Shown here: piece after piece, positions 1-64,000 of the stretch
Layout: each line of letters begins with the position of its first letter
Numbering within the stretch: the first letter of the stretch is position 1
Assembly: GCA_963710605.1 (NCBI GenBank)
Contig: CAVQBA010000007.1
Location: forward strand, 502,416-566,415
Length of the DNA stretch: 64,000 nt
DNA from: an uncultured cyanobacterium
GTDB taxonomy: Bacteria > Cyanobacteriota > Cyanobacteriia > Cyanobacteriales > Cyanobacteriaceae
Direction of reading: 5' to 3'
Program-made: the position numbers and the translations under genes
The notes under the pieces: model-generated
Databases searched by the model: none
What the model was told of the DNA's origin: nothing
The model's input: only the letters and a program-made list of their open reading frames with translations

Positions 1-1
1 A

Positions 2-184
2 GATAAAAATACTCATAAACTATTGCCCGAAGTCTTTTTAAGTATTCTCACCCCAACGATGATGATTACCAAAATGTCGGGTGAAAATTTGGTTAATTTA
101 CTCGAAGAAATGGGTAAAGCTAGTGAAGAAATTTTTCGTGGTGAAAGATTACCGATTCTTAAAGATCACTATTTAGATTCTTAA
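2..184 (+). CDS. 3' end of a small conserved cyanobacterial hypothetical protein (partial, runs off window)
   Basis: Frame 2 is open from the window start to TAA 182-184 and translates ...NLLEEMGKASEEIFRGERLPILKDHYLDS. The 'ASEEIFRG.RLP.L' motif is recalled from cyanobacterial hypotheticals. Confidence 0.6.
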   Translation, partial: DKNTHKLLPEVFLSILTPTMMITKMSGENLVNLLEEMGKASEEIFRGERLPILKDHYLDS

Positions 185-520
185 TCATTATTTACTTTAC
201 TTCACTAATAAAATGTATCGCAGTAAACTATCTATGATCAAAAATCACTGCTAAGCTAACAAGAGTTAATAATCAGTAATTTAATGATTCCTCAAATTGA
301 TAGTGGATTGTTATTCAAATATTCTAGTTTGATGAGCGTAATTTTACTCTGGGAACTAAATTAAGATTAATAAATAAATAAAATAAGCAAAAATAAAATG
401 ATTTTGATAGTTAGTGAAAAATAAAATAAGATTCATCAATGTATGATCAAATTGCTAGAAACCTGCTAATGAAGCTATTAGTTATTTGCACAAGATAAAG
501 ATTAAATAAGATAAATAATT

Positions 521-3500
521 ATGACCACAGTGAGTACAAGTTATCAAGAAGAATTGAGTATTTATTCGAGTTCTGAGTTATTATTACGTCATCGATTAAA
601 ATTAGTTGAGAATTTATGGGTTTCAGTACTAAAAAATGAATGTGGACAAGAGCTAATTGATTTATTAGATAAACTAAAATCAGCTTGCTCTCCTGAAGGG
701 CAAACTACTGATATTGATCAAATTTCAGTTAGTAATTGGATTGAAAAATTAGAGTTAGATGAAGCGATACGGGCTGTTAGAGCATTTGCTTTATATTTTC
801 AACTAATTAATATTTTAGAACAACATTACGAACAAAGAACTCAAAAGCTGATTCGTCGTACTAGCACCGAAGCACAAGTAAATGCGATCGAAACTTCACC
901 ATCAAATTCGGCTCACGATAATGGTAAAGATAATAGTTATTTTAATCTGAAATCGACTCCTAGTGGAGGCGGTACATTTCATTGGCTTTTCCCTTATCTG
1001 AGAAATTTAAACGTACCACCTCAAAAAATACAACAATTAATTGCTCAACTAGATATTAACCTTGTTTTTACCGCTCACCCAACAGAAATTGTTCGTCACA
1101 CTATTCGTAAAAAACAACGTCGTATTGCTTCTATTTTAGAAAAACTCGATTTGGCTGAAGAGTCTAACCGTAATATGAGTTTGACTAATTCTTGGGAAGA
1201 AGAAAATTATCGCCAATTGTTACTCGAAGAAATTCGCTTATGGTGGCGTACTGATGAATTACATCAATTCAAACCAACTGTTTTAGATGAAGTTGATTAC
1301 GCTTTACATTATTTTCAAGAAGTCTTATTTGATATCTTACCAGAATTATCTAATCGTTTAAAACAAGCATTAAACATGACTTTTCCCGGTTTAAAACCAC
1401 CTGTGGAAAAATTCTGTTATTTCGGCTCTTGGGTAGGAGGCGATCGAGATGGAAACCCGTTTGTAACTCCAGAGGTTACTTGGTCAACGGCTTGTTATCA
1501 AAGAAATATAGTTTTAGAAAAATATATCGATTCAGTTCATCAACTTAATGATATTCTCAGTTTGTCATTACATTGGTGTAATGTAGAACCAGAATTATTA
1601 GATTCATTAGAACGCGATCGTATTGCGATGCCTGAAGTGTATGATCAGTTTTATGTCCGTTATCGTCAAGAGCCTTATCGTCTTAAACTAGCTTATATTG
1701 AAGAAAAACTAATTAATACTAAAGCTCGTAACCAAGCACTTTCTAATCCAGAAACCAGAAAATCAATCAAACTCGCTCAAAAAGCAGACAAAGTTTATCC
1801 TAGTAGTAACGACTTTTTACAAGACTTAAATCTAATTAAGGATAATCTGGAAAATACTAATATTCAGTGTCAAGAATTAGTCCGTCTAACTCGTCAATTA
1901 GATGTTTATGGTTTTCATCTTACCCCGCTTGATTTTCGTCAAGATTCTTCTCGTCATTCTGATGCCTTAAATGAAATTGCTGAATATTTAGGAGTACTAG
2001 ACAAACCTTATAATGAATTATCCGAAGACGAAAAAACCCAGTGGTTAATTAAAGAATTACAAACTCGTCGCCCTTTAATTCCGACAGAAGTAACTTTTTC
2101 TGACATTACGACAGAAACGATCGAGACATTTAAAGTACTTAGAGCATTACAATTAGAATTTAGCTTAGATATTTGTCAGACATATATCATCAGTATGACT
2201 AATTATGTCAGCGATGTCTTGGAAGTATTGTTACTAGCTAAAGAAGCAGGGTTATATGACCCCATCTTAGGTATGACAACCATTAGAATCGTACCTCTAT
2301 TTGAAACAGTAGAAGATTTAAAAAGAGCACCCTCAGTAATGACAGAATTATTTGAGTTACCGCTTTATCGTGCTTGTTTATCAGGTGGTTATCAAAACTT
2401 AGACAAATCAGCATCTTATCTCAACCTACCTGTATTAAAACCCTATGATTTACAAGAAATCATGTTAGGTTACTCAGATAGTAACAAAGACTCAGGTTTT
2501 GTTAGTAGTAACTGGGAAATACATAAAGCTCAGAAAAATCTGGCTAAAATCGGGACTAAATATGATCTTAATATCAAAATATTCCACGGTAGAGGTGGTT
2601 CAGTCGGTAGAGGAGGAGGCCCCGCTTATGCGGCTATTTTGGCTCAACCTAGCTCAACAATCAACGGTAGAATTAAGATTACTGAGCAAGGAGAAGTACT
2701 CGCTTCTAAATATTCTTTACCCGAATTAGCTTTATATAACTTAGAAACAATTACCACCGCTACAATACAAGCCAGTTTACTCGGTAGTGGTTTTGATGAT
2801 ATTGAGCCATGGAATCAGATTATGGAAGAAATATCAGCGGCTTCTCGTAAAACTTATCGTCAACTTATTTATGAGCAACCAGACTTTTTAGACTTTTTTA
2901 TGTCTGTGACTCCTGTAGAAGAAATCAGTAAGTTACAAATAAGTTCTCGTCCTGCTCGTCGTAGTTCGGGTAAAAAGGATATTTCATCTTTAAGAGCAAT
3001 TCCTTGGGTATTTAGTTGGACACAAAGCCGTTTTCTTCTCCCTGCTTGGTATGGTGTGGGTACTGCTTTACAAGACTTTTTAGATCAAGAGCCTGAAGAA
3101 AACCTTAAACTATTACGTTCGTTTTATATTCGTTGGCCGTTTTTCAAGATGGTAATTTCTAAAGTAGAGATGACTTTGTCTAAAGTAGATTTACAAATGG
3201 CGAGTCATTATATTGAGGAGTTGTCTGATGAGAAAGACAAAGAGCGTTTTTATGCTTTGTTTGAGCAAATTAAGAAGGAATATACTTTGAGTCGAGATGT
3301 TGTTTTGAAGATTAATGAACAAGAAAAATTACTTGATAATGATCCTGAACTGCAACGATCGGTACAATTAAGAAATGGAACGATCGTACCTTTAGGATTT
3401 TTACAAGTATCTTTAATTAAACGTCTAAGACAATACGCCAAACAAGACAGAGCGGGTTTAATCCATTTCCGTTATAGTAAAGAAGAATTGTTACGGGGTG

Positions 3501-3550
3501 CTTTACTCACTATTAATGGTATCGCCGCAGGTATGCGTAATACAGGCTAA
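521..3550 (+). CDS. ppc: Phosphoenolpyruvate carboxylase
   Basis: Motifs [60 protein letters not shown] and C-terminal [10 protein letters not shown]. Confidence 0.99.
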
Positions 3551-3592
3551 AAAATCAATGGACAATTGATAATTGATAATTGACAATTAATT

Positions 3593-3614
3593 GTAGGGTG
3601 GGCAATGCCCACCT
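3593..3614 (+). repeat. GTAG-type REP palindrome doubling as ppc terminator
   Basis: GTAGGGTGGGCAATGCCCACCT followed by a T-run. An inverted copy lies at 45617-45638. It is preceded by a (ACAATTG/ATAATTG)n heptamer run. Confidence 0.8.
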
Positions 3615-3691
3615 CTTTTTTGTTTTGATTTGCCATGTACGATCGCTTTCTTTCTTCTATCCTTTTTTTAAGAAAGTAGCTACATTTTATT

Positions 3692-3916
3692 TTATGTTGA
3701 AATTAATTTAACTTTATTTGTCAAAGGTTGCGGTAATGCTCGATTACGAGCTTGATAATCCTCAATTAAAAGTTCTAATACTTCTTGTCCATTTTTTAAT
3801 GCTTCTTCATAACTATCACCATGAGTATGAGCGTAAGGACCAAATTCTGGCAAACTAGCAATATATTTTTGGTCTTCGTCACTCCATCGAATCACTATTG
3901 AGTATTGATATTTCAT
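3692..3916 (-). CDS. hicB: HicB-family antitoxin
   Basis: YSIVIRWSDED..YIASLPEF...HTHGDSYEEAL.NGQEVLELLIE...LPQP is a typical short HicB. It lies directly downstream of a hicA remnant. Confidence 0.9.
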   Translation of the reverse strand: MKYQYSIVIRWSDEDQKYIASLPEFGPYAHTHGDSYEEALKNGQEVLELLIEDYQARNRALPQPLTNKVKLIST

Positions 3917-3918
3917 TA

Positions 3919-4135
3919 TTATTCTTCTTTCTTTAATTTATCTAAATCTTGGAGAGCATTCTTTATATCTCGCTCTTGATAACGATCGGCATCTTTACCA
4001 TCTTTGCCAGAAATAGTTAAACTATATATAGTCTAATAAAGGATGACTCCAAACTGTATTACTACCTTTGCCTGAACGACTAGCAAATCCTGCTTTTTTT
4101 AGCATTGATTTTAATTCTCTAATTTTTTTCGGCAC
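3919..4135 (-). pseudogene. hicA: HicA-family toxin, frameshifted
   Basis: Hand translation from GTG 4135 gives MPKKIRELKSMLKKAGFASRSGKGSNTVWSHPLLDY. The frame breaks at a (TA)n run near 4022-4031. A second frame continues LTISGKDGKDADRYQERDIKNALQDLDKLKKEE*. The total of 217 nt is not a multiple of 3. Confidence 0.85.
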
Positions 4136-4514
4136 ATTAGAACTCGATCCTTTGGTTTAATTTTAACATCCGTAAAGGTGAATATTGCCTACTCTACGCT
4201 CAATTATTCACTACAATCGATTTTTTCTAAATACTTATTTTTTAAAAATATTTAAAGAAAATTTTTCGATAATATTCACTGTCTAACAATATTAAATAAT
4301 GTAGTATAAGTCGTAACGCACCATTGGTATATTTTTGACCAGTAATAACCTTATAACTATTAATGGCTAAAGCCATTACTACAAAACTTGTTCTATTTTA
4401 GGATTCATTATGATTAATTTAATTTTAGATATTGGTTTTTTAATGAATAGAACAAAATTTCAGAGGGTAAATTGTTACAATTTCATTATTATTACCGACC
4501 GAAAGTAGGGGATT

Positions 4515-4739
4515 GTGATTTTGACAAAATTAGATAAAGTATTAGATGAAGTAATGGAGTTATCTTTAGAAGAAAAAGAAATTTTATCTCAAATTCTTAA
4601 ACAAAGAATTATTGAAAACAAACGAGAGCAAATTGCTTTAGATGCCCAAATATCTTTACAAGAATTCAAAGAAGGAAAATACCAACTTTTAACCGCTCAA
4701 GAAGCTATCCAAAATTTACGAGAATATTTACAAAGTTAA
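4515..4739 (+). CDS. Small putative antitoxin (upstream partner of RelE/YafQ-like toxin)
   Basis: 74-aa charged helical protein (LDEVMELSLEEKEIL...KREQIA) lying 7 nt upstream of a RelE-like ORF. Confidence 0.65.
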   Translation: MILTKLDKVLDEVMELSLEEKEILSQILKQRIIENKREQIALDAQISLQEFKEGKYQLLTAQEAIQNLREYLQS

Positions 4740-4746
4740 GTCAAAA

Positions 4747-4911
4747 ATGACTAAAATCGTTGTTACTAACAAATATAAAATATCTTTGAAAAAGTTTGTC
4801 CGTAATAATCCTAATCTACAAATAAAAATAGAAGAGACAATAGAATTAATGACTAACGATTTGTTTAGTCCTGAATTAGATATACTTGACACTCCTCGCT
4901 CCTTTTTCTAA
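4747..4911 (+). pseudogene. Truncated RelE/YafQ-like toxin
   Basis: Hand translation MTKIVVTNKYKISLKKFVRNNPNLQIKIEETIELMTNDLFSPEL resembles the N-half of cyanobacterial RelE/YafQ toxins. It diverges and stops where the 'HKLxG..R' half should begin. Confidence 0.65.
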
Positions 4912-4968
4912 ATATTTTCTGTTATTATACTTGTACTCTCAATTATTTTAAAAATTCGCTTATATCAA

Positions 4969-5307
4969 TTAAGCATAAAAAAGAAAATATAAAAAAGTAA
5001 AAATTAAGAAAATTATTAGAGACTGGCGAAATATCTCTAAAAGTGATAGCTGAGATTTTTCTACTTCCCAATTAGAATAAAATTCAATTTCTAAAAAATA
5101 ATCTTTAATCCAATAAAAAGCTAATTTTAGTAAATTGTTTTTAATTAGCAAAAAAAGTAAAAACAATATTATCTGTTTTTCTTTTGTTTTCTTTAAGCTA
5201 TCAAAAATATTTAAATCGTATTTAGCAGTTATAAAAACAGATATCAAAGAGATAATATATAAAATTGTTAAATTTTTTAAGTCAGATATTAAATATGGAT
5301 ACAGCAT
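4969..5307 (-). CDS. Hypothetical membrane protein, very low GC
   Basis: 112-aa ORF with several hydrophobic segments. No recognisable family. Confidence 0.45.
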   Translation of the reverse strand: MLYPYLISDLKNLTILYIISLISVFITAKYDLNIFDSLKKTKEKQIILFLLFLLIKNNLLKLAFYWIKDYFLEIEFYSNWEVEKSQLSLLEIFRQSLIIFLIFTFLYFLFYA

Positions 5308-5325
5308 TTTACTTTTATACTTAAC

Positions 5326-5616
5326 TCAGTTTGTATTCTTCGTTTCCCATTTTTGGTGAAGATTATAACCAAAGACAAAACCTCTACGATACATATCATC
5401 GAGTGCACTCCCTGTGGGAAGATTTATTGACTCATTTTTCCTTATTTTTCTTTCTCTTTGATATTTTTCTTTCGTGTACGATTTGTCTTTTTTTTGCAAC
5501 GAATACTTATTTGATTTTTGATTTGTAATGTGAGGACTAACTCTTGCACTTACAGGTGAAACTTGATGTAATGTGAAAATCACAAAAATAAATAAGGTGA
5601 GGATTATTTTTTTCAT
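5326..5616 (-). CDS. Hypothetical exported protein
   Basis: Signal-peptide-like N-terminus MKKIILTLFIFVIFTLHQVSPVSA followed by a basic mature region. Confidence 0.55.
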   Translation of the reverse strand: MKKIILTLFIFVIFTLHQVSPVSARVSPHITNQKSNKYSLQKKDKSYTKEKYQRERKIRKNESINLPTGSALDDMYRRGFVFGYNLHQKWETKNTN

Positions 5617-5662
5617 AATTAGTAAATTTATTTAGCTATTGTTAAACTGAAAATTATTAAAA

Positions 5663-5770
5663 CTATGAATGATAACCAACCAATGCACCTATTATAAAGT
5701 AAACAGCAAAACTGCTAGCTATTCCTAAAATAGTTATTATAACTGCTGTTAGAATTGATTCAGAATTCAT
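5663..5770 (-). CDS. Possible 35-aa single-TM peptide
   Basis: Hand translation MNSESILTAVIITILGIASSFAVYFIIGALVGYHS*, co-oriented with the two orphan ORFs downstream. Confidence 0.35.
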   Translation of the reverse strand: MNSESILTAVIITILGIASSFAVYFIIGALVGYHS

Positions 5771-5880
5771 TTTTTGCTTTATAAATATAAAAATAAGTAT
5801 ATTGCTAATATAGTATCATTATTTCAATAAATCTAACGATTGCTCTTTTTTCAAGACTTATCTTTATATTAGTTATTTGT

Positions 5881-5905
5881 TATACTTGTACTAACTTAAG
5901 TACAA
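5881..5905 (+). promoter_or_regulatory. yefM-yoeB -10 box and operator palindrome
   Basis: TATACT (5881-5886) overlaps the inverted repeat TTGTACT-N6-AGTACAA, 11 nt before the yefM ATG. YefM operators are TGTAC-based palindromes. Confidence 0.65.
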
Positions 5906-5916
5906 AAAATTAGGTT

Positions 5917-6171
5917 ATGGAAATAGTTAATTATTCTGAAGCAAGAAGAAACTTTAAACAGATTTTAGATTGTTTGAGTGAAGACTGTGATACGACATTA
6001 ATCAAAAGAAGAAATTGCGAAGATGTCGTATTAATATCAAAGAGTCATTACGATTCTATTATGGAGACATTATATTTAATGAAATCTCCTGCTAATGCTC
6101 AACACTTAAACGAAGCTATCGCTAGAGACAAAGCAGGTAAAAGTGAATCTCATGATTTAATCGATGCGTGA
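5917..6171 (+). CDS. yefM: YefM/Phd antitoxin
   Basis: MEIVNYSEARRNFK...VVLIS...YDSIMETLYLMKSPANAQHLNEAI. It overlaps the yoeB start. Confidence 0.95.
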   Translation: MEIVNYSEARRNFKQILDCLSEDCDTTLIKRRNCEDVVLISKSHYDSIMETLYLMKSPANAQHLNEAIARDKAGKSESHDLIDA

Positions 6172-6323
6172 ACTAGTTTGGGATACAAAAGCTTGGCAAG
6201 ATTACATTTATTGGCAAAGTCAAGACAAGAAAACTCTTAAAAGAATTAATCGACTAATCAAAGATAGTTTGGTTAATCCTTTTGATGGAATCGGAAAACC
6301 TGAGCCTTTGAAAGAAAATTTAT

Positions 6324-7688
6324 CTAAGGAGCGTAAGACCCTCACGTCCCGTGAAGGGATGTAAGCGGATTTAGTTTTTACAATTTAAGTCTTTAGTTTG
6401 TAAAAAATGTGATAGAATCAGTATATCATACATCAAGCATGAAGTTGAAATGCTTAATCTGACGTACAACTACAAGCTACAGCCAACGAAAAAACAAATA
6501 GGAATAATTGAACAGAATCTAGATGTTTGCCGCTCTGTTTGGAACTATGGGTTGTATGAAAGAAAGCTATGGTACAACTCCCGTCAATGTGAAATTAACA
6601 AATGTTCATTACACAGTGAACACATTGTTGAACCTTTTGAATATCCTAATTACCATCATCAATCTAAACAGTTAACTAAAGCTAAAAAAACTAATCCTTT
6701 CCTTAAATCAGGCAATGCTCAGGCTATGCAACAGACTCTAAGAAAGTTGGATAAAGCATTTAATGACATGAAAAACAAAGGCATGGGCTTTCCTAGGTAC
6801 AAAAAGAAAATGAAATCTTTTAACCTAATTAGCAATAAAATTGAATTAAATGGTAATTATCTTAAGATGCCTCTGTTGAAAAACATCAAAGTGAGAAAAT
6901 CTAGAGATATTCCAGAAGGCTTTAAGATAAAACAAGCTCAAATCATTAAAAAAGCTAGTGGTTACTATGTTAATTTAATGATTGAGTTTGATGTTAATGT
7001 ACCTTCACCTAGTCCACATGGTCACGCACTAGGATTAGATGCTGGTATTCAAAGTATGATAGCAACCTCTGATAATTTAACTATTCCTAGACCTAGGTTT
7101 TTAGACAAAGTATTACGTAAGATTAAATTACTACAAAGAAAACTTAGAAATAAAATCAAGGGTTCTAATAAATGGAAAAAGTTGAATCATAGAATTGCTT
7201 TACTGCATGAAGCCGTAGCTAATAGACGAAAAGACTATCACTTTAAACTAGCTCACCAACTAGTACAAGAAAATGGAATGATATTTGTAGAAGATATTAA
7301 CTTTAAGTCATGGTCTAAAGGGCTGTTTTGTAAGCAATCTTTAGATATGGGTTTAGGTCAATTCTTTACTAGACTAGAGTATATTTGCTCACAGACAGAC
7401 ACCTATTTTGCAAAGGTAAATAAAGATTTCACGTCTCAAATATGTCCTAACTGTAACACTCATACAGGAAAAAAAGAACTAAATGTAAGAATACATAAGT
7501 GTCCTGAGTGTGGGTATGAACAGGATAGAGATATTGCGGCGGCGGAAGTAGTAAGGAATCGAGGTTTAGAAAACACTGCGGTAGGAACTATCGTGGTTAA
7601 ACAGCCCAGTAATGGCGATCTGACAGGGGCAATAGCCTAGTTAAGAGTCTATATGGGAATCCCCCGACTCTGTCGGCGGGAGGTTCAA
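6324..7688 (+). mobile_element. IS200/IS605-family tnpB-only (IS1341-type) element, 1365 bp
   Basis: Boundaries come from the yoeB reconstruction. It is inserted 3' of TTTAT. Left hairpin CCCTCACG-TCC-CGTGAAGGG, right hairpin CCGAC-TCT-GTCGG, terminal ...GGGGAGGTTCAA. No tnpA. Confidence 0.93.
6450..7640 (+). CDS. tnpB: TnpB RNA-guided endonuclease
   Basis: N-terminal YNYKLQPT...CRSVWNYGL, RuvC-I LGLDAG, RuvC-II IFVEDIN, zinc ribbon CPNC...CPEC and RuvC-III DRDIAAA. Confidence 0.96.
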   Translation: MLNLTYNYKLQPTKKQIGIIEQNLDVCRSVWNYGLYERKLWYNSRQCEINKCSLHSEHIVEPFEYPNYHHQSKQLTKAKKTNPFLKSGNAQAMQQTLRKLDKAFNDMKNKGMGFPRYKKKMKSFNLISNKIELNGNYLKMPLLKNIKVRKSRDIPEGFKIKQAQIIKKASGYYVNLMIEFDVNVPSPSPHGHALGLDAGIQSMIATSDNLTIPRPRFLDKVLRKIKLLQRKLRNKIKGSNKWKKLNHRIALLHEAVANRRKDYHFKLAHQLVQENGMIFVEDINFKSWSKGLFCKQSLDMGLGQFFTRLEYICSQTDTYFAKVNKDFTSQICPNCNTHTGKKELNVRIHKCPECGYEQDRDIAAAEVVRNRGLENTAVGTIVVKQPSNGDLTGAIA

Positions 7689-7789
7689 CTGGTTATTGGT
7701 CGAGAAGAATTGATGAAACAAATCGATTAGTTTATCGAGTAGCAGAAGACTATATTAAAATTATCTCCTGCCGATACCACTACTAACTC

Positions 7790-9298
7790 TTAACGCATAT
7801 CATAACCAAATAAATTAGGATCGACTTCAGATAAACCAATATCGTCTAAACCGTATTCTGCCCAACGTTGGCTTACTTTTTCCGCCATATCAGGATCGGA
7901 TTCTAATACTTCTCCCCATTCGTGATCTGTTTCAGGAGGGATTTTTGTTGTCGCATCGATCGCCATTCTACCGCCCAAGCCAATTTTTTCACTAGCAAAA
8001 TCGAGAGTATCAAAAGGAGTTTCTTCTAAAATAAAGACATCTCGAACAGGATCGACTTTAGAACTTATTGCCCATACTATCTGACGAGGGTCACGAATAT
8101 TGATTTCTTTATCCACTACAATTACAAATTTAGTATAAGTAAATTGCGGTAAAGCACTCCAAAAAGCCATCGCCGCTCTTCTTGCTTGTCCAGGATACGC
8201 TTTATCGATCGAGATAATCGCCGCTTTATAACTTAATGCTTCCATCGGTAAAAAGAAATCGGTGATTTCCGATACTTGCTGACGCAAAATAGGTGTATAA
8301 ATTCGGTTTAGAGCGATCGCCATCATTGCTTCTTCTTTTGGTGGACGACCACTAAAAGTAGTAAGATAAATCGGATCTTTGCGATGAGTTAGGCAATGGA
8401 AACGAACTAAAGGCGAATCTTCCACACCGCCATAATAACCCATATGATCGCCAAACGGACCATCGGGGAGCATTTCATTGGGATCGATCGTTCCTTCTAA
8501 AACAAACTCTGAATCGGCGGGTACTTCCAGATCGACTGTTTTACATTTAGCCAGTTTTACCCCCGAACCACCATACAAACCAGCAAATAACCATTCGGAT
8601 AAATCGACAGGAATAGGTGTAGCGGCGGCTAAAATGATTAACGGATCAACTCCTAAAGCGATCGCTATCTCTAGTTTTTTACCCATTTGGGCGGCTTTCC
8701 TTAGATGTCTCGCTCCTCCCCTAACCGATAACCAATGGACTGTCATCGTCTTATCTGACTGTAATTGCAGACGATATACACCGACATTAGGAGTACCTGT
8801 TTCGCAATCTTTAGTAATTACTAAACCGAGGGTAATAATTTTACCTGCATCTTTGGGGTAAGGACGAATCAAAGGTATTTTGTTGAGATCTAATTCTTCT
8901 GATTCGATTACTACTTGATGACAAGGAGGGAAAAAATCTCGTCCGGGTTTAGCTTTAACTACATCAAACAATACTTTCCCGAAATCGATCGCTTGTTGGA
9001 CTTTTTTCGGTGGTTTGGGTTGTTGTAGCATACCCAATTTCTTACCTAATTCTTCTAATTCTAAAGGATGTTCCATTTTCATCGCCCAGCAAACTCTTTC
9101 TAATGTACCTAAAGAGTTAATTAGAATCGGAAAGGGCGAATCCTTCACATTTTCAAATAAAAGAGCAGGGCCACCGACTTGTAGCATCCGATTAGAAATT
9201 TCTGCTATTTCCAAATCTGGATCGACTAAGGTTTTAATTCGTTTTAATTGTCCTCTTTTTTCTAGTAACTCAATAAATTGACGTAAATCCCTAGCCAT
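7790..9298 (-). CDS. ubiD: UbiD-family (4-hydroxy-3-prenylbenzoate) decarboxylase
   Basis: MARDLRQFIELLEKRGQLKRI, NVGVYRLQ, DGPFGDHMGYY, GRPPKEE. Cyanobacterial plastoquinone-pathway type. Confidence 0.95.
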   Translation of the reverse strand: MARDLRQFIELLEKRGQLKRIKTLVDPDLEIAEISNRMLQVGGPALLFENVKDSPFPILINSLGTLERVCWAMKMEHPLELEELGKKLGMLQQPKPPKKVQQAIDFGKVLFDVVKAKPGRDFFPPCHQVVIESEELDLNKIPLIRPYPKDAGKIITLGLVITKDCETGTPNVGVYRLQLQSDKTMTVHWLSVRGGARHLRKAAQMGKKLEIAIALGVDPLIILAAATPIPVDLSEWLFAGLYGGSGVKLAKCKTVDLEVPADSEFVLEGTIDPNEMLPDGPFGDHMGYYGGVEDSPLVRFHCLTHRKDPIYLTTFSGRPPKEEAMMAIALNRIYTPILRQQVSEITDFFLPMEALSYKAAIISIDKAYPGQARRAAMAFWSALPQFTYTKFVIVVDKEINIRDPRQIVWAISSKVDPVRDVFILEETPFDTLDFASEKIGLGGRMAIDATTKIPPETDHEWGEVLESDPDMAEKVSQRWAEYGLDDIGLSEVDPNLFGYDMR

Positions 9299-9345
9299 AG
9301 TTGGTAATTGATAATTTTAATGATTGATAATGACAAGAAGCTATT

Positions 9346-9450
9346 TATAGTACTAAACGAGTTAATTAAAACAGTTGAATCAAGTTCCCCTCCTCACTAA
9401 GGAGGGGTTAGGGGAGGTTGAACATCCGAATCAAATCGTTCTTTGCTATA
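9346..9450. mobile_element. MITE with TATAG...CTATA ends and internal CCCCTCC/GGAGGGG palindrome
   Basis: Left end TATAGTACTAAACGAGTT versus reverse complement of the right end TATAGCAAAGAACGATTT. The centre is CCCCTCCTCACTAAGGAGGGGTTAGGGG. Confidence 0.7.
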
Positions 9451-9574
9451 TTTTCATTTTTATCTCAAAAAGCAAGAAGATAAAGTATGAGGCTTCAACT
9501 GTCAATTTTACATTGTCAACTGTCTTTGCTATACCTTATCTTAATGATAATGTTCAAATTTTTTCGATGGTTAG

Positions 9575-10894
9575 TTAATTACTACTTCCGAACTCCGAAT
9601 TCCGAATTCCGAACTCTGAACTTTGTACTCCACCTTTAGCGATTTCTTGAGAGAGAATTTCGATCGCTTTACGATACTGAGCATCATCTACTGTACCGAT
9701 TTTGGTTCTATCTTGAATTAATACTTCTCTTTGCTCTTCTGACAATTCATAGACAACATCAGGAGTTATACCTTCTTTATTGATATCTCTACCATCAGGA
9801 GTAAGGTATTTAGCAATTGTAACGGCTAAACCCGAACCATCTCCTAACCCTCTGACAGATTGAACTAAACCTTTACCGAAAGTTTGTGTACCGACAATAG
9901 TAGCTCGATGATAATCTTGCAGTGCACCTGAGAGTATTTCACTAGCACTAGCCGAGCCACCATCAACTAGAACGACAATTGGTTTTTCAGTCAAAGTTGA
10001 ATTGTTAGCATTATGAGCATCAACTTCACCAACTCGATCGACTGTAGTCACAATTTTACCTCGATCGATAAACATACGAGCAATCTCGACACTAGAAAAT
10101 AATAATCCACCTGGATTCGATCGTAAATCGAGAATATAACCACTAACGTTATCATCCTCACTTTGATTGATTGCGTCTTTCATTTCTTTAGCGGCGTTAC
10201 CACTAAATTGAGTTAAACGAATATAACCAACTTTACCCACTTGAGCATCTTGAACGATACTAGCTTTGACAGGATGAATTTCAATTTTAGCTCTGGTGAT
10301 ATTAAAATCAAGCATTCTACCATTTCTTTCAACAACAAGCTTAACATCAGTACCGGGTTTACCACGAATTAAGGAAACAACATCATTTAGTTCCATTCCT
10401 TCGGTACTTTGCCCATCAATTTCACGAATAATATCCTTGGAGGCAACACCAATTTTAGAAGCTGGTGTATCTTCGATCGGTGCGATGACAACAATGTTAT
10501 TTGTTTCTTCTTCTTTAGTGATTTGAATACCTATCCCTGTTAATTCTCCTGAAGTGTCTATTTGCATAGTTCTAAACTCATCAGGACTCATAAAGCGGGT
10601 GTAGGGGTCGTCTAGCTTTTTGAGCATCTCTCGGATAGCTTCGTATGCTTGTTCTTTATCACTATATTCTTTGTCTAAATATTCGCTTCTGATTTCTCGC
10701 CAATCTTCACCGTTGAAAGTAGCGTCAACATACCTGCGGTTAATTACTTGCCAAACTTCGTCAACTAATTCTTTAGGGTTATCTTGAAAATATGCTTGTG
10801 TTTGAGAAAAACGGAGTCCAAAACCTGTAATTGCAATACTAGAGACTGCTAAAGCAGTTGTCCCCAGAATTAGTCCTTGTTTAGTAATTTTCAT
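9575..10894 (-). CDS. ctpC: Carboxyl-terminal processing protease (S41, CtpC-like)
   Basis: QDNPKELVDEVWQ, PDZ domain, LDLRSNPGGLL, SASASEILSGALQD, TFGKGLVQ. Probable ATG start at 10894 (MKITKQ). Confidence 0.9.
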   Translation of the reverse strand: MKITKQGLILGTTALAVSSIAITGFGLRFSQTQAYFQDNPKELVDEVWQVINRRYVDATFNGEDWREIRSEYLDKEYSDKEQAYEAIREMLKKLDDPYTRFMSPDEFRTMQIDTSGELTGIGIQITKEEETNNIVVIAPIEDTPASKIGVASKDIIREIDGQSTEGMELNDVVSLIRGKPGTDVKLVVERNGRMLDFNITRAKIEIHPVKASIVQDAQVGKVGYIRLTQFSGNAAKEMKDAINQSEDDNVSGYILDLRSNPGGLLFSSVEIARMFIDRGKIVTTVDRVGEVDAHNANNSTLTEKPIVVLVDGGSASASEILSGALQDYHRATIVGTQTFGKGLVQSVRGLGDGSGLAVTIAKYLTPDGRDINKEGITPDVVYELSEEQREVLIQDRTKIGTVDDAQYRKAIEILSQEIAKGGVQSSEFGIRNSEFGSSN

Positions 10895-11411
10895 ATTCTG
10901 TTTTCTTTTCAATCGGTTTAAAGCAATCTTGGAGTAAAACTATTGTCTTGGAAAATAAAAATATTACTAACTAAAAATTAATCTTATTCAATTTGATCAA
11001 AACACTTATTCATAAGACTTTTCTTAATTAGTGAAATAATTATTTTGTGGTTTATGTGTCAAAACAGACAATCAATTTTTACTCAAAGATGATGGTTCAA
11101 TTCAGATACTAACATAATTTATCTGAATCGTAGTCGTTGAACTTACTTAGTTGATGTAAAGAAATAATAACCACCGTTTGATAGTTGATAGTTTTTACTT
11201 TTATTTTTCTAACTCCTGACTCCTTATCTTTTCTGGCGTTCACTATTAAATAAGGTGAGCTACTTTAGATTTTAGCCCACCTTAAAGATTACGTTGAATT
11301 TACACGATCGAATTATTAAAGATCAAGTAAATTAAATTAGCTATTTTTCAACTCTTAAAACTGAAAAACAATTAAGGGAATTTGAATTTGAATCGTTCGT
11401 AATTACAATTA

Positions 11412-11663
11412 TTAATTGCTTTCACGAGGTTTAGCTTTATTAACTTTGATTTCTCTGCCCATCCACTGAGCACCATCTAGAGTTTCAATCGCTTTAGATT
11501 CTTCATCGTCACTATTCATTTCGACAAAACCGAAACCACGCTTTCTTTTAGTTTCTCGATCGACTGGTAAATAAACTCTTTTTACTTCACCATAATCAGC
11601 AAAAACTGCTCGTAAATCGTCTTCTGTAACGTCGTAGGACAAATTCCCCACATATATGGACAT
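11412..11663 (-). CDS. rbp: RRM RNA-binding protein (Rbp family, no Gly-rich tail)
   Basis: RNP2 IYVGNL, RNP1 RGFGFVEM, C-terminal KVNKAKPRE. Confidence 0.95.
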   Translation of the reverse strand: MSIYVGNLSYDVTEDDLRAVFADYGEVKRVYLPVDRETKRKRGFGFVEMNSDDEESKAIETLDGAQWMGREIKVNKAKPRESN

Positions 11664-11935
11664 AAACTATTTCCTCAACTTTTTTTTAAAGTGTTAAATT
11701 ATTGAGATAACGGACATTTAACTTTCATTCCTTGTGTGAGAAAAAATGAGCTTCAAAAATGGAATCAAACAATGTAACCGAAACAAATCTCAAATAAGTA
11801 CTATTATTAACTTATCATAACTGGTAGATACATTTATAAAAAGCAATTGGATAAAAATATTGGACAATATCCAGACTGAGGTTAAAATGAAGTTTTGATT
11901 ATCTAAAATCGCAGTCAATAACATCAGGAGAGAAG

Positions 11936-13360
11936 GTGGTGAGTGATAACTTGGACACAACTAAAAACACAGATATTACGGCAATCAATTCTCGCCATGA
12001 GTTAAGAGATTTAGTTCGTTCTCAATTACAGCTACTTTTAGAAAAGAAAAATCTTGAAGGTGCAAAAGCATTATTAATACCCGTTCAACCTGTGGATATA
12101 GCAGAAGCCATCGAAGGATTACCTGAATCAGTACAAGCGATCGCTTTTAGATTATTAAGTAAAACAGAAGCCATTGATGTTTACGAGCATTTAGATTATA
12201 GTGTTCAACAATCATTAATCGAAGAATTTAAACGTCAAGAAGTACTCGATATCGTTGACAAAATGTCTCCAGACGATCGAGCTCGTTTATTTGATGAATT
12301 ACCCGCTACCGTCGTTAGCCGAATTATTGCCCAACTTAGCCCTGAAGAAAGACAAGCTACTAGTTTACTTTTAGGTTATGAAGAAGATACCGCAGGGCGA
12401 ATTATGACTCCTGAATATATAGCCCTCAAAGAAACCCTGACTGTTGCTCAAACGATCGAAAGAATACGCACACAAGGTAGTAACTCGGAGCTGATTTACT
12501 ATCTTTATGTTACTGATGCTTCTCGTCATTTAACTGGTATTGTTTCTCTACGTGATTTGGTTTTAAATCCTCCTGAGCAAGTGTTAAGCGAATTTATGAC
12601 TAAAGATGTCATTTATGTTAGTACTGATGTAGATCAAGAAGAAGTTGCCAGACTAATACAAAGATACGATCTCCTTGCTTTACCTGTAGTCGATCGAGAA
12701 TTACGTTTAGTGGGAATTGTCACAGTCGATGACATGATTGATATTTTAGAACGAGAAGCAACTGAAGATATCTATGCTTTGGGTGGTGTACAATCTGAAG
12801 GTGATAACTACTTTCAAACCAACTTATTTACCGTTGCTCGTAGAAGGGTAGTTTGGTTATTAATTTTATTAGTTACTAATAGCGTTACTGGTAGTATTAT
12901 CGGCTCTCAAGGTGATTTATTAGCCAAATTCACCGTCTTAGCCGCATTTATTCCTTTACTTACAGGCACCGGTGGTAACATTGGTACACAATCATCTACA
13001 GTTGTCATTCGTGGATTGAATACAGGAGAAATAGCTGATTTAGGGGCGGCAAAAGTAGTTGTTAGAGAAGCGTTAGCTGGATTATTACTTGGTTTAATTT
13101 TAGGTGTATTAGCCACAATTTGGGCTTATTTCCTACCGCAAACAGAACAAAATATAATCGTTGCTGTCTCAGTTGGAGCAAGTTTAGTCGCTATTTCTTT
13201 ACTGGCATCTGTTTCTGGTTCGGCATTACCTTTTTTCTTCCGCTCTCTAGGATTAGATCCCGCTTTAATGTCTGCACCCTTTATTACAACAGCAGTTGAT
13301 GTCATTGGTGTTTTAATCTATTTTAATATCGTTCGTACGATGATTACGATGGGAATCTAA
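11936..13360 (+). CDS. mgtE: Magnesium transporter MgtE
   Basis: N-domain, CBS pair (TAGRIMTPEY; LVGIVTVDD), GTGGNIGTQ and DPALMSAPFITTAVD. Confidence 0.97.
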   Translation: MVSDNLDTTKNTDITAINSRHELRDLVRSQLQLLLEKKNLEGAKALLIPVQPVDIAEAIEGLPESVQAIAFRLLSKTEAIDVYEHLDYSVQQSLIEEFKRQEVLDIVDKMSPDDRARLFDELPATVVSRIIAQLSPEERQATSLLLGYEEDTAGRIMTPEYIALKETLTVAQTIERIRTQGSNSELIYYLYVTDASRHLTGIVSLRDLVLNPPEQVLSEFMTKDVIYVSTDVDQEEVARLIQRYDLLALPVVDRELRLVGIVTVDDMIDILEREATEDIYALGGVQSEGDNYFQTNLFTVARRRVVWLLILLVTNSVTGSIIGSQGDLLAKFTVLAAFIPLLTGTGGNIGTQSSTVVIRGLNTGEIADLGAAKVVVREALAGLLLGLILGVLATIWAYFLPQTEQNIIVAVSVGASLVAISLLASVSGSALPFFFRSLGLDPALMSAPFITTAVDVIGVLIYFNIVRTMITMGI

Positions 13361-13539
13361 AATAATTCAAAATTAATCATTGACAATTGACAACGAATAA
13401 TATAGCATCTGTGGATTATCGATGAAGATGATCGTAGTGAGTGTTTGGTAGTGGCTTAACTATTTTAATCTCTATTATTTATTTTGATTTAGACGATGAA
13501 TGAACACCATATTTGCCGAGAATATAATTAATAAATTGC

Positions 13540-15066
13540 ATGATAATTTTGATAATTAAAATTAAACTTGCTCTTCAATGGGCTGAATATATAAGTATCG
13601 CTTCAGCATTAGTATTTTTACTAATTTCTTCATTTACTTCTGCTGATTTTAATTCACTTTTATTTTTAAGTATTATTCTGGCTCTTATCTTTAATGTAGT
13701 CAATAACCGTTTACTGTTGAGAAAATATCCTCCTAATATTGCTCAAGAAATTGATTCAATTGAACAAAAAATAACTGAGCTTCAACAAAAAATACTTAAA
13801 GACAACTTAGCGACGATTAATGGTGAACTATCTTTATCGGAAAATCAAGAAATTGCTTCGTTACAAGAAAGCGTCGAAAGTCTTCATCAGTCTTTAGTAA
13901 CTGTGATCAATTTTTTGAAAAAAAATAAACTTGATTTAAGAATTAAAAATTTAGAAACACTTTATCAGTCATTACAATCATCAGAAAATTATTTAAAAAT
14001 TCAGAATAAAAAATCTTCGTTTAAAATCAAGTTACCTGACCAAAATATTTTAAAAAAACCCACTTTTGAAGAGTTAAATCTTAACTTTCCTGAGAAAATA
14101 GCTTGGAAATGTATTCATGTTATCACCGCTCATCAAGAATCAGTTACGAGTTTAGCGATGACGATCGATCAAAAATACTTATTGAGTACTTCTTGGGATA
14201 ATTATCTCAAATTATGGTCACTCACCCAAGGTAGTGAAATAAGTCAAATTAGAGCTTCAGAAGAAGGTATAACTAGTTTGGCATTAAACTCAAAAAATTA
14301 TCTCGATCGAGGTATTCTCACAGGTGATTTAAATCAAAATATCAAAGTTTGGTCTTTAGATCAACAATCACAATCATTTTCTTTAGAAGAAACTTTATCC
14401 GAACATACAGGCTCAATTCATGGATTAGAAATTGCGTCTAAACGAAATATAGTAGTTAGTGGTAGTTTTGATCAATCTTTGAAACAATGGGATTTATCTA
14501 CAGGTAATCTTCTTTATGATTTAAAATCGGAAAATGGTTCAATCAATGCGATCGCAATTAATGAATCGATTAGTTTAATTGTAACCGCAGGAGACGACGG
14601 TGTTATCTCAATGTGGGAATTAGAATCAGAAAATAAAGTTGGTTTGCTTTTAGGTAATACAAGCCCGATAGAATGTTTGGTAATTAGTCAATCAGGAGAA
14701 TTAATCATCGCCGGGGGTGCAGATGGTTCAATTATTATGTGGCAATTACCAACCACAACTTGGAGTATATTTTTAGAAATTGTACCTTATTTACAACTAT
14801 CGGCTCATAATGGACAAGTGATGGATTTACTCTTAAGCAACGATGAACAACTTTTGTATAGTGCAGGAATTGATGGTTATATCAAAATTTGGCATTTAGC
14901 TAGTAGTAAAGAAATTGGACATTTAAAAATTAGTGACAACGATCGAGTTTTATCTTTAGCATTAAGTCAAGACGATCAAATTTTAGCCGCAGGTGGTGTC
15001 AACGGTATAATTAAAATTTGGCAACAAAACACGAAGAAAGTAAGTGAAAAAATTAATGGTCAATAA
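13540..15066 (+). CDS. Membrane-anchored WD40-repeat protein
   Basis: Two N-terminal TM segments, a coiled coil, then about 7 WD repeats (AHQESVTSL..SWDNYLKLW; EHTGSIHGL..SFDQSLKQWD). Confidence 0.9.
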   Translation: MIILIIKIKLALQWAEYISIASALVFLLISSFTSADFNSLLFLSIILALIFNVVNNRLLLRKYPPNIAQEIDSIEQKITELQQKILKDNLATINGELSLSENQEIASLQESVESLHQSLVTVINFLKKNKLDLRIKNLETLYQSLQSSENYLKIQNKKSSFKIKLPDQNILKKPTFEELNLNFPEKIAWKCIHVITAHQESVTSLAMTIDQKYLLSTSWDNYLKLWSLTQGSEISQIRASEEGITSLALNSKNYLDRGILTGDLNQNIKVWSLDQQSQSFSLEETLSEHTGSIHGLEIASKRNIVVSGSFDQSLKQWDLSTGNLLYDLKSENGSINAIAINESISLIVTAGDDGVISMWELESENKVGLLLGNTSPIECLVISQSGELIIAGGADGSIIMWQLPTTTWSIFLEIVPYLQLSAHNGQVMDLLLSNDEQLLYSAGIDGYIKIWHLASSKEIGHLKISDNDRVLSLALSQDDQILAAGGVNGIIKIWQQNTKKVSEKINGQ

Positions 15067-15088
15067 TAGCCTCTAAAGTCTTTGATTT

Positions 15089-15125
15089 CTAACTCTTAAC
15101 TCTTAACCCTTAACTCTTAACTTAA
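15089..15125. repeat. Heptamer tandem repeat (CTCTTAA)n, STRR-like
   Basis: ctaactcttaactcttaacccttaactcttaacttaa is read directly from the sequence. Confidence 0.8.
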
Positions 15126-15179
15126 AAAGTATTGCCAAAACTAGTATTTCTAGGTTACAATATCAAAGTGCTTACATCT

Positions 15180-15269
15180 GGAGAGATGGCTGAGCGGTTG
15201 AAAGCGGCTTCCTGCTAAGAAGTTATGGGTTGTTAAAGCCTATCGAGGGTTCGAATCCCTCTCTCTCCG
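15180..15269 (+). tRNA. trnS: tRNA-Ser(GCT)
   Basis: Acceptor stem GGAGAGA/TCTCTCC plus G discriminator, anticodon loop CTGCTAA, long variable arm, T-loop GGTTCGAATCC. CCA is not encoded. Confidence 0.97.
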
Positions 15270-15571
15270 TATTTGAACAAACTTTTTTCTTGATTCAATA
15301 TTAAGGTTGAAAAAATCTTGATGCTTTGGTCTTAATTTGTTGGAAAAGATGCTCTATACATTTACTTTTGATTACGCATCAATTTTTTTGATTGTATAAG
15401 GGACGTTCGAGACTTAACTTACTTGAAGATAGTAATTTTAGTAAAGCGATCGTTTTATTGATTAATAAACTTTTGTTGCGAAATTTATCCTTTGTTACCC
15501 CCGTGGCTAAATAATAATAAATAGGTCTAGTTTGTTTTGCGATTCAGACGCTTAAATTAAGATGAGTTTGA

Positions 15572-17128
15572 TTAATTATTATTTGAGCTTGTATTATTAG
15601 TGTCTGTTTCCGCTATTTGTTGGATGGGCGAACCATCTCTTACTTGTAGAATACCTGCGGTTAAAATTCGATCGCCATTTTCCAAACCTTCTAATACTTG
15701 ATAACTATTCCCTTGAATATCTCCTAACTTAATTGCTTTTTGTTTGGCAACTAAACCTTCTGTGTCGGGATTCTCTTCAGCCGTAAAAACAAATGCTTGT
15801 CCGCCGATACGAAAAATTGAGCTAGTAGGGATTAAGATACCTCGATCGAGATTCCAAATAATCCGAGATTGAATAAACTGGCGATTGAGTAATTGACGAT
15901 CGAAATCACTATTATCAAAAACTGCTTTAACATTAATTAATTGTGAATCTGATGTAACATTTGGTTCAATAAAATTAATTTGCCCTGTAGCGATCGTTTT
16001 ATTGTTATCATCTAAAAGTTGCACAGGTAAACCAATCTGTAAATCAACTGCTTTCTCGATCGGTATGGCAATATTTAACTCTAAAGCACTATTTTCAGTA
16101 ATAGTAGTTAAGGTATCATCACTGTCAATATAATCGCCTATTTTAACAGGAATATTACTTATTTTGCCCGAAATTGGTGCTTTAATCAAACTTTTGTCTA
16201 ATAAAGTTCTAATTCTAGCTACATTCGCTCTCGCCTCTTGCACTTGTGCTGTCGCCTGAGCAATTTGTTCTTGTCTTGCACCATTTTGTAATAAAGTCAA
16301 GTTTTGTTTAGCTTCATCTAACGCCGCTTCTAGTTCAGCATTATTAGAAGTCGTACCTTGTCTTAATTCTTGTAATCTTTTTTGAGCTACATTAACTTGG
16401 GCTTGGCTTGTTTTCGCTTCAGTTAAAAAATTATCAAATTGATCTTGAGCGATCGCACCTTCGGTTAATAATAAACGATAACGTTTAACTTTTTGCTGTG
16501 CTAATTGTGCTTCGGCTTCAGCGGCTACTAACTGTGCTTGTGCCTGAGCAATTTCAGCTTGAGATGAGCCTTTACGGGAGTTATCTAAGCGAATCTGTGC
16601 TTGTCTTACTCTAGCTTGAGCGGCGGCAACATCTTCAATCCGACTACCTGTTTGTAATTCAGTTAATTGGGCAAGACGTGCATTAACAGTAGCTGAGGCT
16701 TGATTTAATTCAGCATTAAGAGTATCACTTTCTAAACGAAATAAGCTATCTCCTCGGTTGACTATCTGTCCTTCAGAAATTAAAATACCGACTAATCTAC
16801 CTTCTAATTCTGAGTTAAGATTAACCGTTTGTTGTGCTTCGAGATTACCTAAAAAATTAGTAGATTCTTCGATCGTAGCACTAGTAAGAGTCTTGAGTTT
16901 AACTCCCGAAGGTGGTGGTGCTTGCTGTGCTTGTTGTGAAGCTTGACTCTGTTGACTTTGCCACCAATACCAACCTCCTGCGATTATTCCTAACAGTAAT
17001 AAGATAAGACCTATATTAAGCCATTTACGATCGGTTGACGTTTTTTGAATTTGATTACTCTCAACAGTGTTATCTGTTGCAGTTGGGTTATCGATCACTT
17101 TTTCTGATGGAGGATGATCTGTCGTCAT
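15572..17128 (-). CDS. RND efflux periplasmic adaptor (membrane fusion protein)
   Basis: N-terminal TM, lipoyl halves (EGQIVNRGDSLFRL; IKAPISGKI..IPVKIGDYI), very long coiled-coil hairpin, and C-terminal VLEGLENGDRILTAG. Confidence 0.92.
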   Translation of the reverse strand: MTTDHPPSEKVIDNPTATDNTVESNQIQKTSTDRKWLNIGLILLLLGIIAGGWYWWQSQQSQASQQAQQAPPPSGVKLKTLTSATIEESTNFLGNLEAQQTVNLNSELEGRLVGILISEGQIVNRGDSLFRLESDTLNAELNQASATVNARLAQLTELQTGSRIEDVAAAQARVRQAQIRLDNSRKGSSQAEIAQAQAQLVAAEAEAQLAQQKVKRYRLLLTEGAIAQDQFDNFLTEAKTSQAQVNVAQKRLQELRQGTTSNNAELEAALDEAKQNLTLLQNGARQEQIAQATAQVQEARANVARIRTLLDKSLIKAPISGKISNIPVKIGDYIDSDDTLTTITENSALELNIAIPIEKAVDLQIGLPVQLLDDNNKTIATGQINFIEPNVTSDSQLINVKAVFDNSDFDRQLLNRQFIQSRIIWNLDRGILIPTSSIFRIGGQAFVFTAEENPDTEGLVAKQKAIKLGDIQGNSYQVLEGLENGDRILTAGILQVRDGSPIQQIAETDTNNTSSNNN

Positions 17129-17406
17129 TGGTCTAGCTTCTGATTAAAGTTATTTATATTATAAAACTTTATAATCAAATAAACATCTCATAAGTAAGTA
17201 ATTAAATTAAATCGCAAATAAGTTAATTAACTATAGATTATTTGTTATAATAGAAATCAAAATCATAGACTTAAGTCAATTTCATATTGGAATATTCGCC
17301 AAATAATAAATTATAATAATCCGAGTACTTATACTTACTAATCTGTAATTTTGTTTTTCGTTTTTTTAACCTCGTAATCACGGGGGTTTTTTCTGTCTAT
17401 TATTAT

Positions 17407-18456
17407 TTATTCTTCAACTTCATACAAAAAACGAGTATCACCAATCAATTTACGATTATAAGAAGTACTTTGCACAAAGACACTATATTTCTTTAAGTCA
17501 GTTGGTTTAATTCTCACTTTGGTTTTTTCAGGTAAGCCTAACATTTGTCTCACACAATTCCCTGCAAACAAATCACCTGTATCTTTTTCCATTAATAAAA
17601 TTTCTTTATTAGCTTGAATAGTTTCTGTTTTAGTAAACTGATAAAAACCACGCCCTTTTTTAAAAGTTAAACCATTTTCTAAAACAAAGTTTTTAATCGA
17701 AACATTATCTTCTACATCTAAAACTTGAAATCTACTTGGCGATACTGAATTCAAATTTTTATCATTAAATAAATCTCCACTGTCTCTTTTGAGCATAGTA
17801 TTAAACATACTATAAAGACTACGATTCATTCTTCCTTCAGCAACGATTTCTGTTTCATAATCTTGTAATTGATTATTAGAAGACTGTTGATAACAAATAG
17901 CTAGAAAATAATCAGTGATATGTGCAAATTGATCTAAACTTAGATGATAACCACCCGATTTTTCAGCTAGTTCTTGATAAAATAAATTAGCGTGCGATCG
18001 ATTTAATGCTTGTACACCATAAACAGTTATATCTTGACTAATCAAAGTTTTTAATTCTGTACGCCAGTTTAATTTCTGAGGATTTCTAGCTGGTGCGTGA
18101 GGAATGTCATCACCAATCATTACTAAAGTTTTATGACTATCTTTACTCCAAGATAAAGATTGAGTTTGATGTAAAACTAATTCGTAACATTCGGGCGCAT
18201 CACCTCCATATGTTGCTTCTACATTTTGAACAAAGTTACAAATTTCATCCACCTCACCTGATAAATCAAGTGTTTTGGTAACATAGGTTTTATTTTCGTC
18301 ACAATAATCACCATGAGCGATTATGCCAATACGAATACCGGGTATTTCGTTAAGTAAGCGACTAACAGTTTCTTTTATTTTACGACGTACTTGAGTTAAA
18401 CAAGGATACATACTTCCTGTGGTATCAAAGCTAAAAACGATTTCAATATTTTTCAT
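17407..18456 (-). CDS. vWA-domain protein with uncharacterised C-terminal domain
   Basis: MIDAS motif IVFSFDTTGSM, GGDAPECYE, VMIGDDIPH. The C-terminal domain contains FKKGRGFYQFTK and FVQSTSYNRKL. Confidence 0.88.
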   Translation of the reverse strand: MKNIEIVFSFDTTGSMYPCLTQVRRKIKETVSRLLNEIPGIRIGIIAHGDYCDENKTYVTKTLDLSGEVDEICNFVQNVEATYGGDAPECYELVLHQTQSLSWSKDSHKTLVMIGDDIPHAPARNPQKLNWRTELKTLISQDITVYGVQALNRSHANLFYQELAEKSGGYHLSLDQFAHITDYFLAICYQQSSNNQLQDYETEIVAEGRMNRSLYSMFNTMLKRDSGDLFNDKNLNSVSPSRFQVLDVEDNVSIKNFVLENGLTFKKGRGFYQFTKTETIQANKEILLMEKDTGDLFAGNCVRQMLGLPEKTKVRIKPTDLKKYSVFVQSTSYNRKLIGDTRFLYEVEE

Positions 18457-18634
18457 GACGATTATTTCTTCTTGAGTTTGTGTTGGTTATTTATCCTTCC
18501 ATTCGTTTTGATAAATTTATGCACTTTAAAGAAAAAATAATTTTATTTCTTGCAATTTAACTATTGTCGTTATGCCAATCAAAATTTTATTATCTATAGT
18601 AGAATTCGTGAGTTATAGGTAAATGAAATTGTTT

Positions 18635-18745
18635 GATAGCATCTCTATATAGATACAATTTGAATCTCCCCTTATGAAGGAGATATTTAAAGGGGTTGAT
18701 GATACAGAAAAAAAATTTGAGTAATCATAAACTTATTTGGCTATA
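18635..18745. mobile_element. Degenerate MITE (GATAGC...GCTATA) with internal palindrome
   Basis: Ends and size resemble the other ~105-bp elements. The centre is TCTCCCCTTATGAAGGAGA...AAGGGG. Confidence 0.5.
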
Positions 18746-19218
18746 GTTGTTTAGCTCAAACTACTGTAAAACAAAGCTAATATTTGTACGTGTATTGAAA
18801 TACTTTAGCTTTGATTGATATAGTAAATTTTTCGATAAATTAGTCGGTTTTAAGCACTTGTTTACAAATGAGGGAAAGAATGTTACATTTTAAACACCAC
18901 AGATATTAAAGTCGATCGTCTATTTTCTTCTTAATAAAAATCAAGATAATTGTTTTGGTTTCAATTTTAAATGATGCTTATTTAAAATACAGAAATAAAA
19001 AAATAGTTGTTCTAAAAATATAATTGAATCACTTTTTTTATGTAGCTTATTTTTATTAGTTAATAATAACTTATTTATTTAACTTACACTAAATTATTTT
19101 ACGTCAAATTTAGATCATAAAAATAAAAAAATCTTAAAATATAATTATAATTGACTACCTTTAACTAACTAATAAAATTATTCAGTAAGTAGCCAATATT
19201 GATTTTTTTTAGTATAGC

Positions 19219-19545
19219 TTACATTTTAGCAAGAGAAGATATTTTAGCCAGTTTATTTTTGGTTAAACCATCTAAATCTTGTAATGTAATTACGTTTTCT
19301 TTAATTAATTGAGAAAGCGTAAAAATAAGCATTGATTCTCTTGAATCGTACTTACCGTCAAGATCATAACGTTTACTACTTAAAAAATCATGTACTTGCC
19401 AAAGTTCTTCTATATTAGTTAAATTAGTAACTTTTTGACGAACATGATTAATAGTTAAACTCACATCTCGATCGTATGCTTGTGCTAAAATATTTTCGAC
19501 AATTTGTTTTTCTTCTGTTGACCATCCAGTATCAATTAGTGACAT
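19219..19545 (-). CDS. frp: Fluorescence recovery protein
   Basis: WSTEEK..AYDR..ELWQVHDFLSSKRYDLDGKYDSRESMLIFTLSQLIKE, immediately downstream of ocp. Confidence 0.95.
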   Translation of the reverse strand: MSLIDTGWSTEEKQIVENILAQAYDRDVSLTINHVRQKVTNLTNIEELWQVHDFLSSKRYDLDGKYDSRESMLIFTLSQLIKENVITLQDLDGLTKNKLAKISSLAKM

Positions 19546-19808
19546 TGTTAAGTTGAATTTAAAGTTTATTATTACAGTGATAAATTAAAATTAATCTGCT
19601 TTATTATTATATCAATTTATCTATAGATTTGGTAGATGAAAATCAATATAAAAAGAGTTCCTCTAAAAAGAGAAACTCCTAAATAATCAGTAAATATTTA
19701 ATTGCTAATTTATTACTAAGGAATAAAAACTAACATATTAATCATCATTATTCTAGTATAAAAAAGCTAATTACAACAAGTATTTGTTTACTAATGTCTT
19801 CTTTTGAT

Positions 19809-20763
19809 TTAACGCATCAAATTTAATAATTCTTTAGGAGATGCTAATAAATCGATCGCTACAAAAAAGATTTTGCCATCAGGGTTAAGAAGGAAACGCC
19901 AAGCAATATTCATACCGACATTACCACCAAACCAAGGAGTTTGCACTTTACCTGTTACCTTAACTTGAGTGTACCCATCTTCAGTCGGTTCAACAACACC
20001 TCTTTCTGGAGAAAGTTTTAAATTTTGACATTCTTCATTAAAAAAGCGTAAAATAGCTTCTTTACCGACAAGAGGACGTTTGAATGGTGGTTGAAGAGCT
20101 CCATCCTCAGCAAATAATTCGATTAACGCATTAAAATCGTTAGCATTCAAATTATCCATGTATTGATAGCACTGTTTGGTTACTAACACCTTCAATAGAA
20201 ACATTGCTTCGTTTAGACATTTCGGTAGGAGGATTAACAGGCTCAGTTACTGTTTTTTGCTCTTTACCTTTTTCGTAACCCATATCAACTACCATATTAC
20301 GTAACACAGTAATTTGTTGACCTTGTTCTAATCCTTCAATGGTTAATAAAACAGCATTAGCATTAGCAGAAAGTTGATAACCATCAGGAATAGGTGCTAT
20401 CTTACCTTGATTCATATATTCCCCTAATTGATACCAAAAACCTAATTTTAGGTTAGGAGTCCAACTTGCATAAGTTCTGCTGATCGGAGTATCTTCACGG
20501 TTAGCTAAGTCACACATTGCTTGAGATTGCTCTACTGGCTTCATCTTTAACATCTCATTTAATGTATTTTCAGCTAAAACCATACTAGTTGCACCCGGTG
20601 CGGCTACTGTGATTGTCTTACCCATTTCTAGATAAGCAAACCAAATTAAGGCTAATTGGTCTTCCGCATTAAGTTGCTCAAAACGAGCAATCGTTGCAGG
20701 CACTGCATCAGCTGATTGAGTTTGAGGAAAAATACCACGAGCTGATTCAATTGTAAAAGGCAT
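19809..20763 (-). CDS. ocp: Orange carotenoid protein (OCP1 type), +1 frameshift near 20165, probably sequence error
   Basis: N-domain MPFTIESARGIFP..EDQLALIWFAYLEMG. C-domain YMDNLNANDF..GKVQTPWFG..VAIDLLASPKELLNL. Removing one base at about 20163-20167 fuses the two ORFs. Confidence 0.95.
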
Positions 20764-20797
20764 ATATTATTTTTTGTTAGATATACTTTATGTGCTT

Positions 20798-20829
20798 ATT
20801 GTAACATTAGCAATGTTAACAAATGTAAC
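20798..20829 (-). promoter_or_regulatory. HLR1 (RpaB) direct repeat and -10 box of ocp
   Basis: Minus strand GTTACATT-TG-TTAACATT (20829-20812) fits (G/T)TTACA(T/A)(T/A)-N2 repeats with one mismatch. TACAAT lies at 20803-20798. Confidence 0.7.
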
Positions 20830-21036
20830 GAAAATTTACTTTTTATCCGTACTCATATATACGGAAAACCGTAATTGTATTGTTAATATGGCTTTCTAAT
20901 TAAAAGATTAAATAATTGTTTAATTTTTTACTTCGGACTTTTTCATAGATCGATCAATTAAGTAGCTCAACCTAAATAAAAGAAAGTTGTAGTATAAGTA
21001 ACGCTAATGATAGGGCAATCATAATCAATTAGTTAA

Positions 21037-22347
21037 TTAATTATATTTTTTTTTAGCTAAAGCAAAAGGTAAACCTTGGCTTAAAGTTGTGACTCTGATG
21101 AGCATAAAAATAGTTAAGGCTAACCATAATAAATGATTATTTTTCAGATACCAAGCAATCATAGCAGGAGTTAAAAATCCACCGATACTAGCAATTAAAC
21201 TAGATTTTCTGAGTAATGCACCTTGAGTCAAACCGAGAAAATAACCATCAAGCATATAAGCGATACTACCAAATCCTAAAATAGGAAATAGCCACCAAAC
21301 ATAGTTGTTAATTTCGTCAATGATATTCTGATGATTAGTTAATAGACTAAAAATGAAGCTAGAAAATAAGATAAATACAGTAGCAAATATCAAACCAAAA
21401 ATTAGACTTAATATACCGGCAATTTTTAATACGGTTACTAACTGCTTTTTGTTACCTTCTCCATAGCTAATTCCTGCCAAACTTTCAGTTGCAAAAGCTA
21501 AACCATCAATAAAATAAGCTGATAAAGTCACCGCTTGTAACAGTAAACTGTTGGTGGCTAAAATTGATGTACCTAAATCTGAACTTAAATTAGTAAATAA
21601 AGCAAAGGTAGAAATTAAGGCAAAGGTACGAATTAAAATATCTCGGTTTAACAAAAATAATTTAATAATAGCTTCAGGTTGCCAAATACTATCTCTTAAC
21701 TGAGAAAGTTGAGCAATTTTAATTACTCTCAAAACCAAAATTATGCCCACTAAAGCAGTTAAATATTGACTAATAGCGGTTGCACTACCCGCACCACTAC
21801 TTTGCCATCCCCAACGAACAATAAAAATATAATCAAGAATAACATTTGTGCCTTTGTTAAGCAGAGATAATAAAAGTACGTTTTCGCTTTTTTCTAATCC
21901 TAAAAACCAACCGATTAAAACAAAATTCAATAAAGTGGCAGGTGCACCCCAAATCAAACTGTTATAGTAGCTGATACCACTCGCTTTAACTTCGTCTGTC
22001 GCTCTGAGTAAGTAAAAACCAATTTCTCGCAAAGGGTATTGTAATATTAGAATTATTAAACCGATCGATAAAGCAATAATTGTGTTTCGTAATAAAATTT
22101 TTTTTATTTCTTGCTGATTATCTTTTCCCTTGGCTTGGGCAGTTGTACCAGTTGTACCCATTCTTAAAAAACCAAAAGTCCAATAAAGGTAATTAAATAA
22201 AACTGAAGCGATAGAAACACCTGCTAAATGACTAATATCGTCTAAATGACCAAGAAAAGCCATATCAACTAAACTAGCAAGAGGCACCATCAGATTAGAA
22301 AGAATATTGACAATTGCTAAACGAAAAAAACGACGAGAAAAAGACAT
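21037..22347 (-). CDS. MATE (DinF-like) efflux transporter
   Basis: ILSNLMVPLASLVDMAFLGHL, FGFLRMGTTGTTAQA, SAYFIDGLAFATESLAG, about 12 TM segments. Confidence 0.93.
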   Translation of the reverse strand: MSFSRRFFRLAIVNILSNLMVPLASLVDMAFLGHLDDISHLAGVSIASVLFNYLYWTFGFLRMGTTGTTAQAKGKDNQQEIKKILLRNTIIALSIGLIILILQYPLREIGFYLLRATDEVKASGISYYNSLIWGAPATLLNFVLIGWFLGLEKSENVLLLSLLNKGTNVILDYIFIVRWGWQSSGAGSATAISQYLTALVGIILVLRVIKIAQLSQLRDSIWQPEAIIKLFLLNRDILIRTFALISTFALFTNLSSDLGTSILATNSLLLQAVTLSAYFIDGLAFATESLAGISYGEGNKKQLVTVLKIAGILSLIFGLIFATVFILFSSFIFSLLTNHQNIIDEINNYVWWLFPILGFGSIAYMLDGYFLGLTQGALLRKSSLIASIGGFLTPAMIAWYLKNNHLLWLALTIFMLIRVTTLSQGLPFALAKKKYN

Positions 22348-22659
22348 AGTAGTTGAATGAAGTTGTAATTGCGTAGTTGTATAGTTGTAGAGTTGATAGT
22401 TTATAATTTACAACGTGTCCGAAAACATTTATTTTTTCAAATTGATAATTTCGCTTTATAGTTATTAAGATAGTTATAGCATTTAAGGATTAAACATAGC
22501 GTTTAGGATAGAGCCTTTATTGAGATAGATACATTGTAACGAATTCGAAGCGATCATTTGAAAGCTTGTTTACCCAAAAAAAAATGCTCATCCGCTACAA
22601 TTAAGAGCAAATGAACAGTTTTTATTTATTTAGCTTAAAAAATAGAGAAAGTTAATAAC

Positions 22660-23010
22660 TTAAGAATTGACTGCTAATTCAACAACTTTTTGGAATGCTT
22701 CCGCATCTTGAATTGCTAGTTGAGCGAGTACTTTACGATTTAAATTTATATTAGCTTTGTCTAATTTATTAATTAATTGACTATAACTAATACCCTGCAT
22801 TCTAGCGGCGGCATTAATACGGGTAATCCATAAACGACGAAAGTCTCTTTTTTTCTTACGACGATCACGATAAGCATTACGTAATGCTTTCATTACTTGT
22901 TGGTTAGCCGTACGGAACAACTTAGAATGTGAACCACGGAAACCTTTAGCTAGTTTAAGAATTTTTTTACGTCTTTTGCGGGCGACGTTACCTCTTTTTA
23001 CTCTAGTCAT
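22660..23010 (-). CDS. rplT: 50S ribosomal protein L20
   Basis: [26 protein letters not shown]...[16 protein letters not shown]. Confidence 0.99.
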
Positions 23011-23071
23011 TTGATTAAAAAATATAAATGGTTATGGAGATAATTAAAACCGAAGTAGTAAGTTTTTTTAT

Positions 23072-23275
23072 TTAGCAATAAGGCAACATTAAACGTACTT
23101 CTTTTTCATCAGATTCGTGTACTAAAGCTAAGTTACTTAAACGACGACGTCTTTGCTGTTTGCTTTTATGTTCTAATAAATGGTTTTTATTCGCTTTACG
23201 ACGAACAATTTTTTTTCCACTTCCTGTAACACGAAAACGTTTAGCGGCAGATTTTTTGGTTTTTACTTTAGGCAT
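23072..23275 (-). CDS. rpmI: 50S ribosomal protein L35
   Basis: [20 protein letters not shown]...HLLEHKS. True start at 23275. Confidence 0.98.
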
Positions 23276-23381
23276 AATAAATGAAAATTTTGACACAATT
23301 TACTATTATATAACGTTTCTCATCGGTTATGAGTTACATTAATTGACTCGATCGATACTCTAGGTGCGATTAATAGTTAAT

Positions 23382-23699
23382 TTACAGTTTGACTTCAATA
23401 TCAACACCTGCGGGTAAATCTAATTTCATCAAAGCATCGATCGTTTTTGACGAAGGCTTGTAAATATCAATGACACGACGATGGGTACGAGTCTCAAAAT
23501 GCTCTCGTGCATCCTTATCTACGTGGGGAGATGTTAAAACACAATATATTTTACGCTTAGTGGGTAAAGGAATCGGCCCCACTGGTTGAGCATTAGTACG
23601 ATTAGCGGTTTCAACTATTTTAGTACAGGAAGTATCGAGTAAGCGACGATCGTATGCTTTGAGACGAATACGGATTTTTTGTTGTTCTACTGCAGCCAT
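23382..23699 (-). CDS. rpsJ: 30S ribosomal protein S10
   Basis: [36 protein letters not shown]. Confidence 0.99.
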
Positions 23700-23819
23700 A
23701 ATATTTTACTTTTCTAATTTTCAAGGTACGGTTAATTGTTAATCGAGAGTTTCAAGACAGAAAAATAAGACGTACAAAGAACTTTGTCTTATGCACGCCT
23801 TAAATGTTATTAAATTGTT

Positions 23820-25049
23820 CTAGGCTAAAATTTTAGCTACAGCACCCGCTCCGATGGTACGTCCACCTTCACGAATAGCAAAACGCATTCCTTGTTCGAT
23901 CGCAACAGGAGCAATTAATTCTACTGTCATTTTAATACGATCGCCGGGCATTACCATTTCTGCTGTACTTCCGTCATCGGCGGTAAAGTCATTGATACTT
24001 CCAGTTACGTCGGTTGTACGAACATAAAACTGAGGACGGTATCCGGGGAAGAAAGGAGTATGACGACCACCTTCTTCTTTTTTGAGTACGTAAACTTCGG
24101 CTTCAAATTTGGTGTGAGGAGTAATAGAACCCGGTTTAGCTAAAACCATACCACGTTCAATTTGTTCTTTTTGTACACCACGTAAGAGTACACCAACGTT
24201 GTCTCCTGCCATACCTTCATCTAATGTTTTTTGGAACATTTCAACACCAGTTACAGTTGTGCTACGAGTGTCTTTGATACCGATAATTTCGATGGTTTCA
24301 CCGACTTTGACGATACCACGTTCGATACGACCAGTTGCCACTGTACCACGACCACTGATAGAGAAAACATCTTCTACTGCCATCAAGAAAGGCTTGTCAA
24401 CTTCACGCTCTGGAGTAGGAATATAGTTATCAACTTCATCCATTAAAGTCCAAATTTTGTCAGTCCACTCATTACTACCTTTTTGAGTGTTACCATCGCT
24501 AGTCATTTGTTCTACTGCTCTTAAAGCTGAACCAATAACGATGGGAATATTGTCACCATCAAAATCATATTCAGTTAAAAGTTCACGAACTTCTAATTCA
24601 ACTAATTCTAATAATTCTTCATCATCAACTTGGTCTTCTTTGTTAAGAAAAACAACTAAGTTAGGTACACCAACTTGTTTAGCCAAGAGAATATGTTCAC
24701 GAGTCTGAGGCATAGGGCCATCAGCGGCGGATACAACTAAGATTGCTCCATCCATTTGAGCCGCACCAGTAATCATGTTTTTAACATAATCAGCGTGTCC
24801 TGGACAGTCAACGTGAGCGTAGTGACGATCGGGTGTTTCGTATTCTACGTGAGCTGTATTAATAGTAATACCACGTTCTTTTTCTTCAGGGGCTGCATCA
24901 ATCTCATCATACTTACGAGCTTTAGCTTGTCCTGCCGCAGATAAAGTTAAAGTGATAGCTGCTGTTAATGTTGTTTTACCGTGGTCAACGTGACCGATAG
25001 TACCGATATTGACGTGAGGTTTATTTCTTTCAAATTTTGCGCGTGCCAT
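23820..25049 (-). CDS. tufA: Elongation factor Tu
   Basis: [37 protein letters not shown]. Confidence 0.99.
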
Positions 25050-25085
25050 TGTTGTTGTCTTTTCCTTTTTGTTTAGTTAATAAAT

Positions 25086-27160
25086 TTATAGAATTCCTCT
25101 ATTTTTTGCAATAATGCCATTAGCAACATTGCGGGGTACTTCAGCATATTCGCTGAATTCCATGCTAAATATACCACGTCCTTGTGTTTTAGAACGAATG
25201 TCTGTGGCATATCCAAACATGGCTTCTAAGGGAACGTTAGCGGTAATTTTAGCTAAACCATCTTCTGTATTCATTCCTTCAATTGTACCTCGACGAGAGT
25301 TAAGATCACCTATAACATCCCCTAAGAAATTATCAGGAACTTCAACTTCAACTTTCATCATTGGTTCTAATAATACAGGATCGGCTTTTTGGGCACCATC
25401 TTGAACTGCGATCGAACCAGCGATTTTAAATGCCATCTCAGAAGAGTCCGTATCGTGATAAGAACCATTAATTAGTGTAACACGAACATCAATTAGAGGA
25501 TAACCAGCGACGATGCCAGAACCACAAGATTCTTCAATACCTTGTTCGATTGCACTAATAAATTCATTGGGAATTACACCCCCAACTATTTTATTAGTAA
25601 AACTAAATCCTTTTCCTTCTTCTGCTGGTTCTAGTTCAATTACCACATGACCATATTGACCTTTTCCACCGCTTTGACGGATAAATTTTCCTTCGGCGGT
25701 AACTTTTTTACGGATGGTTTCTCGGTAAGCTACTTGTGGTTGTCCCACGTTTGCTTCTACCTTGTATTCTCTCAACATTCTATCAACTAAAATTTCTAAA
25801 TGTAGTTCACCCATTCCCGCAATCATTGTTTGATTGGTTTCTGGATTAATACTGATTTGGAATGTTGGATCTTCATCTGATAAAAATTTGAGTGCTTTAC
25901 CCAGTTTGTCCATATCTTGTGTTGTTTTTGGTTCAACGGCGACGGAGATAACTGGTTCAGGAATAAATAAAGATTCTAAGAGAATAGGGTTGTCTTCATC
26001 ACATAATGTATCACCTGTTATGGTATTTTTTAAGCCGATAATTGCTCCTAAATCTCCAGATCGTAATTCATCAACCTCTATTCTGTCATTAGCTTTAAGA
26101 ATAATTAAGCGAGAAATACGTTCTTTTTTTTGTTTAGTGGCATTATAGACATAATTACCTTTTACCAATACGCCTGAATAGACTCGCACAAAGGCTAAAC
26201 GTCCAAAAGGGTCAGATGCTATCTTGAAAGCTAGAGCCGAAAAAGATTCTTCATCATCAGATTTACGTGTTCCTTCTTCACCATCAGGTAATATCCCTTT
26301 GATGGGCGGAACTTCTGTCGGTGCTGGTAGATAATCGACCACACCATCAAGTAATAGTTGTACTCCTTTGTTTTTAAATGCTGAACCACAAAACATAGGT
26401 ACTAACTTGCCTGAGATTGTTCCTTGACGGATAGCAGTTTTGATTTCTGCTTCAGTGATTTGGGTTTCTGATAAATATTTTTCCAGTAGGTTTTCGTCTA
26501 ATTCAGCGATCGTTTCAACTAAGTAAGCTTTATATTCGTCAGCTAAATCTTGAACTTGTTTAGGAATATCAGTAATTGTGATCTTTTCCCCTAAATCATC
26601 TTCATAGATATGAGCTTTCATGGTTACTAAATCCACAATACCGCTAAAATCTTCTTCGTTACCTATAGGGATTTGTACCGCAATTGCTGGAGCTTTCAAC
26701 TGCTTTTTTACTTGGTTATAAACTTTAAAAAAGTTGGCCCTGTACGATCCATTTTATTCACAAAGGCAATTCTAGGCACGTGATAACGATCGGCTTGTCG
26801 CCAAACTGTTTCCGATTGAGGTTGTACTCCACCTACAGAACAAAATACCGCTATGACTCCGTCAAGTACTCGCATAGAGCGTTCGACCTCGATCGTAAAA
26901 TCGACGTGTCCGGGAGTATCAATTATATTAATATGATGCTCTTTCCAATCGGTACTGATGGCGGCAGCGGTAATTGTAATACCTCTTTCCTTTTCTATGT
27001 CCATCCAATCCGTGATGGCATTACCATCATGAACTTCCCCGATTTTGTGAACAATACCAGAGTAATATAATATTCTTTCTGTTGTTGTGGTTTTACCCGC
27101 ATCTATATGAGCCGCAATTCCTATATTACGTACTTTTTCTAGCGGAATCGAACGTGCCAC
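25086..27160 (-). CDS. fusA: Elongation factor G (one base missing in C-run 26738-26740, probably sequence error)
   Basis: [28 protein letters not shown]. Adding one G gives ...DRTGANFFKVY..., continuous with the 537-aa ORF. Position within the str operon. Confidence 0.97.
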
Positions 27161-27292
27161 AGTTTCCTCCTTTGATTTAAAACAGATTTAGACGCTGTTT
27201 AAGTTTACACTTTTTGTTACAAAATTTACTATTATTTGTCAGTAAATAATGTTGAATACTTTTTTTAAAGATTATTCAGTCGAAAAAAAATC

Positions 27293-27763
27293 TTAGTAAC
27301 GATAGTGAGCAAAGGCTTTATTTGCTTCTGCCATTCTATGAGTTTCTTCTCTTTTCTTGATTGCACTACCTGTTTCATTAGCCGCATCCATAATTTCATT
27401 AGCTAATTTAATCGCCATGGTTTTACCACCTCTTTCACGAGAAAATCTAGCTAACCAACGTAATGCTAAGCTAGTACCACGGGAAGAACGAACTTCCATA
27501 GGAACTTGATAAGTAGCACCACCGACTCTTCTTGCTTTAACTTCTACTAATGGTGTTAGGTTTTTAATTGCTTTTTCGAATGTTTCCATCGGTTCAGCAC
27601 TTGTTCTTTCACCAATAATGCTCATCGCATCATAAAATATTCTAGCCGCTAGAGATTTTTTACCATCCTTCATAATTCTACGGATGGTCATATTTACCAA
27701 CCTACTATTATAGACTGGATCTGGTGGAACTTCTACTGTTTTTGCTTTACTTCTACGAGACAT
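27293..27763 (-). CDS. rpsG: 30S ribosomal protein S7
   Basis: [16 protein letters not shown]...[16 protein letters not shown]. Confidence 0.99.
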
Positions 27764-27818
27764 TTTATATTCTTAAATTTACTAGTTTGTTTAGTTACTT
27801 ATTACGGTAAAAAGAAGA

Positions 27819-28193
27819 TTATTCCTTAGGACGTTTTGCTCCGTATTTAGAGCGACTTTGTCTTCTATCTTTTACACCAGTTGCATCAAGAGTACCTCTA
27901 ACAATGTGATATCTAACACCCGGTAAATCTTTGACTCTTCCACCTCTAATTAACACTACAGAGTGTTCTTGAAGGTTATGCCCGATTCCAGGAATATAAG
28001 CTGTAACTTCAAAACCTGAAGTTAAACGTACCCTAGCGACTTTTCTTAAAGCGGAGTTAGGTTTTTTTGGAGTTGTGGTATAAACTCTTGTACAAACTCC
28101 ACGACGCTGAGGACATTCCTTCAGTGCTGGTGATTTAGTTTTCTTCTGAATAGAGGAACGTTCATTCCTAATTAATTGCTGAATTGTTGGCAT
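27819..28193 (-). CDS. rpsL: 30S ribosomal protein S12
   Basis: [37 protein letters not shown]. Confidence 0.99.
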
Positions 28194-28280
28194 GAGATAT
28201 ATTTCTTACTACAGCCTTTATTTTGTATGTATATATAAATATAGATCGTCCCCAGTATGATTAACCAGTGACGATCTATA

Positions 28281-28310
28281 ATCGTATCCTATTTTTTTAG
28301 GTATTGTCAA
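28281..28310 (-). promoter_or_regulatory. sigma70-type promoter of the str operon
   Basis: Minus strand TTGACA-N18-TACGAT upstream of rpsL. Confidence 0.7.
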
Positions 28311-29133
28311 CAATTTATTTGGGCTTTTTCTTGAAGTCAAAATTGTCTTACTTCTGATTAAGATTAAGTTAAGATTTTTTTAAAGTAGCTTATACAAATA
28401 TTGGTAAAGAAACCTTTTACAATACCGAAAAAGAGCAACTAGCCCAATTGAAGGCACTACATACTGATTGAGTTTTAACAAATCGTCGTTATTACTCTTT
28501 GAGTTGAACTTCCCCATTAAAAAATCGTTTTCTGTTATATCAATTACCATTCATCTGTTTTGTTAAACTTTAGTATTGATAACTTTCAAAGACTTCTTTT
28601 GATGGTTTCAAAATCGATCGTTTGTAACTGTATTGATTTGATTGAAATTGCCGACACATTAGAAAAATAAATATATCGATCGAACTATCTCAAGTTTTTG
28701 ACTAGTTTGAAGATTTGAGATAAGCAATTATACTCGATAGATTAAGATTTGTGGTGATATATTGGAAAAATATTTTTGTTTTTAATTACGTAATATAAGT
28801 AATCTTAATGATTAAAATCAAGAAAAAGTCTTGTATTTAACAAAAAACGATCGTGAAAACTTACGTGATTAAAAATAGTTTTCAACACCAGCCGACAAAA
28901 AAGCGTAATATTACACCGATCGTGGCGATAAAGTCAAGAAAATTAGATTAGTTAAATTAATCAAAATCAGAAATAATAATAATAACAAATACATAAGAAA
29001 ATGGTATAGAAAATGATCCTGTTCGTGATAAGATTGTTTCACGAAAAGCAAAATGCTAAAAATAAACTTCCGTTAAAGAAGTTGTTATAGATAAAGCTAT
29101 AAAGAAAAATTATATATTTGGAGGAAACGACAT

Positions 29134-30550
29134 ATGGTAGCTGGATCCAAAGCTGGATTTAAGGCTGGTGTACAGGATTATCGTTTAACCTATTACACCC
29201 CCGATTACACACCTAAAGATACCGATTTACTCGCTTGTTTTAGAATGACTCCTCAAGCAGGTGTTCCCCCTGAAGAATGTGCGGCGGCTGTTGCGGCTGA
29301 GTCTTCTACAGGTACATGGACAACTGTATGGACTGATGGTTTAACCGACTTAGATCGTTACAAAGGTCGTTGTTACAATGTTGAATCTGTACCTAACGAA
29401 GATAATCAATATTTTGTATTCGTTGCTTATCCTTTAGATTTATTTGAAGAAGGTTCAATCACCAACGTTTTAACTTCATTAGTTGGTAACGTATTCGGTT
29501 TTAAAGCTCTACGTGCATTACGTCTAGAAGATATTCGTTTCCCTGTTGCTTTAATCAAAACTTATCAAGGTTCCTCCTCACGGTATTAACGTTGAGCGTG
29601 ACTTACTAAACAAATACGGTCGTCCTCTATTAGGTTGTACCATTAAGCCTAAATTAGGTTTATCCGCTAAAAACTACGGACGTGCAGTTTATGAGTGTCT
29701 TCGTGGTGGTTTAGATTTCACCAAAGATGATGAAAACATTAACTCTCAACCATTCATGCGTTGGCGCGATCGTTTCTTGTTTGTTCAAGAAGCAATCGAA
29801 AAATCACAAGCTGAAACCAACGAAATGAAAGGTCACTACTTAAACGTGACTGCTGGTACTTGTGAAGAAATGATTAAACGTGCTGAATTCGCTAAAGAAA
29901 TCGGTACACCTATCATTATGCACGATTTCTTTACTGGTGGTTTTACTGCTAACACTACCTTGGCTAAATGGTGTCGTGATAATGGTTTATTATTACACAT
30001 TCACCGTGCGATGCACGCTGTAGTCGATCGTCAAAAAAATCATGGTATTCACTTCCGTGTACTAGCTAAATGTTTACGTTTATCTGGTGGTGATCACTTA
30101 CACAGTGGTACTGTTGTAGGTAAATTAGAAGGTGACCGTGCGGTAACCTTAGGTTTCGTTGACTTAATGCGTGAAGATTACGTTGAAGAAGATCGCTCAC
30201 GTGGTGTATTCTTCACACAAGATTACGCTTCACTACCTGGTGTAATGCCTGTTGCTTCTGGTGGTATCCACGTATGGCACATGCCTGCATTGGTTGAAAT
30301 CTTTGGTGATGATTCTTGTTTACAATTCGGTGGTGGTACTTTAGGTCACCCTTGGGGTAACGCACCTGGTGCAACCGCTAACCGTGTAGCTTTAGAAGCT
30401 TGTGTACAAGCTCGTAATGAAGGTCGTTCTCTTGCCCGTGAAGGTAATGATGTACTTCGTGAAGCTTGTCGCTGGAGTCCTGAATTAGCCGCGGCTTGTG
30501 AACTTTGGAAAGAAATCAAATTTGAATTCGATACCGTTGACACTTTATAA
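29134..30550 (+). CDS. rbcL: RuBisCO large subunit form IB (extra T at 29571-29572, probably sequence error)
   Basis: [15 protein letters not shown]. Deleting one T restores QGPPHGI and the frame containing [11 protein letters not shown]. The rest has [11 protein letters not shown] and [12 protein letters not shown]. Confidence 0.98.
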
Positions 30551-30701
30551 GTTTTAGTTAGATTAATCAGCGATTCAGTCGTCACAAAAAAATAAAATGT
30601 TCACCAATGTTACAGAATTTCTGGTTATAACGAGAATAATGAAAACATTGGTATAACAAAATTTGCGATAACTGAAAGCTGATTATAGCTAATTGAAATA
30701 T

Positions 30702-31121
30702 ATGTCTTATAAACAAGTTGTTCAAGATACGGCAAAAGTTCTGCAAAGTTATCTAACTTATCAAGCAGTGATGGTTATTATTCAACAACTCTCGGAAACT
30801 AATCCCCGTCAAGGTATTTGGCTTTCTGATTATAGCAATCGTCAAAAAGTTCAAGATAGTGATAATTATTTAGAGCAGTTGATTACCGAAAATAAAGAGT
30901 TGGCATTAAGAATCCTTACTGTGAGAAAGGATTTAGCTGAGCAAGTATTAGAGTTTTTACCAGAAATGGTCAATAGCAATATTAGCCAATCTAATATGGA
31001 ACATCGTCGTCGTCTTTTAGAACTGTTAACTCAAACCAAATCTTCTTCATTTACTTCATCAGATACAGATGAAGTCGATAAAGAATCACAATCTAATCAA
31101 TCAGAAAACAAGGAAGAATAA
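30702..31121 (+). CDS. rbcX: RuBisCO assembly chaperone RbcX
   Basis: DTAKVLQSYLTYQAV..QLSETNP..NMEHRRRLLE, located between rbcL and rbcS. Confidence 0.97.
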   Translation: MSYKQVVQDTAKVLQSYLTYQAVMVIIQQLSETNPRQGIWLSDYSNRQKVQDSDNYLEQLITENKELALRILTVRKDLAEQVLEFLPEMVNSNISQSNMEHRRRLLELLTQTKSSSFTSSDTDEVDKESQSNQSENKEE

Positions 31122-31124
31122 CAA

Positions 31125-31460
31125 ATGCAAACATTACCAAAAGAGCGTCGTTACGAAACTCTATCTTATTTACCACCTTTAACAGATCAACAAATCGTTA
31201 AGCAAATTGCTTACATGATTGACCAAGGATTTATTCCTGCTGTAGAATTTGAAAAAGATCCTTTACCTAACGATCACCACTGGACTCTTTGGAAATTACC
31301 TTTATTTAGTGTAAGTTCTCCTCAAGAAGTTTTAAATGAAGTTCGTGAATGTAAAAGTCAATATGCTGATTGTTACATCAGACTTATTGGTTTTGACAAC
31401 ATCAGACAGTGTCAAACTATGAGTTTCATCGTTCATAAACCTAACAGCACTCGCTTCTAA
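31125..31460 (+). CDS. rbcS: RuBisCO small subunit
   Basis: [39 protein letters not shown]. Confidence 0.99.
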
Positions 31461-31495
31461 GTTTAAGTTCGATACTTAAAAATAATCTATATTTT

Positions 31496-31540
31496 AATAG
31501 GGTAGGCTCGGTTAAACGATCGGGTTTATCCTATTTTTTT
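31496..31540 (+). terminator. Intrinsic terminator after rbcS
   Basis: AATAGGGTAGGCTCGGT...ATCGGGTTTATCCTATT stem followed by a T-run. Confidence 0.75.
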
Positions 31541-31550
31541 GTATTATTTA

Positions 31551-32213
31551 TTAAAGTAAAGAGCGAAATCGCTCAAAGCCATGTATTTTAATATAATCTT
31601 CCATGTATTTTTGCTTTAAAAAAGTTTCCAAGTTTAAATTATGTTTTAACCAAACCTTCTTATATTCATCTTCGTCTTCGTCATTTACCGTTGGCATACC
31701 ATATTGACCAAAATGTATTATTTCTTGTTGATAACTCTCAAGTGTAGTTAAAACTATACTTGTAATACTACTAAAAAGACATATCACAGAATAACAATCT
31801 TCTCCATCTACATATAATATAGGAGTATGATTGTCACTTTCACAATCAACAAAACGACAACCCATTTCATCATCATCAAACAGAGAAAATGAGTAACTCA
31901 TCTTTTTGTCTTTTAAGAGATAATTTTCAATAAAACGAGTACGAGAATAATCTTCCTTAACATCTAATCTTATCGCTCTATCTATAGGGAGATAGACTGG
32001 CTCAACTGTATATGCTGACCAAAATAATGGACGACAACCATTTCTCCATTCATATAATTCTTTAACTTCTTGTGGTAATTCAAAATTAAGCTCTTGAGCA
32101 AATTTATCGATTTCTTCTTTTTCTAAGCCTAAAGGTAAACGATCGAAAACTTGTGGGTGATTTTTGGACAACCAATAATCAAGTAATTCTAGTGCATCTG
32201 TTAATTCTGACAT
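31551..32213 (-). CDS. SMI1/KNR4 (SUKH) family protein
   Basis: WLSKNHPQVFDRLPLGLEKEEI...FELPQEVKELYEWRNG. Confidence 0.85.
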   Translation of the reverse strand: MSELTDALELLDYWLSKNHPQVFDRLPLGLEKEEIDKFAQELNFELPQEVKELYEWRNGCRPLFWSAYTVEPVYLPIDRAIRLDVKEDYSRTRFIENYLLKDKKMSYSFSLFDDDEMGCRFVDCESDNHTPILYVDGEDCYSVICLFSSITSIVLTTLESYQQEIIHFGQYGMPTVNDEDEDEYKKVWLKHNLNLETFLKQKYMEDYIKIHGFERFRSLL

Positions 32214-32260
32214 AGGGATAATATTGTAACGATCGATCGTCTTTTTAATTATAAAGAAGA

Positions 32261-32284
32261 AGGGTGCAAGCCTTGCACCCCTAC
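32261..32284 (-). repeat. GTAG REP downstream of RAYT
   Basis: The minus strand reads GTAGGGGTGCAAGGCTTGCACCCT. Confidence 0.85.
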
Positions 32285-32311
32285 AAGATGAATTTGTATT
32301 AATGTCATTGA

Positions 32312-32943
32312 TTAGAAAAGAAGATCGATCGTTATTTCCGACTGTATTACTTTTTCAGGATCGTCATCCCATTTTCGGGGATTATTAATAATATATTGAC
32401 GAATATTATCTAATTGTTTTTGGTCACGAATAATTGATTCATAATAATTTTTTTGCCAAACACGAATATTGCGATCGACACAAATACTTTTAATTTGTCT
32501 GGTGACGGCAGACTTAAAACCCGAAACAAACGTCGAAAGCGATTTCGGTTTACGTTGCCAACCCGACTGTAGGGGTGCAAGCGGTCAGAACCCGCTCAGG
32601 AGCGTAAGACGCAAGGGAACGCTGACCAAGACAGGTTTGCACCCTGATTATCTTTATCCTGATGAAGATTTCCATTATTATCAATCACAACAATCCCATG
32701 AATATGATTAGGCATCACAACCCATTCGTCAAATTCAATTTCTTTTCTGATTTCACTTGAGTTTAACCATTCTTCCACAACCAAATTACCTATTTGATTA
32801 CGAATCATTTTTTCTTGAATAATTTCACCAAACAGACATTGTTTTTGGTAGGTACAAATAGTGACAAAATAATATCCAGACAGTGAATAATCATAGTTTG
32901 GTAAACGTATCGATCGACGATGATGATAATCTTGCAAATTCAT
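32312..32943 (-). pseudogene. REP-associated tyrosine transposase (RAYT/TnpA-REP, Y1 HUH), interrupted
   Basis: HHRRSIRLPNYDYS..YFVTICT and HUH motif MPNHIHGI. After the insert come RKPKSLSTFVSGFKSAVT, WQKNYYESIIR and IRQYIINNP (catalytic Tyr). Removing 53 nt gives a 192-aa ORF. Confidence 0.92.
32581..32632 (+). mobile_element. 52-nt structured mini-element inserted in a REP inside the RAYT gene
   Basis: GCGGTCAGAACCCGCTCAGGAGCGTAAGACGCAAGGGAACGCTGACCAAGAC splits GTAGGGGTGCAA / GGTTTGCACCCT. Two related copies lie at 48107-48209. Confidence 0.85.
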
Positions 32944-33130
32944 TATTTTACTCTCGATTAAGCATAAGCAAAAATTATATAATAGAAATTAAAGTTAAGT
33001 AAATCATGTAAAGTCTGTATTTTATTGCTTTACTTAAATATTAATCGTAATTAAAAATACCAAATATAGATCGATCAATCTAATTTCTTGCTACGATGAA
33101 GCATTAAATAAATAATTTAATAGTCAAGCG

Positions 33131-33976
33131 ATGGTTAATCTTAAAAGTAAATTAAGTTGGACAAATAAAATCGACAAACTGATGTTTGTTTTCGCTAGTT
33201 TGTATCTAATCACTACCTTAGGTTGGTTATGGAAACAACAACAACAATCCCAGATGTCAGCTAATACGATCGTTACTGAAGAAAACATTACTACATCCAC
33301 TGATATAGCATCTGATAATAATCAAGCTAGCGAATTACAACCATTGATACCCTTACCGACAATAGACGAAACATCGAACAACACTTTAATTGATTTAGCC
33401 AAAATCTCTCAGACAACAAATGCTACTCCGATTAATCTTCCGCCACCGTTACCACCACAACCCACCACTAATATTGTCGAAAATTTATCCCCTGTTGAAA
33501 TAATCATTGAAGAAAAACCGCCAGCAAAAACAACCAAAAAAGTCTCATCACCTATTGCTAAGACTACCTCATCAACATCGCCTCAGAAAGTAAAAAAAGA
33601 AGTATCACCAAAAACTGTTTCTGCCCCCAAAAAACTTGCTCAAGTACCCACCATCGACAGTTTGCAATCATCAATTCAACAAGAATCGAAAGTTCAGCAA
33701 CAATCAACGGTTAATACTACTTCAGAATCTAAAACTGAAACGATTACGACAAATAACTTTAAACAATTAGATTATCAATACAGTTTAGTCGGTGTAGTAC
33801 AATTACCCGAAGCTGAAAATTTTGCTTTGTTCAAGATAAATAGTTTAACCGAAAAAATATCTGTTGGGGCAGAAATTGGTACAAGTGGTTGGGTTTTGAT
33901 GGGAGTCAACGGCACGCAAGCCACTATTAGCCGTCAAAATAAATCTCTCAATATTCGGGTAGGAGAAACTTTTTAA
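33131..33976 (+). CDS. Hypothetical membrane-anchored protein (Pro/Thr-rich linker, small C-terminal beta domain)
   Basis: N-terminal TM. C-terminal LVGVVQL...ALFKIN...VGAEIGTSGWVL...IRVGETF is reminiscent of PilP/GspC-type domains. Confidence 0.75.
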   Translation: MVNLKSKLSWTNKIDKLMFVFASLYLITTLGWLWKQQQQSQMSANTIVTEENITTSTDIASDNNQASELQPLIPLPTIDETSNNTLIDLAKISQTTNATPINLPPPLPPQPTTNIVENLSPVEIIIEEKPPAKTTKKVSSPIAKTTSSTSPQKVKKEVSPKTVSAPKKLAQVPTIDSLQSSIQQESKVQQQSTVNTTSESKTETITTNNFKQLDYQYSLVGVVQLPEAENFALFKINSLTEKISVGAEIGTSGWVLMGVNGTQATISRQNKSLNIRVGETF

Positions 33977-34114
33977 TCGATAGTTAGATGATAAGCTAAT
34001 TTTTTTGGGGATTTAACTAGTTAAACATTATTAATTAAAGGTATATTGAAAACAAGAAGCGATCGTGCTTATCATTGAATATTAACTACTATTTATTTAT
34101 TTATAATTAATATT

Positions 34115-34663
34115 ATGGGCTTATTTGAAGATTTTGGAACTTTCTTAGAATCTCGTTTAGATGAATTTTTACAAAGTAATCCTGAGCTAAATTTAACACT
34201 TTTAGGTCAAGAAATTAAACAACAAAAAAAAGATACTTTACAACTAATTTCTAATTTAGAGTCACAGCAAAAAAACTTAGAAAGCAAAATTGTCTCTCTA
34301 GGTCAAGAAATTTCTGGTTGGCATAGTCGAATAGAAAAAGCTAAACAAGGACAAAGATTTGATTTGGCTCAAGAAGCAGAGAAAAGACAAGCATCTTTAC
34401 TAAAAGACGGTAATCTTACTTGGCAAAAAATGGAAGAAGTCAAACAGAAAAATGTCCAAGCCAAAAAATTAATGGTTACCTTAGAAGAAAAACAAAGAGA
34501 GCTTAATTTGAAGATGGAACAACTTAAAAAAGAAACGAAAACTTATTCAGCACCAAATAAAACTGCTACTAATAAATATACTCCTGATAATGATTTAGAA
34601 ATTAAATTCCAACAATGGGAAGTAGAACAAGAATTACAAAAAATGAAAGAAAATTTATCTTAA
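34115..34663 (+). CDS. TIGR04376-like coiled-coil protein (PspA-related)
   Basis: MGLFEDFGTFLESRLDEFLQSNPEL...WHSRIEKAK..RFDLAQEAEKR...DLEIKFQQWE. Confidence 0.8.
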   Translation: MGLFEDFGTFLESRLDEFLQSNPELNLTLLGQEIKQQKKDTLQLISNLESQQKNLESKIVSLGQEISGWHSRIEKAKQGQRFDLAQEAEKRQASLLKDGNLTWQKMEEVKQKNVQAKKLMVTLEEKQRELNLKMEQLKKETKTYSAPNKTATNKYTPDNDLEIKFQQWEVEQELQKMKENLS

Positions 34664-34840
34664 AATAATACAAAAAATCAGTTTAATTCTCTTGAAAAAA
34701 GAATAAGTAAAAGAATAAAAATCTTCAAATAATCACAAGCTTTTAACGATAATTTGTTTATTTTTTAATCTTAATAGGGCGATAAAACGCCCATATTATT
34801 TATTTTTTTTAATAATTATGAAATATCGTGAATTGAACTT

Positions 34841-35320
34841 TTATGACATTTTACCGATAATTTTTAGCACAATTTGCATACCACTTACAGCTTGCCAACC
34901 AAAAACTAATAACATACTCATATTAATGCCCACATGACTTAATCTGGCTAAATCATTACCTTTTTTCATGTAAGGAACTAATGAAGCAGAAACAGCTACC
35001 ATAGACATCATTCCTAAGCCAGCAAGTAGGTGAGGTCCGACAAATAATTTACCGTTGTTAATGTAGGTAGCTGCCATACCACCAACTGTACCTAAGACAA
35101 CCAAAGCTAAAAAAATTGAGCCAACTTGATGATGACGCTCTTTGAAATTGCCTTTGATTAATTCTTTTCTGGTTTCTTTATCTGTCTCTGGTACACGAAT
35201 TTTTTTAGCTTTAAGACCTAAATATAACGCATATATAGCCATACCAAATAATACCCACATCAAAATTGGATGGGTAAATTGTGACCATGTTTTAATCGAT
35301 TCGGGAATTTCAAAATTCAT
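34841..35320 (-). CDS. DUF4079-family membrane protein
   Basis: HPILMWVL..YALYLG, HHQVGS, NGKLFVGPHLLAGLGM, ARLSH. Confidence 0.85.
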   Translation of the reverse strand: MNFEIPESIKTWSQFTHPILMWVLFGMAIYALYLGLKAKKIRVPETDKETRKELIKGNFKERHHQVGSIFLALVVLGTVGGMAATYINNGKLFVGPHLLAGLGMMSMVAVSASLVPYMKKGNDLARLSHVGINMSMLLVFGWQAVSGMQIVLKIIGKMS

Positions 35321-35646
35321 TTTTATCTTATCCTATGATGAGCAAAAATTCAGATAACTTTACACAATAATATATCATTTAACAGTGCCAAGAGTGCCAA
35401 GAGTGAACAATTAACAATAAATAATTAACAGTAAATACTCCTGACTCCTGAAATTCTGAATTCTTATTTAATTCTTAATTATTACCCATCGTGAATTAAC
35501 AATACATTTAAACTACTTTATGTTGATTTGTGTAGCTCTCAATTAGAGAAAAAAAAGTAGAAGTAGAAGCAACCGTAATGCACAGAATCACAAGATTGTG
35601 TCACAATCAAAAGAAGAAATAAATAAGCACGATGTAGGAATAGAAG

Positions 35647-36333
35647 ATGAATTCACCAATTCAAGCGGTACAAGCACCCTATAGAGGAGATGCTTCATAT
35701 CGTACACCACCACCTGATTTACCATCTTTACTGTTAAAAGAGAGAATTGTTTATTTAGGTTTACCCCTTGTATCTTCTGATGAATATAAAGATCAATTAG
35801 GGGTAGATGTAACTGAATTGATTATCGCTCAATTATTATACTTACAATTTGACGATCCTGAAAAACCAATTTTTCTTTATATTAATTCTACAGGTACATC
35901 GTGGTATGGTGGAGATGCGATCGGTTTTGAAACAGAAGCCTTTGCTATTTGCGATACGATTAGCTACATAAAACCTCCGGTACATACTATCTGTTTAGGT
36001 CAAGCAATGGGTACAGCGGCGATGATTCTTGCTTCTGGTTCAAAAGGCTGTAGAGCAAGTTTACCCCATGCAACTATTATTCTTAATCAAGCCCGACAAG
36101 GAGCGCAAGGACAGGCTACAGATATTCAAATTCGGGCAAGAGAAGTCATTGCGAATAAAAAAATGATGATTAATATACTCTCGGAAAAAACTGGACAAGC
36201 ACCAGAACAAATTGAGAAAGATACCGATCGTATGTTTTATCTTAATCCTGAACAAGCAAAAGAATACGGTTTAATTGACAAAATTTTAGAAAGTACTACG
36301 CAATTACCTGTACCTGTACCTGGTGTTAGATAA
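35647..36333 (+). CDS. clpR: Non-catalytic Clp protease subunit ClpR
   Basis: RTPPPDLPSLLLKERIVYLG. The catalytic Ser and His are replaced (GQAMGTAA; ILNQ). Confidence 0.95.
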   Translation: MNSPIQAVQAPYRGDASYRTPPPDLPSLLLKERIVYLGLPLVSSDEYKDQLGVDVTELIIAQLLYLQFDDPEKPIFLYINSTGTSWYGGDAIGFETEAFAICDTISYIKPPVHTICLGQAMGTAAMILASGSKGCRASLPHATIILNQARQGAQGQATDIQIRAREVIANKKMMINILSEKTGQAPEQIEKDTDRMFYLNPEQAKEYGLIDKILESTTQLPVPVPGVR

Positions 36334-36403
36334 CATTTGCATTTTACACCATTAAATTACTTTACCTTTTCACTAAATTTATCTTACTGAGGAAATAAAT
36401 AAA

Positions 36404-37003
36404 ATGCCTATTGGAGTACCAAGAGTACCATATCAATTACCCGGACAAGCATACAGCGACTGGGTTAATATTTACGATCGTCTTTATCGAGAAAGAATTA
36501 TCTTTCTAGGAAGAGGAGTAAATGACGGTATCGCCAATCAAATTATTGCCGTAATGCTCTATCTTGATTCAGAAGATAACACCAAACCAATTTATCTTTA
36601 CATCAACTCTCCAGGTGGTTCAGTCACCGCCGGTTTGGCTATCTATGACACTATACAACACATTAAATCTGACGTTGTTACCATTTGTGTCGGTTTAGCC
36701 GCTTCTATGGGTGCATTCTTACTCACTTCTGGAACGAAAGGTAAACGTTTGGCATTACCTCATTCTCGGATTATGATTCACCAACCTTTAGGTGGTGTAC
36801 AAGGGCGACGTCAAGCAACTGATATTGAAATTGAAGCTAAAGAAATTATTCGGATTAAAGGTGACTTGAACCAAATGATGGCTCATCATACAGGTCAAAC
36901 GATCGAAAAAATTGAAAAAGATACCGATCGTGATTACTTTATGTCTGCTCATGAAGCTAAAGAATATGGTCTTATTGATAAAGTGATTGAAGATAGAGTT
37001 TAG
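36404..37003 (+). CDS. clpP: ATP-dependent Clp protease proteolytic subunit (ClpP3 type)
   Basis: [33 protein letters not shown]. Paired with clpR. Confidence 0.97.
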
Positions 37004-37480
37004 TCTAGTTGTCATTTTAATCATAGATTGCTTATAAATCCCCCTAATCTTCTTTAGGGGGCTATTTTATTGGAGATATTTAAAAGGATTAGAAAAGTTT
37101 TTTGTTAGCTAATCATCAGCTTGTTTTTGCTTTTACCATTAAGTTTTTTACTATTTCAGAACTATCACGAATAACCCGAATGCAAGTACGAGTAATATGA
37201 GCAAATAAATACGATCGTCTTTCTAATTCTTATCATAAAAGGTTAAAGATATTTAAGATTATCAGAGAAAAATATCGTCACAAAAGACGAGAAGATAAAA
37301 GAAGATATGCGATTAATACTAAGAATATACAATTACGAAAGATAATTTTTATAACATTAAGATACAGCGATCGATCGATATTTGTAAATGGTCAGTATAA
37401 TCTACATATAGCGAGTATAATTTGGCAATAAATCTTTTGTTTAAGTACCGTTAATAAACTGATAATAAAAGCATAATTTT

Positions 37481-39046
37481 ATGAGTAAACTATTACTATT
37501 AGGTTTAGATGGTGGTGATATTAACTATATTCGATCTAGAGCATCTGTCTTACCTTGTTTTGCCAGTAAATTAAAGTCCGATCGATTATTAATTTTAGAC
37601 ACACCCAAAGCATTAAGTGGTTCGGTATGGCCAACATTTTATAACGGTGTTAATCCCGCAGTGCATGGTGTTTATCAACATTTGGTTTGGGATGCTCAAA
37701 ACATGGCGATTAGATTGATTGGAAATGATTGGTGTTACAATCGACCTTTTTGGCAAGAGATAGAAGACAAATTAAATAAAAAAGCAATGGTGTTAGATAT
37801 TCCCTACAGCTTTGCTAACACCCTTAATCAAGGCGTACAAATTATCGATTGGGCTAGTCACGGACAAACTTTTCCTACTAATTGTAATTGTCCACAAGCT
37901 CAAGCTATTTTAAAGAAAATTGGCAAAAGCCCCATTAAAAGAGAAACTCCAATTGAAAAAAACCCTCATCAACTACAAAAGATCGAACAAAGTATCTTGA
38001 AAAGTGCTCAGTTGAAAGGAAAATTAATTCAAGAATTAGCAACCAAGATCGATTACGATTTGTTTATTGCCGTTTTTGCGGAAACCCATCGAGGTGGACA
38101 CGCATTTTTTGGTGATGAAGACGAACAAGACTTTAATGGTAATATCACACCTAATTTAAGAATATATCAGGCAGTCGATCGAGCTATTGCCGAAATTATT
38201 GCTAATGTGGATGACGATACTCAAGTAGTTATATTTTCCGTTCATGGTATGGCAAGAGATTATTCTCAAGGACATATTACTCGCCCCGTGATGAAGAAAA
38301 TTAATGAAGTATTTTTAGAAAAATATTGTCAGATTCCTCCTCGCCCTCAAGTCAAAGCTAATAGTATTGTGCCTTATTTACGAAAAGTTGTTCCTTCTCA
38401 GTTGCAATACTTTGTGGGTGCTAATTCCCCTGATTTTGTCAGACGATGGGTAGTAGAAAAAGAAATTATTGGTGGTTTGGATTGGAGTCGAACCCCTTGC
38501 TTTGTCTTACGATCGGATATTAGAACAGAATTAAGATACAATTTAATCGATCGAGAATCTCAAGGTTTTTTAGAAGCTAATAGCACATTACATAAGCAAT
38601 ACACTAATTTTTGTCGAGAAGTACTTTTTAGTATAGAAGATGCTGAAACTCAAGAGAAACTAGTTGATGATTTAATTGATACTCGTCAAGAGTTTTCAGG
38701 TCAAAATAGCGATCGTTTACCCGATTTAGTGATTTGTTGGCAACGGGGTAAACCTCCAGTCAGATCGGTTTATTCACCACTAATAGGGCGTATTGAAGTC
38801 AAACCTTCAGGAGCTAGAACAGGTGATCACCCTGACACAGATAGTGGTTTTATTATTATTCCTCCTGAATTAGAAAACCTCTCTCCTTTAAATAAAGTTG
38901 AAGATTTTGCTGGTTTTTGCCATAATTTTTTCAATAAGGACATTTCCCTGAAAAAAAGTACCAACCCCTCTCCAGCACTTTTACCTCACTCCCAGCCCCT
39001 CTCCTCTCAGGAGAGGGGAGTTAGAATTAAAAAAAACTTATGGTAA
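37481..39046 (+). CDS. Alkaline phosphatase superfamily (NPP-like) protein
   Basis: LLLLGLDGG, SGSVWPTFYNG.NPAVHG, ETHRGGH, FSVHGM, LDWSRT, PDLVICW, TGDH. Confidence 0.85.
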   Translation: MSKLLLLGLDGGDINYIRSRASVLPCFASKLKSDRLLILDTPKALSGSVWPTFYNGVNPAVHGVYQHLVWDAQNMAIRLIGNDWCYNRPFWQEIEDKLNKKAMVLDIPYSFANTLNQGVQIIDWASHGQTFPTNCNCPQAQAILKKIGKSPIKRETPIEKNPHQLQKIEQSILKSAQLKGKLIQELATKIDYDLFIAVFAETHRGGHAFFGDEDEQDFNGNITPNLRIYQAVDRAIAEIIANVDDDTQVVIFSVHGMARDYSQGHITRPVMKKINEVFLEKYCQIPPRPQVKANSIVPYLRKVVPSQLQYFVGANSPDFVRRWVVEKEIIGGLDWSRTPCFVLRSDIRTELRYNLIDRESQGFLEANSTLHKQYTNFCREVLFSIEDAETQEKLVDDLIDTRQEFSGQNSDRLPDLVICWQRGKPPVRSVYSPLIGRIEVKPSGARTGDHPDTDSGFIIIPPELENLSPLNKVEDFAGFCHNFFNKDISLKKSTNPSPALLPHSQPLSSQERGVRIKKNLW

Positions 39047-39151
39047 TCACTTCTGGTATTTTTATTAGTAGAAATTACCCTAACTTTTAACTTTTAACTT
39101 TATTTTGCCTCTTGCCTCTTTTCACTAGTAAACTTAGATGCGAACTAGCTT

Positions 39152-40195
39152 ATGATTTATAAAAATCCGCTACGTTACCTGCAAAGTATTTATCGTCAAT
39201 TTTTACCCCTTACTCAAACCGTTGGAGGAGTAATTGACGATCGACAATCGGTAGAAATGGCTTACAGTACTCTTGGTAGAACTAATCTAAAAATTAGTGT
39301 CATGTCTTTAGGCTGTGGTGGACATAGTCGTTTAGGATTACGATCGGGAAAAAGTAAAAAGGAAGTAAAAGTATTAATAAAACGGGCTTTGGATTTAGGG
39401 ATTAATTGTATTGACACTGCTAACGATTATGGTACAGAACTTTTTATTGGTAATTTTATCCAAGATATACCCAGAGATAAATTGATTCTTTCTAGTAAGA
39501 TTCGTAGTCGCAATTTATTTAAACAGCAGATTAGTGAAAAAATGTTGACTAAATCTCTCGAAAAATCCTTACGAGATTTACAAACTGATTATATAGATAT
39601 TTATCATTTAGCTTCGGTTTCTCCTCAAGACTACAGTTATGTGCAACAAGAATTAATCCCCTGTTTACAAAAGCACCAACAAGCAGGAAAAATACGTTAT
39701 TTGGGTATCACCGAACAATTTAACCGAGATACTAGTCATCAAATGCTCCAATTAGCATTAAAAGATGATTGTTGGGATGTAATGATGGTAGGTTTCAATC
39801 TTTTTAATCAATCTGCTCGTGATTTAGTTTTTCCCCTTACTCAAGACAAAAATATTGGTGTGATGGTGATGTATGCAGTGCGTAAAGCCTTAAAATCAGC
39901 AGAGCAATTTCAAGAAGCAGTCAAAACGTTACAAGAATCAGGGAATTTAACCACCGATAAAACAACTCAAGAAATTCTGGGGGAGTTACTGGGTAATTCT
40001 CATCAAACTATCCAAGACATAGCTTATCGTTATTGCCGTCATCAACAAGGAGTCAACACCGTACTTTCTGGCACTGGTAGTTTAACTCACTTAGAAGAAA
40101 ATATCCTTTCTTTAAATCGCCCCTGTTTACCATCGAATAAATTAGAAACGATCGAGGATTTATTTCGTAATGTTAAAGATTTTTCGGGAAATTAA
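39152..40195 (+). CDS. Aldo/keto reductase
   Basis: LGRTNLKISVMSLG, GINCIDTANDYG, SLRDLQTDYIDIYHL, GKIRYLGIT. Confidence 0.92.
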   Translation: MIYKNPLRYLQSIYRQFLPLTQTVGGVIDDRQSVEMAYSTLGRTNLKISVMSLGCGGHSRLGLRSGKSKKEVKVLIKRALDLGINCIDTANDYGTELFIGNFIQDIPRDKLILSSKIRSRNLFKQQISEKMLTKSLEKSLRDLQTDYIDIYHLASVSPQDYSYVQQELIPCLQKHQQAGKIRYLGITEQFNRDTSHQMLQLALKDDCWDVMMVGFNLFNQSARDLVFPLTQDKNIGVMVMYAVRKALKSAEQFQEAVKTLQESGNLTTDKTTQEILGELLGNSHQTIQDIAYRYCRHQQGVNTVLSGTGSLTHLEENILSLNRPCLPSNKLETIEDLFRNVKDFSGN

Positions 40196-40393
40196 ACACA
40201 TCGAGAGAAAGTGAATTACCATAAACAGATTAAAGTGTTTCAAGTCTGTCATCAAGAGCGAAAACTAAACCGAAAAAATTCTGTAAATTCAATCGTTCTG
40301 TTCTATTGAGATAAAAACATTAAAGGATTATTGACCGAAGAAGCGATCGTTTCAAAAATTTCAGATATTGTTTATTCAATTTAAAGATTAATT

Positions 40394-41878
40394 ATGGTCA
40401 CAGCAAATGAGCATCGTGTTTTAATGTTAGGTCTTGATTCAGCCGAAATTAGCTTTATAAAAAAGCATTTAGATCAATTTCCTAATCTATATCAGCTAAG
40501 TCAACAAGGATGTTTTCAAGGTTTAAAAAATTACTCTGATTATATGAGTGCCTGTGTTTGGTCAACATTTTACACGGGTTTGCCTCCAGGGGAGCATGGA
40601 TTTTATTACCCTATGCAATGGAATCCTGAAACTATGCAACTACGTAGAGTTTTACAAGATTGGTTTTATCTTGAGCCTTTTTGGTACGAACTAGCTAGAG
40701 AAGGTTATCCTGTCACCGCCGTGGATATACAAACCCAGTTTCCTAGTCGTACTCCTTTAGGTAAAGAGATTACTAATTGGGGTTCGCAATCGTATTTAGG
40801 AGGTAGTAGCAATCCCCCTGAGTTAATTAGGGAAGTCAATAAAAAATTTGGTAAGCATCCTATGGGGCATGATGTGGTGCTACCAAAAAATGAGCGACAA
40901 AGTAAAAAAATACTCCAAGAAATTTTTGCAGGATTGCAGACACGGGGACAATTATTCAGCTACATGATGACTGAGACTGATTGGAAGTTATTTTTAGGTG
41001 TCTTTACTGAAACCCATCGAGGGGGACATTATTTTTGGCCTTACGATGAAGATGATACCCGTTTATTATCGATTGTCCAAGCTGTTGATGCGGAAATTGG
41101 TAAGTTACTCAAGTTAGTGGATATGGATAAAACTACAGTCATAATTTTTTCTCTTCATGGTATGAGTGAAAACAGAACTCAAATGCACTTTTTACCCCAA
41201 ATAATGGATAGGATTAACATTGCTTTTTCTCATGAAGACAAAACCTATCCAGATAACCATCAAAATTCTTTAACTTCTAAAGGTTTGATGCGAACTCTGC
41301 GAGAAAATTTACCCACAAATATTCAATATTTGATTGCCGATAACACTCCCGACTCAGTTCGAGATTGGGTAGTCAACCGTCAGTTTATTGGTGCTTTAGA
41401 TTGGAGTAAAACCAGAGGATTTGTCATGCCTTCGGGAAGTGAAGGTTATATTAGACTGAATTTGAAAGGGCGAGAGCGTGATGGTTGTTTAACCTATGGA
41501 AGTGAGGAATATCAACAATATTGTGATTTTATTGTCAAATGTTTTAATTCCCTGAAAGTTGATGAAACTGGAGAATCTGTAGTTGAGAAAATTACTTTTT
41601 CCCAAGACACTTTTGCGGGTGCTAAATCTCACTTACTTCCAGATATTATTGTTAGTTGGAAAGGAATTGAGCCTGTGGCAAGATTAAAATCTGATATTCT
41701 GGGTACGATGAATGGAGAATTACAAACAGGGCGAGGTGGAAATCACTGGGGCGATGAAGGTTTTATTCTCACAGGTGGTAACGTTACCGAGGATGCACAG
41801 AAGTTAAACAATATTGCACAGTTAGCTGGTTTTGTTAAAAATTTAGTTCGTAATAATTCTGTTTCAGTTAAAGTTTAA
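40394..41878 (+). CDS. Alkaline phosphatase superfamily (NPP-like) protein, paralog of 37481-39046
   Basis: VLMLGLDSA, SACVWSTFYTG.PPGEHG, ETHRGGH, FSLHGM, LDWSKT, IRLNLKGRE, PDIIVSW, GGNH. Confidence 0.85.
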   Translation: MVTANEHRVLMLGLDSAEISFIKKHLDQFPNLYQLSQQGCFQGLKNYSDYMSACVWSTFYTGLPPGEHGFYYPMQWNPETMQLRRVLQDWFYLEPFWYELAREGYPVTAVDIQTQFPSRTPLGKEITNWGSQSYLGGSSNPPELIREVNKKFGKHPMGHDVVLPKNERQSKKILQEIFAGLQTRGQLFSYMMTETDWKLFLGVFTETHRGGHYFWPYDEDDTRLLSIVQAVDAEIGKLLKLVDMDKTTVIIFSLHGMSENRTQMHFLPQIMDRINIAFSHEDKTYPDNHQNSLTSKGLMRTLRENLPTNIQYLIADNTPDSVRDWVVNRQFIGALDWSKTRGFVMPSGSEGYIRLNLKGRERDGCLTYGSEEYQQYCDFIVKCFNSLKVDETGESVVEKITFSQDTFAGAKSHLLPDIIVSWKGIEPVARLKSDILGTMNGELQTGRGGNHWGDEGFILTGGNVTEDAQKLNNIAQLAGFVKNLVRNNSVSVKV

Positions 41879-41960
41879 CCTTATTATTATTAATAAAGGG
41901 TAAAGGTAATTATACGATCGAAATGTCTGATACTCATTCAAATAAGACTAGATTAAGTGA

Positions 41961-42125
41961 TATAGTCATTTCAATTAAGATTAAGACAGTAAGAACAATA
42001 CTGAAACCAAAGTATTAAACCCGCCTTGTTGAACTGTCGTGCAAGGCTAATATCCTGTTCGTTTAATAAATTAAACTTAAATTTAGATCCACAAAAGTGT
42101 CTCATTTTTATTTGAAACAACTATA
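41961..42125. mobile_element. 165-bp MITE with IS630/ISY100-like terminal inverted repeats
   Basis: Left end TATAGTCATTTCAATTAAGATTAAGACA versus reverse complement of the right end TATAGTTGTTTCAAATAAAAATGAGACA. TA-flanked. A diverged second copy starts at 51970. Confidence 0.8.
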
Positions 42126-42168
42126 TATATCAGCAATCAAACGTTTGCCCCTTGCACGAGTAATATAG

Positions 42169-43128
42169 ATGAATACAAAAATTCGCCGTCAACTATTATT
42201 ATTAGCCGTTTGTTTTGCGATCGCTTTAGTTGTTTATTCTGCTATCAAGACATGGGCAGGAATTACTGATTTTGGTGCTTTATTCGATCGTTTTTCTGGT
42301 TACACTCTGACCAAAATACTTTTATTTTCTATTTGTGCTTATACTTGTCGCTTCATTGCTTGGCATCTTAATTTAGTTTATTTAGGAGCAAAAGTACCGA
42401 TTATTTACGATTTGCAGTGTTATCTAGCAGGATACTTATTTTTACCAACTCCTGCTCGTGCTGGTACTTCTATTCGTATATTTTACTTACGTCAATATGT
42501 TCCTTATTCTATTAGTTTTATTGGCTTAATTTTAGAGCGTATTAATGATTTAGTTGCAACTATTATTTTTGCTTTATTTCTGGTTAAAAATATTTACTAT
42601 TGGATTTTAATTATCCCAATTTTGTTTCTATTATTTAAAAGCTCAAAGATAAAAAATAATAATAACTTAACTCTAAAATTATCAAAGTATATAGAAAAAG
42701 TGACACCTAATTTCTTAAAAGAAAAAGTAAGTAATTTATTGTCAGGAATAAAAGAAACAATGAAAACGAAACCTGCTCTTTTATCTTCACCTGCTTTCAT
42801 TTCATCACAAATACTATTTTGTTTGGCTTATATCAGCTATGGTTTAGTTGTTCATACAGCTTTAACTAACTTTGATATTAATATTCCTTATTTGCAGGTG
42901 ATTAGTATTTATAGTGCTAGTGTTTTCGTTAGTTCAATTTCTTTTCTTCCTGTTGGTTTAGGTGGTGCAGAAGTTATGATGATTATTTTTCTTTCTCTTT
43001 GGGGTGTGACAAAAGTCGATGCTGTCGCTGTTACTCTCATCTCTCGATTATGTACAATTTGGTTTATAGTTTTTGTTGGGTTAATCTCGACTTTTACTTT
43101 ATTTATTAGTCGAAAAAAAGTTAATTAA
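42169..43128 (+). CDS. Lysylphosphatidylglycerol synthase TM / flippase-like (UPF0104) membrane protein
   Basis: CRFIAW, TPARAG..IR, LERIND, LPVGLGGAE, LISRLCTIW. Confidence 0.85.
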   Translation: MNTKIRRQLLLLAVCFAIALVVYSAIKTWAGITDFGALFDRFSGYTLTKILLFSICAYTCRFIAWHLNLVYLGAKVPIIYDLQCYLAGYLFLPTPARAGTSIRIFYLRQYVPYSISFIGLILERINDLVATIIFALFLVKNIYYWILIIPILFLLFKSSKIKNNNNLTLKLSKYIEKVTPNFLKEKVSNLLSGIKETMKTKPALLSSPAFISSQILFCLAYISYGLVVHTALTNFDINIPYLQVISIYSASVFVSSISFLPVGLGGAEVMMIIFLSLWGVTKVDAVAVTLISRLCTIWFIVFVGLISTFTLFISRKKVN

Positions 43129-43139
43129 TCTCGTAATAT

Positions 43140-44822
43140 ATGCTTTATTTTTTAGTTATTTGGTTATTATTATTATTAATATGTTGTCCCCTTGGCTTTT
43201 TCGTTATCAATCTTTGTCAAGCAGATAGTATTACTCGTATTGGCGATCGATTTATCCTCTCGATTTGGTTGGGAATTATTATTATTTCCTTATCTAATAT
43301 GGCTGTAGTATTATTAATTCCGTTATCGCCATTAGTAGGATTATTAATCGCTATTTTTTGGCTAACGATCGCATTTTTCGATCGAAAAACTCGCCGAGAT
43401 TTACTTAATTTAAAAAGTTTTCTATCAACAAAAATTATCCTTCAAGGTTTAGCTGTCTCTATTGCCGTAGCCGCTTTCACTAGTCAAGGTATTATTTGGT
43501 TTGATACAGGTTTATATCATTTAAATACAATGCGATGGATGGGTGAATATGGTATCGTCAAAGGGCTTAGTTTGATTCAACCTCATTTAGGTTTTACTTC
43601 TTCTTGGTTTGCTTTTTCCGCTCCTTTAGTCTGGAATTGGCAATCACAAAATATCGGGGCTGTGAGTAATGGTTTTATTTTTTTGATTTTAATTTTTTGG
43701 GGTTTAATTTCTCTTTCTCAGGGGATTAAAAAAACAGGTATTATTGCTGATTTTTTTGCTTTTTGCTTTTCAGGTTCAATTTTTTTATTGTATTTAATTG
43801 ATAATGTTAATGGCTTTACTATTGTTTCTTTTTCTAACGATGTTTTGGTAACTTTTCTTTCGGGAGTTTTGGTTTGGTATTTGCTTATTATTTATCAAAA
43901 TCTTAATGAACAAAATCAAGATTCATTTCGGCAAAAACTGATTATTATTATTTTGGCTTGTGGTGCATGGAGTGTTAAATTAACAGCTATGCCTTTGTTG
44001 TTTTCTATTATCATCTTGTTTGCTTATTTTTACGGGAAAAAACAGATAAATATTTCGCAATTTTTAATCGCTTTAGCACTTACTTTTATTTTAGTATCTC
44101 CTACCTCAGCTTATGCTATTAAAACATCTGGATGTCCTATTTATCCTTCCCAGAGCTTGTGTTTAGATGTAGCTTGGACAAGAAGTAAGGACAGAGTAAA
44201 TGCTCAAATGAATATTGTCTCAGATGTAAAACAAGGTGATAGCGATTGAAAAAAACAAAATATTATTTATAAAGCAATAAAAGTAAGATTAAACAGAATA
44301 AAATCATCTATTAAACATCAACTAACTTATTTAATTTATGCTATTTCTATTCTTTTAGGTATATATATATATATTAAGCCCAAAAATAAATCAGACAAAT
44401 ATATTGTAAGTATTACTTTTTTTTGTCTGACTTTTATTATGCTTTTAAATCCGTTAATTCGTTTTGGACTAGGTTATTTTATGACAATTCCAAGTCTTTT
44501 TTCTGGCTACACTTTTCTAACATTTAAACAAAGGAATAAATATTATAATTATTTTCCTAAAGTTGTTTATGTAGTAACATTAATAATGCTATTTTGGAGA
44601 ACAGGAAATAATATTGACGATCGAGTATTTTTACCAGCTAAGTTGCCTCTAGTAGAGTTAAAATCAGAACAAATAAATAATGTAAACTATTATTATCCCG
44701 ATAATTGGACTTCTCAATGTTGGTCGGCAAAATTACCTTGTAGTAATACACCTATGAAAATTAATATTGAACTAATATCTCCTAAAAAAGGTATTAAAGG
44801 AGGTTTTCAATGGAAAAATTAA
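43140..44822 (+). pseudogene. Polytopic membrane protein (LIC_10190-like, GT-C-like) with one in-frame TGA at 44247-44249
   Basis: FDTGLYH..RW..EYGIVKGL, LGFTSSWF, SVKLT, SGCPIYP. Hand translation shows the same frame stays open from 44250 into the 44439-44822 ORF (PLIRFG, QCWSAKLPC). Confidence 0.75.
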
Positions 44823-44933
44823 ATTTTAGGTAAAAGCAAAAGTTAATTGATAAATTAAATACTATACTATGCTAAATAAAAAGGAATAAAATTATTAATA
44901 GCTGACTTTGTTCTCTATTTTAATTATAATTAA

Positions 44934-45587
44934 TTGACTCAAAATATAAATAAACACAATTCGACGATCGAAGTTGAAAATTTGGGTGTAGTTGATTACA
45001 CCACTACTTGGGAATATCAAAAACAATTAGTTCAAGCTAGATTAGATAATCCGCAATTATCAGATAAATTATTAATAGTTGAGCATCCTGCGGTTTATAC
45101 CCTAGGGACAGGCTCAACTCTTGATAATCTTAAATTCGACCCGAAAACTTTTAAAGGAGAAATACACCGCATCGAACGGGGTGGAGAAGTAACATATCAT
45201 TGTCTGGGGCAAGTTATCGTTTACCCAATTCTTAATTTACATCGTTACCAAACAGATTTACATTGGTATTTAAGACAATTAGAAGAAGTTGTTATTCAGC
45301 TATTAGCAAGTTACGGTATTGTTGGGAGTAGAATTGATGGCTTGACTGGTGTATGGGTAGAAGACAAAAAAATAGCCGCCATCGGCATCAAGGTTAAAAG
45401 ATGGATTACGATGCACGGTTTGGCTTTAAATGTTTGTTGTGATTTGTCTGGGTTTAATCAGATTATTCCTTGTGGAATTAAAGATAAATCAGTAACCAGT
45501 CTCGATCGATATATTACAGGTATTGAGATAGAAACTGTTAAGCAAGATTTAATCGATCGTTTTCTTGAGGTTTTCGAGAATAAATAA
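44934..45587 (+). CDS. lipB: Lipoyl(octanoyl) transferase
   Basis: EHPAVYTLG, ERGGEVTYH, TGVWV..KKIAAIG, ITMHGLALN, IIPCG. Confidence 0.97.
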   Translation: MTQNINKHNSTIEVENLGVVDYTTTWEYQKQLVQARLDNPQLSDKLLIVEHPAVYTLGTGSTLDNLKFDPKTFKGEIHRIERGGEVTYHCLGQVIVYPILNLHRYQTDLHWYLRQLEEVVIQLLASYGIVGSRIDGLTGVWVEDKKIAAIGIKVKRWITMHGLALNVCCDLSGFNQIIPCGIKDKSVTSLDRYITGIEIETVKQDLIDRFLEVFENK

Positions 45588-45616
45588 TTGATGATTAAAA
45601 GCACTACTAACTATTA

Positions 45617-45638
45617 AGGTGGGCATTGCCCACCCTAC
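45617..45638 (-). repeat. GTAG REP between convergent lipB and recA
   Basis: AGGTGGGCATTGCCCACCCTAC is the reverse complement of the copy at 3593. Confidence 0.8.
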
Positions 45639-45646
45639 TTCTTTAA

Positions 45647-46747
45647 TTAATCATCATTGTAATTTTCATCTGCATCATCATCATGATCATTATCATGATC
45701 AGAATTAGTCTTAGCATCATCAGAATTTCCTTGCCCGTTATTGATTGCTAATTCAGCTTTGACTTTGTCTTCAATTACTTGAGCAAACTCAGCGTTTTCC
45801 TCTAAATATTTAATTGCATTATCTCTACCTTGAGCAATGTTATCGCCTTCATAGCTATACCATGCACCTTTACGTTTAATAATGTCAGTTTTTTCGGCTA
45901 AATCGATAATACAACCAACACTAGAAATACCTGTACCAAAAATAATATCGAATTCAGCAATTCTAAACGGAGGTGCAACTTTGTTTTTCGCTACTTTTAC
46001 TTTTGCTCTGATACCATATTCTCCTTCAGTACCTTTTTTTAAGGTTTGGATACGACGAATATCTAAACGTACAGAAGCATAAAATTTTAAAGCTGTACCA
46101 CCTGTTGTTACTTCAGGACTACCATAACTAATCCCAATTTTTTGTCTTAATTGGTTAAGGAAGATAACCGTCGCTCCTGATTTACCGATATTACCGGCAA
46201 TTTTACGTAAGGCTTTACTCATTAAACGAGCTTGCAAACCTACTTGCATATCCCCCATTTCTCCTTCTATCTCTGCACGAGGCACAAGGGCGGCAACTGA
46301 ATCCACTACGACGATATCAACTGCGGCACTACGTACTAGTTGATCGACAATTTCTAAGGCTGATTCACCATTGTCTGGCTGGGCGATTAATAAGTTATCT
46401 ATATCGACTCCTAATGCTTTAGAATAGGTAGGATCGAGGGCGTGTTCGGCATCGACAAATGCGGCTACTCCACCTACTTTTTGAACTTCAGCGATCGCAT
46501 GAAGTGCTAATGTAGTTTTACCCGAACTTTCAGGACCATAAATTTCAATGACACGACCTTTAGGAAGTCCTCCACCAAGAGCTAAATCTAAAGTTAAAGC
46601 ACCACTAGAAATGGTCTCGATTCTCATTTTTGTGGCATCACCAAGACGCATAATTGAACCTTTCCCGAAGTTACGTTCAATTTGGTTTAAAACTAGATTT
46701 AACGCCTTTTCTTTGTCTGGGTTTTGAGCCATTGTAGTTGTCGCCAT
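45647..46747 (-). CDS. recA: Recombinase RecA
   Basis: [46 protein letters not shown]. Confidence 0.99.
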
Positions 46748-46816
46748 AATACCGATCTTATTTTAAAGTTCTCTATTCTATTTTAATCTAATTCTCTAAT
46801 TTACTAAAGACCTTTT

Positions 46817-46832
46817 TAGTACACGAGTATTA
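46817..46832 (-). promoter_or_regulatory. Cyanobacterial LexA box upstream of recA
   Basis: TAGTACACGAGTATTA is one mismatch from RGTAC-N3-DGTWCB and lies 70 nt upstream of the recA start. Confidence 0.7.
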
Positions 46833-46896
46833 ATATATTAACGCATTTAAATGGAAATGAGACAAGTTAGTCAAAAAAAGTTACAAAGGGAAATTA

Positions 46897-46948
46897 ACTC
46901 CTTACTCCTTACTTCTTACTTCTTACTCCTTACTTCTTACTCCTTACT
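46897..46948. repeat. Heptamer tandem repeat (ACTYCTT)n, about 7 units
   Basis: actccttactccttacttcttacttcttactccttacttcttactccttact. Confidence 0.85.
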
Positions 46949-46953
46949 TGATG

Positions 46954-47589
46954 TTAAGTATTGAAAGATAAAAATTCGATCGCACTTCTAATCCATTCTT
47001 CAACGTTCGGATTTTTTAGCAGTAAATCATCTTGACTAATCACTGCAACTGCTTGTTGAATTTCACTATCACTATAACCGAGGGCAAGTAAAGTCATGTC
47101 TAAATCAGCCATGATGTCTTTATTTGGTAATCCTTTGCTTTGGGGTAAATCAATACCGATACTAGTACGCCATTTAGATAATTTGGTTTTTAATTCTAAG
47201 GCAATTCTTTCGGCGGTTTTTGCCCCAATACCGGGGGCTTTAGATAATAAACGGATATTACCCGTAACGATCGCACTTACTAATTCTTCTATGCCTAAAG
47301 TATCGACTAAAGCGATCGCACTTTGTGAGCCAACACCAGAAACAGTAATCAATCTTCTAAATAAATCTCTTTCAGCAGTTGAGGAAAAACCATACAATAT
47401 TTGTTTATCATCTCTAACTTGAAAATCGGTAAAAATTTTAACTTGTATCTCTTCATTTATAGTTAAATCCTTTGCTAATCGACCAGGAATTTGTACTTCA
47501 TAACCAATATTATTAACTTCTAAAATAACTAGATTGCGGTTATTTTGACTAACTAAGTTAATGACAATACCTTTTAAATAATTAATCAT
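46954..47589 (-). CDS. ruvA: Holliday junction branch migration protein RuvA
   Basis: MINYLKG..LEVNNIGYEV, LYGF...ERDLFRRLITVSGVG, PGIGAKTAERIALELK, LALGY. Confidence 0.97.
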   Translation of the reverse strand: MINYLKGIVINLVSQNNRNLVILEVNNIGYEVQIPGRLAKDLTINEEIQVKIFTDFQVRDDKQILYGFSSTAERDLFRRLITVSGVGSQSAIALVDTLGIEELVSAIVTGNIRLLSKAPGIGAKTAERIALELKTKLSKWRTSIGIDLPQSKGLPNKDIMADLDMTLLALGYSDSEIQQAVAVISQDDLLLKNPNVEEWIRSAIEFLSFNT

Positions 47590-47675
47590 AAAAAATAGCT
47601 TAAATAAAAATAGACGTTGCATCGCAACGCCTTAGGGAAACTTTCCAACAAATAATTAAACTTGTGAATCTATTT

Positions 47676-47999
47676 TTAAGAAGCTAAAGCAACTTCAATC
47701 ATCTGTTGTAACTCACCAGACTGGTACATTTCAATTAAAATATCGCTACCACCAACAAACTCACCATTTACATAAACTTGAGGAATAGTTGGCCAGTTAG
47801 AATATTCTTTGATACCTTGACGAACATCTGGATCTGATAGTACATCAAAACCTGTAAAAGGAACACCAAATGAATTTATAATTTGTACCACGTTGTTAGA
47901 AAAACCACATTGAGGCATTAACTTAGTGCCTTTCATAAAAACGACAATACGATCGCTTTTGACAATTTCATCAATACGTTGTTTTACTTCTGGAGTCAT
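47676..47999 (-). CDS. grxD: Monothiol glutaredoxin Grx4
   Basis: [32 protein letters not shown]. Confidence 0.97.
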
Positions 48000-48106
48000 A
48001 ATCTATATTTACTTCTATTTTATGATAATTATTTACTTACTAGTTTAGCGAGGACATGAAAAAAAGGACACTTGTGCAAAGGGCAAGAGTAAGTTGATAG
48101 TTGATA

Positions 48107-48209
48107 GCGGTGGAATCCCGCTCAGGAGCGTAAGACGCAAGCGGTCAGAACCCGCGACGACGGCAAGTCGCAAGGGAAGGCTGACCAAGACGGGAACGTC
48201 CACCAAGAC
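48107..48209 (+). mobile_element. Nested pair of mini-elements (outer 48107-48140+48192-48209; inner 48141-48191) inside a (GTTGATA)n repeat
   Basis: Removing the 51-nt inner copy leaves a 52-nt element colinear with 32581-32632. Removing that restores the heptamer tandem repeat exactly. Confidence 0.88.
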
Positions 48210-48348
48210 GTTGATAGTTGATAGTTGATAATGGCTTTGTTGACAATTAACAATATTTCTTACTCATTACTCATTACTCATTACTTGTTACTCGTTACTC
48301 ATTCCCTAACACCTAACTAATACCTTAAGAGTTTAAACCCTTAGTTTG

Positions 48349-48603
48349 TTAATTGTTTTGTTTTGACCATGTTGTAGGAGTAAATGTCTTTAAAGCTAAA
48401 GCGTGAATTGCTTCAGAATTAAATTCGCTTTGTAATGCACCATAGACTAACTGATGTTGTTTGACCTTGTTTTTACCTTCAAATTCAGCGGAGACAACGA
48501 TCGCCTCTAAATGGTCGCCTCCTCCTGTCAAATCGGTTACAACTACCTGTGCATCAGGGATTTGACTTTGAATAGTTTCTTTGACTTTTTCTAAACTTAC
48601 CAT
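48349..48603 (-). CDS. bolA: BolA family protein
   Basis: [41 protein letters not shown]. Adjacent to grxD. Probable start at 48603. Confidence 0.95.
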
Positions 48604-48943
48604 AATAATTTGACTGAGTGTATATATTGCAAAAGTTAATTTAATCATATCCGATCTTTCAAAACAAGCGATCGAAATTAAGCAAAAAAAAAGAATAGTG
48701 AAATAAATGTGAGTAAGGAGTAAGTTTTTTGAATGGAAAATGACTGTAAGTTATGAATAGTTAATTATTATCTTATTTAGTATTATTTAAATCTAATATT
48801 ATCTCAAGACTGACCATAAAAAAATCCCCTATTGAGGGGAATAAAAGTTAATTATTCGTCATAACTTTTTAGTTTTTTCTAATTATATTTTGATTATGTT
48901 TTAATGAGAAAACGATCGATAATCTCTTAGAAATACTTTACTA

Positions 48944-49672
48944 CTAGTCACGACTATTGATCGCAATTAATAGTCTTAAGATAAAGACAAATAGATTGAT
49001 GTAAGTCAAATACATTGAAAGTGAAGCACTTAAATATTGTTCGTCACGATAAGCACGAGGTAGAATATAAAAATCGACTACCGATGCACCTGCAAACAAT
49101 AACACTCCAATTCCAGAGATACCAATTTCTAACCAACTAGGAGTATAAACACCAAAAAAGCTTAAACCTAATTGGATAACTAAAACCGCTAAAAGTGCGA
49201 ACATACCTAATTGCACGGTTTTAGTTAAGGCTAATCCGTCTTCATCACCTAAATTAGAACCAATATTTCTAGCTAAGACAAAAGTAACACCACAGCCTAA
49301 GGCGGCGATACCGATACCATTCATCCCTACACCTTCTGTACCTAAAGCGACATAAACAATGCCACTGAGGGTATAACCAGAAAGAAGACTATAGACAGCT
49401 AATAGAGGTAACGCTGTGCTGTTATTCGCTTTTTCCGCAATTCCCCTGACGACGAAAAATAGAATTAATTCTAATACCATTGCCCCGATAAAAGTAGGCA
49501 TAAATATGCTGGGGTTGGTTCGTAATACACCTAAACCACCATATACACCGACGGCAGTTAAAACTAAACCACCACCTAAATATGGTAAGGCATTATTAAT
49601 AACGTTAGGACCGAGTAGTGCTTTTCCTTGAGCATCTTTGATTGCTTTACGAAAATTACTGGTTGTTGCCAT
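48944..49672 (-). CDS. Bax inhibitor-1/YccA family membrane protein
   Basis: About 7 TM segments ending in ASLSMYLTYINLFVFILRLL. Confidence 0.9.
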   Translation of the reverse strand: MATTSNFRKAIKDAQGKALLGPNVINNALPYLGGGLVLTAVGVYGGLGVLRTNPSIFMPTFIGAMVLELILFFVVRGIAEKANNSTALPLLAVYSLLSGYTLSGIVYVALGTEGVGMNGIGIAALGCGVTFVLARNIGSNLGDEDGLALTKTVQLGMFALLAVLVIQLGLSFFGVYTPSWLEIGISGIGVLLFAGASVVDFYILPRAYRDEQYLSASLSMYLTYINLFVFILRLLIAINSRD

Positions 49673-49967
49673 AATGCAATTTTCTCCTTATTACTTAATT
49701 TTATTATTTTAATCTTATACTTATCTAATCTAACTCTATTTCAGCTTAATGTTATCTCTATCTATGGAGTGATTTTAGCCATTGACAATGAAAGAGTCAG
49801 ATTTTAGCTTTTAGCTTTTAGCTTTTAACTGTTAATTGTTAATTGTTCATTAATTTGCCTATTTTTATTACATTTTATTGATATGGGGAACAATTTTTCT
49901 AATTTTTAGTTGAATTTTAACTAACATAGATCTAGTAGGACTATCAATATAATCTATTAGGAGAAGT

Positions 49968-50336
49968 TTGGTTATGTTTAAACTAGGTCAAACGATCGCT
50001 ATGTCATGTTTTCTTTCTTTAACTATAGGTAGTCATCATGTATTAGCACAAACTACGGTTGATTCATTTGAACCAGATGTTACGCTTACAGGTGAATCGT
50101 TACAAGGAATAAATAGCGAAAGTATCGAAGATAATTATTACGACAGAGAAGTTACTAATTTAAAAATGACAGTTGAATCGCAGAAAAAATCAGTAACAGG
50201 AAATGAATTATTAGATTCTTTTATTGGGCAACCTCAAACTGAAGAATCGCCAGCTTATACTTTAGAACGAATTAATACTAACACGGGGGATACACCTGAA
50301 TTTTCTGGTGGCACTATTCCAATTACCAGTTTTTGA
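49968..50336 (+). CDS. Hypothetical exported acidic protein
   Basis: Signal-peptide-like N-terminus ending VLAQ, upstream AGGAG, and a 'TLTGESLQGI' motif. Confidence 0.65.
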   Translation: MVMFKLGQTIAMSCFLSLTIGSHHVLAQTTVDSFEPDVTLTGESLQGINSESIEDNYYDREVTNLKMTVESQKKSVTGNELLDSFIGQPQTEESPAYTLERINTNTGDTPEFSGGTIPITSF

Positions 50337-50357
50337 GCTTCAACACTCAAAGCGATC

Positions 50358-50401
50358 AAAAAAGGGTAGGTTGAAAATAAAAAATCAACTTACCCTTTTT
50401 T
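50358..50401. terminator. Bidirectional intrinsic terminator
   Basis: AAAAAAGGGTAGGTTGA...TCAACTTACCCTTTTTT between convergent genes. Confidence 0.8.
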
Positions 50402-50503
50402 ACATGATTAAAACAGTTTTACTTTGCTAAGTATTATCGCTAAAGATATAATTAAATAAACTTTTTAACAATTATCAATTGTCAATTGTCAATTGTCCAT
50501 TAT

Positions 50504-51727
50504 CTAAGGTGCGAGTGCATTTCCTCTTAATAAACTACCGATCGTTTTAGCGGTAATTTTCATTTGTACTAAAGGATTAGCAGGTACGACAGTTTTATAT
50601 AGATAACTATCAAAAGTCATTTTTTGGACATCAATATCGCTACACATTTCGACAAATGCTTCACGGGTTGCATCACTACGATAGAAGACTCTTTGTAAAA
50701 TATCTAAAACTAAATAAGTTGTACCGTATTGCTTATCCCAACTTTTGAGGTAGGTTTTGAGATCAGCTTCAGTCGGAACTTTTTGTCCGTTATTACTAGT
50801 TTCGACGATCGTTTCTGCACACATTCTAGCTGATTTAGCGGCGAAATAGATACCTTCACCTGAAGATTTAGTAACTGTACCTGCGGCATCTCCAACTAAG
50901 GCTACACGACCAACTACACGACGTGGACGTGGATGTTCAGGAATAGGATGAGCTTCTACTTTGATAATTTCGCCACCTTCTAAACGTTTAGCGGCACGTT
51001 TACGAATACCTGCTTGTAAGTCTTTAATTTTGGCTTTATTGACTTTCATTGTACCAGTACCAACTGCTACGTGGTCGTATTTAGGGAATACCCAAGCATA
51101 GAAGTCTGGAGATACATCATCACCAACATACATTTCAGCTAACTCTTCGTAGTAAGCCATTTTGTCTTCTGGTAATCTAATTCTTTCTTGGAAAGCGATC
51201 GCATAATTATAATCACCTGCATCGATCGCTTTAGCAACACGAGAGTTTGCACCATCAGCACCAATTACTAAATCGACTTTAAGAGTTTTCATTTCTCCTT
51301 TACTACTACCGTTAGAGTGATCGGCATAATGAAGAGTATAAGGTTGTGTATCGCTACTAGGTATATCTAATTGATACATAGTACCGTTGATTACATTCGC
51401 ACCTAATTTTTCTGCACGCTCACGTAAAAAGCCATCTAAGACTTCACGACGACACATACCGATGTATTCATCATCATTAAGAGTTTGACCAATGTTGACT
51501 TCAATATTAGAAGGAGAAATCATTTTCATTTTACGTACCCGACGATCGATAATCTCAGGAGGTAAATCGAATTCATCAACCATACATAAAGGAATTGCAC
51601 CACCACAAGGCTTAGCATTATCTAATTTTCTTTCAAATAAATAAGTCTCAATTCCTGCTTTAGCTAAAACTTCTGCCGCTGAAGAACCAGCTGGTCCTCC
51701 TCCTACTACTGCTACCCTAATTGTCAC
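50504..51727 (-). CDS. chlP: Geranylgeranyl reductase
   Basis: VAVVGGGPAG, NAKPCGGAIPLCM, IGADGANSRVAK, LVGDAAGTVTKSSGEGIYFA. Confidence 0.98.
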   Translation of the reverse strand: MTIRVAVVGGGPAGSSAAEVLAKAGIETYLFERKLDNAKPCGGAIPLCMVDEFDLPPEIIDRRVRKMKMISPSNIEVNIGQTLNDDEYIGMCRREVLDGFLRERAEKLGANVINGTMYQLDIPSSDTQPYTLHYADHSNGSSKGEMKTLKVDLVIGADGANSRVAKAIDAGDYNYAIAFQERIRLPEDKMAYYEELAEMYVGDDVSPDFYAWVFPKYDHVAVGTGTMKVNKAKIKDLQAGIRKRAAKRLEGGEIIKVEAHPIPEHPRPRRVVGRVALVGDAAGTVTKSSGEGIYFAAKSARMCAETIVETSNNGQKVPTEADLKTYLKSWDKQYGTTYLVLDILQRVFYRSDATREAFVEMCSDIDVQKMTFDSYLYKTVVPANPLVQMKITAKTIGSLLRGNALAP

Positions 51728-51969
51728 TATGATATTCTCCTGATAAAAATTTATTTACTGGTATTTGATATAAATGGCACTGTATAGCAATGTAAGCCAT
51801 AAACTAGATTTTCGGACAAAGTATCGCTTTTTTGCAACACTCTTTAACAAACCTTCGTAACAGTTGTTTACATTTACTATTAGCTTTTAGCTTTTTTACT
51901 TTATTTAGTCTTGCCTCTAAATCTGGTATTTTAATACTAGTTATTCTTGATAATGATAGCGACAAGAGA

Positions 51970-52100
51970 TATAGTAATTTCAATTAATATTGAGACAGCA
52001 TTAATCAGATCTAAAACTTAAGTTTTTATCCCGCCTTGCAATAAATAACAAGGCTAATAGATACCGTTTAATAAATTAAACTATAATTTTAACTTCAAAC
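51970..52100. mobile_element. Truncated, diverged copy of the 41961 MITE
   Basis: Shares TATAGT.ATTTCAATTAA.ATT.AGACAG, CCCGCCTTG..CAAGGCTAATA and CGTTTAATAAATTAAACT in the same order. The right TIR is not evident. Confidence 0.75.
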
Positions 52101-52202
52101 CAGACATAAAAAAATTGCACCACCCTTCAACAAACCTTCCTTCTTGACAGTTGTTAGAATTTACTATTAACTTTTAACTCTTAGTGACGATTATTTAATT
52201 AT

Positions 52203-52874
52203 TTAATTACAGTTACGCTTTTTTTTGAAAATAGCCCCTGCACCTAAAGCTGTTATCGAACCGAGAATAGTTAATGGTTCGGGTACGACTTGAGTATTAG
52301 TAGTCGTGGTTATATCTAAAGCAAATTCGTTAGTTCTATTATCACCTGTGTCATCGCAAAACTGACCGTTACTACAGCCAGGAAAAAAACCCTCATTAGT
52401 GAATGTTGGCTCGCCTTGGTAAGTAAAAGAAGGAGAGCCAAAAAAGGACTCAAAAAAGTTATCGAATTGACTAACAACCACTGTGTAATCACCTGGAGTT
52501 AAACCATCAAATTGTAAAAAAGCATCGAAGGCTTCACCTGTATTCGGATCGATGTTTCCCATACCGTCATCGCTATCAGCAAGAAAATTACCATTACTAT
52601 CAAAAAGAGTCAGAATTGGATCGAAACCACCAGGTAAGACTACATTACCATCAGCTTGAGTTCCACCACCATAGCTAAAAGTTTGGGCTGTTATGTTTGT
52701 CAATGAGTTAGTCAAAGTAAGATCGAAAGAAGCCAAACTATCATCAGCAGAAAATGTACCTGTAAAAGACATCGTAGCCGCTTGAGCTGAATTACTGATT
52801 TCTAAAGTTAAAATTGTAGCTGTGATGCTAAGACTGGCTAAGCCAACTTTTTTTAATAATTGAGATTTTGTCAT
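52203..52874 (-). CDS. PEP-CTERM sorting domain protein (DVUA0089-like domain)
   Basis: Signal peptide ..SAQAA, GFDPILTLFDSNG..LADSDD, and C-terminal VPEPLTILGSITALGAGAIFKKKR. Confidence 0.92.
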   Translation of the reverse strand: MTKSQLLKKVGLASLSITATILTLEISNSAQAATMSFTGTFSADDSLASFDLTLTNSLTNITAQTFSYGGGTQADGNVVLPGGFDPILTLFDSNGNFLADSDDGMGNIDPNTGEAFDAFLQFDGLTPGDYTVVVSQFDNFFESFFGSPSFTYQGEPTFTNEGFFPGCSNGQFCDDTGDNRTNEFALDITTTTNTQVVPEPLTILGSITALGAGAIFKKKRNCN

Positions 52875-53099
52875 TTTTTTACAGTTTTAAAACAAGAATT
52901 ATTTTACATTTTAATTATTTACTTATTTATAACATGAAAATGTTTAGTTAATAAGTTTATATTGAGCTATTTTGTCTATTTTTTTGTTCTATTTACTCAT
53001 AGTAAAAAATGAAATATTTAATAAATTATAGATTCCCCTAACCTTTTTAATAAGGGGGAATCAATCTAAACAAAATATATTAATTAAGTTATTTTATAC

Positions 53100-53367
53100 T
53101 ATAGTAGTAGCCATAGTAGTTAAGACATCTTTTACCACCACTAACCCACGGGGCGTTGACATTCATAGTTACGTCAATTCAGATGACAGCCCCTCCTCCT
53201 TCAAAGGATGGGGAACTTCATTCAACTGTTCAAAACAAATCGTTTACTACTGTAAATAATAAATAAATATAGCTATTATTATATACAAAATAATCCTCCT
53301 AAATCTCCCTTAAAAAAGGGGAACTTACAAATTGTAAATTGACTTTACAAGTATGAGAAACGCTATA
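53100..53367. mobile_element. Two adjacent degenerate MITEs (53100-53254 and 53268-53367)
   Basis: TATAGTAGTAG...TTACTACTGTA and TATAGC...GCTATA ends. Each has an internal CCCC..GGGG-type palindrome. Confidence 0.55.
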
Positions 53368-53482
53368 GATATATCTAATTTTTTTGAAAGTTACTATAGG
53401 GGCAAGTTATTTAAAAATTACTTTAAATATTTCAAAGCCACTAAAAATTGATTATTTTTTTTCAAAAGTAATCACTACAAAT

Positions 53483-56400
53483 TTAAAATTCAAAGTTATC
53501 AACATTATTAATATCTTCTATGCTCAAATCGTTGGTAAAGGTAACTAAAGATAGAGGACGACTAGAACCATTTCCATCTCGATCGATACCTAAAATAGTA
53601 CTACTACCAGAAGAAGCAAATTTAATGTAACCATCACTAATAGGATCGTCACCTTGATAGTTAATTTGGTCTAAAAGATCGGTAAGAACAATTTTGTCTT
53701 CTCCTGGTGTAAAGTCAGTAATAATGTCACGGCGATAGCGGATATTATCAAAGATAAAACGATCTTGACCCTCAAAACCAGTAATAATATTGCGTCTTTT
53801 GCTACCAATAATATCATCAGCTTGGTCTGTACCTTCGACGATCGTATCACGATTACTTGCGATAATTTCATTGGGGTTAACTGTGACAGTGACAATATTA
53901 CTGCTCACATTACCAAAACTATCTTCAACGCCGTAAGCAAAAGTATCTTCTCCGACAAAACCACTATTAGGAGTATAGGTAACAGTATCATCGGGGTTGA
54001 CGACGACTGTCGCATTATTAGAAGCTAAAACTGCTGTCAGATTAATAGCATCTCCTTCGGGATCGGTATCGTTAGCTAAAACATCAATAACAACTGGTGT
54101 TATAACTTGTGTTGTTGCTGTATCGGCTACGATCGTGGGTTCGCTGTTAGTGTTAGTTAGATCGGGTATATCTGTAGGAGCTTGTGTTTGTGCGTTATTA
54201 ATTTGTTGAGTTAATTGTTCTCCTGTATTTTCGTTAATAACCTCTTCTGAGGTTTTTGTTCCCGCCGCTAATTTTCGTAAGTCATCACTCGTGTTACTTT
54301 GAGCTACTTTTTGTACTTTAACTATTTGTTCAGCTCTGGCTACATCATCGGTACTTGTTGTATCGGCAACAATGTTATCGATACGTTGATTGGATTGGGT
54401 TATTACCATTGCGGTAGTTTGAACCATATTATTACTCATTTGGGGAGCCATTTGTGTAATTAGTTCTTGTACCTGAGTCATGTTGCTTAAATTGACATTA
54501 TCAGAATTTTCGATCGTTTCTGATAATGCATCAATAGCGACTGTTTCTTCTTCTCCTGTTATCGCACTAATTTGAGTTAAAGTGTTTTGAATTTGAACCT
54601 GTTTGGCATATACTTTTAGACCGTTAGGATCTCCATCTAAAATAGCCTCTAAGGGGTTGAAGTTAAATAAATCGACATCTGGTAACGCTAAGGCTTCTAT
54701 CACCTCTTGCTGAGCCGCTAATGTATCAGCAGATTGAGCGACGATACGAGATAAGGTTGCTAAAGGATTGATGACTAAATATTGGAATCCACCTGCTAAT
54801 TCGGGAGAAGGTGTACCCTCAACGAATACTTTAGTTCCTTCTACAAAAGAATCTAGTTTATCTGTTCCATCATCATAGATTACAGAGAAAAGTTCTCCTC
54901 GATCGAATTCTTCGTTATCGTTACTATCAACAAATGACCATTGAGATGTTGTTTCTCTTAAAACTAAGTTTTCTCTTTCTGCTGGTTCTAAGATACCACT
55001 TGCATCTAAATCAAAAGCAGTAATAGCTACTTCGGTTGTACCAAAATCCGATGTAATTAAGAAAGATTCGTTGTCATCCTGTACGCCGTTATTATTAGTA
55101 TCGATAAAGTCAATGTCAAGATTACTGTCACCACTAGGATTAATGACTGAGAAAGGTTCATTTTGGTCTAATACACCGTTAGCGTTACTATCAAAAAATT
55201 CATACTCTGGTGATTCTCCTTCCACAATTACTCTGACATCTAATACGCCGTTATTGTTAGTATCAAAAGCAGTAATATCAATGTCATAAGTACCAAGCTG
55301 GGTAATAATGGAGAAAGGTTCGTTACTATCTTGAATTCCATTGTCATTGGTATCGATGAAAACGAATGAATTGTTGATTTGCTGTTTTTGTTCGGTTTCG
55401 GTAAGGAAACTTTTAGCTAAAATGTTGTCAGTAGTCAGATTTTTTTCGACGATCGCATTAGTTAGTTCTGTTATTTGAGCATTATCAAGAGTCGAATTAG
55501 CATCAAGACTTTCTATTGCCGTCACTGCTTCGGTGATAATGGCGTTGATGGTATCAGTATCGCTTAAATCTGGATCGACACCATTGTTGATTCTTTGAGC
55601 GATCGCATCATAAATAGCAGTAGCAATATTAGCTTTATTAACCGCCGAAGAAAGTTCACCGCTGTCTAGCTCGCCATTACCATTAACATCAAAATAGCGT
55701 CCGCCTTCGCTATCTAAGATAATTTCTAAATCTTCATCGTCAAATTGTTGGTTGTTATTATTGTCTAGATAAATTAAACCATCTTGAACTAAAACCGTAT
55801 TACCGTCGATCGTTTGTCCTTCAAAAGCAGTCGCACCGATCGCTTTAGTGGCTAAAATGACCAAATTTTGTAATTTAGATTGAGTTGCAAAGATAGATAA
55901 TTCTGTATTACTAGGATCGTAATCGTATAAGTTAGTCTCATCAGGAAGATTAAAAGCATCTTTAACTTCGTTTTGAGAAGCATTAAAATCAGGTTCGGCA
56001 ATTTCTGTGGTTAAGCTAGTTAGAGGGGTTGCTACTGTAGCAGTAGGAGTAGTAAAAATTGGTACGGTTTGGGGTAAGAAAGTAGAAATATCAACCCCAT
56101 CGACAATAACGACTCGACCTTCTTCTGGATCGATGATACCGTTACTGTTAAGATCGTAGGCATATAAAGGAATTTCTAAGACGTAGCTACCATCAGCATT
56201 CGAGAAAGTAAAAGGCTCTGTGGGATCTTGAACTGCGTCAAAGTCCGCATCAAAGAAAACTGTACCCCCTGCTATTGCTCCATCAAAAGCACTACTGGCA
56301 CTATTTCCTTCACCGCCAACGCTGAACTCTACTAGTTGGAATGTTGCTAATTCTGCTTCAAAAACCGAGCTTCCTAGTACAAAAACTTCTGCACCTAGAA

Positions 56401-59400
56401 ATACGTTAACTGCACCATTTAATTGAAATAGTTCAAAAGGAGTAGCAATGCGATCGAGAATTTCTGAAGTACGTATTCTGCCATCATCCGTACCGTTAAC
56501 TTCTCCTCCATCTAAAAGATCGAGACCGACCTCACCTCGTAGCCCCCCTGTAATATATCCAGAAGCAACACCAATATTTAAACCTAATCCAACTGCAACA
56601 CTTGTTAATATTGTTAACTCGTCAACATCTTCTCCCGTACCGTCAGCGTTTTCACGATCGCTAAGATAAAATCCATCTAAAGCTCTAAATGATTGTTCGG
56701 GAGCAAAATCCGTAGCCGCCCATTGATTGAAGCCAAAGGTATCAAAACCAAAAGCTAAATCCAAAGCAACATTAAAATCACCCGACAATAAACCAAAAAT
56801 GGGTGGAAAGATAGCAAATTCACGATCCAGGCTGAATCCAACTTCTAAAGCAGGAAGATCGTAAGTAACAATGGGAACATCTTTACCTAAAAGTAAATCG
56901 ACAACTGTAATGGGGTTGGTTAATAAAGGAATGTCAAAGTTACCGCCACTAGCAGTCAGATTTCTGGTTAATTCTCTTTGTGTGTCTCTACTACCACCAC
57001 TAGGAATTTGCAGATTATCAAGTTGAGTTGTTAAGTCTTGGACTTGATTTGTTACCCTTGCTTGAATTTCCCTGAGATCGACATTAATGTTTGTTGGGTC
57101 GAAATTAGGTAAGTCATAAGAACCAATATCAATGAGAATATTATTACCTTCTGCCACTGACATATCCAGAGCTTCTGCCAAGTCGCTAATTTCTACAATC
57201 GCATCGAAAGTCTCCTGAACGTTAATCGTGGTAGTCGCTCCACCTAATTCGGCTAGAGCTAATGCTAATTCTAAAACGCTAACTTCGCCATCTCCGTTTT
57301 CATCAAAAGGTTCTGCTATGTCTTCTCCTAATTCGGTTAAAAACTCAGTATCGGTTCTTAAAAAATCGATAACAGGGCGAAATGGATCGATAATATCATT
57401 AATGGTACTAACGATCGGCTGTGCAAAATCGGTGAGGAAACTACCTAAATCTAGTTGAATATTTTCAAAACCGATGGTAGGTGTTTGCGGCCCGTTTAAT
57501 TCTCCATCTACATAATTAAGAACGGGAAATTCTCCTGCAATCTCAAAATTCACTGCAGGAAAAGCATTATCACCGTTGATACTAGTAACTGCTTGTAAAC
57601 CAAGATTGGCATTTGCTTCAAGACGAGGATCGAATACTTGGGATAATTCACTAACAGAAGCGTTGACTATTTCTGTGGTAGTAAGGCGATCGCCATCTGT
57701 ATCCGCACCGTTATCGATGTCATTAAGTTGTAAAGTAAAATTTGCCCCTAGTGTGGTGTTATTAGTTGTACCATCTTCATTTTCTGTATCGTTGTCTGTT
57801 AGGGTTAGTGCTAAAAAGCCCAAACTACCTGTGGCTTGGAAATCTTCACTCAAACCTAAACCTACGCCTGCGGAGAAAGAAGTTTTTTCGGCATCGAGGA
57901 AGAAACCTAAATCTTGAGAAAGACCAAATCCTAAAGCAAATTCATAATCAAAATCAAGATCGGCACTACCGTCAACATTGATGCCTAATGCGGGTAAACC
58001 CAAATCGGCATCTAGAGCAACACTAGCAAGGTTATATTCTTTGGCAAAAGTAACGTCAAAAGTAGCTTCAATAAAACTAGAATCTTCGGGGTTAATTATA
58101 ATTGCCGACTCAACCATTGCATCTATTCCCAAGGCAACTTCGATCGTTGATTCAACTAAAAAAGCTAAACCATCTAAGTTGAGCGTACCTTCGGTTTGCA
58201 CTCGATTAGCGAGTCGATCTTGAAAGCTACCGAGTAAATCTGGTGCTAGGGTTGCTAAAGAACCGATAAAGGGTAATTCAACTTCTCTAAACTGAGCGTC
58301 GATCGAATCTTGAATCATATCGAGAGATTGGTTTAAACCTCTTGCTATCTCTAGACTATCAAAATTAAGCTCGTTAATGGCAACTAAAACATCGTTATTA
58401 TCAAAAGTTAATTCATTGTAAAAGGGATCCTCACTAATAGTAGAGTGAATAATGCGATTAGTTTCTGGTATTTCTTCTACCTCTGTATCTACCGTCGCTA
58501 TTACATTGACGTTTTGAGGAATATTCCAGTTATCGGGAGTAAATACTAAATTTTCAATGGGTAGAATGTCATTACTGGATACACCTGCTAATGTATTGGG
58601 TTGAATTGATACCGTTACATTGCTAGTAGGCTGACTGGTTAGAGCAAGGGTATAAGTTTCACTTTCTCCACCCTCAGTTACTTGTAGATTAGTGGCGTTA
58701 TTAATTACTATACCTGGTATATCGTTTTCGGTGATATTAACAGTGACATCATCGATCGTAATTCCTTGATATGTTGAGTCGCTACTAGTTGCGGTATGGG
58801 TAATAGTAGAAACGCGATCGCCAGTTGCAATGTTATCGTCAATAGATTCAACGGTAACAAATCGTCTGACATTCCAATTGTCAGGAGTAAAAGTAATTGG
58901 GTTGATATTCTCTAGCTGATTTGAATTGGTATTAAAACTAACAGTAACGTTACTAGCGGGTTGACTTCCTAGCTCAATGCCATAGCTATCTGTGGTTTGT
59001 CCTTCAATTAAATCAGTCGAACCTTGAGTTTCTGTAATCACTACTCCAGCAATCCCAGGATTACTTACCATCCCGCTATCGGTAATTATCAGAGTTGCCG
59101 AGTTGTCTTCGTCCACTATATATCCATCTCCTGGAGCGAGATTAAAGATGACATCTTCATCTGGTTCAAACATATTATCATCAAGAGGATCGATTCTAAT
59201 TTGTGCTTCGGTTGTTCCTGCTGGTAACGTGAAACTATTACCAGTTATATTTTTAGACGTATTATTAGCGACTAATACTAAGTTATAGTCATCATCTCTA
59301 GTGGCAGTTCCCTCAAGCGTAAATTCAAAGTTTCCGCCACCATCTAATAATGAATTTTCATCGACAAAATTGAGGTTAAAAAACCCAGAGACAGACCCCA

Positions 59401-61864
59401 TTTCGCTAGCATTTTCGGCGGCAGAAACATTAACTGTGGGTAGATTATCATTGTCTTCGATCGTTACTGTTGCCGTGCTACCCCCTCCACCATAAAAATC
59501 ACTATCGTTAAGAGTAATCTGTACTGTTTCATCTCCTTCGCTGGTATTATCATCAAAATCGGGAATACCACCAGAAATACCGATCGCATCAACTGTTATT
59601 GAAATAGTAGATTGGTCATTAGGAATATTTAAAACAAAGTTATCTTCACTATTGGGCTCAAGAACATTTTCGTCTGCATCCAATAATCTGTAATCAGTAC
59701 CTAATTCTGCCGTTCCAGCGATTTTAAAACTCAACTGACGAGAAGAATCATTAACATAGGAAGCAGAAGGATTTAAGACAAAAGAAAACTGTCCATTTGC
59801 TTCTCCTTCTATAGCATCGATTGTATCAATAGTAATATTTGGCTCGTCATCGGTAATATCGATAGTAGCTTCAGCTTCTTCAGTATTGATATTATAAAGT
59901 GGCGATTCTTCTAGAGTAATCGTAATCTTTTCGTCAGGATCGAAAATATCGTCATTTATAACATTACCAAAACTTACATTGGTTGTGTTAGAAGAAATTG
60001 TTACCGTACCGGGAATACTATAATCTATTCCATTAGTGGCAGTTCCCGAAATAGTGTAGTTAACATCGAAATCGATTAGATAGTCGCCCTCAACAACGAT
60101 AGTAAATAAATTATTTTGCTCGTCTGCTTCTGAAATAGGAGAATTGGCAGTGATACTAACTGTTGGTGCTTCAAATACTGAGTTGTCTCGGTCGAAAGTA
60201 CCATTGGTATTGTTATCGTCGTATATACCGCTAAAACTATTAATGTTGTCACTAACTTCATCTATCTGGAAGTTAGCATCTTCCATGACAAAAACATCAT
60301 TACCAAGAGCTTGACCATTAGCATTACCACTACCTCCAGTAGTTGAGTTGCCGTCACCAGAAAAATCACTATTTAACAAAAATAAACTTGCATCTTCTCT
60401 AACAAATATAGCTCCGCCGAGTCCAGCACCACCGCCTCCTCTACCGCTTGCTGCTGGTCTTTCAATGTTACCAAGAACATTTCCGCCGTTTTCCCCATCA
60501 CCTCCAAATTCTCCACCTTTTCCACCGCCTCCACCTGTTGCTTGTCCATCATTAATTTCTGGATTCGCACCACCGCCACCGCCGCCACCTGCGCCAGCAC
60601 CAAATCCGCCGTTTCCACCTTTTCCACCGTCTCCACCGTCTCCATCATCAAAAAAACGTACTTCTCCGCCGCCGCCACCGCCGCCACCGCCTCCTCCATA
60701 ACCAAATCTGCCAGCACTACCGTTTCCACCGTTTCCTGCATCAGGATCGCCAGCACTGCCGCCTTGACCACCACTCGGACCACTTATACCATCAGGGAAA
60801 AAACCACCATTAGCATTAAATATTCCACCACTACTACCGTTAGTGCCTTTTGATTCTAGACCTCCTCCTATTCCTCCCAGCCCGGATACTGTAAGTGCAT
60901 CACCACCTTTTGCTTTATTTATGAAAAAATTAAGACCGCTACCAATCACAGTTCCTTGATTGATAAATAAAGCACCTCCAGCACCTAAACCGCCGCCGCC
61001 TCCAGCATTCCTAAAAATATCAGGAATAACAAAGAATTCCGATTCCGAATCACCACCTCGTGCAAAACCATTTTGAAAGGTTAAATCTGAGAGGATAACT
61101 TGTGTTTCAGTTTCTTCGCCATTGATGGCTAAAATCTGATGCTCGTTGCTGCCATCAATTTCCAGCCCGTTACCTTGAATTTCAACATCTTCGCTAATAG
61201 TTGGCAAACTGCTATTGAGATTAATGGCAAAACCATTTAAACTCTCATCCACAGTAATAATGTCTTTGGTTCCAGGATTATTATTATTTTCGGCATCAAT
61301 AATCGCTTGGCGTAAAGAACCTGCACCGCTATTATTACGATTAGTAACAAGGAATGTTTGTAAGGTGGAGTTAAAGGCGGACATTGCTTCTACTTTAAAC
61401 GCTAGAGGTGCATCAATTAAACCTGTGGTGGCTTCTAATATCCAGTCGCCACTTAATTCACTATTTCCTGTAAAATCATCTGAGGCGGCAATATCGGCAC
61501 TGGTAATCTCGCTCAAACGATCGATAAATGCTTTTCCTTCTACTCCTTCTGCGACAAAACAACCATAGAGCAATATATCAGCTTCGGAAGTTAATGCTTC
61601 TCCCCATTGACTAAGTTGATTTTGATAATTTTCAATATTATTATTACTTAAAACTGTATTTCCTAATTGGATGCTACCCGAATTACCGTGAGAAAATATT
61701 TCAATACTATCTATCTCACTGCGGTTTGTTAGTGTTTGTGTAATCTGTTCGATACCGTTGCCATTAGTATCTAAGACAACTATTTCTGTTCCTTCTTCAA
61801 TACCATCAATTAAGGTTTGATAGTCTTCGACGTTAGCATCAATAAAAACAATATTGTTAGACAT
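53483..61864 (-). CDS. Giant secreted surface protein (DUF4347, Gly-rich region, Calx-beta/Ig-like repeats, T1SS-type C-terminus)
   Basis: N-terminal IVFIDANVEDYQTL..FSHGNSG..DILLYGC..GDWILE (DUF4347). Calx-beta-like GTATNGIDY / ATVTIEDND motifs. Ig-like DVLANDTDPEGD..VTYTP..FVGEDTFAY. C-terminal DIITDFTPGEDKIVL..IDRDG..NFEF. Confidence 0.9.
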   Translation of the reverse strand: MSNNIVFIDANVEDYQTLIDGIEEGTEIVVLDTNGNGIEQITQTLTNRSEIDSIEIFSHGNSGSIQLGNTVLSNNNIENYQNQLSQWGEALTSEADILLYGCFVAEGVEGKAFIDRLSEITSADIAASDDFTGNSELSGDWILEATTGLIDAPLAFKVEAMSAFNSTLQTFLVTNRNNSGAGSLRQAIIDAENNNNPGTKDIITVDESLNGFAINLNSSLPTISEDVEIQGNGLEIDGSNEHQILAINGEETETQVILSDLTFQNGFARGGDSESEFFVIPDIFRNAGGGGGLGAGGALFINQGTVIGSGLNFFINKAKGGDALTVSGLGGIGGGLESKGTNGSSGGIFNANGGFFPDGISGPSGGQGGSAGDPDAGNGGNGSAGRFGYGGGGGGGGGGGEVRFFDDGDGGDGGKGGNGGFGAGAGGGGGGGANPEINDGQATGGGGGKGGEFGGDGENGGNVLGNIERPAASGRGGGGAGLGGAIFVREDASLFLLNSDFSGDGNSTTGGSGNANGQALGNDVFVMEDANFQIDEVSDNINSFSGIYDDNNTNGTFDRDNSVFEAPTVSITANSPISEADEQNNLFTIVVEGDYLIDFDVNYTISGTATNGIDYSIPGTVTISSNTTNVSFGNVINDDIFDPDEKITITLEESPLYNINTEEAEATIDITDDEPNITIDTIDAIEGEANGQFSFVLNPSASYVNDSSRQLSFKIAGTAELGTDYRLLDADENVLEPNSEDNFVLNIPNDQSTISITVDAIGISGGIPDFDDNTSEGDETVQITLNDSDFYGGGGSTATVTIEDNDNLPTVNVSAAENASEMGSVSGFFNLNFVDENSLLDGGGNFEFTLEGTATRDDDYNLVLVANNTSKNITGNSFTLPAGTTEAQIRIDPLDDNMFEPDEDVIFNLAPGDGYIVDEDNSATLIITDSGMVSNPGIAGVVITETQGSTDLIEGQTTDSYGIELGSQPASNVTVSFNTNSNQLENINPITFTPDNWNVRRFVTVESIDDNIATGDRVSTITHTATSSDSTYQGITIDDVTVNITENDIPGIVINNATNLQVTEGGESETYTLALTSQPTSNVTVSIQPNTLAGVSSNDILPIENLVFTPDNWNIPQNVNVIATVDTEVEEIPETNRIIHSTISEDPFYNELTFDNNDVLVAINELNFDSLEIARGLNQSLDMIQDSIDAQFREVELPFIGSLATLAPDLLGSFQDRLANRVQTEGTLNLDGLAFLVESTIEVALGIDAMVESAIIINPEDSSFIEATFDVTFAKEYNLASVALDADLGLPALGINVDGSADLDFDYEFALGFGLSQDLGFFLDAEKTSFSAGVGLGLSEDFQATGSLGFLALTLTDNDTENEDGTTNNTTLGANFTLQLNDIDNGADTDGDRLTTTEIVNASVSELSQVFDPRLEANANLGLQAVTSINGDNAFPAVNFEIAGEFPVLNYVDGELNGPQTPTIGFENIQLDLGSFLTDFAQPIVSTINDIIDPFRPVIDFLRTDTEFLTELGEDIAEPFDENGDGEVSVLELALALAELGGATTTINVQETFDAIVEISDLAEALDMSVAEGNNILIDIGSYDLPNFDPTNINVDLREIQARVTNQVQDLTTQLDNLQIPSGGSRDTQRELTRNLTASGGNFDIPLLTNPITVVDLLLGKDVPIVTYDLPALEVGFSLDREFAIFPPIFGLLSGDFNVALDLAFGFDTFGFNQWAATDFAPEQSFRALDGFYLSDRENADGTGEDVDELTILTSVAVGLGLNIGVASGYITGGLRGEVGLDLLDGGEVNGTDDGRIRTSEILDRIATPFELFQLNGAVNVFLGAEVFVLGSSVFEAELATFQLVEFSVGGEGNSASSAFDGAIAGGTVFFDADFDAVQDPTEPFTFSNADGSYVLEIPLYAYDLNSNGIIDPEEGRVVIVDGVDISTFLPQTVPIFTTPTATVATPLTSLTTEIAEPDFNASQNEVKDAFNLPDETNLYDYDPSNTELSIFATQSKLQNLVILATKAIGATAFEGQTIDGNTVLVQDGLIYLDNNNNQQFDDEDLEIILDSEGGRYFDVNGNGELDSGELSSAVNKANIATAIYDAIAQRINNGVDPDLSDTDTINAIITEAVTAIESLDANSTLDNAQITELTNAIVEKNLTTDNILAKSFLTETEQKQQINNSFVFIDTNDNGIQDSNEPFSIITQLGTYDIDITAFDTNNNGVLDVRVIVEGESPEYEFFDSNANGVLDQNEPFSVINPSGDSNLDIDFIDTNNNGVQDDNESFLITSDFGTTEVAITAFDLDASGILEPAERENLVLRETTSQWSFVDSNDNEEFDRGELFSVIYDDGTDKLDSFVEGTKVFVEGTPSPELAGGFQYLVINPLATLSRIVAQSADTLAAQQEVIEALALPDVDLFNFNPLEAILDGDPNGLKVYAKQVQIQNTLTQISAITGEEETVAIDALSETIENSDNVNLSNMTQVQELITQMAPQMSNNMVQTTAMVITQSNQRIDNIVADTTSTDDVARAEQIVKVQKVAQSNTSDDLRKLAAGTKTSEEVINENTGEQLTQQINNAQTQAPTDIPDLTNTNSEPTIVADTATTQVITPVVIDVLANDTDPEGDAINLTAVLASNNATVVVNPDDTVTYTPNSGFVGEDTFAYGVEDSFGNVSSNIVTVTVNPNEIIASNRDTIVEGTDQADDIIGSKRRNIITGFEGQDRFIFDNIRYRRDIITDFTPGEDKIVLTDLLDQINYQGDDPISDGYIKFASSGSSTILGIDRDGNGSSRPLSLVTFTNDLSIEDINNVDNFEF

Positions 61865-61931
61865 AATTAATTTTTTTCGTGTAATTTTTCGATCGATCGT
61901 TTGTTATAAGTTATAAGTTTAAATTGGCAGA

Positions 61932-62037
61932 TATAGCTCTACTTATATAGATTAGGAGACTAATCTCAAACTTTTTCCCCCAGAATTGGGGGGTTAGGGG
62001 GCATAAAAACGTCCTAAATTAAATCCGTAGTGCTATA
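61932..62037. mobile_element. 106-bp MITE with internal palindrome
   Basis: TATAGCTCTAC..ATTAGGA versus reverse complement of the right end TATAGCACTAC..TTTAGGA. The centre is TTCCCCCAGAATTGGGGGGTTAGGGGG. Confidence 0.75.
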
Positions 62038-62410
62038 CATATCATTCACAACTATGTAGTAATAAACCTAGCTAGTACGAAACACAAAAAATTAAATACT
62101 TTTGATAAGTTTATTACTTAAATCTCATTTAAAATTCTAGCTGGACAATTATTTTTCAAATTTGACTGATTTAAAGCGTACTATTTATATTTATGATTAG
62201 ATGAACTAGACTTTATGAACTATTTCACTCAATCAAAAACTTGTTGAATATAAGAATTGACAATTATAATCTCAATAAACTTTATTTTTTCAATCTAATT
62301 TAATTTACAAAAATTTATTTAGTATTTTTTAAGTAAATAAATCTGAATAATAATTAGTTCTAATCTTGTACTAGTAAATATTTAGATTGATATTTACAAA
62401 TATTTAAGAT

Positions 62411-62517
62411 TATAGAGTTTCCCATAATTATGAGGTACATTTATTATTTACAAGTTCCCCAATCTTGGGGGATTTAGGGGGCTTTCTTTGTACTTCATAA
62501 TTGCGATAATTGCTATA
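62411..62517. mobile_element. 107-bp MITE with internal palindrome
   Basis: TATAG..AATTATGAGGTACA versus reverse complement of the right end TATAG..AATTATGAAGTACA. The centre is TTCCCCCAATCTTGGGGGATTTAGGGGG. Confidence 0.78.
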
Positions 62518-62677
62518 AATATCAAGCTAGTTATTTGTTAACAGTTATTCACATTTTATTTAATCAAAATAGTATTTTTAAGAGTATTCTTAAGAAAGAA
62601 TAATTAAATAAATTGTTCGTGCTTTAATAATGTTAGATAAAGTGTAATTTAGCAAGATGATTTTCGCTATAGGAGTT

Positions 62678-62692
62678 ATAGAAAAAAACTAT
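62678..62692. promoter_or_regulatory. LysR-type T-N11-A box
   Basis: ATAG-AAAAAAA-CTAT palindrome 5 nt before the LysR ATG. Confidence 0.6.
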
Positions 62693-62697
62693 AGATT

Positions 62698-63561
62698 ATG
62701 GATTTATATCAAATACAATATTTTTTGACTATTGCACAAGCAGGTAGTTTTAACAAAGCAACAGAAAAGTTATTTGTTTCTCAGCCATCTTTATCCGCAG
62801 GTATCAAAAAACTAGAAAAAGAATTGGGAATTGCTTTATTTGAGCGTACGGGGCGAGGTGTTATCTTAACTTCTGCCGGTAAAATATTTCATAACAAAGC
62901 CCAAAAAATATTAGCTGTATATCAATCAGTACGAGAGGAAATTAACGAAATTAAAGATAAACCTACTCTCCAAGTAGGAACTTTACATAGTATTCGTAGT
63001 GTGTATTTAGCCAGATTAATCGGAAAGTTTACTCAAAAATATCCGAATGTCAACATCAAAATTATGCATGGCTATTTACCAGATTTACACGAATGGCTCG
63101 AACAAGGAGACATTGATATTGCCATTACTTGGTTAGCAGATAACGATAAAAGTCAAAACTGTTTACCACTTTTTCATCAACCACTTAAACTAGCCGTACA
63201 CAAAAATCATCCTTTTGCTAGTAATAAAAGTATTTGTTTGACTGACTTAGACGGACAAGCCTATATCGAACGGACTAACTGCGAATTTTGGCACGCCCAA
63301 CCCGGTATGTTTAATGCGGCGGGAATTGAACCCCTGTTTGTTTATGCTTCTAACAATGAAGAATGGGTTATCTCTTTAATTCAAGCAGGACTAGGTGTTA
63401 GTATTATGCCAGTCTGGAGTAATTTAAAAAATATTGTTTATGTACCGATATTTGATTTAAGTTTGAGTCGGGTTGTCGGTTTGAGATGGAGAAATCAACA
63501 AAAAATAGGAGTAGTTGAGCGGTTTAGGAAATTCACTAGTAGTTATAGTTGGTCGATTTAA
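62698..63561 (+). CDS. LysR-family transcriptional regulator
   Basis: GSFNKATEKLFVSQPSLSAGIKKLEKELGIALFER..V.LT.AG HTH, followed by a substrate-binding domain (AGLGVSIMP). Confidence 0.97.
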   Translation: MDLYQIQYFLTIAQAGSFNKATEKLFVSQPSLSAGIKKLEKELGIALFERTGRGVILTSAGKIFHNKAQKILAVYQSVREEINEIKDKPTLQVGTLHSIRSVYLARLIGKFTQKYPNVNIKIMHGYLPDLHEWLEQGDIDIAITWLADNDKSQNCLPLFHQPLKLAVHKNHPFASNKSICLTDLDGQAYIERTNCEFWHAQPGMFNAAGIEPLFVYASNNEEWVISLIQAGLGVSIMPVWSNLKNIVYVPIFDLSLSRVVGLRWRNQQKIGVVERFRKFTSSYSWSI

Positions 63562-63595
63562 GGTTTATTGCTTTCAATAGTTTTAGTTCTAAGGT

Positions 63596-63854
63596 ACTAG
63601 CAGTACTTTTTAGAGTCGAGAATATTCGTTGTCAATCTAATACCAACTCCTACAAAACAAAAAGACAAATAAAGCCCCTACGAATCCCCTACCACTCTGC
63701 CTTTTTGCATCTCACGGGGCGTATTCCATTCACAGCCAAACTCTGTCAGGTGAGGTGCCTCTCCCCTTGGTACGGGGAGGATAAAAGATGCTTCGCTTTT
63801 ATGTCTTGGACTTAAAAATAATGAATGTACCTCATAACCATGGGAAACGCTATA
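63596..63854. mobile_element. MITE-like element; right end matches the 62411 element, left boundary uncertain
   Basis: Reverse complement of 63822-63854, TATAGCGTTTCCCATGGTTATGAGGTACATTCA, closely matches TATAGAGTTTCCCATAATTATGAGGTACATTTA. Internal CCTCTCCCC..GGGGAGG palindrome. Confidence 0.6.
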
Positions 63855-64000
63855 GTTAATTCTCGGTTTTGTTTTTTGTACTAAGGTAAATACACCTATA
63901 AGTTCAGATTTCACTTTTCCAGAGTAGTTTAAACATTTATTTTAGCTATGGCTGTAATTCTTCGATGATGTTAAAGGTTACGTGATTAATTGCTAATTGC

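Follow-up and report, generated by a model that had tools for sequence, protein, structure and literature searches.

Likeness of 15 in 16 Nucleotides between the Left End of a tnpB-Only IS200/IS605 Element and Nested Mini-Elements in a Cyanobacterial Genome: Most Likely a Coincidence

The toxin gene yoeB of an uncultured cyanobacterium is interrupted by an insertion sequence (IS) whose first 16 nucleotides agree at all but one position with a 16-mer found in small mini-elements elsewhere in the same genome. We consider it probable that the IS, a tnpB-only element lying after TTAT, uses an AAGA guide, that its likeness to the mini-elements is coincidental, and that the mini-elements are separate from the IS605 family. 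As judged by comparison with related left ends, the 16-mer is the ordinary left-end linker of the IS together with its predicted guide. The window analysed here, a stretch of 64,000 nucleotides, is C7:502416-566415 of a 3.93-Mb genome that is assembled in seven contigs and contains 33% G+C; positions without a contig name are counted from the start of the window, and a slash within a sequence marks a junction. With Rfam at gathering thresholds, only a tRNA was found in the window. The GC skew of the genome was too weak for placing replichores.

The IS in yoeB

The IS occupies positions 6324-7688 (1365 nt) and lies downstream of a yefM/phd antitoxin gene (5917-6171, plus strand; Pfam PhdYeFM_antitox, E 2.4e-20), between the two parts of yoeB. 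The 5' part (6164-6323, plus strand) covers positions 1-49 of the 80 in the YoeB_toxin profile and ends in TTAT (6320-6323); the 3' part (7689-7786, plus strand) starts with C7689, which belongs to yoeB, and covers positions 50-80 of the 80, with an E value of 1.7e-13 for 7691-7786. In two other genomes, G001, which is of the same genus, and G004, yoeB is uninterrupted at this site and reads ...AATTTGT/CAGGTTTTTGG. Because profile positions 1-49 and 50-80 flank the IS and the yoeB genes of G001 and G004 run uninterrupted through the site, we concluded that the IS had inserted 3' of TTAT with neither duplication nor loss of the target. The same evidence confirms the earlier note in its statement that the match to the mini-elements starts exactly at the IS boundary.

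Folding of the terminal sequences as single-stranded DNA gave subterminal palindromes at both ends. The left hairpin, CCCTCACG-TCC-CGTGA(A)GGG, lies at 6339-6358 (plus strand) and recurs in an element on contig C5 of the same genome, in locus L012, and in 15 cyanobacterial loci. At the right end (7657-7688, plus strand), GAAT (7657-7660) stands directly 5' of the foot of a hairpin at 7661-7680, and the IS terminates in the tetranucleotide TCAA (7685-7688). The corresponding bases at the left end are AAGA (6335-6338), directly 5' of the left hairpin foot, and the spacing from the left cleavage site to that foot is 15 nt. The combinations of AAGA with TTAT and of GAAT with TCAA fit the IS608 pattern and are kept in relatives, the pairing in each case being a predicted one; from its position and conservation, we infer that AAGA is the guide that would pair with TTAT. 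Given TTAT as target, AAGA and GAAT as predicted guides and TCAA as the end, TTAT would also be the predicted target-adjacent motif for TnpB.

Between the two ends lies tnpB (6450-7640, plus strand; 396 aa), the OrfB accessory gene of the family, which matched the Pfam profiles OrfB_IS605 (77 bits), Cas12f1-like_TNB (59 bits), and HTH_OrfB_IS605 (43 bits). It is the sole family-matched gene in the element, which carries no Y1 (HUH) tnpA of its own, and no match to profile PF01797 was found on contig C7. As the element contains no tnpA, it is non-autonomous; BLAST showed it to be single-copy in this genome. Within the well-known IS200/IS605 family it is a new element.

The IS form of the 16-mer, CTAAGGAGCGTAAGAC, extends from 6324 to 6339 on the plus strand, that is, from the cleavage site (TTAT/C) to the foot of the left hairpin, and with its sixteenth base, C6339, the stem begins. 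The other form, CTCAGGAGCGTAAGAC (the C form), is found at 32595-32610 and 48121-48136, both on the plus strand, and is identical to the IS form at 15 of 16 bases. The positions of both forms, and the span of the first from cleavage site to hairpin foot, are as the earlier note had given them. Genome-wide, one copy of the IS form was counted and seven of the C form, all seven of them within mini-elements.

Left ends of related elements

In a search of 61 related genomes, the closest relatives of the IS were 70-75% identical to it, and the five full-length relatives examined all finished in GAGGTTCAA (GGTTCAA/) and then diverged. A scan for a guide followed by this hairpin, made with one genome per species, yielded 106 stretches, 80 of which were read; most were chance matches in G+C-rich genomes, and at least 15 were cyanobacterial left ends, in Crocosphaera, Xenococcaceae, Microcoleaceae, and Lyngbya records. 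Together with L012 and the C5 copy of the genome itself, these 15 loci gave 17 related left ends for comparison. Most of the 17 consist of TTAT/C, 15-19 nt, AAGA, and the hairpin, with (G/T)AAGA standing before the same hairpin. Departures from this pattern are seen in L059, which has TAGA, in L075, which has GAGA with TCAT before it, and in L073, which has TTAT/T.

The full 16-mer was found in none of the 17 left ends that share the hairpin. The earlier note had asked for a comparison with other copies of the IS, and its outcome speaks against the reading offered there. Portions of the 16-mer were present, the last 11 nt in one left end and the last 9 nt in two: L052 reads ...GAGCGTAAGA followed by C and thereby keeps the final 11 nt as far as the stem; L064 reads ...GGCGTAAGA and has GCGTAAGA followed by C in common with L052; and L047 reads GCGATAAGA followed by C and has the same sequence 3' of its hairpin as the IS. 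In other cyanobacteria the IS lineage has GAGCGTAAGAC or GCGTAAGAC. The partial 16-mers in relatives indicate that the greater part of the sequence was inherited with the IS, as linker and predicted guide. What is peculiar to the IS of the window is CTAAGGA, in place of which the relatives have CTTTTCG or CTTTGAA and the unit variant described below has CTCAGGA.

The left end of the IS was also compared with that of the C5 element, which adjoins a tnpA; the two are identical at 25 of 27 bases over guide and hairpin. This candidate tnpA, at C5:128605-128967, lies beside the near-identical left hairpin, and in L052 and L039 the same type of left end adjoins a tnpA 77% identical to that on C5. 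The near-identity of hairpin and guide in the C5 element, taken with the tnpA genes of L052 and L039, points to a C5-type TnpA as the likely enzyme that would mobilise the IS in trans.

Mini-elements and their nested units

Mini-element 1 (32569-32644, plus strand) consists of a GTAG-GGGTGCAA REP hairpin that carries in its loop a 52-nt unit (32581-32632), reading GCGGT...CCAAGAC. Mini-element 2 (48107-48209, plus strand) consists of two nested units, the inner one at 48141-48191, in an array of GTTGATA heptamers, with no REP or other outer hairpin around them. Each mini-element holds one of the two copies of the C form in the window. Comparison of empty with filled sites placed the borders of the unit between A and G (..A/GCGGT...CCAAGAC/G..). 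The sites compared were the REP loop (GTGCAA/GGTTTGCAC), a site inside another unit (GCAA/GGGAAC), and sites in heptamer arrays (GTTGATA/GTTGATA and GAGAATT/GAGAATT); in these hairpin loops and repeat arrays the units had inserted without duplication. Every unit ends in AAGAC (...CCAAGAC). One unit interrupts the reading frame of a tnpB gene at C6:941881, and the same sequence occurs again at C1:7203 and C6:584018; these places had been candidates for an IS end homologous to the unit, with an ungapped match of 31 of 40 near tnpA, and were rejected because the unit lies inside the tnpB ORF.

The catalogue of the unit family comprises 64 intervals with 4056 nt and 2888 16-mers. The common centre of the units is CCCGC-GTCGG-CG(T/A)AAGACGC, with GCGTC/GACGC as its stem, and its central hairpin, CCCGCGTCGGCG(A/T)AAGACGC, is present in 24 copies in the genome at no more than two mismatches, as well as in 12 copies in G002, 9 in G019, and 2 in G001. 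At the three G002 loci that were read, the unit lay within repeated coding-like sequence, and part of the G002 count may reflect hitch-hiking. In the 16-mer form the centre reads CCCGC-TCAGGAG-CGTAAGACGC; the CTCAGGAG variant of the unit is without the GCGTC/GACGC stem of the common centre, and graded variants of the centre occur, such as CTCAGATGCG.. and CTGACGGAAGCG... The earlier note had called the 16-mer a sub-insert of the mini-elements; this label did not hold, as the 16-mer represents one form taken by the hairpin at the centre of the 50-52-nt unit and is not separable from it. Centre types and arm types are found in differing combinations among the units, and at least one hybrid, formed of nested units at C6:367924, shows that recombination occurs. 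Unit and IS differ in the predicted fold of the shared bases: in the unit they form the small hairpin GCGT-AAG-ACGC, whereas in the IS they are an unpaired linker.

We sought the traits of the IS in the mini-elements and found in them neither the left nor the right IS hairpin; TTAT was missing from the left border and TCAA from the end, and when the complete IS served as BLAST query, the genome showed no similarity to it in the mini-elements. A miniature derivative would keep the hairpins and cleavage sites of its parent, and here the 16-mer alone was common to both. Nor did units and a parent IS always occur together: at no more than two mismatches, the IS left-end hairpin was not found in G002 or G019, where the units are present, nor in G009 or G001, the last of which is 67% complete. 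The derivation of the mini-elements from the IS, which the earlier note had offered as a possibility on the strength of the 16-mer, is contradicted by these observations, which also argue against their movement by an IS TnpA. We do not class the mini-elements as derivatives of IS605.

The outer hairpin and the RAYT-like gene

Mini-element 1 splits a RAYT-like Y1 (HUH) gene (32312-32943, minus strand), the halves of which match positions 6-64 and 63-121 of the Y1_Tnp profile with 21 bits each, just below the 23-bit cut-off. Just 3' of this gene is an empty REP, GTAGGGGTGCAAGGCTTGCACCC (32262-32284, minus strand), with the same GTAG-GGGTGCAA hairpin, so that the Y1 gene has one copy of this hairpin inside it and another at its 3' side. 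Copies of GTAG followed by this palindrome are many and dispersed: GTAG-GGGTGCAA..TTGCACCC was counted 31 times at no more than one mismatch, and among 34 perfect copies of the outer hairpin 27 had a loop of 3-4 nt and 7 had 54-104 nt in the loop. It is one of at least ten GTAG-hairpin families in the genome, which also has several RAYT-like genes and gave seven strong matches to tnpA.

An ortholog of the RAYT-like gene, 70% identical and with an intact frame of 195 aa, was found in G010, a member of another genus. Three of the four copies of the hairpin in G010 are at this ortholog, one on each side and one inside it, where the REP is in frame, codes for GANLAPL, and sits where the window gene has its own. 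Since a REP stands in frame in the intact G010 ortholog, the window gene was broken not by its REP but by the 52-nt unit in the REP loop. Two paralogs, C7:302330-302875 and C1:347622-348152, each have a different GTAG hairpin nearby, the one on C1 having its own hairpin on both sides. The occurrence of TTGCACCC beside two classical RAYT genes had been considered as a REP and was discarded, as it is coding sequence there (MWGANEE); the REP that flanks those genes is GTAG-GTTGGGTT. HUH transposases, TnpA or RAYT, had been suggested in the earlier note as a source or mover of the mini-elements. Such involvement is supported, by sequence evidence independent of the 16-mer, for the outer hairpin only, as a REP at the RAYT-like gene; nothing ties the nested 50-52-nt unit to TnpA or RAYT.

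Significance of the match

At no more than two mismatches, 0.01 matches to the 16-mer are expected in the window. For the fixed 16-mer, 20000 shuffles that preserved composition were compared with the 2888 16-mers catalogued for the unit family, and 2 of them reached 15/16; the linkers of related IS scored 10-12 against the same family. Elsewhere in the genome, 36 places outside the unit catalogue reach 15/16 to some 16-mer of the family; by inspection, roughly ten of these are worn family fragments and about 25, including three in 16S rRNA genes, are unrelated single matches. Only one of the 36, that in the IS, is within 1 kb of any of the 26 tnpA/tnpB loci; the other loci are without such a match, which gives 1 of 26 overall. 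The rough family-wise p for a match at an IS605-type end is 0.01-0.07, the lower value applying to the terminal 40 nt and the higher to 200 nt. The position of the match is unusual; the match as such is not. Chance expectation, which the earlier note had listed among the points to be checked, accordingly has two sides: for this fixed 16-mer a match is not generally expected, and about 25 unrelated matches of the same quality exist genome-wide. Of 401 genomes in the order that were searched for either form, one was positive, the genome studied here, and a metagenome scan with an 18-nt pattern covering both forms returned 13 matches, none with IS or unit context.

Interpretation of the likeness

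In the explanation that we favour, the 16-mer would serve as a spacer from the cleavage site up to the left hairpin, with AAGA pairing with TTAT as AAAG does with TTAC in IS608, and the IS would be moved in trans by a Y1 TnpA from elsewhere, most likely that of C5. The likeness to the units would be built on the short core GCGTAAGAC, present independently in the IS and unit lineages; the common centre of the unit family is GCGTC-GGCG(T/A)AA-GACGC, and the 16-mer form is a variant of it seen in this genome only. The outer hairpin would be the REP of the RAYT-like gene, and the nested 50-52-nt unit a separate small mobile element. The likeness is most likely a coincidence, a reading which we rank first because the lineage-specific part of the match amounts to five or six bases, because the graded variants need no donor, and because no second case was found. 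As counterpoint, only 2 of 20000 shuffles matched as well, the match is flush with the IS boundary, and the bases peculiar to the IS match the unit variant. The presence of AAGAC both at unit ends and in the IS could reflect a shared constraint.

The alternative that survives best, although we think it doubtful, is that in this lineage the left end of the IS and a unit's central hairpin exchanged a short patch of sequence, by gene conversion or template switching seeded by GCGTAAGAC. The exchange could have run from IS to unit, making the CTCAGGAG variant that then spread, or from unit to IS. It would account for the restriction of both derived forms to this genome (1 of 401 in the order, and none of the 13 metagenome matches) and for the fact that the IS-specific bases are those that match the unit variant, with a p of about 1e-4 in the fixed-position shuffle. 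Units do recombine, as is evident from the reassorted centres and arms and from the hybrid at C6:367924, and the CTCAGGAG variant, having lost the common GCGTC/GACGC stem, looks derived. However, the lineage-specific part of the match is small, about 5-6 bases, and includes one mismatch; the graded variants CTGACGGAAGCG.. and CTCAGATGCG.. could lead to CTCAGGAG stepwise with no donor at all; and neither an intermediate nor a second converted site was found, the match being confined to 1 of the 26 tnpA/tnpB loci.

It is improbable that the units are single-stranded DNA substrates of a Y1 HUH enzyme, TnpA or RAYT, which reads AAGA(C) beside a hairpin as a guide. The preservation of AAGAC ahead of the left hairpin among elements of the IS lineage agrees with this proposal, as does its presence at the end of every unit and in the central hairpin; the hairpin loops and arrays that the units enter without duplication are likely to be single-stranded or extruded, and the tnpA and RAYT-like genes of the genome could supply an enzyme. 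However, with AAGA as guide, cleavage sites of the form TTAT would be expected, and neither border of the unit has one; AAGAC stands 3' of the stems or in the loop of the unit rather than 5' of a stem foot; and the bases to the left of units are diverse (..CAA, ..ATA, ..ATT, ..GAA), unlike what guide-directed cleavage would leave. In other genomes, moreover, the centre GAAAGAC is as frequent as GTAAGAC, and units are present in genomes where the IS hairpin type was not found. The notion that the mini-elements are miniature derivatives (MITE or PATE type) of this IS605-family element, with part of its left end kept, is highly improbable, for only the 15/16 match favours it, against the missing hairpins, TCAA end, TTAT flank and further BLAST similarity and a unit family older and more widespread than the single-copy IS.

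More generally, the cyanobacterial 50-52-nt units might be tied to the single-stranded DNA transposition of IS200/IS605 elements, either by sequence exchange with left ends or by a Y1 enzyme that reads AAGAC plus hairpin; we regard this as distinctly unlikely. If it were true, the agreement of 15/16 at the exact boundary of the IS would be the first sign of a link between the units and IS200/IS605 elements, and an enzyme family could then be named for the movement of such tiny nested repeats. Under the favoured reading, that of coincidence, the value of the analysis is corrective: the 16-mer is placed as linker plus predicted guide, the supposed sub-insert as a variant of the unit centre, and the link to HUH enzymes at the outer hairpin.

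Comparison with known systems

The IS has the tnpB-only form of IS200/IS605 elements, which we take to be the subgroup usually named IS1341-like. It is single-copy in the genome and at best 75% identical to its relatives. In IS608, according to the parts of its description drawn on here, cleavage occurs after TTAC at a distance of 19 nt from the left hairpin foot, on its 5' side; TCAA closes the right end, 10 nt beyond the right foot in the 3' direction; and four-base guides lie 5' of each hairpin foot, the left one being AAAG (PMC3201880). Like IS608 as described in these parts, the IS of yoeB lies 3' of a tetranucleotide without duplication and has hairpins at both ends, a TCAA end, and tnpB, and the four bases 5' of each foot are predicted to be able to pair with the cleavage sites, AAGA with TTAT in the one and AAAG with TTAC in the other (PMC3201880). 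It differs from the same account of IS608 in having no tnpA, in a left spacing of 15 rather than 19 nt, and in its target, TTAT rather than TTAC (PMC3201880).

REP sequences with their TnpA-REP (RAYT) genes are defined, in the sections of the source used here, by GTAG plus a palindrome, many copies, and a tie to a Y1 gene (PMC8266576). By that definition the outer hairpin of mini-element 1 resembles a group 3 REP, with GTAG directly before an 8+8 palindrome and a 3-nt loop, and it resembles REPtrons in its dozens of dispersed copies and its location at a Y1 gene in two genera (PMC8266576). In contrast to the REPtrons covered in those sections, one copy forms part of the RAYT-like gene's own reading frame, and 7 of the 34 perfect copies have 54-104 nt nested in the loop (PMC8266576). 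The 16-mer is in the nested unit, not in the REP.

For the nested units, the nearest counterpart is to be sought among repeats of other cyanobacteria. Elhai et al. (2008, Genome Res 18:1484) reportedly described small dispersed repeats (SDR) in Nostoc punctiforme that are very small, form hairpins, and insert into one another; we know of no mover of the SDR of cyanobacteria. Units and SDR are both very small nested hairpin repeats, the units being distinguished by their length of 50-52 nt, their central hairpin, and their ...CCAAGAC end. The SDR of Elhai et al. would be the closest published likeness to the nested units.

Insertion of units into reading frames

The RAYT-like gene of the window (32312-32943, minus strand) and its ortholog in G010, a genome of another genus (locus L173, G010:C1:3981228-3984485), each carry a copy of their own REP within the reading frame, at the same position in both. 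The G010 ortholog is intact and 195 aa long, and its internal REP codes for GANLAPL. The window gene is broken solely because a 52-nt unit entered the loop of its internal REP. Both flanks of the G010 ortholog hold tandem arrays of partial REP arms, repeats of GCGGGGTGCAAACCTT, adjoining complete REPs.

A reading frame of tnpB in the source genome is shifted by a unit of about 50 nt sitting inside it (C6:941881; about 3170-3230 of locus L006), the stem of which differs, being GG(A)TGCG/CGCACC. The interrupted tnpB sequence occurs at three places in this genome, C6:941881, C1:7203 and C6:584018. Near the end of contig C6, a tnpA-tnpB region is present as an inverted duplication (C6:939801-944095), with about 85% identity across some 2.3 kb.

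In all three loci read from a further genome, G002 (L145, L151 and L155), units occupied one and the same position in a repeated coding-like sequence, between ...ATTGATGAAACAGGAGA.CGTAAAAA and AAGGAAATA...; hence the 12 unit copies counted in G002 may in part reflect multiplication of a carrier element.

Mini-element 2 is surrounded by heptamer tandem arrays, GTTGATA and then TCATTAC-like (window 48070-48290), and GTTGATA and GAGAATT arrays also house units at other sites.

GTAG-hairpin families and RAYT-like genes

The genome census of the source genome gave at least 10 families of GTAG hairpins, the largest of which, GTTGGGTT, has 47 copies with loops mostly of 44-49 nt. Near each of the three RAYT-like paralogs (C1:347622-348152, C7:302330-302875 and window 32312-32943) there is a GTAG hairpin, different for each (GGGTTGAACA.., GGACGTTGCA.. 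and GGGTGCAA..), and the GTTGGGTT hairpin flanks both classical RAYT genes (contigs C4 and C2).

Follow-up and report, generated by a model that had tools for sequence, protein, structure and literature searches.

The window, by which we mean the whole 64,000-nt stretch of DNA that was analysed, contains a RAYT-like gene with a REP-like hairpin inside it, an array of GTTGATA heptamers, and three copies of a short repeat (A, B and C; Table 1). The initial annotation took these copies to be members of a family of small structured mobile elements, and both their coordinates and their letters are reproduced by reading the window sequence. All three start with GCGGT and end with CCAAGAC, and with a GC content of ~60-70% against 25-41% in the window's 2-kb bins they are indeed GC-rich insertions in AT-rich DNA. 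Copies A and B differ at seven positions, and direct reading shows that six of these make up the three compensating stem pairs named earlier. Because covariance model R1 finds copies A and C genome-wide with E values of 1.1e-12 (at G000:C7:534996-535047) and 7.9e-16 (at G000:C7:550556-550606) respectively, and copy B gives a full-length match to the element after copy C is excised in a second round of parsing, the copies are not chance occurrences. The sequence of copy C is present in identical form at three further loci.

Table 1. Positions in the window of the three repeat copies and of the sequences that they interrupt
Feature	Position	Strand	Basis
RAYT-like (Y1/HUH, IS200-like) gene, broken by REP-borne copy A	32312..32943	-	ORF list; tblastn paralogs
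REP-like hairpin, left arm GTAGGGGTGCAA, target of copy A	32569..32580	+	sequence and genome hairpin copies
Copy A, 52-nt variant, inner region GCTCAGGAGCGTAAGACGC	32581..32632	+	sequence; model R1 match
Additional A, 3' junction of copy A	32633..32633	+	frame restoration; empty REP hairpins (...GCAA^GGT...) without the A
REP-like hairpin, right arm GGTTTGCACCC, target of copy A	32634..32644	+	sequence and genome hairpin copies
(GTTGATA)x2, heptamer array left of copy B	48093..48106	+	sequence
Copy B (host element), 5' part with GCAA end	48107..48140	+	sequence
Copy C, 51 nt, nested in copy B at GCAA^GGGAA	48141..48191	+	sequence; R1 match
Copy B, 3' part GGGAACGTCCACCAAGAC	48192..48209	+	sequence; stem bases pair with 48109-48114
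(GTTGATA)x3, heptamer array right of copy B	48210..48230	+	sequence

The phase of the heptamer array runs on across the copy B insert. Copy A is inside the RAYT-like gene, having entered by way of the REP hairpin that the gene contains, and removal of 32581-32633 restores a 192-aa RAYT-like frame. As proposed at the outset, one base more than the copy itself has to be removed (53 nt, not 52) for the reading frame to be recovered, and this additional A either belongs to the inserted unit or represents a 1-nt duplication. The gene has two paralogs in the genome, identified by tblastn. Its N-terminal part has a weak match to PF01797 (E = 4.3e-4, below the cut-off), a model on which one of the paralogs scores 26.9 bits, and NF047646 (REP-associated tyrosine transposase) gives matches to the intact paralogs with E values of 5e-19 and 3e-16, below the curated cut-off.

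Size, distribution and fold of the family

The prediction that further copies exist is amply borne out, with 56 in this genome and hundreds across the cyanobacteria. The 56 full-length copies in the genome (3.93 Mb, 33% GC) are distributed over 39 loci and are 49-54 nt long, most of them 50-52 nt. They were thought to be non-autonomous, and we find no ORF in them, no recurrent neighbour gene at the 39 loci, and no long form that shares their ends; the family is thus one of non-autonomous, gene-less mobile DNA elements of 50-51 nt, with variants to ~54 nt. The distribution is patchy, the element being present in 9 of 41 relatives and in 5 of 151 genomes of a sample of the phylum, with no matches in 17 genomes of the most sampled family of the same order. 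Model-confirmed copies occur at 52 loci in records titled as non-Nostocacean cyanobacteria, and the titles of element-bearing records include Okeania, Dapis, Xenococcus, Waterburya, Hyella, Pleurocapsa, Prochloraceae, Crocosphaera and Baaleninema. No published description of the element was found in the literature searched.

Covariation supports one extended hairpin across the whole element, and the early suggestion of a conserved fold holds strongly in larger alignments. In an alignment of 28 copies from this genome the paired fraction of pair cells is 96.7%, compared with 86.1% in shuffles (none of 500 reaches the observed value) and just 24-40% in slid controls, and there are changes on both sides in 7 of the 14 pairs. 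A separate alignment of 57 distinct copies from other genera gives 96.3% paired, with double changes in 9 of 14 pairs. Single-copy folding yields modest z-scores (-1.1 to -2.6), so that support for the fold comes from covariation and not from folding energy. The hairpin has a 2-nt 5' overhang (GC), a 6-bp outer stem, a middle stem of CCCG/CGGG type with a 2-nt AA bulge, and an inner part consisting of a 4-5-bp stem and a 7-8-nt loop; it is followed by a conserved single-stranded 3' tail of AAGA plus C or G, and then usually A. Many of the apical loops have a GNRA-like word (GTAA, GAAA or GCAA) at their end.

Insertion sites

We are confident that the present copies reflect many independent insertions, made in one orientation at W^R sites (A or T before, A or G after), with no terminal inverted repeats (TIRs) and either no added base or one added A, and that self-insertion into the AA bulge has produced nests. 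The base 5' of the insert is A or T at all 37 sites in this genome and at 53 of 57 elsewhere, and the base 3' of it is A or G at 94 of 94 sites. A preference for A^G had been proposed, and more insertions fall at GCAA^G or GTAA^G than at any other target (27 of the 56 parsed events, 18 in the element itself and 9 in REPs), but the general rule is the wider W^R: the target tetranucleotides are varied (GCAA, AATT, AGGA, CCTT, AAAA, AGAA, AACA and others), and the sole constraint is on their final base (A or T). The GCGGT and CCAAGAC ends are not inverted copies of each other, in keeping with the stated lack of TIRs. The accompanying claim that there is no target duplication needs qualification, since none exceeds 1 nt but the insert is really either 50 nt or 50 nt plus an A. 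The form with the additional A is the norm in other genera, where the element is flanked by A on both sides at 42 of 57 sites. The 3' junction varies by one base, reading C, CA, GA, TA or A.

Hairpins, tandem heptamers and the element's own kind are all targets, as had been recognized from the three copies, with both filled and empty sites and 18 nested events in the genome. The reconstruction of empty sites is backed by paralogous empty REP hairpins, guest-free elements and intact heptamer arrays. There are ~40 empty REP-like hairpins, reading GGGGTG[CT]AA-GG[TC]-TT[GA]CACCC, and 13 filled ones, the orientation being the same in all 13; a second hairpin family is represented by 12 empty and 6 filled sites. 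The 18 self-nesting events are all at GCAA^GGG, in the AA bulge, and give two- and three-deep nests in which the copies at one locus are in direct orientation and never form inverted pairs; many elements have no nested guest. Heptamer arrays are entered in a fixed phase, those of ACTCCTT type all in one, and many arrays in the genome are uninterrupted. Within genes the targets are A-runs of Lys codons in TnpB, IS1-like and IS701-like transposase genes; in genome G019 one empty IS1-like paralog has 7 A's, and the filled form has 4 A's, the element, and 4 A's. Beyond the immediate target the flanks are unrelated across the 39 loci in this genome. On contig C4, 10 of 11 loci are co-oriented despite targets on both strands, a pattern spotted post hoc; GC skew and gene strand are flat along this contig, and no replication arms can be assigned.

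Relationship to known elements

Elements of this kind are already known from the small dispersed repeats (SDRs) of cyanobacteria, which reportedly form hairpins, nest in each other and are present in heptamer arrays. SDR1-8 were described in Nostoc punctiforme and its relatives (Elhai et al. 2008, Genome Res 18:1484), and papers citing that work give their size as ~20-27 nt ('some 20 bp', with SDR5 at 21 nt), place SDR5 at an exact position inside HIP1, and state that SDR-like repeats were not found outside the Nostocaceae. As far as these descriptions go, the two resemble each other in being dispersed, gene-less cyanobacterial repeats of less than 100 nt that are argued to be mobile. The same descriptions set the present element apart by size, its 49-54 nt being about twice that of an SDR, and by lineage, given the 52 non-Nostocacean loci.

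A second comparison is with the REP and REPIN sequences and their RAYT enzymes of Y1 HUH type (Bertels and Rainey 2011, PMC3116915), which in that account are likewise short, GC-rich, non-autonomous hairpins whose single strands a Y1 enzyme is presumed to process. Both a REP-like family and RAYT-like genes are present in this genome, but here the REP-like hairpin is the sequence inserted into and not the one that inserts. The element begins with GC, directly followed by the stem, whereas the 5' GTAG belongs to the REP of this genome; it has no inverted doublets, and its filled and empty sites are exact and it nests in itself, unlike REPs as described in that account.

Transposons of the IS200/IS605 group have no TIRs, make no target duplication, insert in one orientation beside a short word, and have end hairpins that are read as single-stranded DNA, with a strand bias. 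The element shares with them the lack of TIRs, the lack of target duplication (0 or +1 A) and the single orientation. They are, however, hundreds of bases long, with separate left- and right-end hairpins and a fixed 4-5-nt target, whereas the element is a single 50-nt hairpin across its whole length and its target is the loose W^R; the end hairpins of the one resident IS605-type element examined, the only one delimited, are unrelated to it. Rolling-circle transposons (IS91-type elements and Helitrons) insert between two nucleotide classes without duplication and have a GC-rich hairpin near an imprecise 3' end and no inverted repeats, which recalls the W^R site, the absence of TIRs and the hairpin before a variable 3' terminus; they run to kilobases and carry a gene for a Rep-type enzyme of their own, in contrast to a gene-less 50 nt.

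Yeast mitochondria, with their mobile GC-rich clusters and 'byp' elements, and the Rickettsia palindromic elements provide further cases of small GC-rich hairpins in AT-rich genomes; these lie within genes, where they are sometimes in frame and translated or skipped. Their hosts and sequences are unrelated, and the copies described here are mostly intergenic, with only some of the gene-borne ones in frame. We rejected a MITE of a DDE transposon, since there are no TIRs and the duplication is at most one A as opposed to at least 2 bp. Nor does the family belong to the group II introns or ribozyme retroelements: the element is 50 nt long, and Rfam, searched over positions 32400-48400 of the window with E values up to 1, gives no match, ribozymes and intron domains included.

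Possible routes of movement

The initial annotation envisaged a trans-acting enzyme that recognises the element as folded single-stranded DNA or RNA. The fold, the non-autonomy and the targets in that proposal stand; recognition by an enzyme is what we infer. We tentatively prefer a route in which it is folded single-strand DNA that moves, by way of an HUH-type tyrosine enzyme acting in trans. An enzyme of the Y1, IS200-IS605 TnpA or RAYT kind would bind the hairpin and cut on both sides of it, and the excised hairpin would then be joined to single-stranded target DNA on the 3' side of an A exposed there; an A-run, a slipped tandem repeat, or the loop or bulge of a hairpin would each offer such a target. 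HUH chemistry on single strands leaves neither inverted repeats nor target duplication, and the absence of TIRs, the duplication of at most one A and the strict orientation relative to asymmetric targets all fit with it, as do the base limits on either side of the insert and, although spotted post hoc, the shared direction of most C4 loci. The 3' end of the element together with the next base reads GAGA at 32 and GACA at 17 of 57 sites, the same purine-rich, A-ending class as the targets AAAA, GCAA, AGAA and AACA, as expected if one cut rule served for both donor end and target.

In favour of this route there are 12 Y1_Tnp matches in the genome, the RAYT-like genes among them; against it, no enzyme gene recurs beside the element at the 39 loci. 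The suggestion that co-occurrence of a transposase or reverse transcriptase family would point to the enzyme proved unproductive, as Y1_Tnp is found in 36 and RVT_1 in 37 of the 41 relatives; neither discriminates, and for Y1_Tnp (PF01797) co-occurrence is uninformative for this reason. Mismatches of G.T and A.C type number 12 and 8, which does not discriminate the folding strand. HUH transposition is usually described as exact, and one-base variation at a junction is unusual for it; the variation seen here counts against an HUH enzyme, as do the single hairpin, the loose W^R target and the unrelated ends of the resident IS605-type element.

The main rival, which we consider somewhat unlikely, is an RNA intermediate, with the element trimmed from longer RNAs and a reverse transcriptase copying the hairpin into nicks or gaps beside an A. 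Such a route agrees with the variable last base and optional following A, and with the GNRA-like ends of many apical loops. At six or more loci 3' halves outnumber 5' halves, a surplus that looks like the 5' truncation of reverse-transcription-primed insertion; the same surplus would result from deletion between repeated GCAA words. Candidate enzymes are plentiful, with 18 RVT_1 matches in the genome, many group II intron RT-maturase-HNH proteins, and on contig C5 a 19-kb stretch of five RT ORFs, three with GIIM and two of these with HNH, but RVT_1 is as uninformative among the relatives as noted above. The copies have no poly-A or other priming tail, match no Rfam family, and are not biased towards the sense strand of adjacent genes (16 co-directional, 11 antisense, 8 divergent and 4 convergent), all of which argues against an RNA intermediate.

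It is unlikely that the DNA route involves instead an unrecognised hairpin nuclease or recombinase, or polymerase template switching into gaps. None of the known transposase signatures fits fully, the targets (hairpins and tandem heptamers) are of the kind where replication stalls or DNA folds, and the one-base slop at the junctions would be accommodated; but the exact 5' end, internal insertion point and orientation favour sequence-specific cutting over accidental copying, and no candidate gene is recurrent beside the copies. It is very improbable that the element is an immobile structured motif with a role in the cell (a small RNA, terminator or protein-binding site), spread solely through hitch-hiking in larger repeats and through recombination, a reading to which the copies of G019 and G002 lend themselves, most being carried within larger repeats (either IS copies or repeats that share flanks and contain an array), but which is largely refuted by the unrelated flanks of the 39 loci here, the interruption of coding sequence, the nesting always at one internal position, and the nearly identical elements at the same site in two IS701-like subfamilies that are just 79% alike.

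Compatible with any of these routes, as an addition to them, is the idea that within genes a 51-nt unit is taken out of the message or passed over by the ribosome, leaving the host transposase functional. In many gene-borne copies the unit measures 51 nt, equal to 17 codons; it is present in each of the 12 IS701-like copies in G002, and a TnpB frame, 423 aa or longer, is open straight through it. We give this idea very little credence: the TnpB case is an in-frame insert of 17 codons that is simply translated, so that no removal is required, and the G002 IS701-like copies need not be functional, as their frame is also broken further downstream. The insert of copy A, at 53 nt, is out of frame, and the G019 IS1-like copies, as we read their sequence, have an in-frame stop within the element loop.

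Copies, targets and empty sites

The window holds three copies of a GC-rich hairpin element of about 50 nt, one of them nested within another, and reading out the sequence reproduced exactly the positions and the description in the initial annotation. Of the seven positions that distinguish copies A and B, six make up three compensating stem pairs (GGTCAG/CTGACC versus GGTGGA/TCCACC), and the copies stand as GC-rich stretches in DNA whose GC content per 2-kb bin ranges from 25% to 41%. The assembly from which the window comes (the source genome, G000) comprises 3.93 Mb in seven contigs (C1 to C7) at 33% GC, is 85% complete by marker genes, and has the excess of the HIP1 sequence (GCGATCGC; 708 occurrences versus about 9.5 expected from base composition) that is typical of cyanobacteria.

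Locations of the features discussed (contig coordinates are those of the source genome)
Feature	Location	Remark
Copy A	window 32581-32632	in REP-like hairpin within RAYT-like gene
Copy B	window 48107-48140 + 48192-48209	host of copy C
Copy C	window 48141-48191	within B, immediately 3′ of GCAA
RAYT-like Y1 gene	window 32312-32943, minus strand	reading frame broken by copy A
REP-like hairpin	window 32569-32644	in coding sequence of the RAYT-like gene; invaded by copy A
Second heptamer array	window 48251-48300	(ACTCATT)n with variants, ~40 nt 3′ of the B/C nest
Second hairpin family, example copies	C4:140066; C6:261867	outside window
Second mini-element family	C7:410066-410161; C1:220565-220711; C4:1172020-1172100 region	outside window
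Guest-carrying hosts with altered 3′ half, examples	C1:252203-252321; C6:367922-367990	
Element in open TnpB frame	C6:584008	
Reverse transcriptase cluster	C5:10500-29500 (locus L223)	five ORFs in 19 kb

Further copies, which the annotation had predicted, are plentiful. A covariance model of the element (R1) gives 47 matches in the genome at E ≤ 0.001 (best E = 3e-17), and a census with an nhmmer profile, in which full-length matches were excised iteratively over three rounds, recovered 56 full-length elements: 39 in the first round, 15 once inner copies had been removed and 2 after the second removal. Because the extra elements surface only after excision, there must be nests both two and three deep. 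The 56 copies are distributed over 39 loci whose flanks past the immediate target are unrelated, so that they represent separate insertions and not copies of one bigger repeat.

The 56 insertion events fall into five target classes. Twenty are in heptamer arrays, always in a single phase (ACTCCTT^ACTCCTT, GA[GC]AATT^GA.., GTTGATA^GTTGATA and GTTAAGA^GTTAAGA, where ^ marks the insertion point), and 18 are inside another copy of the element, at GCAA^GGGAA. A REP-like hairpin, GTAGGGGTG[CT]AA^GG[TC]TT[GA]CACCC, accounts for nine events and a second hairpin family, CCCTCTCC-TCGCAGGA^GAGGGG, for six; the remaining three have other targets. Among these events there is a strong association between element subfamily and target class (permutation p < 1/5000), which would be inflated if composites of host plus guest moved as units: of 15 copies with a GCGAC inner hairpin, 13 sit within another copy, and the GGTGGA/GCGTC type occurs in heptamers (12) and REP-like hairpins (5).

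The empty sites rebuilt in the annotation have paralogous counterparts. Uninterrupted heptamer arrays are numerous in the source genome, and there are about 53 copies of the REP-like hairpin, most of them preceded by GTAG, of which about 40 are empty while 13 left arms run straight into the start of the element. The second hairpin family has a perfect hairpin of 8 bp (CCCTCTCC-TCGCA-GGAGAGGG) and then G[CT]TGGGGGTGAGG; 12 of its copies are empty and 6 contain the element. B and C lie in the grx-bolA spacer, which measures 351 nt here versus 73-170 nt in eight relatives; in all eight the array and the element are missing, and the spacers have diverged too far for an exact empty site to be defined. 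The same applies to a locus of the same-genus genome G001 when set against the source genome.

Ends, junctions and fold

The element has no terminal inverted repeats. At 37 distinct sites in the source genome it is preceded by A (76%) or T (24%), never by G or C, and followed by G (57%) or A (43%), never by C or T; at 57 distinct sites in other genera the preceding base is A (79%), T (14%), G (5%) or C (2%), and the following base A (88%) or G (12%), again never C or T. The preference for A^G, often GCAA^G, suggested in the annotation thus describes the nested insertions well but is too narrow as a general rule, since T before and A after are also common.

The length of the insert differs by one base between sites. 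In the second hairpin family all six occupied copies contain the element plus an A relative to the empty form, and the host frame at copy A is restored by removing 53 nt, not 52, in keeping with the one extra base noted there previously. An IS1-like gene of the related genome G019 has seven A's in its empty paralog versus four A's, the element and four A's in the filled copies, and the element is flanked by A on both sides at 42 of the 57 sites in other genera; heptamer insertions after T have no additional base. The 3′ end varies as well, being AAGAC (32), AAGAA (4) or AGGAC (1) at the 37 source-genome sites, AAGAG (32), AAGAC (18), AAGAA (5) or other (2) at the 57 sites elsewhere, and AAGAT in the related genome G002. 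The right end together with the next base reads GAGA or GACA at 49 of the 57 sites in other genera; like the commonest target words, these are rich in purines and end in A.

Folding of single copies gives modest z-scores (-1.1 to -2.6), so that folding energy by itself is weak proof of a fold; the nested B+C unit is predicted to form a hairpin inside a hairpin (-21.1 kcal/mol, z = -2.6). Covariation is more telling, and the compensatory fold proposed from A and B holds in larger alignments. Among 28 distinct un-nested copies from the source genome, compared across the outer stem (3-8/45-50), the middle stem and the inner stem, the share of paired cells is 96.7% versus 86.1% in shuffles, and none of 500 shuffles equals the observed value, although these counts are not probabilities because the copies are mutually related. 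Changes on both sides occur in 7 of 14 pairs, and controls in which the 3′ partner is shifted by 1-3 columns pair at only 24-40%. In an independent set of 57 distinct copies from other genera, an alignment fitted to the model and hence biased towards its structure, 96.3% are paired with double changes in 9 of 14 pairs. The middle stem (CCCG with C..GGG) is almost invariant, so covariation is no test of it. Mismatches of the G.T and A.C types number 12 versus 8 and give no indication of which strand folds.

Host range and copies within genes

The covariance model finds the element in 9 of 41 related genomes, the source genome included, some with many copies (24, 12) and some with one, and finds no copy in the other 32; in a phylum-wide sample five of 151 genomes have it at E ≤ 1e-5, all five of the same order. 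A pattern scan with one genome per species returned at least 118 stretches, 80 of which were examined further. Among the matches listed, 62 are confirmed by R1, in 52 loci that are all cyanobacterial by record title (52 of 57 such loci), and none of 23 loci from other phyla is confirmed. The confirmed hosts among these matches are Okeania, Dapis, Xenococcus, Xenococcaceae, Waterburya, Hyella, Pleurocapsa, Prochloraceae, Crocosphaera, Baaleninema and MAGs. None of 24 pattern matches in viral contigs is confirmed by the model, and a blastn search of plasmids gave no match. This patchy spread over distant cyanobacterial genera is a mark of horizontal traffic.

Rfam contains no match to the element, and a literature search, including one by 11-12-nt words of its sequence, found no description of the family in the papers covered, the words leading only to unrelated ones. 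The nearest described system is that of the small dispersed repeats (SDRs) of Nostocaceae (Elhai et al. 2008), which citing papers describe as about 20 nt long, of unknown function and mechanism, and reported in Nostocaceae only; SDR5, of 21 nt, has a constant insertion point within HIP1. By these descriptions, size and host range argue against identity of the element with an SDR. The family is real and widespread, and these very small mobile hairpins are apparently undescribed.

Several copies lie within genes. The interrupted RAYT-like gene of the window (RAYT, REP-associated Y1 tyrosine transposase) reads ...QGANLAPLQ... at the REP-like hairpin after removal of the element, a stretch absent from two intact paralogs; these match the NCBIfam REP-associated tyrosine transposase model (E = 5e-19 and 3e-16), though below its curated cut-off, and one paralog passes Pfam Y1_Tnp. 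At other loci and in other genomes the element lies within A-rich runs of Lys codons in transposase genes, including IS1-like genes of G019 and G031 and TnpB-like genes of G022 and several named genera. The 12 G002 copies all lie in IS701-like genes, which belong to two subfamilies just 79% alike; the site is the same throughout and the elements are near-identical, which suggests repeated hot-spot hits or gene conversion. The elements in these 12 copies (contig C1 of G002, loci L071-L088) differ by one or two bases. The genes are also broken further downstream, which weakens the idea of a bypass or an intron.

In the source genome a 51-nt variant lies in three TnpB copies whose alignment has a common block of just 471 nt. 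In one of them a frame of 423 aa or more stays open across the element, which adds 17 residues between KGKK and GYPQF; the element can thus be kept in frame and translated together with its host gene. A sister copy matches OrfB_IS605 and the Cas12f1-like TNB domain in its downstream part.

Of the 39 source-genome loci 26 are in plus and 13 in minus orientation, with no preference relative to neighbouring ORFs (16 co-directional, 11 antisense, 8 divergent, 4 convergent). On contig C4 10 of 11 loci face one way over 1.3 Mb, while arrays and REP-like hairpins occur on both strands; this bias, spotted post hoc, is only suggestive, GC skew and gene-strand counts being flat and leaving the replication arms unassignable. 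The heptamer arrays are also strand-biased by contig, ACTCCTT being 9 plus and 3 minus on C4 and 3 plus and 9 minus on C7, and GA[GC]AATT 4 plus and 14 minus on C4.

Routes of movement

The loci record repeated, independent, oriented and site-selective insertion of a structured unit of 50-51 nt, with neither inverted repeats nor a true duplication of the target, and we infer that a trans-acting enzyme recognises its folded single strand. The element itself lacks an ORF, its 39 loci have no recurrent gene family within 2.5 kb, and the source genome contains neither a long version with the same ends nor a pair of 5′ and 3′ halves enclosing a gene. Co-occurrence, put forward earlier as a guide to the enzyme, does place Y1_Tnp (PF01797) and RVT_1 (PF00078) in every carrier, but they are also present in 36 and 37 of the 41 relatives, and such near-ubiquity makes it uninformative.

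We tentatively favour movement as single-stranded DNA by an enzyme of the HUH/Y1 type, because the anatomy of ends and target matches that chemistry, because the targets are places where DNA would be transiently single-stranded or folded, and because one rule, cutting after A, would suit the right end and the target alike. Against this stand the single hairpin in place of two, the loose target, the one-base slippage at junctions and the lack of any enzyme linked to the element. The end hairpins of the one IS605-type element delimited are unlike the 50-nt element, and the genome has no head-to-tail or circle junctions apart from two chance matches in unrelated sequence.

A route through RNA and reverse transcription appears rather unlikely, though it would better explain why the termini vary and some copies are truncated. 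There is a surplus of 3′ halves over 5′ halves at at least six loci, and the reverse at two or three; the surplus could reflect 5′-truncated insertion, or deletion between repeated GCAA words. All five reverse transcriptase ORFs clustered on C5 have RVT_N and RVT_1, three have the group II maturase domain (GIIM), and two of those additionally HNH. Some of these ORFs are truncated, and a tRNA-synthetase gene and a glycosyltransferase gene lie amid the cluster. Other DNA-level routes seem a little less probable again.

More speculatively, these could be the smallest self-defined transposable units known, one 50-nt hairpin sufficing for excision and target choice through either an enzyme class new to transposition or a Y1 enzyme acting on a single hairpin; we regard this as doubtful. 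On this view the element's own sequence would help to choose the target; landing sites differ sharply among subfamilies. The family provides a countable case of mobile DNA much below the usual size limit, with exact ends and a fold supported by covariation, and its dozens of filled and empty sites of clean anatomy in one genome make the movement of very small repeats directly testable. Annotators should note that the element disrupts or extends genes (RAYT-like in the window; TnpB, IS1-like and IS701-like elsewhere), and GC-rich hairpins in AT-rich spacers can pass for terminators or small RNAs. If a single enzyme proves able to place a hairpin of 50 nt at a set dinucleotide, it could serve as an insertion tool for small cargo.

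There are also other tiny elements. A second mini-element family has four copies with a conserved 23-nt word at the start and ...CCCCCAAGACCACACTTTTCC at the end, three of which sit within copies of the 50-nt element, adjoining the GCAA site; tiny elements of several kinds thus nest within each other. In several guest-carrying hosts the 3′ half starts ACCGAA, not GGGAA, and the middle stem is lost. Copies at seven loci in other genera (L139, L143, L136, L173, L181, L108 and L178) are 74-104 nt long, with extra short hairpin sequences in or near the apical loop.

Follow-up and report, generated by a model that had tools for sequence, protein, structure and literature searches.

A family of small hairpin-forming repeats, probably mobile, nested in one another and in a heptamer array of a cyanobacterial genome

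Introduction

Elhai et al. reportedly described in 2008 the small dispersed repeats SDR1-8 of Nostoc punctiforme and its relatives, with lengths of 21-27 nt. These SDRs are said, from the same work, to insert precisely into tandem heptamer repeats, other short repeats, HIP1 and one another. To our knowledge they have been reported only from Nostocaceae, and as far as we know the movement and nesting of cyanobacterial repeats of such non-coding size have gone unexplained since that description. Among larger elements, those of the IS200/IS605 group carry separate left and right subterminal hairpins and have a fixed 4-5-nt target on the 5' side.

SDRs are also discussed in citing papers (PMC5861425, PMC13756078, PMC4390886), where a length of 21 nt is given for SDR5. 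REP/REPIN sequences and the RAYT transposases are treated by Bertels and Rainey 2011 (PMC3116915) and Di Nocera et al. 2013 (PMC3733652); the relevant parts of these sources portray the repeats as short, extragenic and hairpin-forming, with compensating stem changes, and as targets for other mobile DNA, and they are thought to move as single-strand hairpins. A MITE of cyanobacteria, Nezha, is named in a passage of the latter source (PMC3733652).

Here we describe a G+C-rich block that interrupts a heptamer array in a cyanobacterial genome. It probably represents a pair of mobile mini-elements, non-coding and hairpin-forming, which belong to a single family and of which one is nested in the other. 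Judged by description, the closest known kind are the small dispersed repeats of the Nostocaceae: both are very small, non-coding, dispersed cyanobacterial repeats to which no mobilizing mechanism has been assigned, and the element likewise inserts precisely into heptamer arrays and copies of itself. It is set apart from SDRs, again by description, by three covarying helices and a fixed self-nesting junction, and at 49-54 nt it is about twice as long as SDRs of 21-27 nt. It resembles REP/REPIN sequences in the traits named above, but it lacks the GTAG or CGTC tag (it starts with GCGG, its complement with GTCT) and is not arranged in inverted doublets; where GTAG is present it is carried by the host hairpin, so that the element inserts into GTAG-type REPs without being one. 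With IS200/IS605 elements it would share hairpin-dependent, strand-specific and precise insertion without target duplication, and Y1 genes are abundant in this genome, but a single hairpin spans the whole element and no fixed 5' target was found. Like MITEs such as Nezha, the element is non-autonomous, non-coding, dispersed and structured, whereas MITEs measure 70-300 bp and have terminal inverted repeats and target duplications, as opposed to 50 nt and no duplication here. A literature search that included element sequence strings found no description of the family, although sequences given only in figures or supplements would escape such a search. Cyanobacteria have a class of very small nested repeats, of which this family appears to be a previously undescribed member.

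Results

Organization of the block

In the window, by which we mean the whole stretch of 64 kb that was analysed, the G+C-rich block of 103 nt occupies positions 48107-48209 and interrupts an AGTTGAT array, the phase of which is kept across the block (A|GTTGAT). Element B, 52 nt in total, is interrupted at GCAA|GGG by element C of 51 nt, and the two make up the whole block; the nest site for C lies directly 3' of position 48140. From 5' to 3', the anatomy of an element is GC, the 5' strand of a 6-bp stem P1, a small internal loop, the stem P2 (CCC/GGG), a variable apical hairpin P3 that opens and closes with GC, an AA bulge and, after the 3' strands, the tail AAGA(C). The base of P1 is conserved as GGT..ACC, and its three other pairs are variable and compensating. 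The features of the locus, and of a single copy (A) elsewhere in the window, are as follows.

48092-48106, + strand: host heptamer array (AGTTGAT) to the left of the block, comprising two units and an A
48107-48119, + strand: 5' arm of element B, GCGGTGGAATCCC, with GC, P1 5' strand GGTGGA, AT and P2 CCC
48120-48140, + strand: apical region of element B, a 17-nt 'sub-insert' GCTCAGGAGCGTAAGAC (see below) plus GCAA, equal to P3 type c plus the AA bulge
48141-48191, + strand: full-length element C (51 nt), inserted in B, with 5' arm GCGGTCAGAACCC, P3 GCGACGACGGCAAGTCGC, AA and 3' arm GGGAAGGCTGACCAAGAC
48192-48209, + strand: 3' arm of element B, GGGAACGTCCACCAAGAC, with P2 GGG, AACG, P1 3' strand TCCACC and tail AAGAC
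48210-48230, + strand: right part of the host AGTTGAT array, in the same phase as the left part
32581-32632, + strand: copy A, a single 52-nt element with P1 GGTCAG/CTGACC and P3 type c, located at GCAA|GG of a GTAG-tagged REP hairpin
32569-32644, + strand: REP hairpin hosting copy A, reading GTAGGGGTGCAA, element (+A), GGTTTGCACCC

The 17-nt centre of copy A is identical to that of B. A covariance model of the family (see below) detects C in the window with 67.9 bits (E 6e-17) and A with E 2e-13, without other matches; B is not matchable as one piece because it is split by C. The source genome (3.93 Mb, 33% G+C, 7 contigs) contains GCGATCG palindromes and many heptamer arrays, and in this respect resembles those of cyanobacteria. 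The bolA-grx spacers of a genome of the same genus (G001) and of G002 could not be aligned and contain no heptamer array.

Recurrence in the genome

A whole-genome scan for the arms revealed about 50 family loci, a few of the single-locus matches being noise or degenerate copies. With L for the 5' arm and R for the 3' arm, 29 loci have the form LR, 12 the form LLRR and one the form LLLRRR, while irregular loci with unequal numbers of L and R include three LRR and one each of LRRR, LLRRR, LLLRR and LLR. Parsing gave 55 units of 5' arm plus P3. In 37 of these the next feature is a 3' arm and in 18 a further 5' arm, in every case immediately after ..AA. The pattern GCAAGGGAANGNNNNCCAAGA has 36 matches in the genome as compared to none for the reversed control, and the 3' arm pattern has 56 matches as compared to one for its control. 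This recurrence is far beyond chance. Element length varies from 49 to 54 nt and is mostly 50; the canonical copy has 50 nt, B and A have 52 and C has 51.

With crude ORF calling, 42 of the 44 loci examined in this genome are intergenic. The element lies on the same strand as the gene on its 5' side in 23 cases and on the opposite strand in 21, which indicates that there is no orientation preference, and no usable GC skew was seen in this genome. The genome gave no evidence of a longer parent element sharing these ends, the only two matches being coincidences between neighbouring loci, and a plasmid collection gave no match to the element.

Fold of the element

The three-helix fold of P1, P2 and P3 is supported by covariation. 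When 30 single elements, taken from this genome and six relatives, are aligned, 97.4% of the cells are paired according to the three-helix model, as compared to 22-38% when the partners are slid. Nine of the 14 pairs change on both sides, with 4 of 4 for the inner pairs of P3, and the observed covariation score was reached by none of 500 shuffles. A second alignment of 45 distinct sequences, mostly from other genomes (about 20 further ones), is 98.7% paired, a value that is not independent of the model as these sequences were fitted to the covariance model built from the 30-element alignment. Single-strand folding of C and of the canonical 50-nt copy gives exactly P1-P2-P3.

P3 occurs as discrete types, namely type a of 15 nt (GCGTCGGCGnAAGAC), type b of 16 nt (GCGACGACnnnAAGTC) and type c of 17 nt (GCTCAGnnGCGnnAGAC). 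The type c centre, present in A and B, departs from the canonical P3 in that it forms a GCGT-AAG-ACGC hairpin of 4 bp, so the hairpin rule has exceptions.

The apical hairpin is not a separate unit

According to the original prediction, the element is a 35-nt core capped by a GNRA tetraloop, into which pieces of 16-17 nt are inserted as separate mobile units by the same mechanism that inserts the whole element. The strings on which this was based are all present in the sequence; C, for example, was divided into GCGGTCAGAACCC, GCGACGACGGCAAGTC, GCAA and GGGAAGGCTGACCAAGAC, and on paper the deletion of either bracketed piece indeed leaves CCC-GCAA-GGG. The centres are also interchangeable as was claimed, since discrete P3 types are common to different outer stems, with lengths of 15, 16, 17 and 19 nt. 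They start with GC and in this genome mostly end in AAGAC, AAGTC or CAGAC, as does the 3' end of the element itself, and three cases of a 49-nt element at the P3/AA junction (see below) demonstrate that other small elements insert here. Despite these points we regard the insertion of separate units as hardly tenable. The piece pairs across its supposed boundary: its first GC is the partner of the GC in GCAA, and covariation is seen in the inner pairs, so that the unit is a hairpin GC..GC followed by an AA bulge and not an insert plus a tetraloop. The pieces correspond to P3 minus its last two bases.

The pieces are moreover confined to the element. All exact or near-exact matches of the centre types in the own genome are located directly 3' of the CCC of a 5' arm (7/7, 9/9, 20/20 and 17/17), and the same holds for 12 of 12 matches of the patterned type c. 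The GCTGAC type follows the CCC of a 5' arm in 4 of 5 cases, the fifth being an unrelated short match, and CCCGCAAGGG occurs three times in the genome, twice in unrelated sequence and once out of register in a degenerate copy. The 16-mer (at most 1 mismatch) and the 17-mer (at most 2 mismatches) are absent from the 19 further genomes of the family save for one 2-mismatch match in G014. A second 2-mismatch match of the 17-mer is found at window position 6323 in an unrelated context, and both matches are at the level expected by chance; beyond such chance-level matches, the pieces were not found in unrelated contexts.

Searches for the bare 35-nt core in the genome, in species genomes and in metagenomes were likewise negative. 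The bare-core pattern gave 17 matches in 185,579 species genomes, none of them cyanobacterial and none (0/17) accompanied by a 5' arm, and the mirror pattern matched 22 contigs of a metagenome collection, none of which (0/22) has a matching 3' arm. When 5' and 3' arms at most 10 nt apart were sought, a single family member was recovered, a degenerate 34-nt copy without P3 at C1 222857. Neither GCAA nor the P2 strand GGG is present in this copy, which suggests an internal deletion; it nevertheless shows that forms without P3 can exist.

The proposed end rule GC...AAG[A/T]C holds for most centres in this genome (AAGAC, AAGTC, CAGAC) but breaks down in relatives. Hairpins at the P3 position of relatives include GCGCCTTTGTAAGGCGC, GCTGAGGTTCCCTCAGC, GCGGAGGTTTCCTCTGC, GCGCCGCCGAAAGGCGC and GCGGAATTTTTAATCCGC, none of which ends in AAG[A/T]C; P3 ends found there are AAGGC, CAGGC, TAGGC, CCTCA, CCTCT and AATCC. 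Because the ends differ in this way, the rule is local to the genome studied here. Of the four nested layers that had been proposed, the heptamer array, B and C stand, as insertions of whole elements, whereas the innermost layer is a variable tip hairpin, since the core was not found and the pieces do not leave the element. A mobile unit of 16-17 nt, which would have been the smallest known, is thus not upheld.

Shuffling of P3 types among stems

Comparison of outer stems and centres showed that the P3 types are shuffled among P1 types. Elements with a GGTGGA stem carry type a in 18 cases, type c in 5 and type b in one, those with a GGTCAG stem carry type b in 8 cases, type c in 5 and type a in 4, and among those with a GGTGAG stem there are five of type b, one of type a and one other. 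Because a tree-like history would not give such a matrix of stems and centres, we infer that recombination took place, most simply between nested copies. Nested copies have the direct repeats CCCGC, GCAAG and GGGAA in common, and nesting followed by deletion between short direct repeats of this kind could produce swapped centres or extra 3' arms. Loci of the forms LRR, LRRR, LLRRR and LLLRR are candidate intermediates of such recombination, and in G019 one locus (L077) combines a chimeric P3 with a pair of 3' arms.

Precise insertion and nesting

The GTAG hairpin GGGGTGCAAGGTTTGCACCC is present in the genome in 27 uninterrupted copies and 16 longer ones, and in at least 11 of these 16 the element is inserted precisely at GCAA|GG, in some cases together with an additional A. 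A second host hairpin (CCCCTCTCCTCGCAGGA|GAGGGG) exists in 11 empty and 6 filled copies. In both kinds of host, a filled version has nothing beyond the empty one except the element, or the element and a single A, which indicates that no target duplication is formed.

Where an element is nested in another, the junction is always AA|GGG. The same architecture is found in ATCCAAA arrays of G019, a genome from another genus of the same family, in which the outer element is found unoccupied at one locus (L086) and, at four others (L074, L075, L082, L093), holds a nested copy at the identical junction. A different element of 49 nt is nested three times at the P3/AA junction, in one case carrying a further insert. 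Four-layer dolls thus do exist, and they are built of whole elements.

The 3' arm of the C lineage, GGGAAGGCTGACC, is internal in all 10 of its occurrences, and eight composites of the type B>C were found. In these, the B parts represent at least five haplotypes, differing at position 11 (G/T), in P3 (a-T, a-A or c) and at position 44 (T/C), and single B copies with these haplotypes are found in hosts of the same kinds. C may therefore have entered resident B copies repeatedly at one junction, which we favour because the B haplotypes differ and recur as single copies in the same host kinds. Alternatively, the composite was formed once and then spread as a unit of 101-103 nt to the eight loci. 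This would account for the constant pairing of an outer GGTGGA with an inner GGTCAG stem at eight loci in four kinds of hosts, and the composite of G019 (outer GGTCGG, inner GGTGGA) is similarly present at many loci with very similar sequence. The diversity of the B parts argues against a single origin, as does the C part, which is nearly constant among the composites, and we consider such spread possible but doubtful.

Stem type and host are associated in this genome: GGTGGA stems are found in 9 of 9 ACTCCTT arrays and in 10 of 11 REPs, and GGTCAG stems in 5 of 6 CCCCTCTCC hairpins. A role of the variable P1 bases as a guide to the target was considered and is unlikely, as the paralogous loci L154 and L167 of G500 are distinguished by a compensated change in one P1 pair, and the copy in the window does not follow the association.

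Distribution and genomic context

In a sample of the order, the covariance model detects the element in 39 of 151 genomes and in 22 of 81 genera, and nearly all of the matches listed are exactly 50 nt long. Counts per genome range from 0 to at least 39, the latter value applying to several genomes, among them G000, G488 and G500; no more than 39 candidates were scored in any genome, so that these values are lower bounds. In a phylum-wide sample of 401 genomes a strict pattern finds it in 7, and the 3' arm pattern, applied to 20 genomes of the family, gives 56, 38, 12 and 4 matches in four of them and 0-1 in the rest. The family is thus widespread in the order but patchy. In a family of large-genome cyanobacteria (f7), which we take from its genome size to be the heterocystous group, the element is found in 0 of 7 genomes with the covariance model and in 0 of 45 with the strict pattern. 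Its occurrence in many genera outside that family is a further difference from the SDRs.

In relatives, many copies are located inside dispensable genes, at A-rich, lysine-coding runs. The host genes are IS701-like (G002), IS630-like and others (G415, G500), IS1-like (G019) and of the addiction-module killer type (G132), where the IS630-like, IS1-like and addiction-module labels come from short translated motifs read by eye only. In the genome studied here, three tnpB copies carry the element as a 51-nt insertion before GYPQFSK. The insertion is in frame (17 codons) in both copies that were read around the element, whereas the third is frameshifted; only the copy at C6 584052 is part of a long called ORF (420 aa), and for the C1 copy the frame was read around the element only. 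The element behaves as selfish DNA that hitch-hikes on insertion sequences.

Removal of the insertion by translational bypass or in an intron-like manner was considered for these genes and rejected. In G002 the transposase genes that hold the element have internal deletions and an in-frame stop where the element ends, a frameshift is present in one tnpB copy, and the relation to the reading frame varies, the 51 nt being in frame in tnpB and out of frame in the IS630-like gene.

The element could also be seen primarily as a functional structured RNA, such as a cis-acting stabilizer, a terminator or a small RNA module, that is kept by selection on the host. The strong covariation, with conserved junctions and variable helices, is in line with this, as are the intergenic position of 42 of 44 loci and the mismatches on the strand shown, which in the 45-sequence alignment (fitted to the model) comprise 12 wobble cells as compared to 8 others. 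It is difficult to reconcile with a functional RNA, however, that the element shows no orientation preference (23 versus 21), that copies lie within coding genes of insertion sequences and in a toxin-type gene, some with frameshifts or stops, that copies nest in one another and in REP hairpins, that counts are patchy between related genomes, and that no Rfam covariance model matches the element at E values up to 10. We therefore consider a host-selected RNA very improbable and retain a mobile mini-element as the preferred explanation.

Discussion

The element may be moved in trans, as a folded single strand, by an enzyme that recognizes hairpins. HUH/Y1-type enzymes act on hairpins and make no duplications. 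We tentatively name an HUH/Y1-type transposase or a REP-associated relative as the most likely mover, an assignment that is itself uncertain and for which the reasons are the lack of a target duplication, the conserved base and flanks of the hairpin, and 12 Y1_Tnp matches in this genome. Against this assignment, 17 of 20 genomes of the family contain Y1 transposase genes, and the number of Y1 matches shows no relation to that of the element: 10 matches coexist with a single element in one genome, and 8 matches with none in another. That no parent element was found in this genome (see above) also counts against it. With regard to RAYT genes, weak Y1_Tnp matches in open frames of 186-190 aa are present in this genome, and likewise in element-free relatives.

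A conserved target tetranucleotide was not found among the 5' flanks, which show a preference for purines and are mostly A-rich (GCAA, AAAA, AGGA), with others reading AATT, CCTT, GATA and GTAA; in relatives they are A-rich runs. At the 3' junction, AAGA is followed by C, A, G, T, CA or GA. Such variation of 1-3 nt is untidy for precise HUH cleavage and counts against the HUH assignment. It would be in line with the spread of the same mobile family by an RNA copy and reverse transcription, or by template switching of a polymerase at hairpins. The 5' flank ends in A at 20 of 20 G500 loci sampled, seven of which are copies of one larger repeat, and the weak wobble excess on one strand also points in this direction. 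Against copying of this kind stand the lack of a target duplication and of an A-tail on the element, and the exact insertion at GCAA|GG in many independent REPs, and we regard it as improbable.

A more far-reaching proposal can be made. The element may represent a so far undescribed class of self-nesting 'nano-transposon', widespread in non-heterocystous cyanobacteria, in which the fold is the substrate of a dedicated enzyme and AA|GGG is the target of the same enzyme. The conserved substrate would then comprise the GC-P1 base, CCC/GGG, GC..GC-AA and the AAGA tail, and the chemistry of the enzyme, not general recombination, would account for nesting and even for P3 cassette exchange. This proposal is speculative, and we regard it as improbable.

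The main interest of the family lies in its use as a tractable case for finding the enzyme behind very small nested repeats. It offers a better handle than repeats of 21-27 nt because its fold is supported by covariation, conserved and free positions are clearly distinguished, the self-nesting junction is exact, and empty and filled versions of the same host hairpins are present in one genome. With 39 of 151 genomes positive and between 0 and at least 39 copies per genome, its distribution is patchy, which makes it feasible to search for an enzyme that co-varies with the element. For genome annotation, the element explains G+C-rich blocks of 50-100 nt in AT-rich spacers, and in transposase, tnpB and toxin-type genes it accounts for breaks or for insertions of 17 codons.

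Hairpin and heptamer repeats as hosts

Two hairpin repeats of the genome containing the window serve as hosts of the 50-nt element, a hairpin-forming mobile mini-element.

Window 32569-32644, and 43 sites genome-wide: GTAG-tagged REP-type hairpin GTAGGGGTGCAAGGTTTGCACCC
Genome, 17 sites, e.g. C4:140082 and C6:261883: second hairpin repeat CCCCTCTCCTCGCAGGAGAGGGGTTGGGGGTGAGG

The REP-type hairpin is uninterrupted in 27 copies and longer in 16, its GCAA|GG being a preferred target of the element, and the second hairpin is empty at 11 of the 17 sites and filled at six. The filled copies of the latter hold mainly elements of the GGTCAG type (variants are named by the P1 5' strand), whereas those of the GGTGGA type are almost the only ones found in the ACTCCTT arrays and the REP-type hairpin.

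Window 46897-46948, 48260-48303 and 49802-49851: further heptamer arrays (ACTCCTT, TTACTCA, TTTTAGC, TTAATTG)

No element has inserted into these arrays, which lie in the same neighbourhood of the window; hosts of this kind are occupied elsewhere in the genome, and the arrays illustrate the empty state.

Nested element and variant arms

C7:410131, C4:1172089 and C1:220680, all (-), outside the window: different 49-nt element, TTCTTGAAAAAGTTGTTCATGGGGG..CCCCCAAGACCACACTTTTCC
C4:1143820 (-), C1:252203 (+), C6:367973 (-) and C6:823387 (-): variant 3' arms in tandem

The 49-nt element, which likewise has a stem followed by AAGAC, occurs just three times in the genome, always nested in the 50-nt element at the junction between the apical hairpin P3 and the AA bulge; in one copy its GGGGG/CCCCC stem holds a further insert. 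Separately, a variant 3' arm of 19 nt, ACCGAANG....CCAAGAC, is repeated in tandem over short stretches that lack the corresponding 5' arms.

Insertions within genes

C6:583081-584343, C1 ~7210 and C6 ~941888, all (-), outside the window: tnpB (IS605 OrfB-type) with element variant
L008 (relative G002, C1) 1129-2172 and 2150-3021, also loci L001, L013 and L017-L029: IS701-like transposase genes with element
Relative G132, L006 (C44) 469-518 (-): element interrupting a gene read by eye as addiction-module killer-type

All three tnpB copies contain the variant GCGGATGCGA.CCC...CCAAGCG as a 51-nt insertion at ...KDIKGKK | element variant | GYPQFSK. It is in frame (17 codons) in the two copies for which the sequence around the element was read, of which only that at C6 584052 is part of a long ORF call (420 aa); one A is missing from the third copy, which is frameshifted. 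L008 and the loci listed with it harbor about 12 copies of an IS701-like transposase gene of ca. 1 kb, with internal deletions and belonging to two diverged subfamilies, and all of them carry the element, in frame and with a TAA at its end, at the identical site (IIDETGDRKK | element | GNTTDYISRQY); both subfamilies keep the remaining frame open. The G132 insertion (..LLLVGGSKK | element | TQKKDIKTARRLWKAY) is 51 nt long and contains an in-frame TGA.
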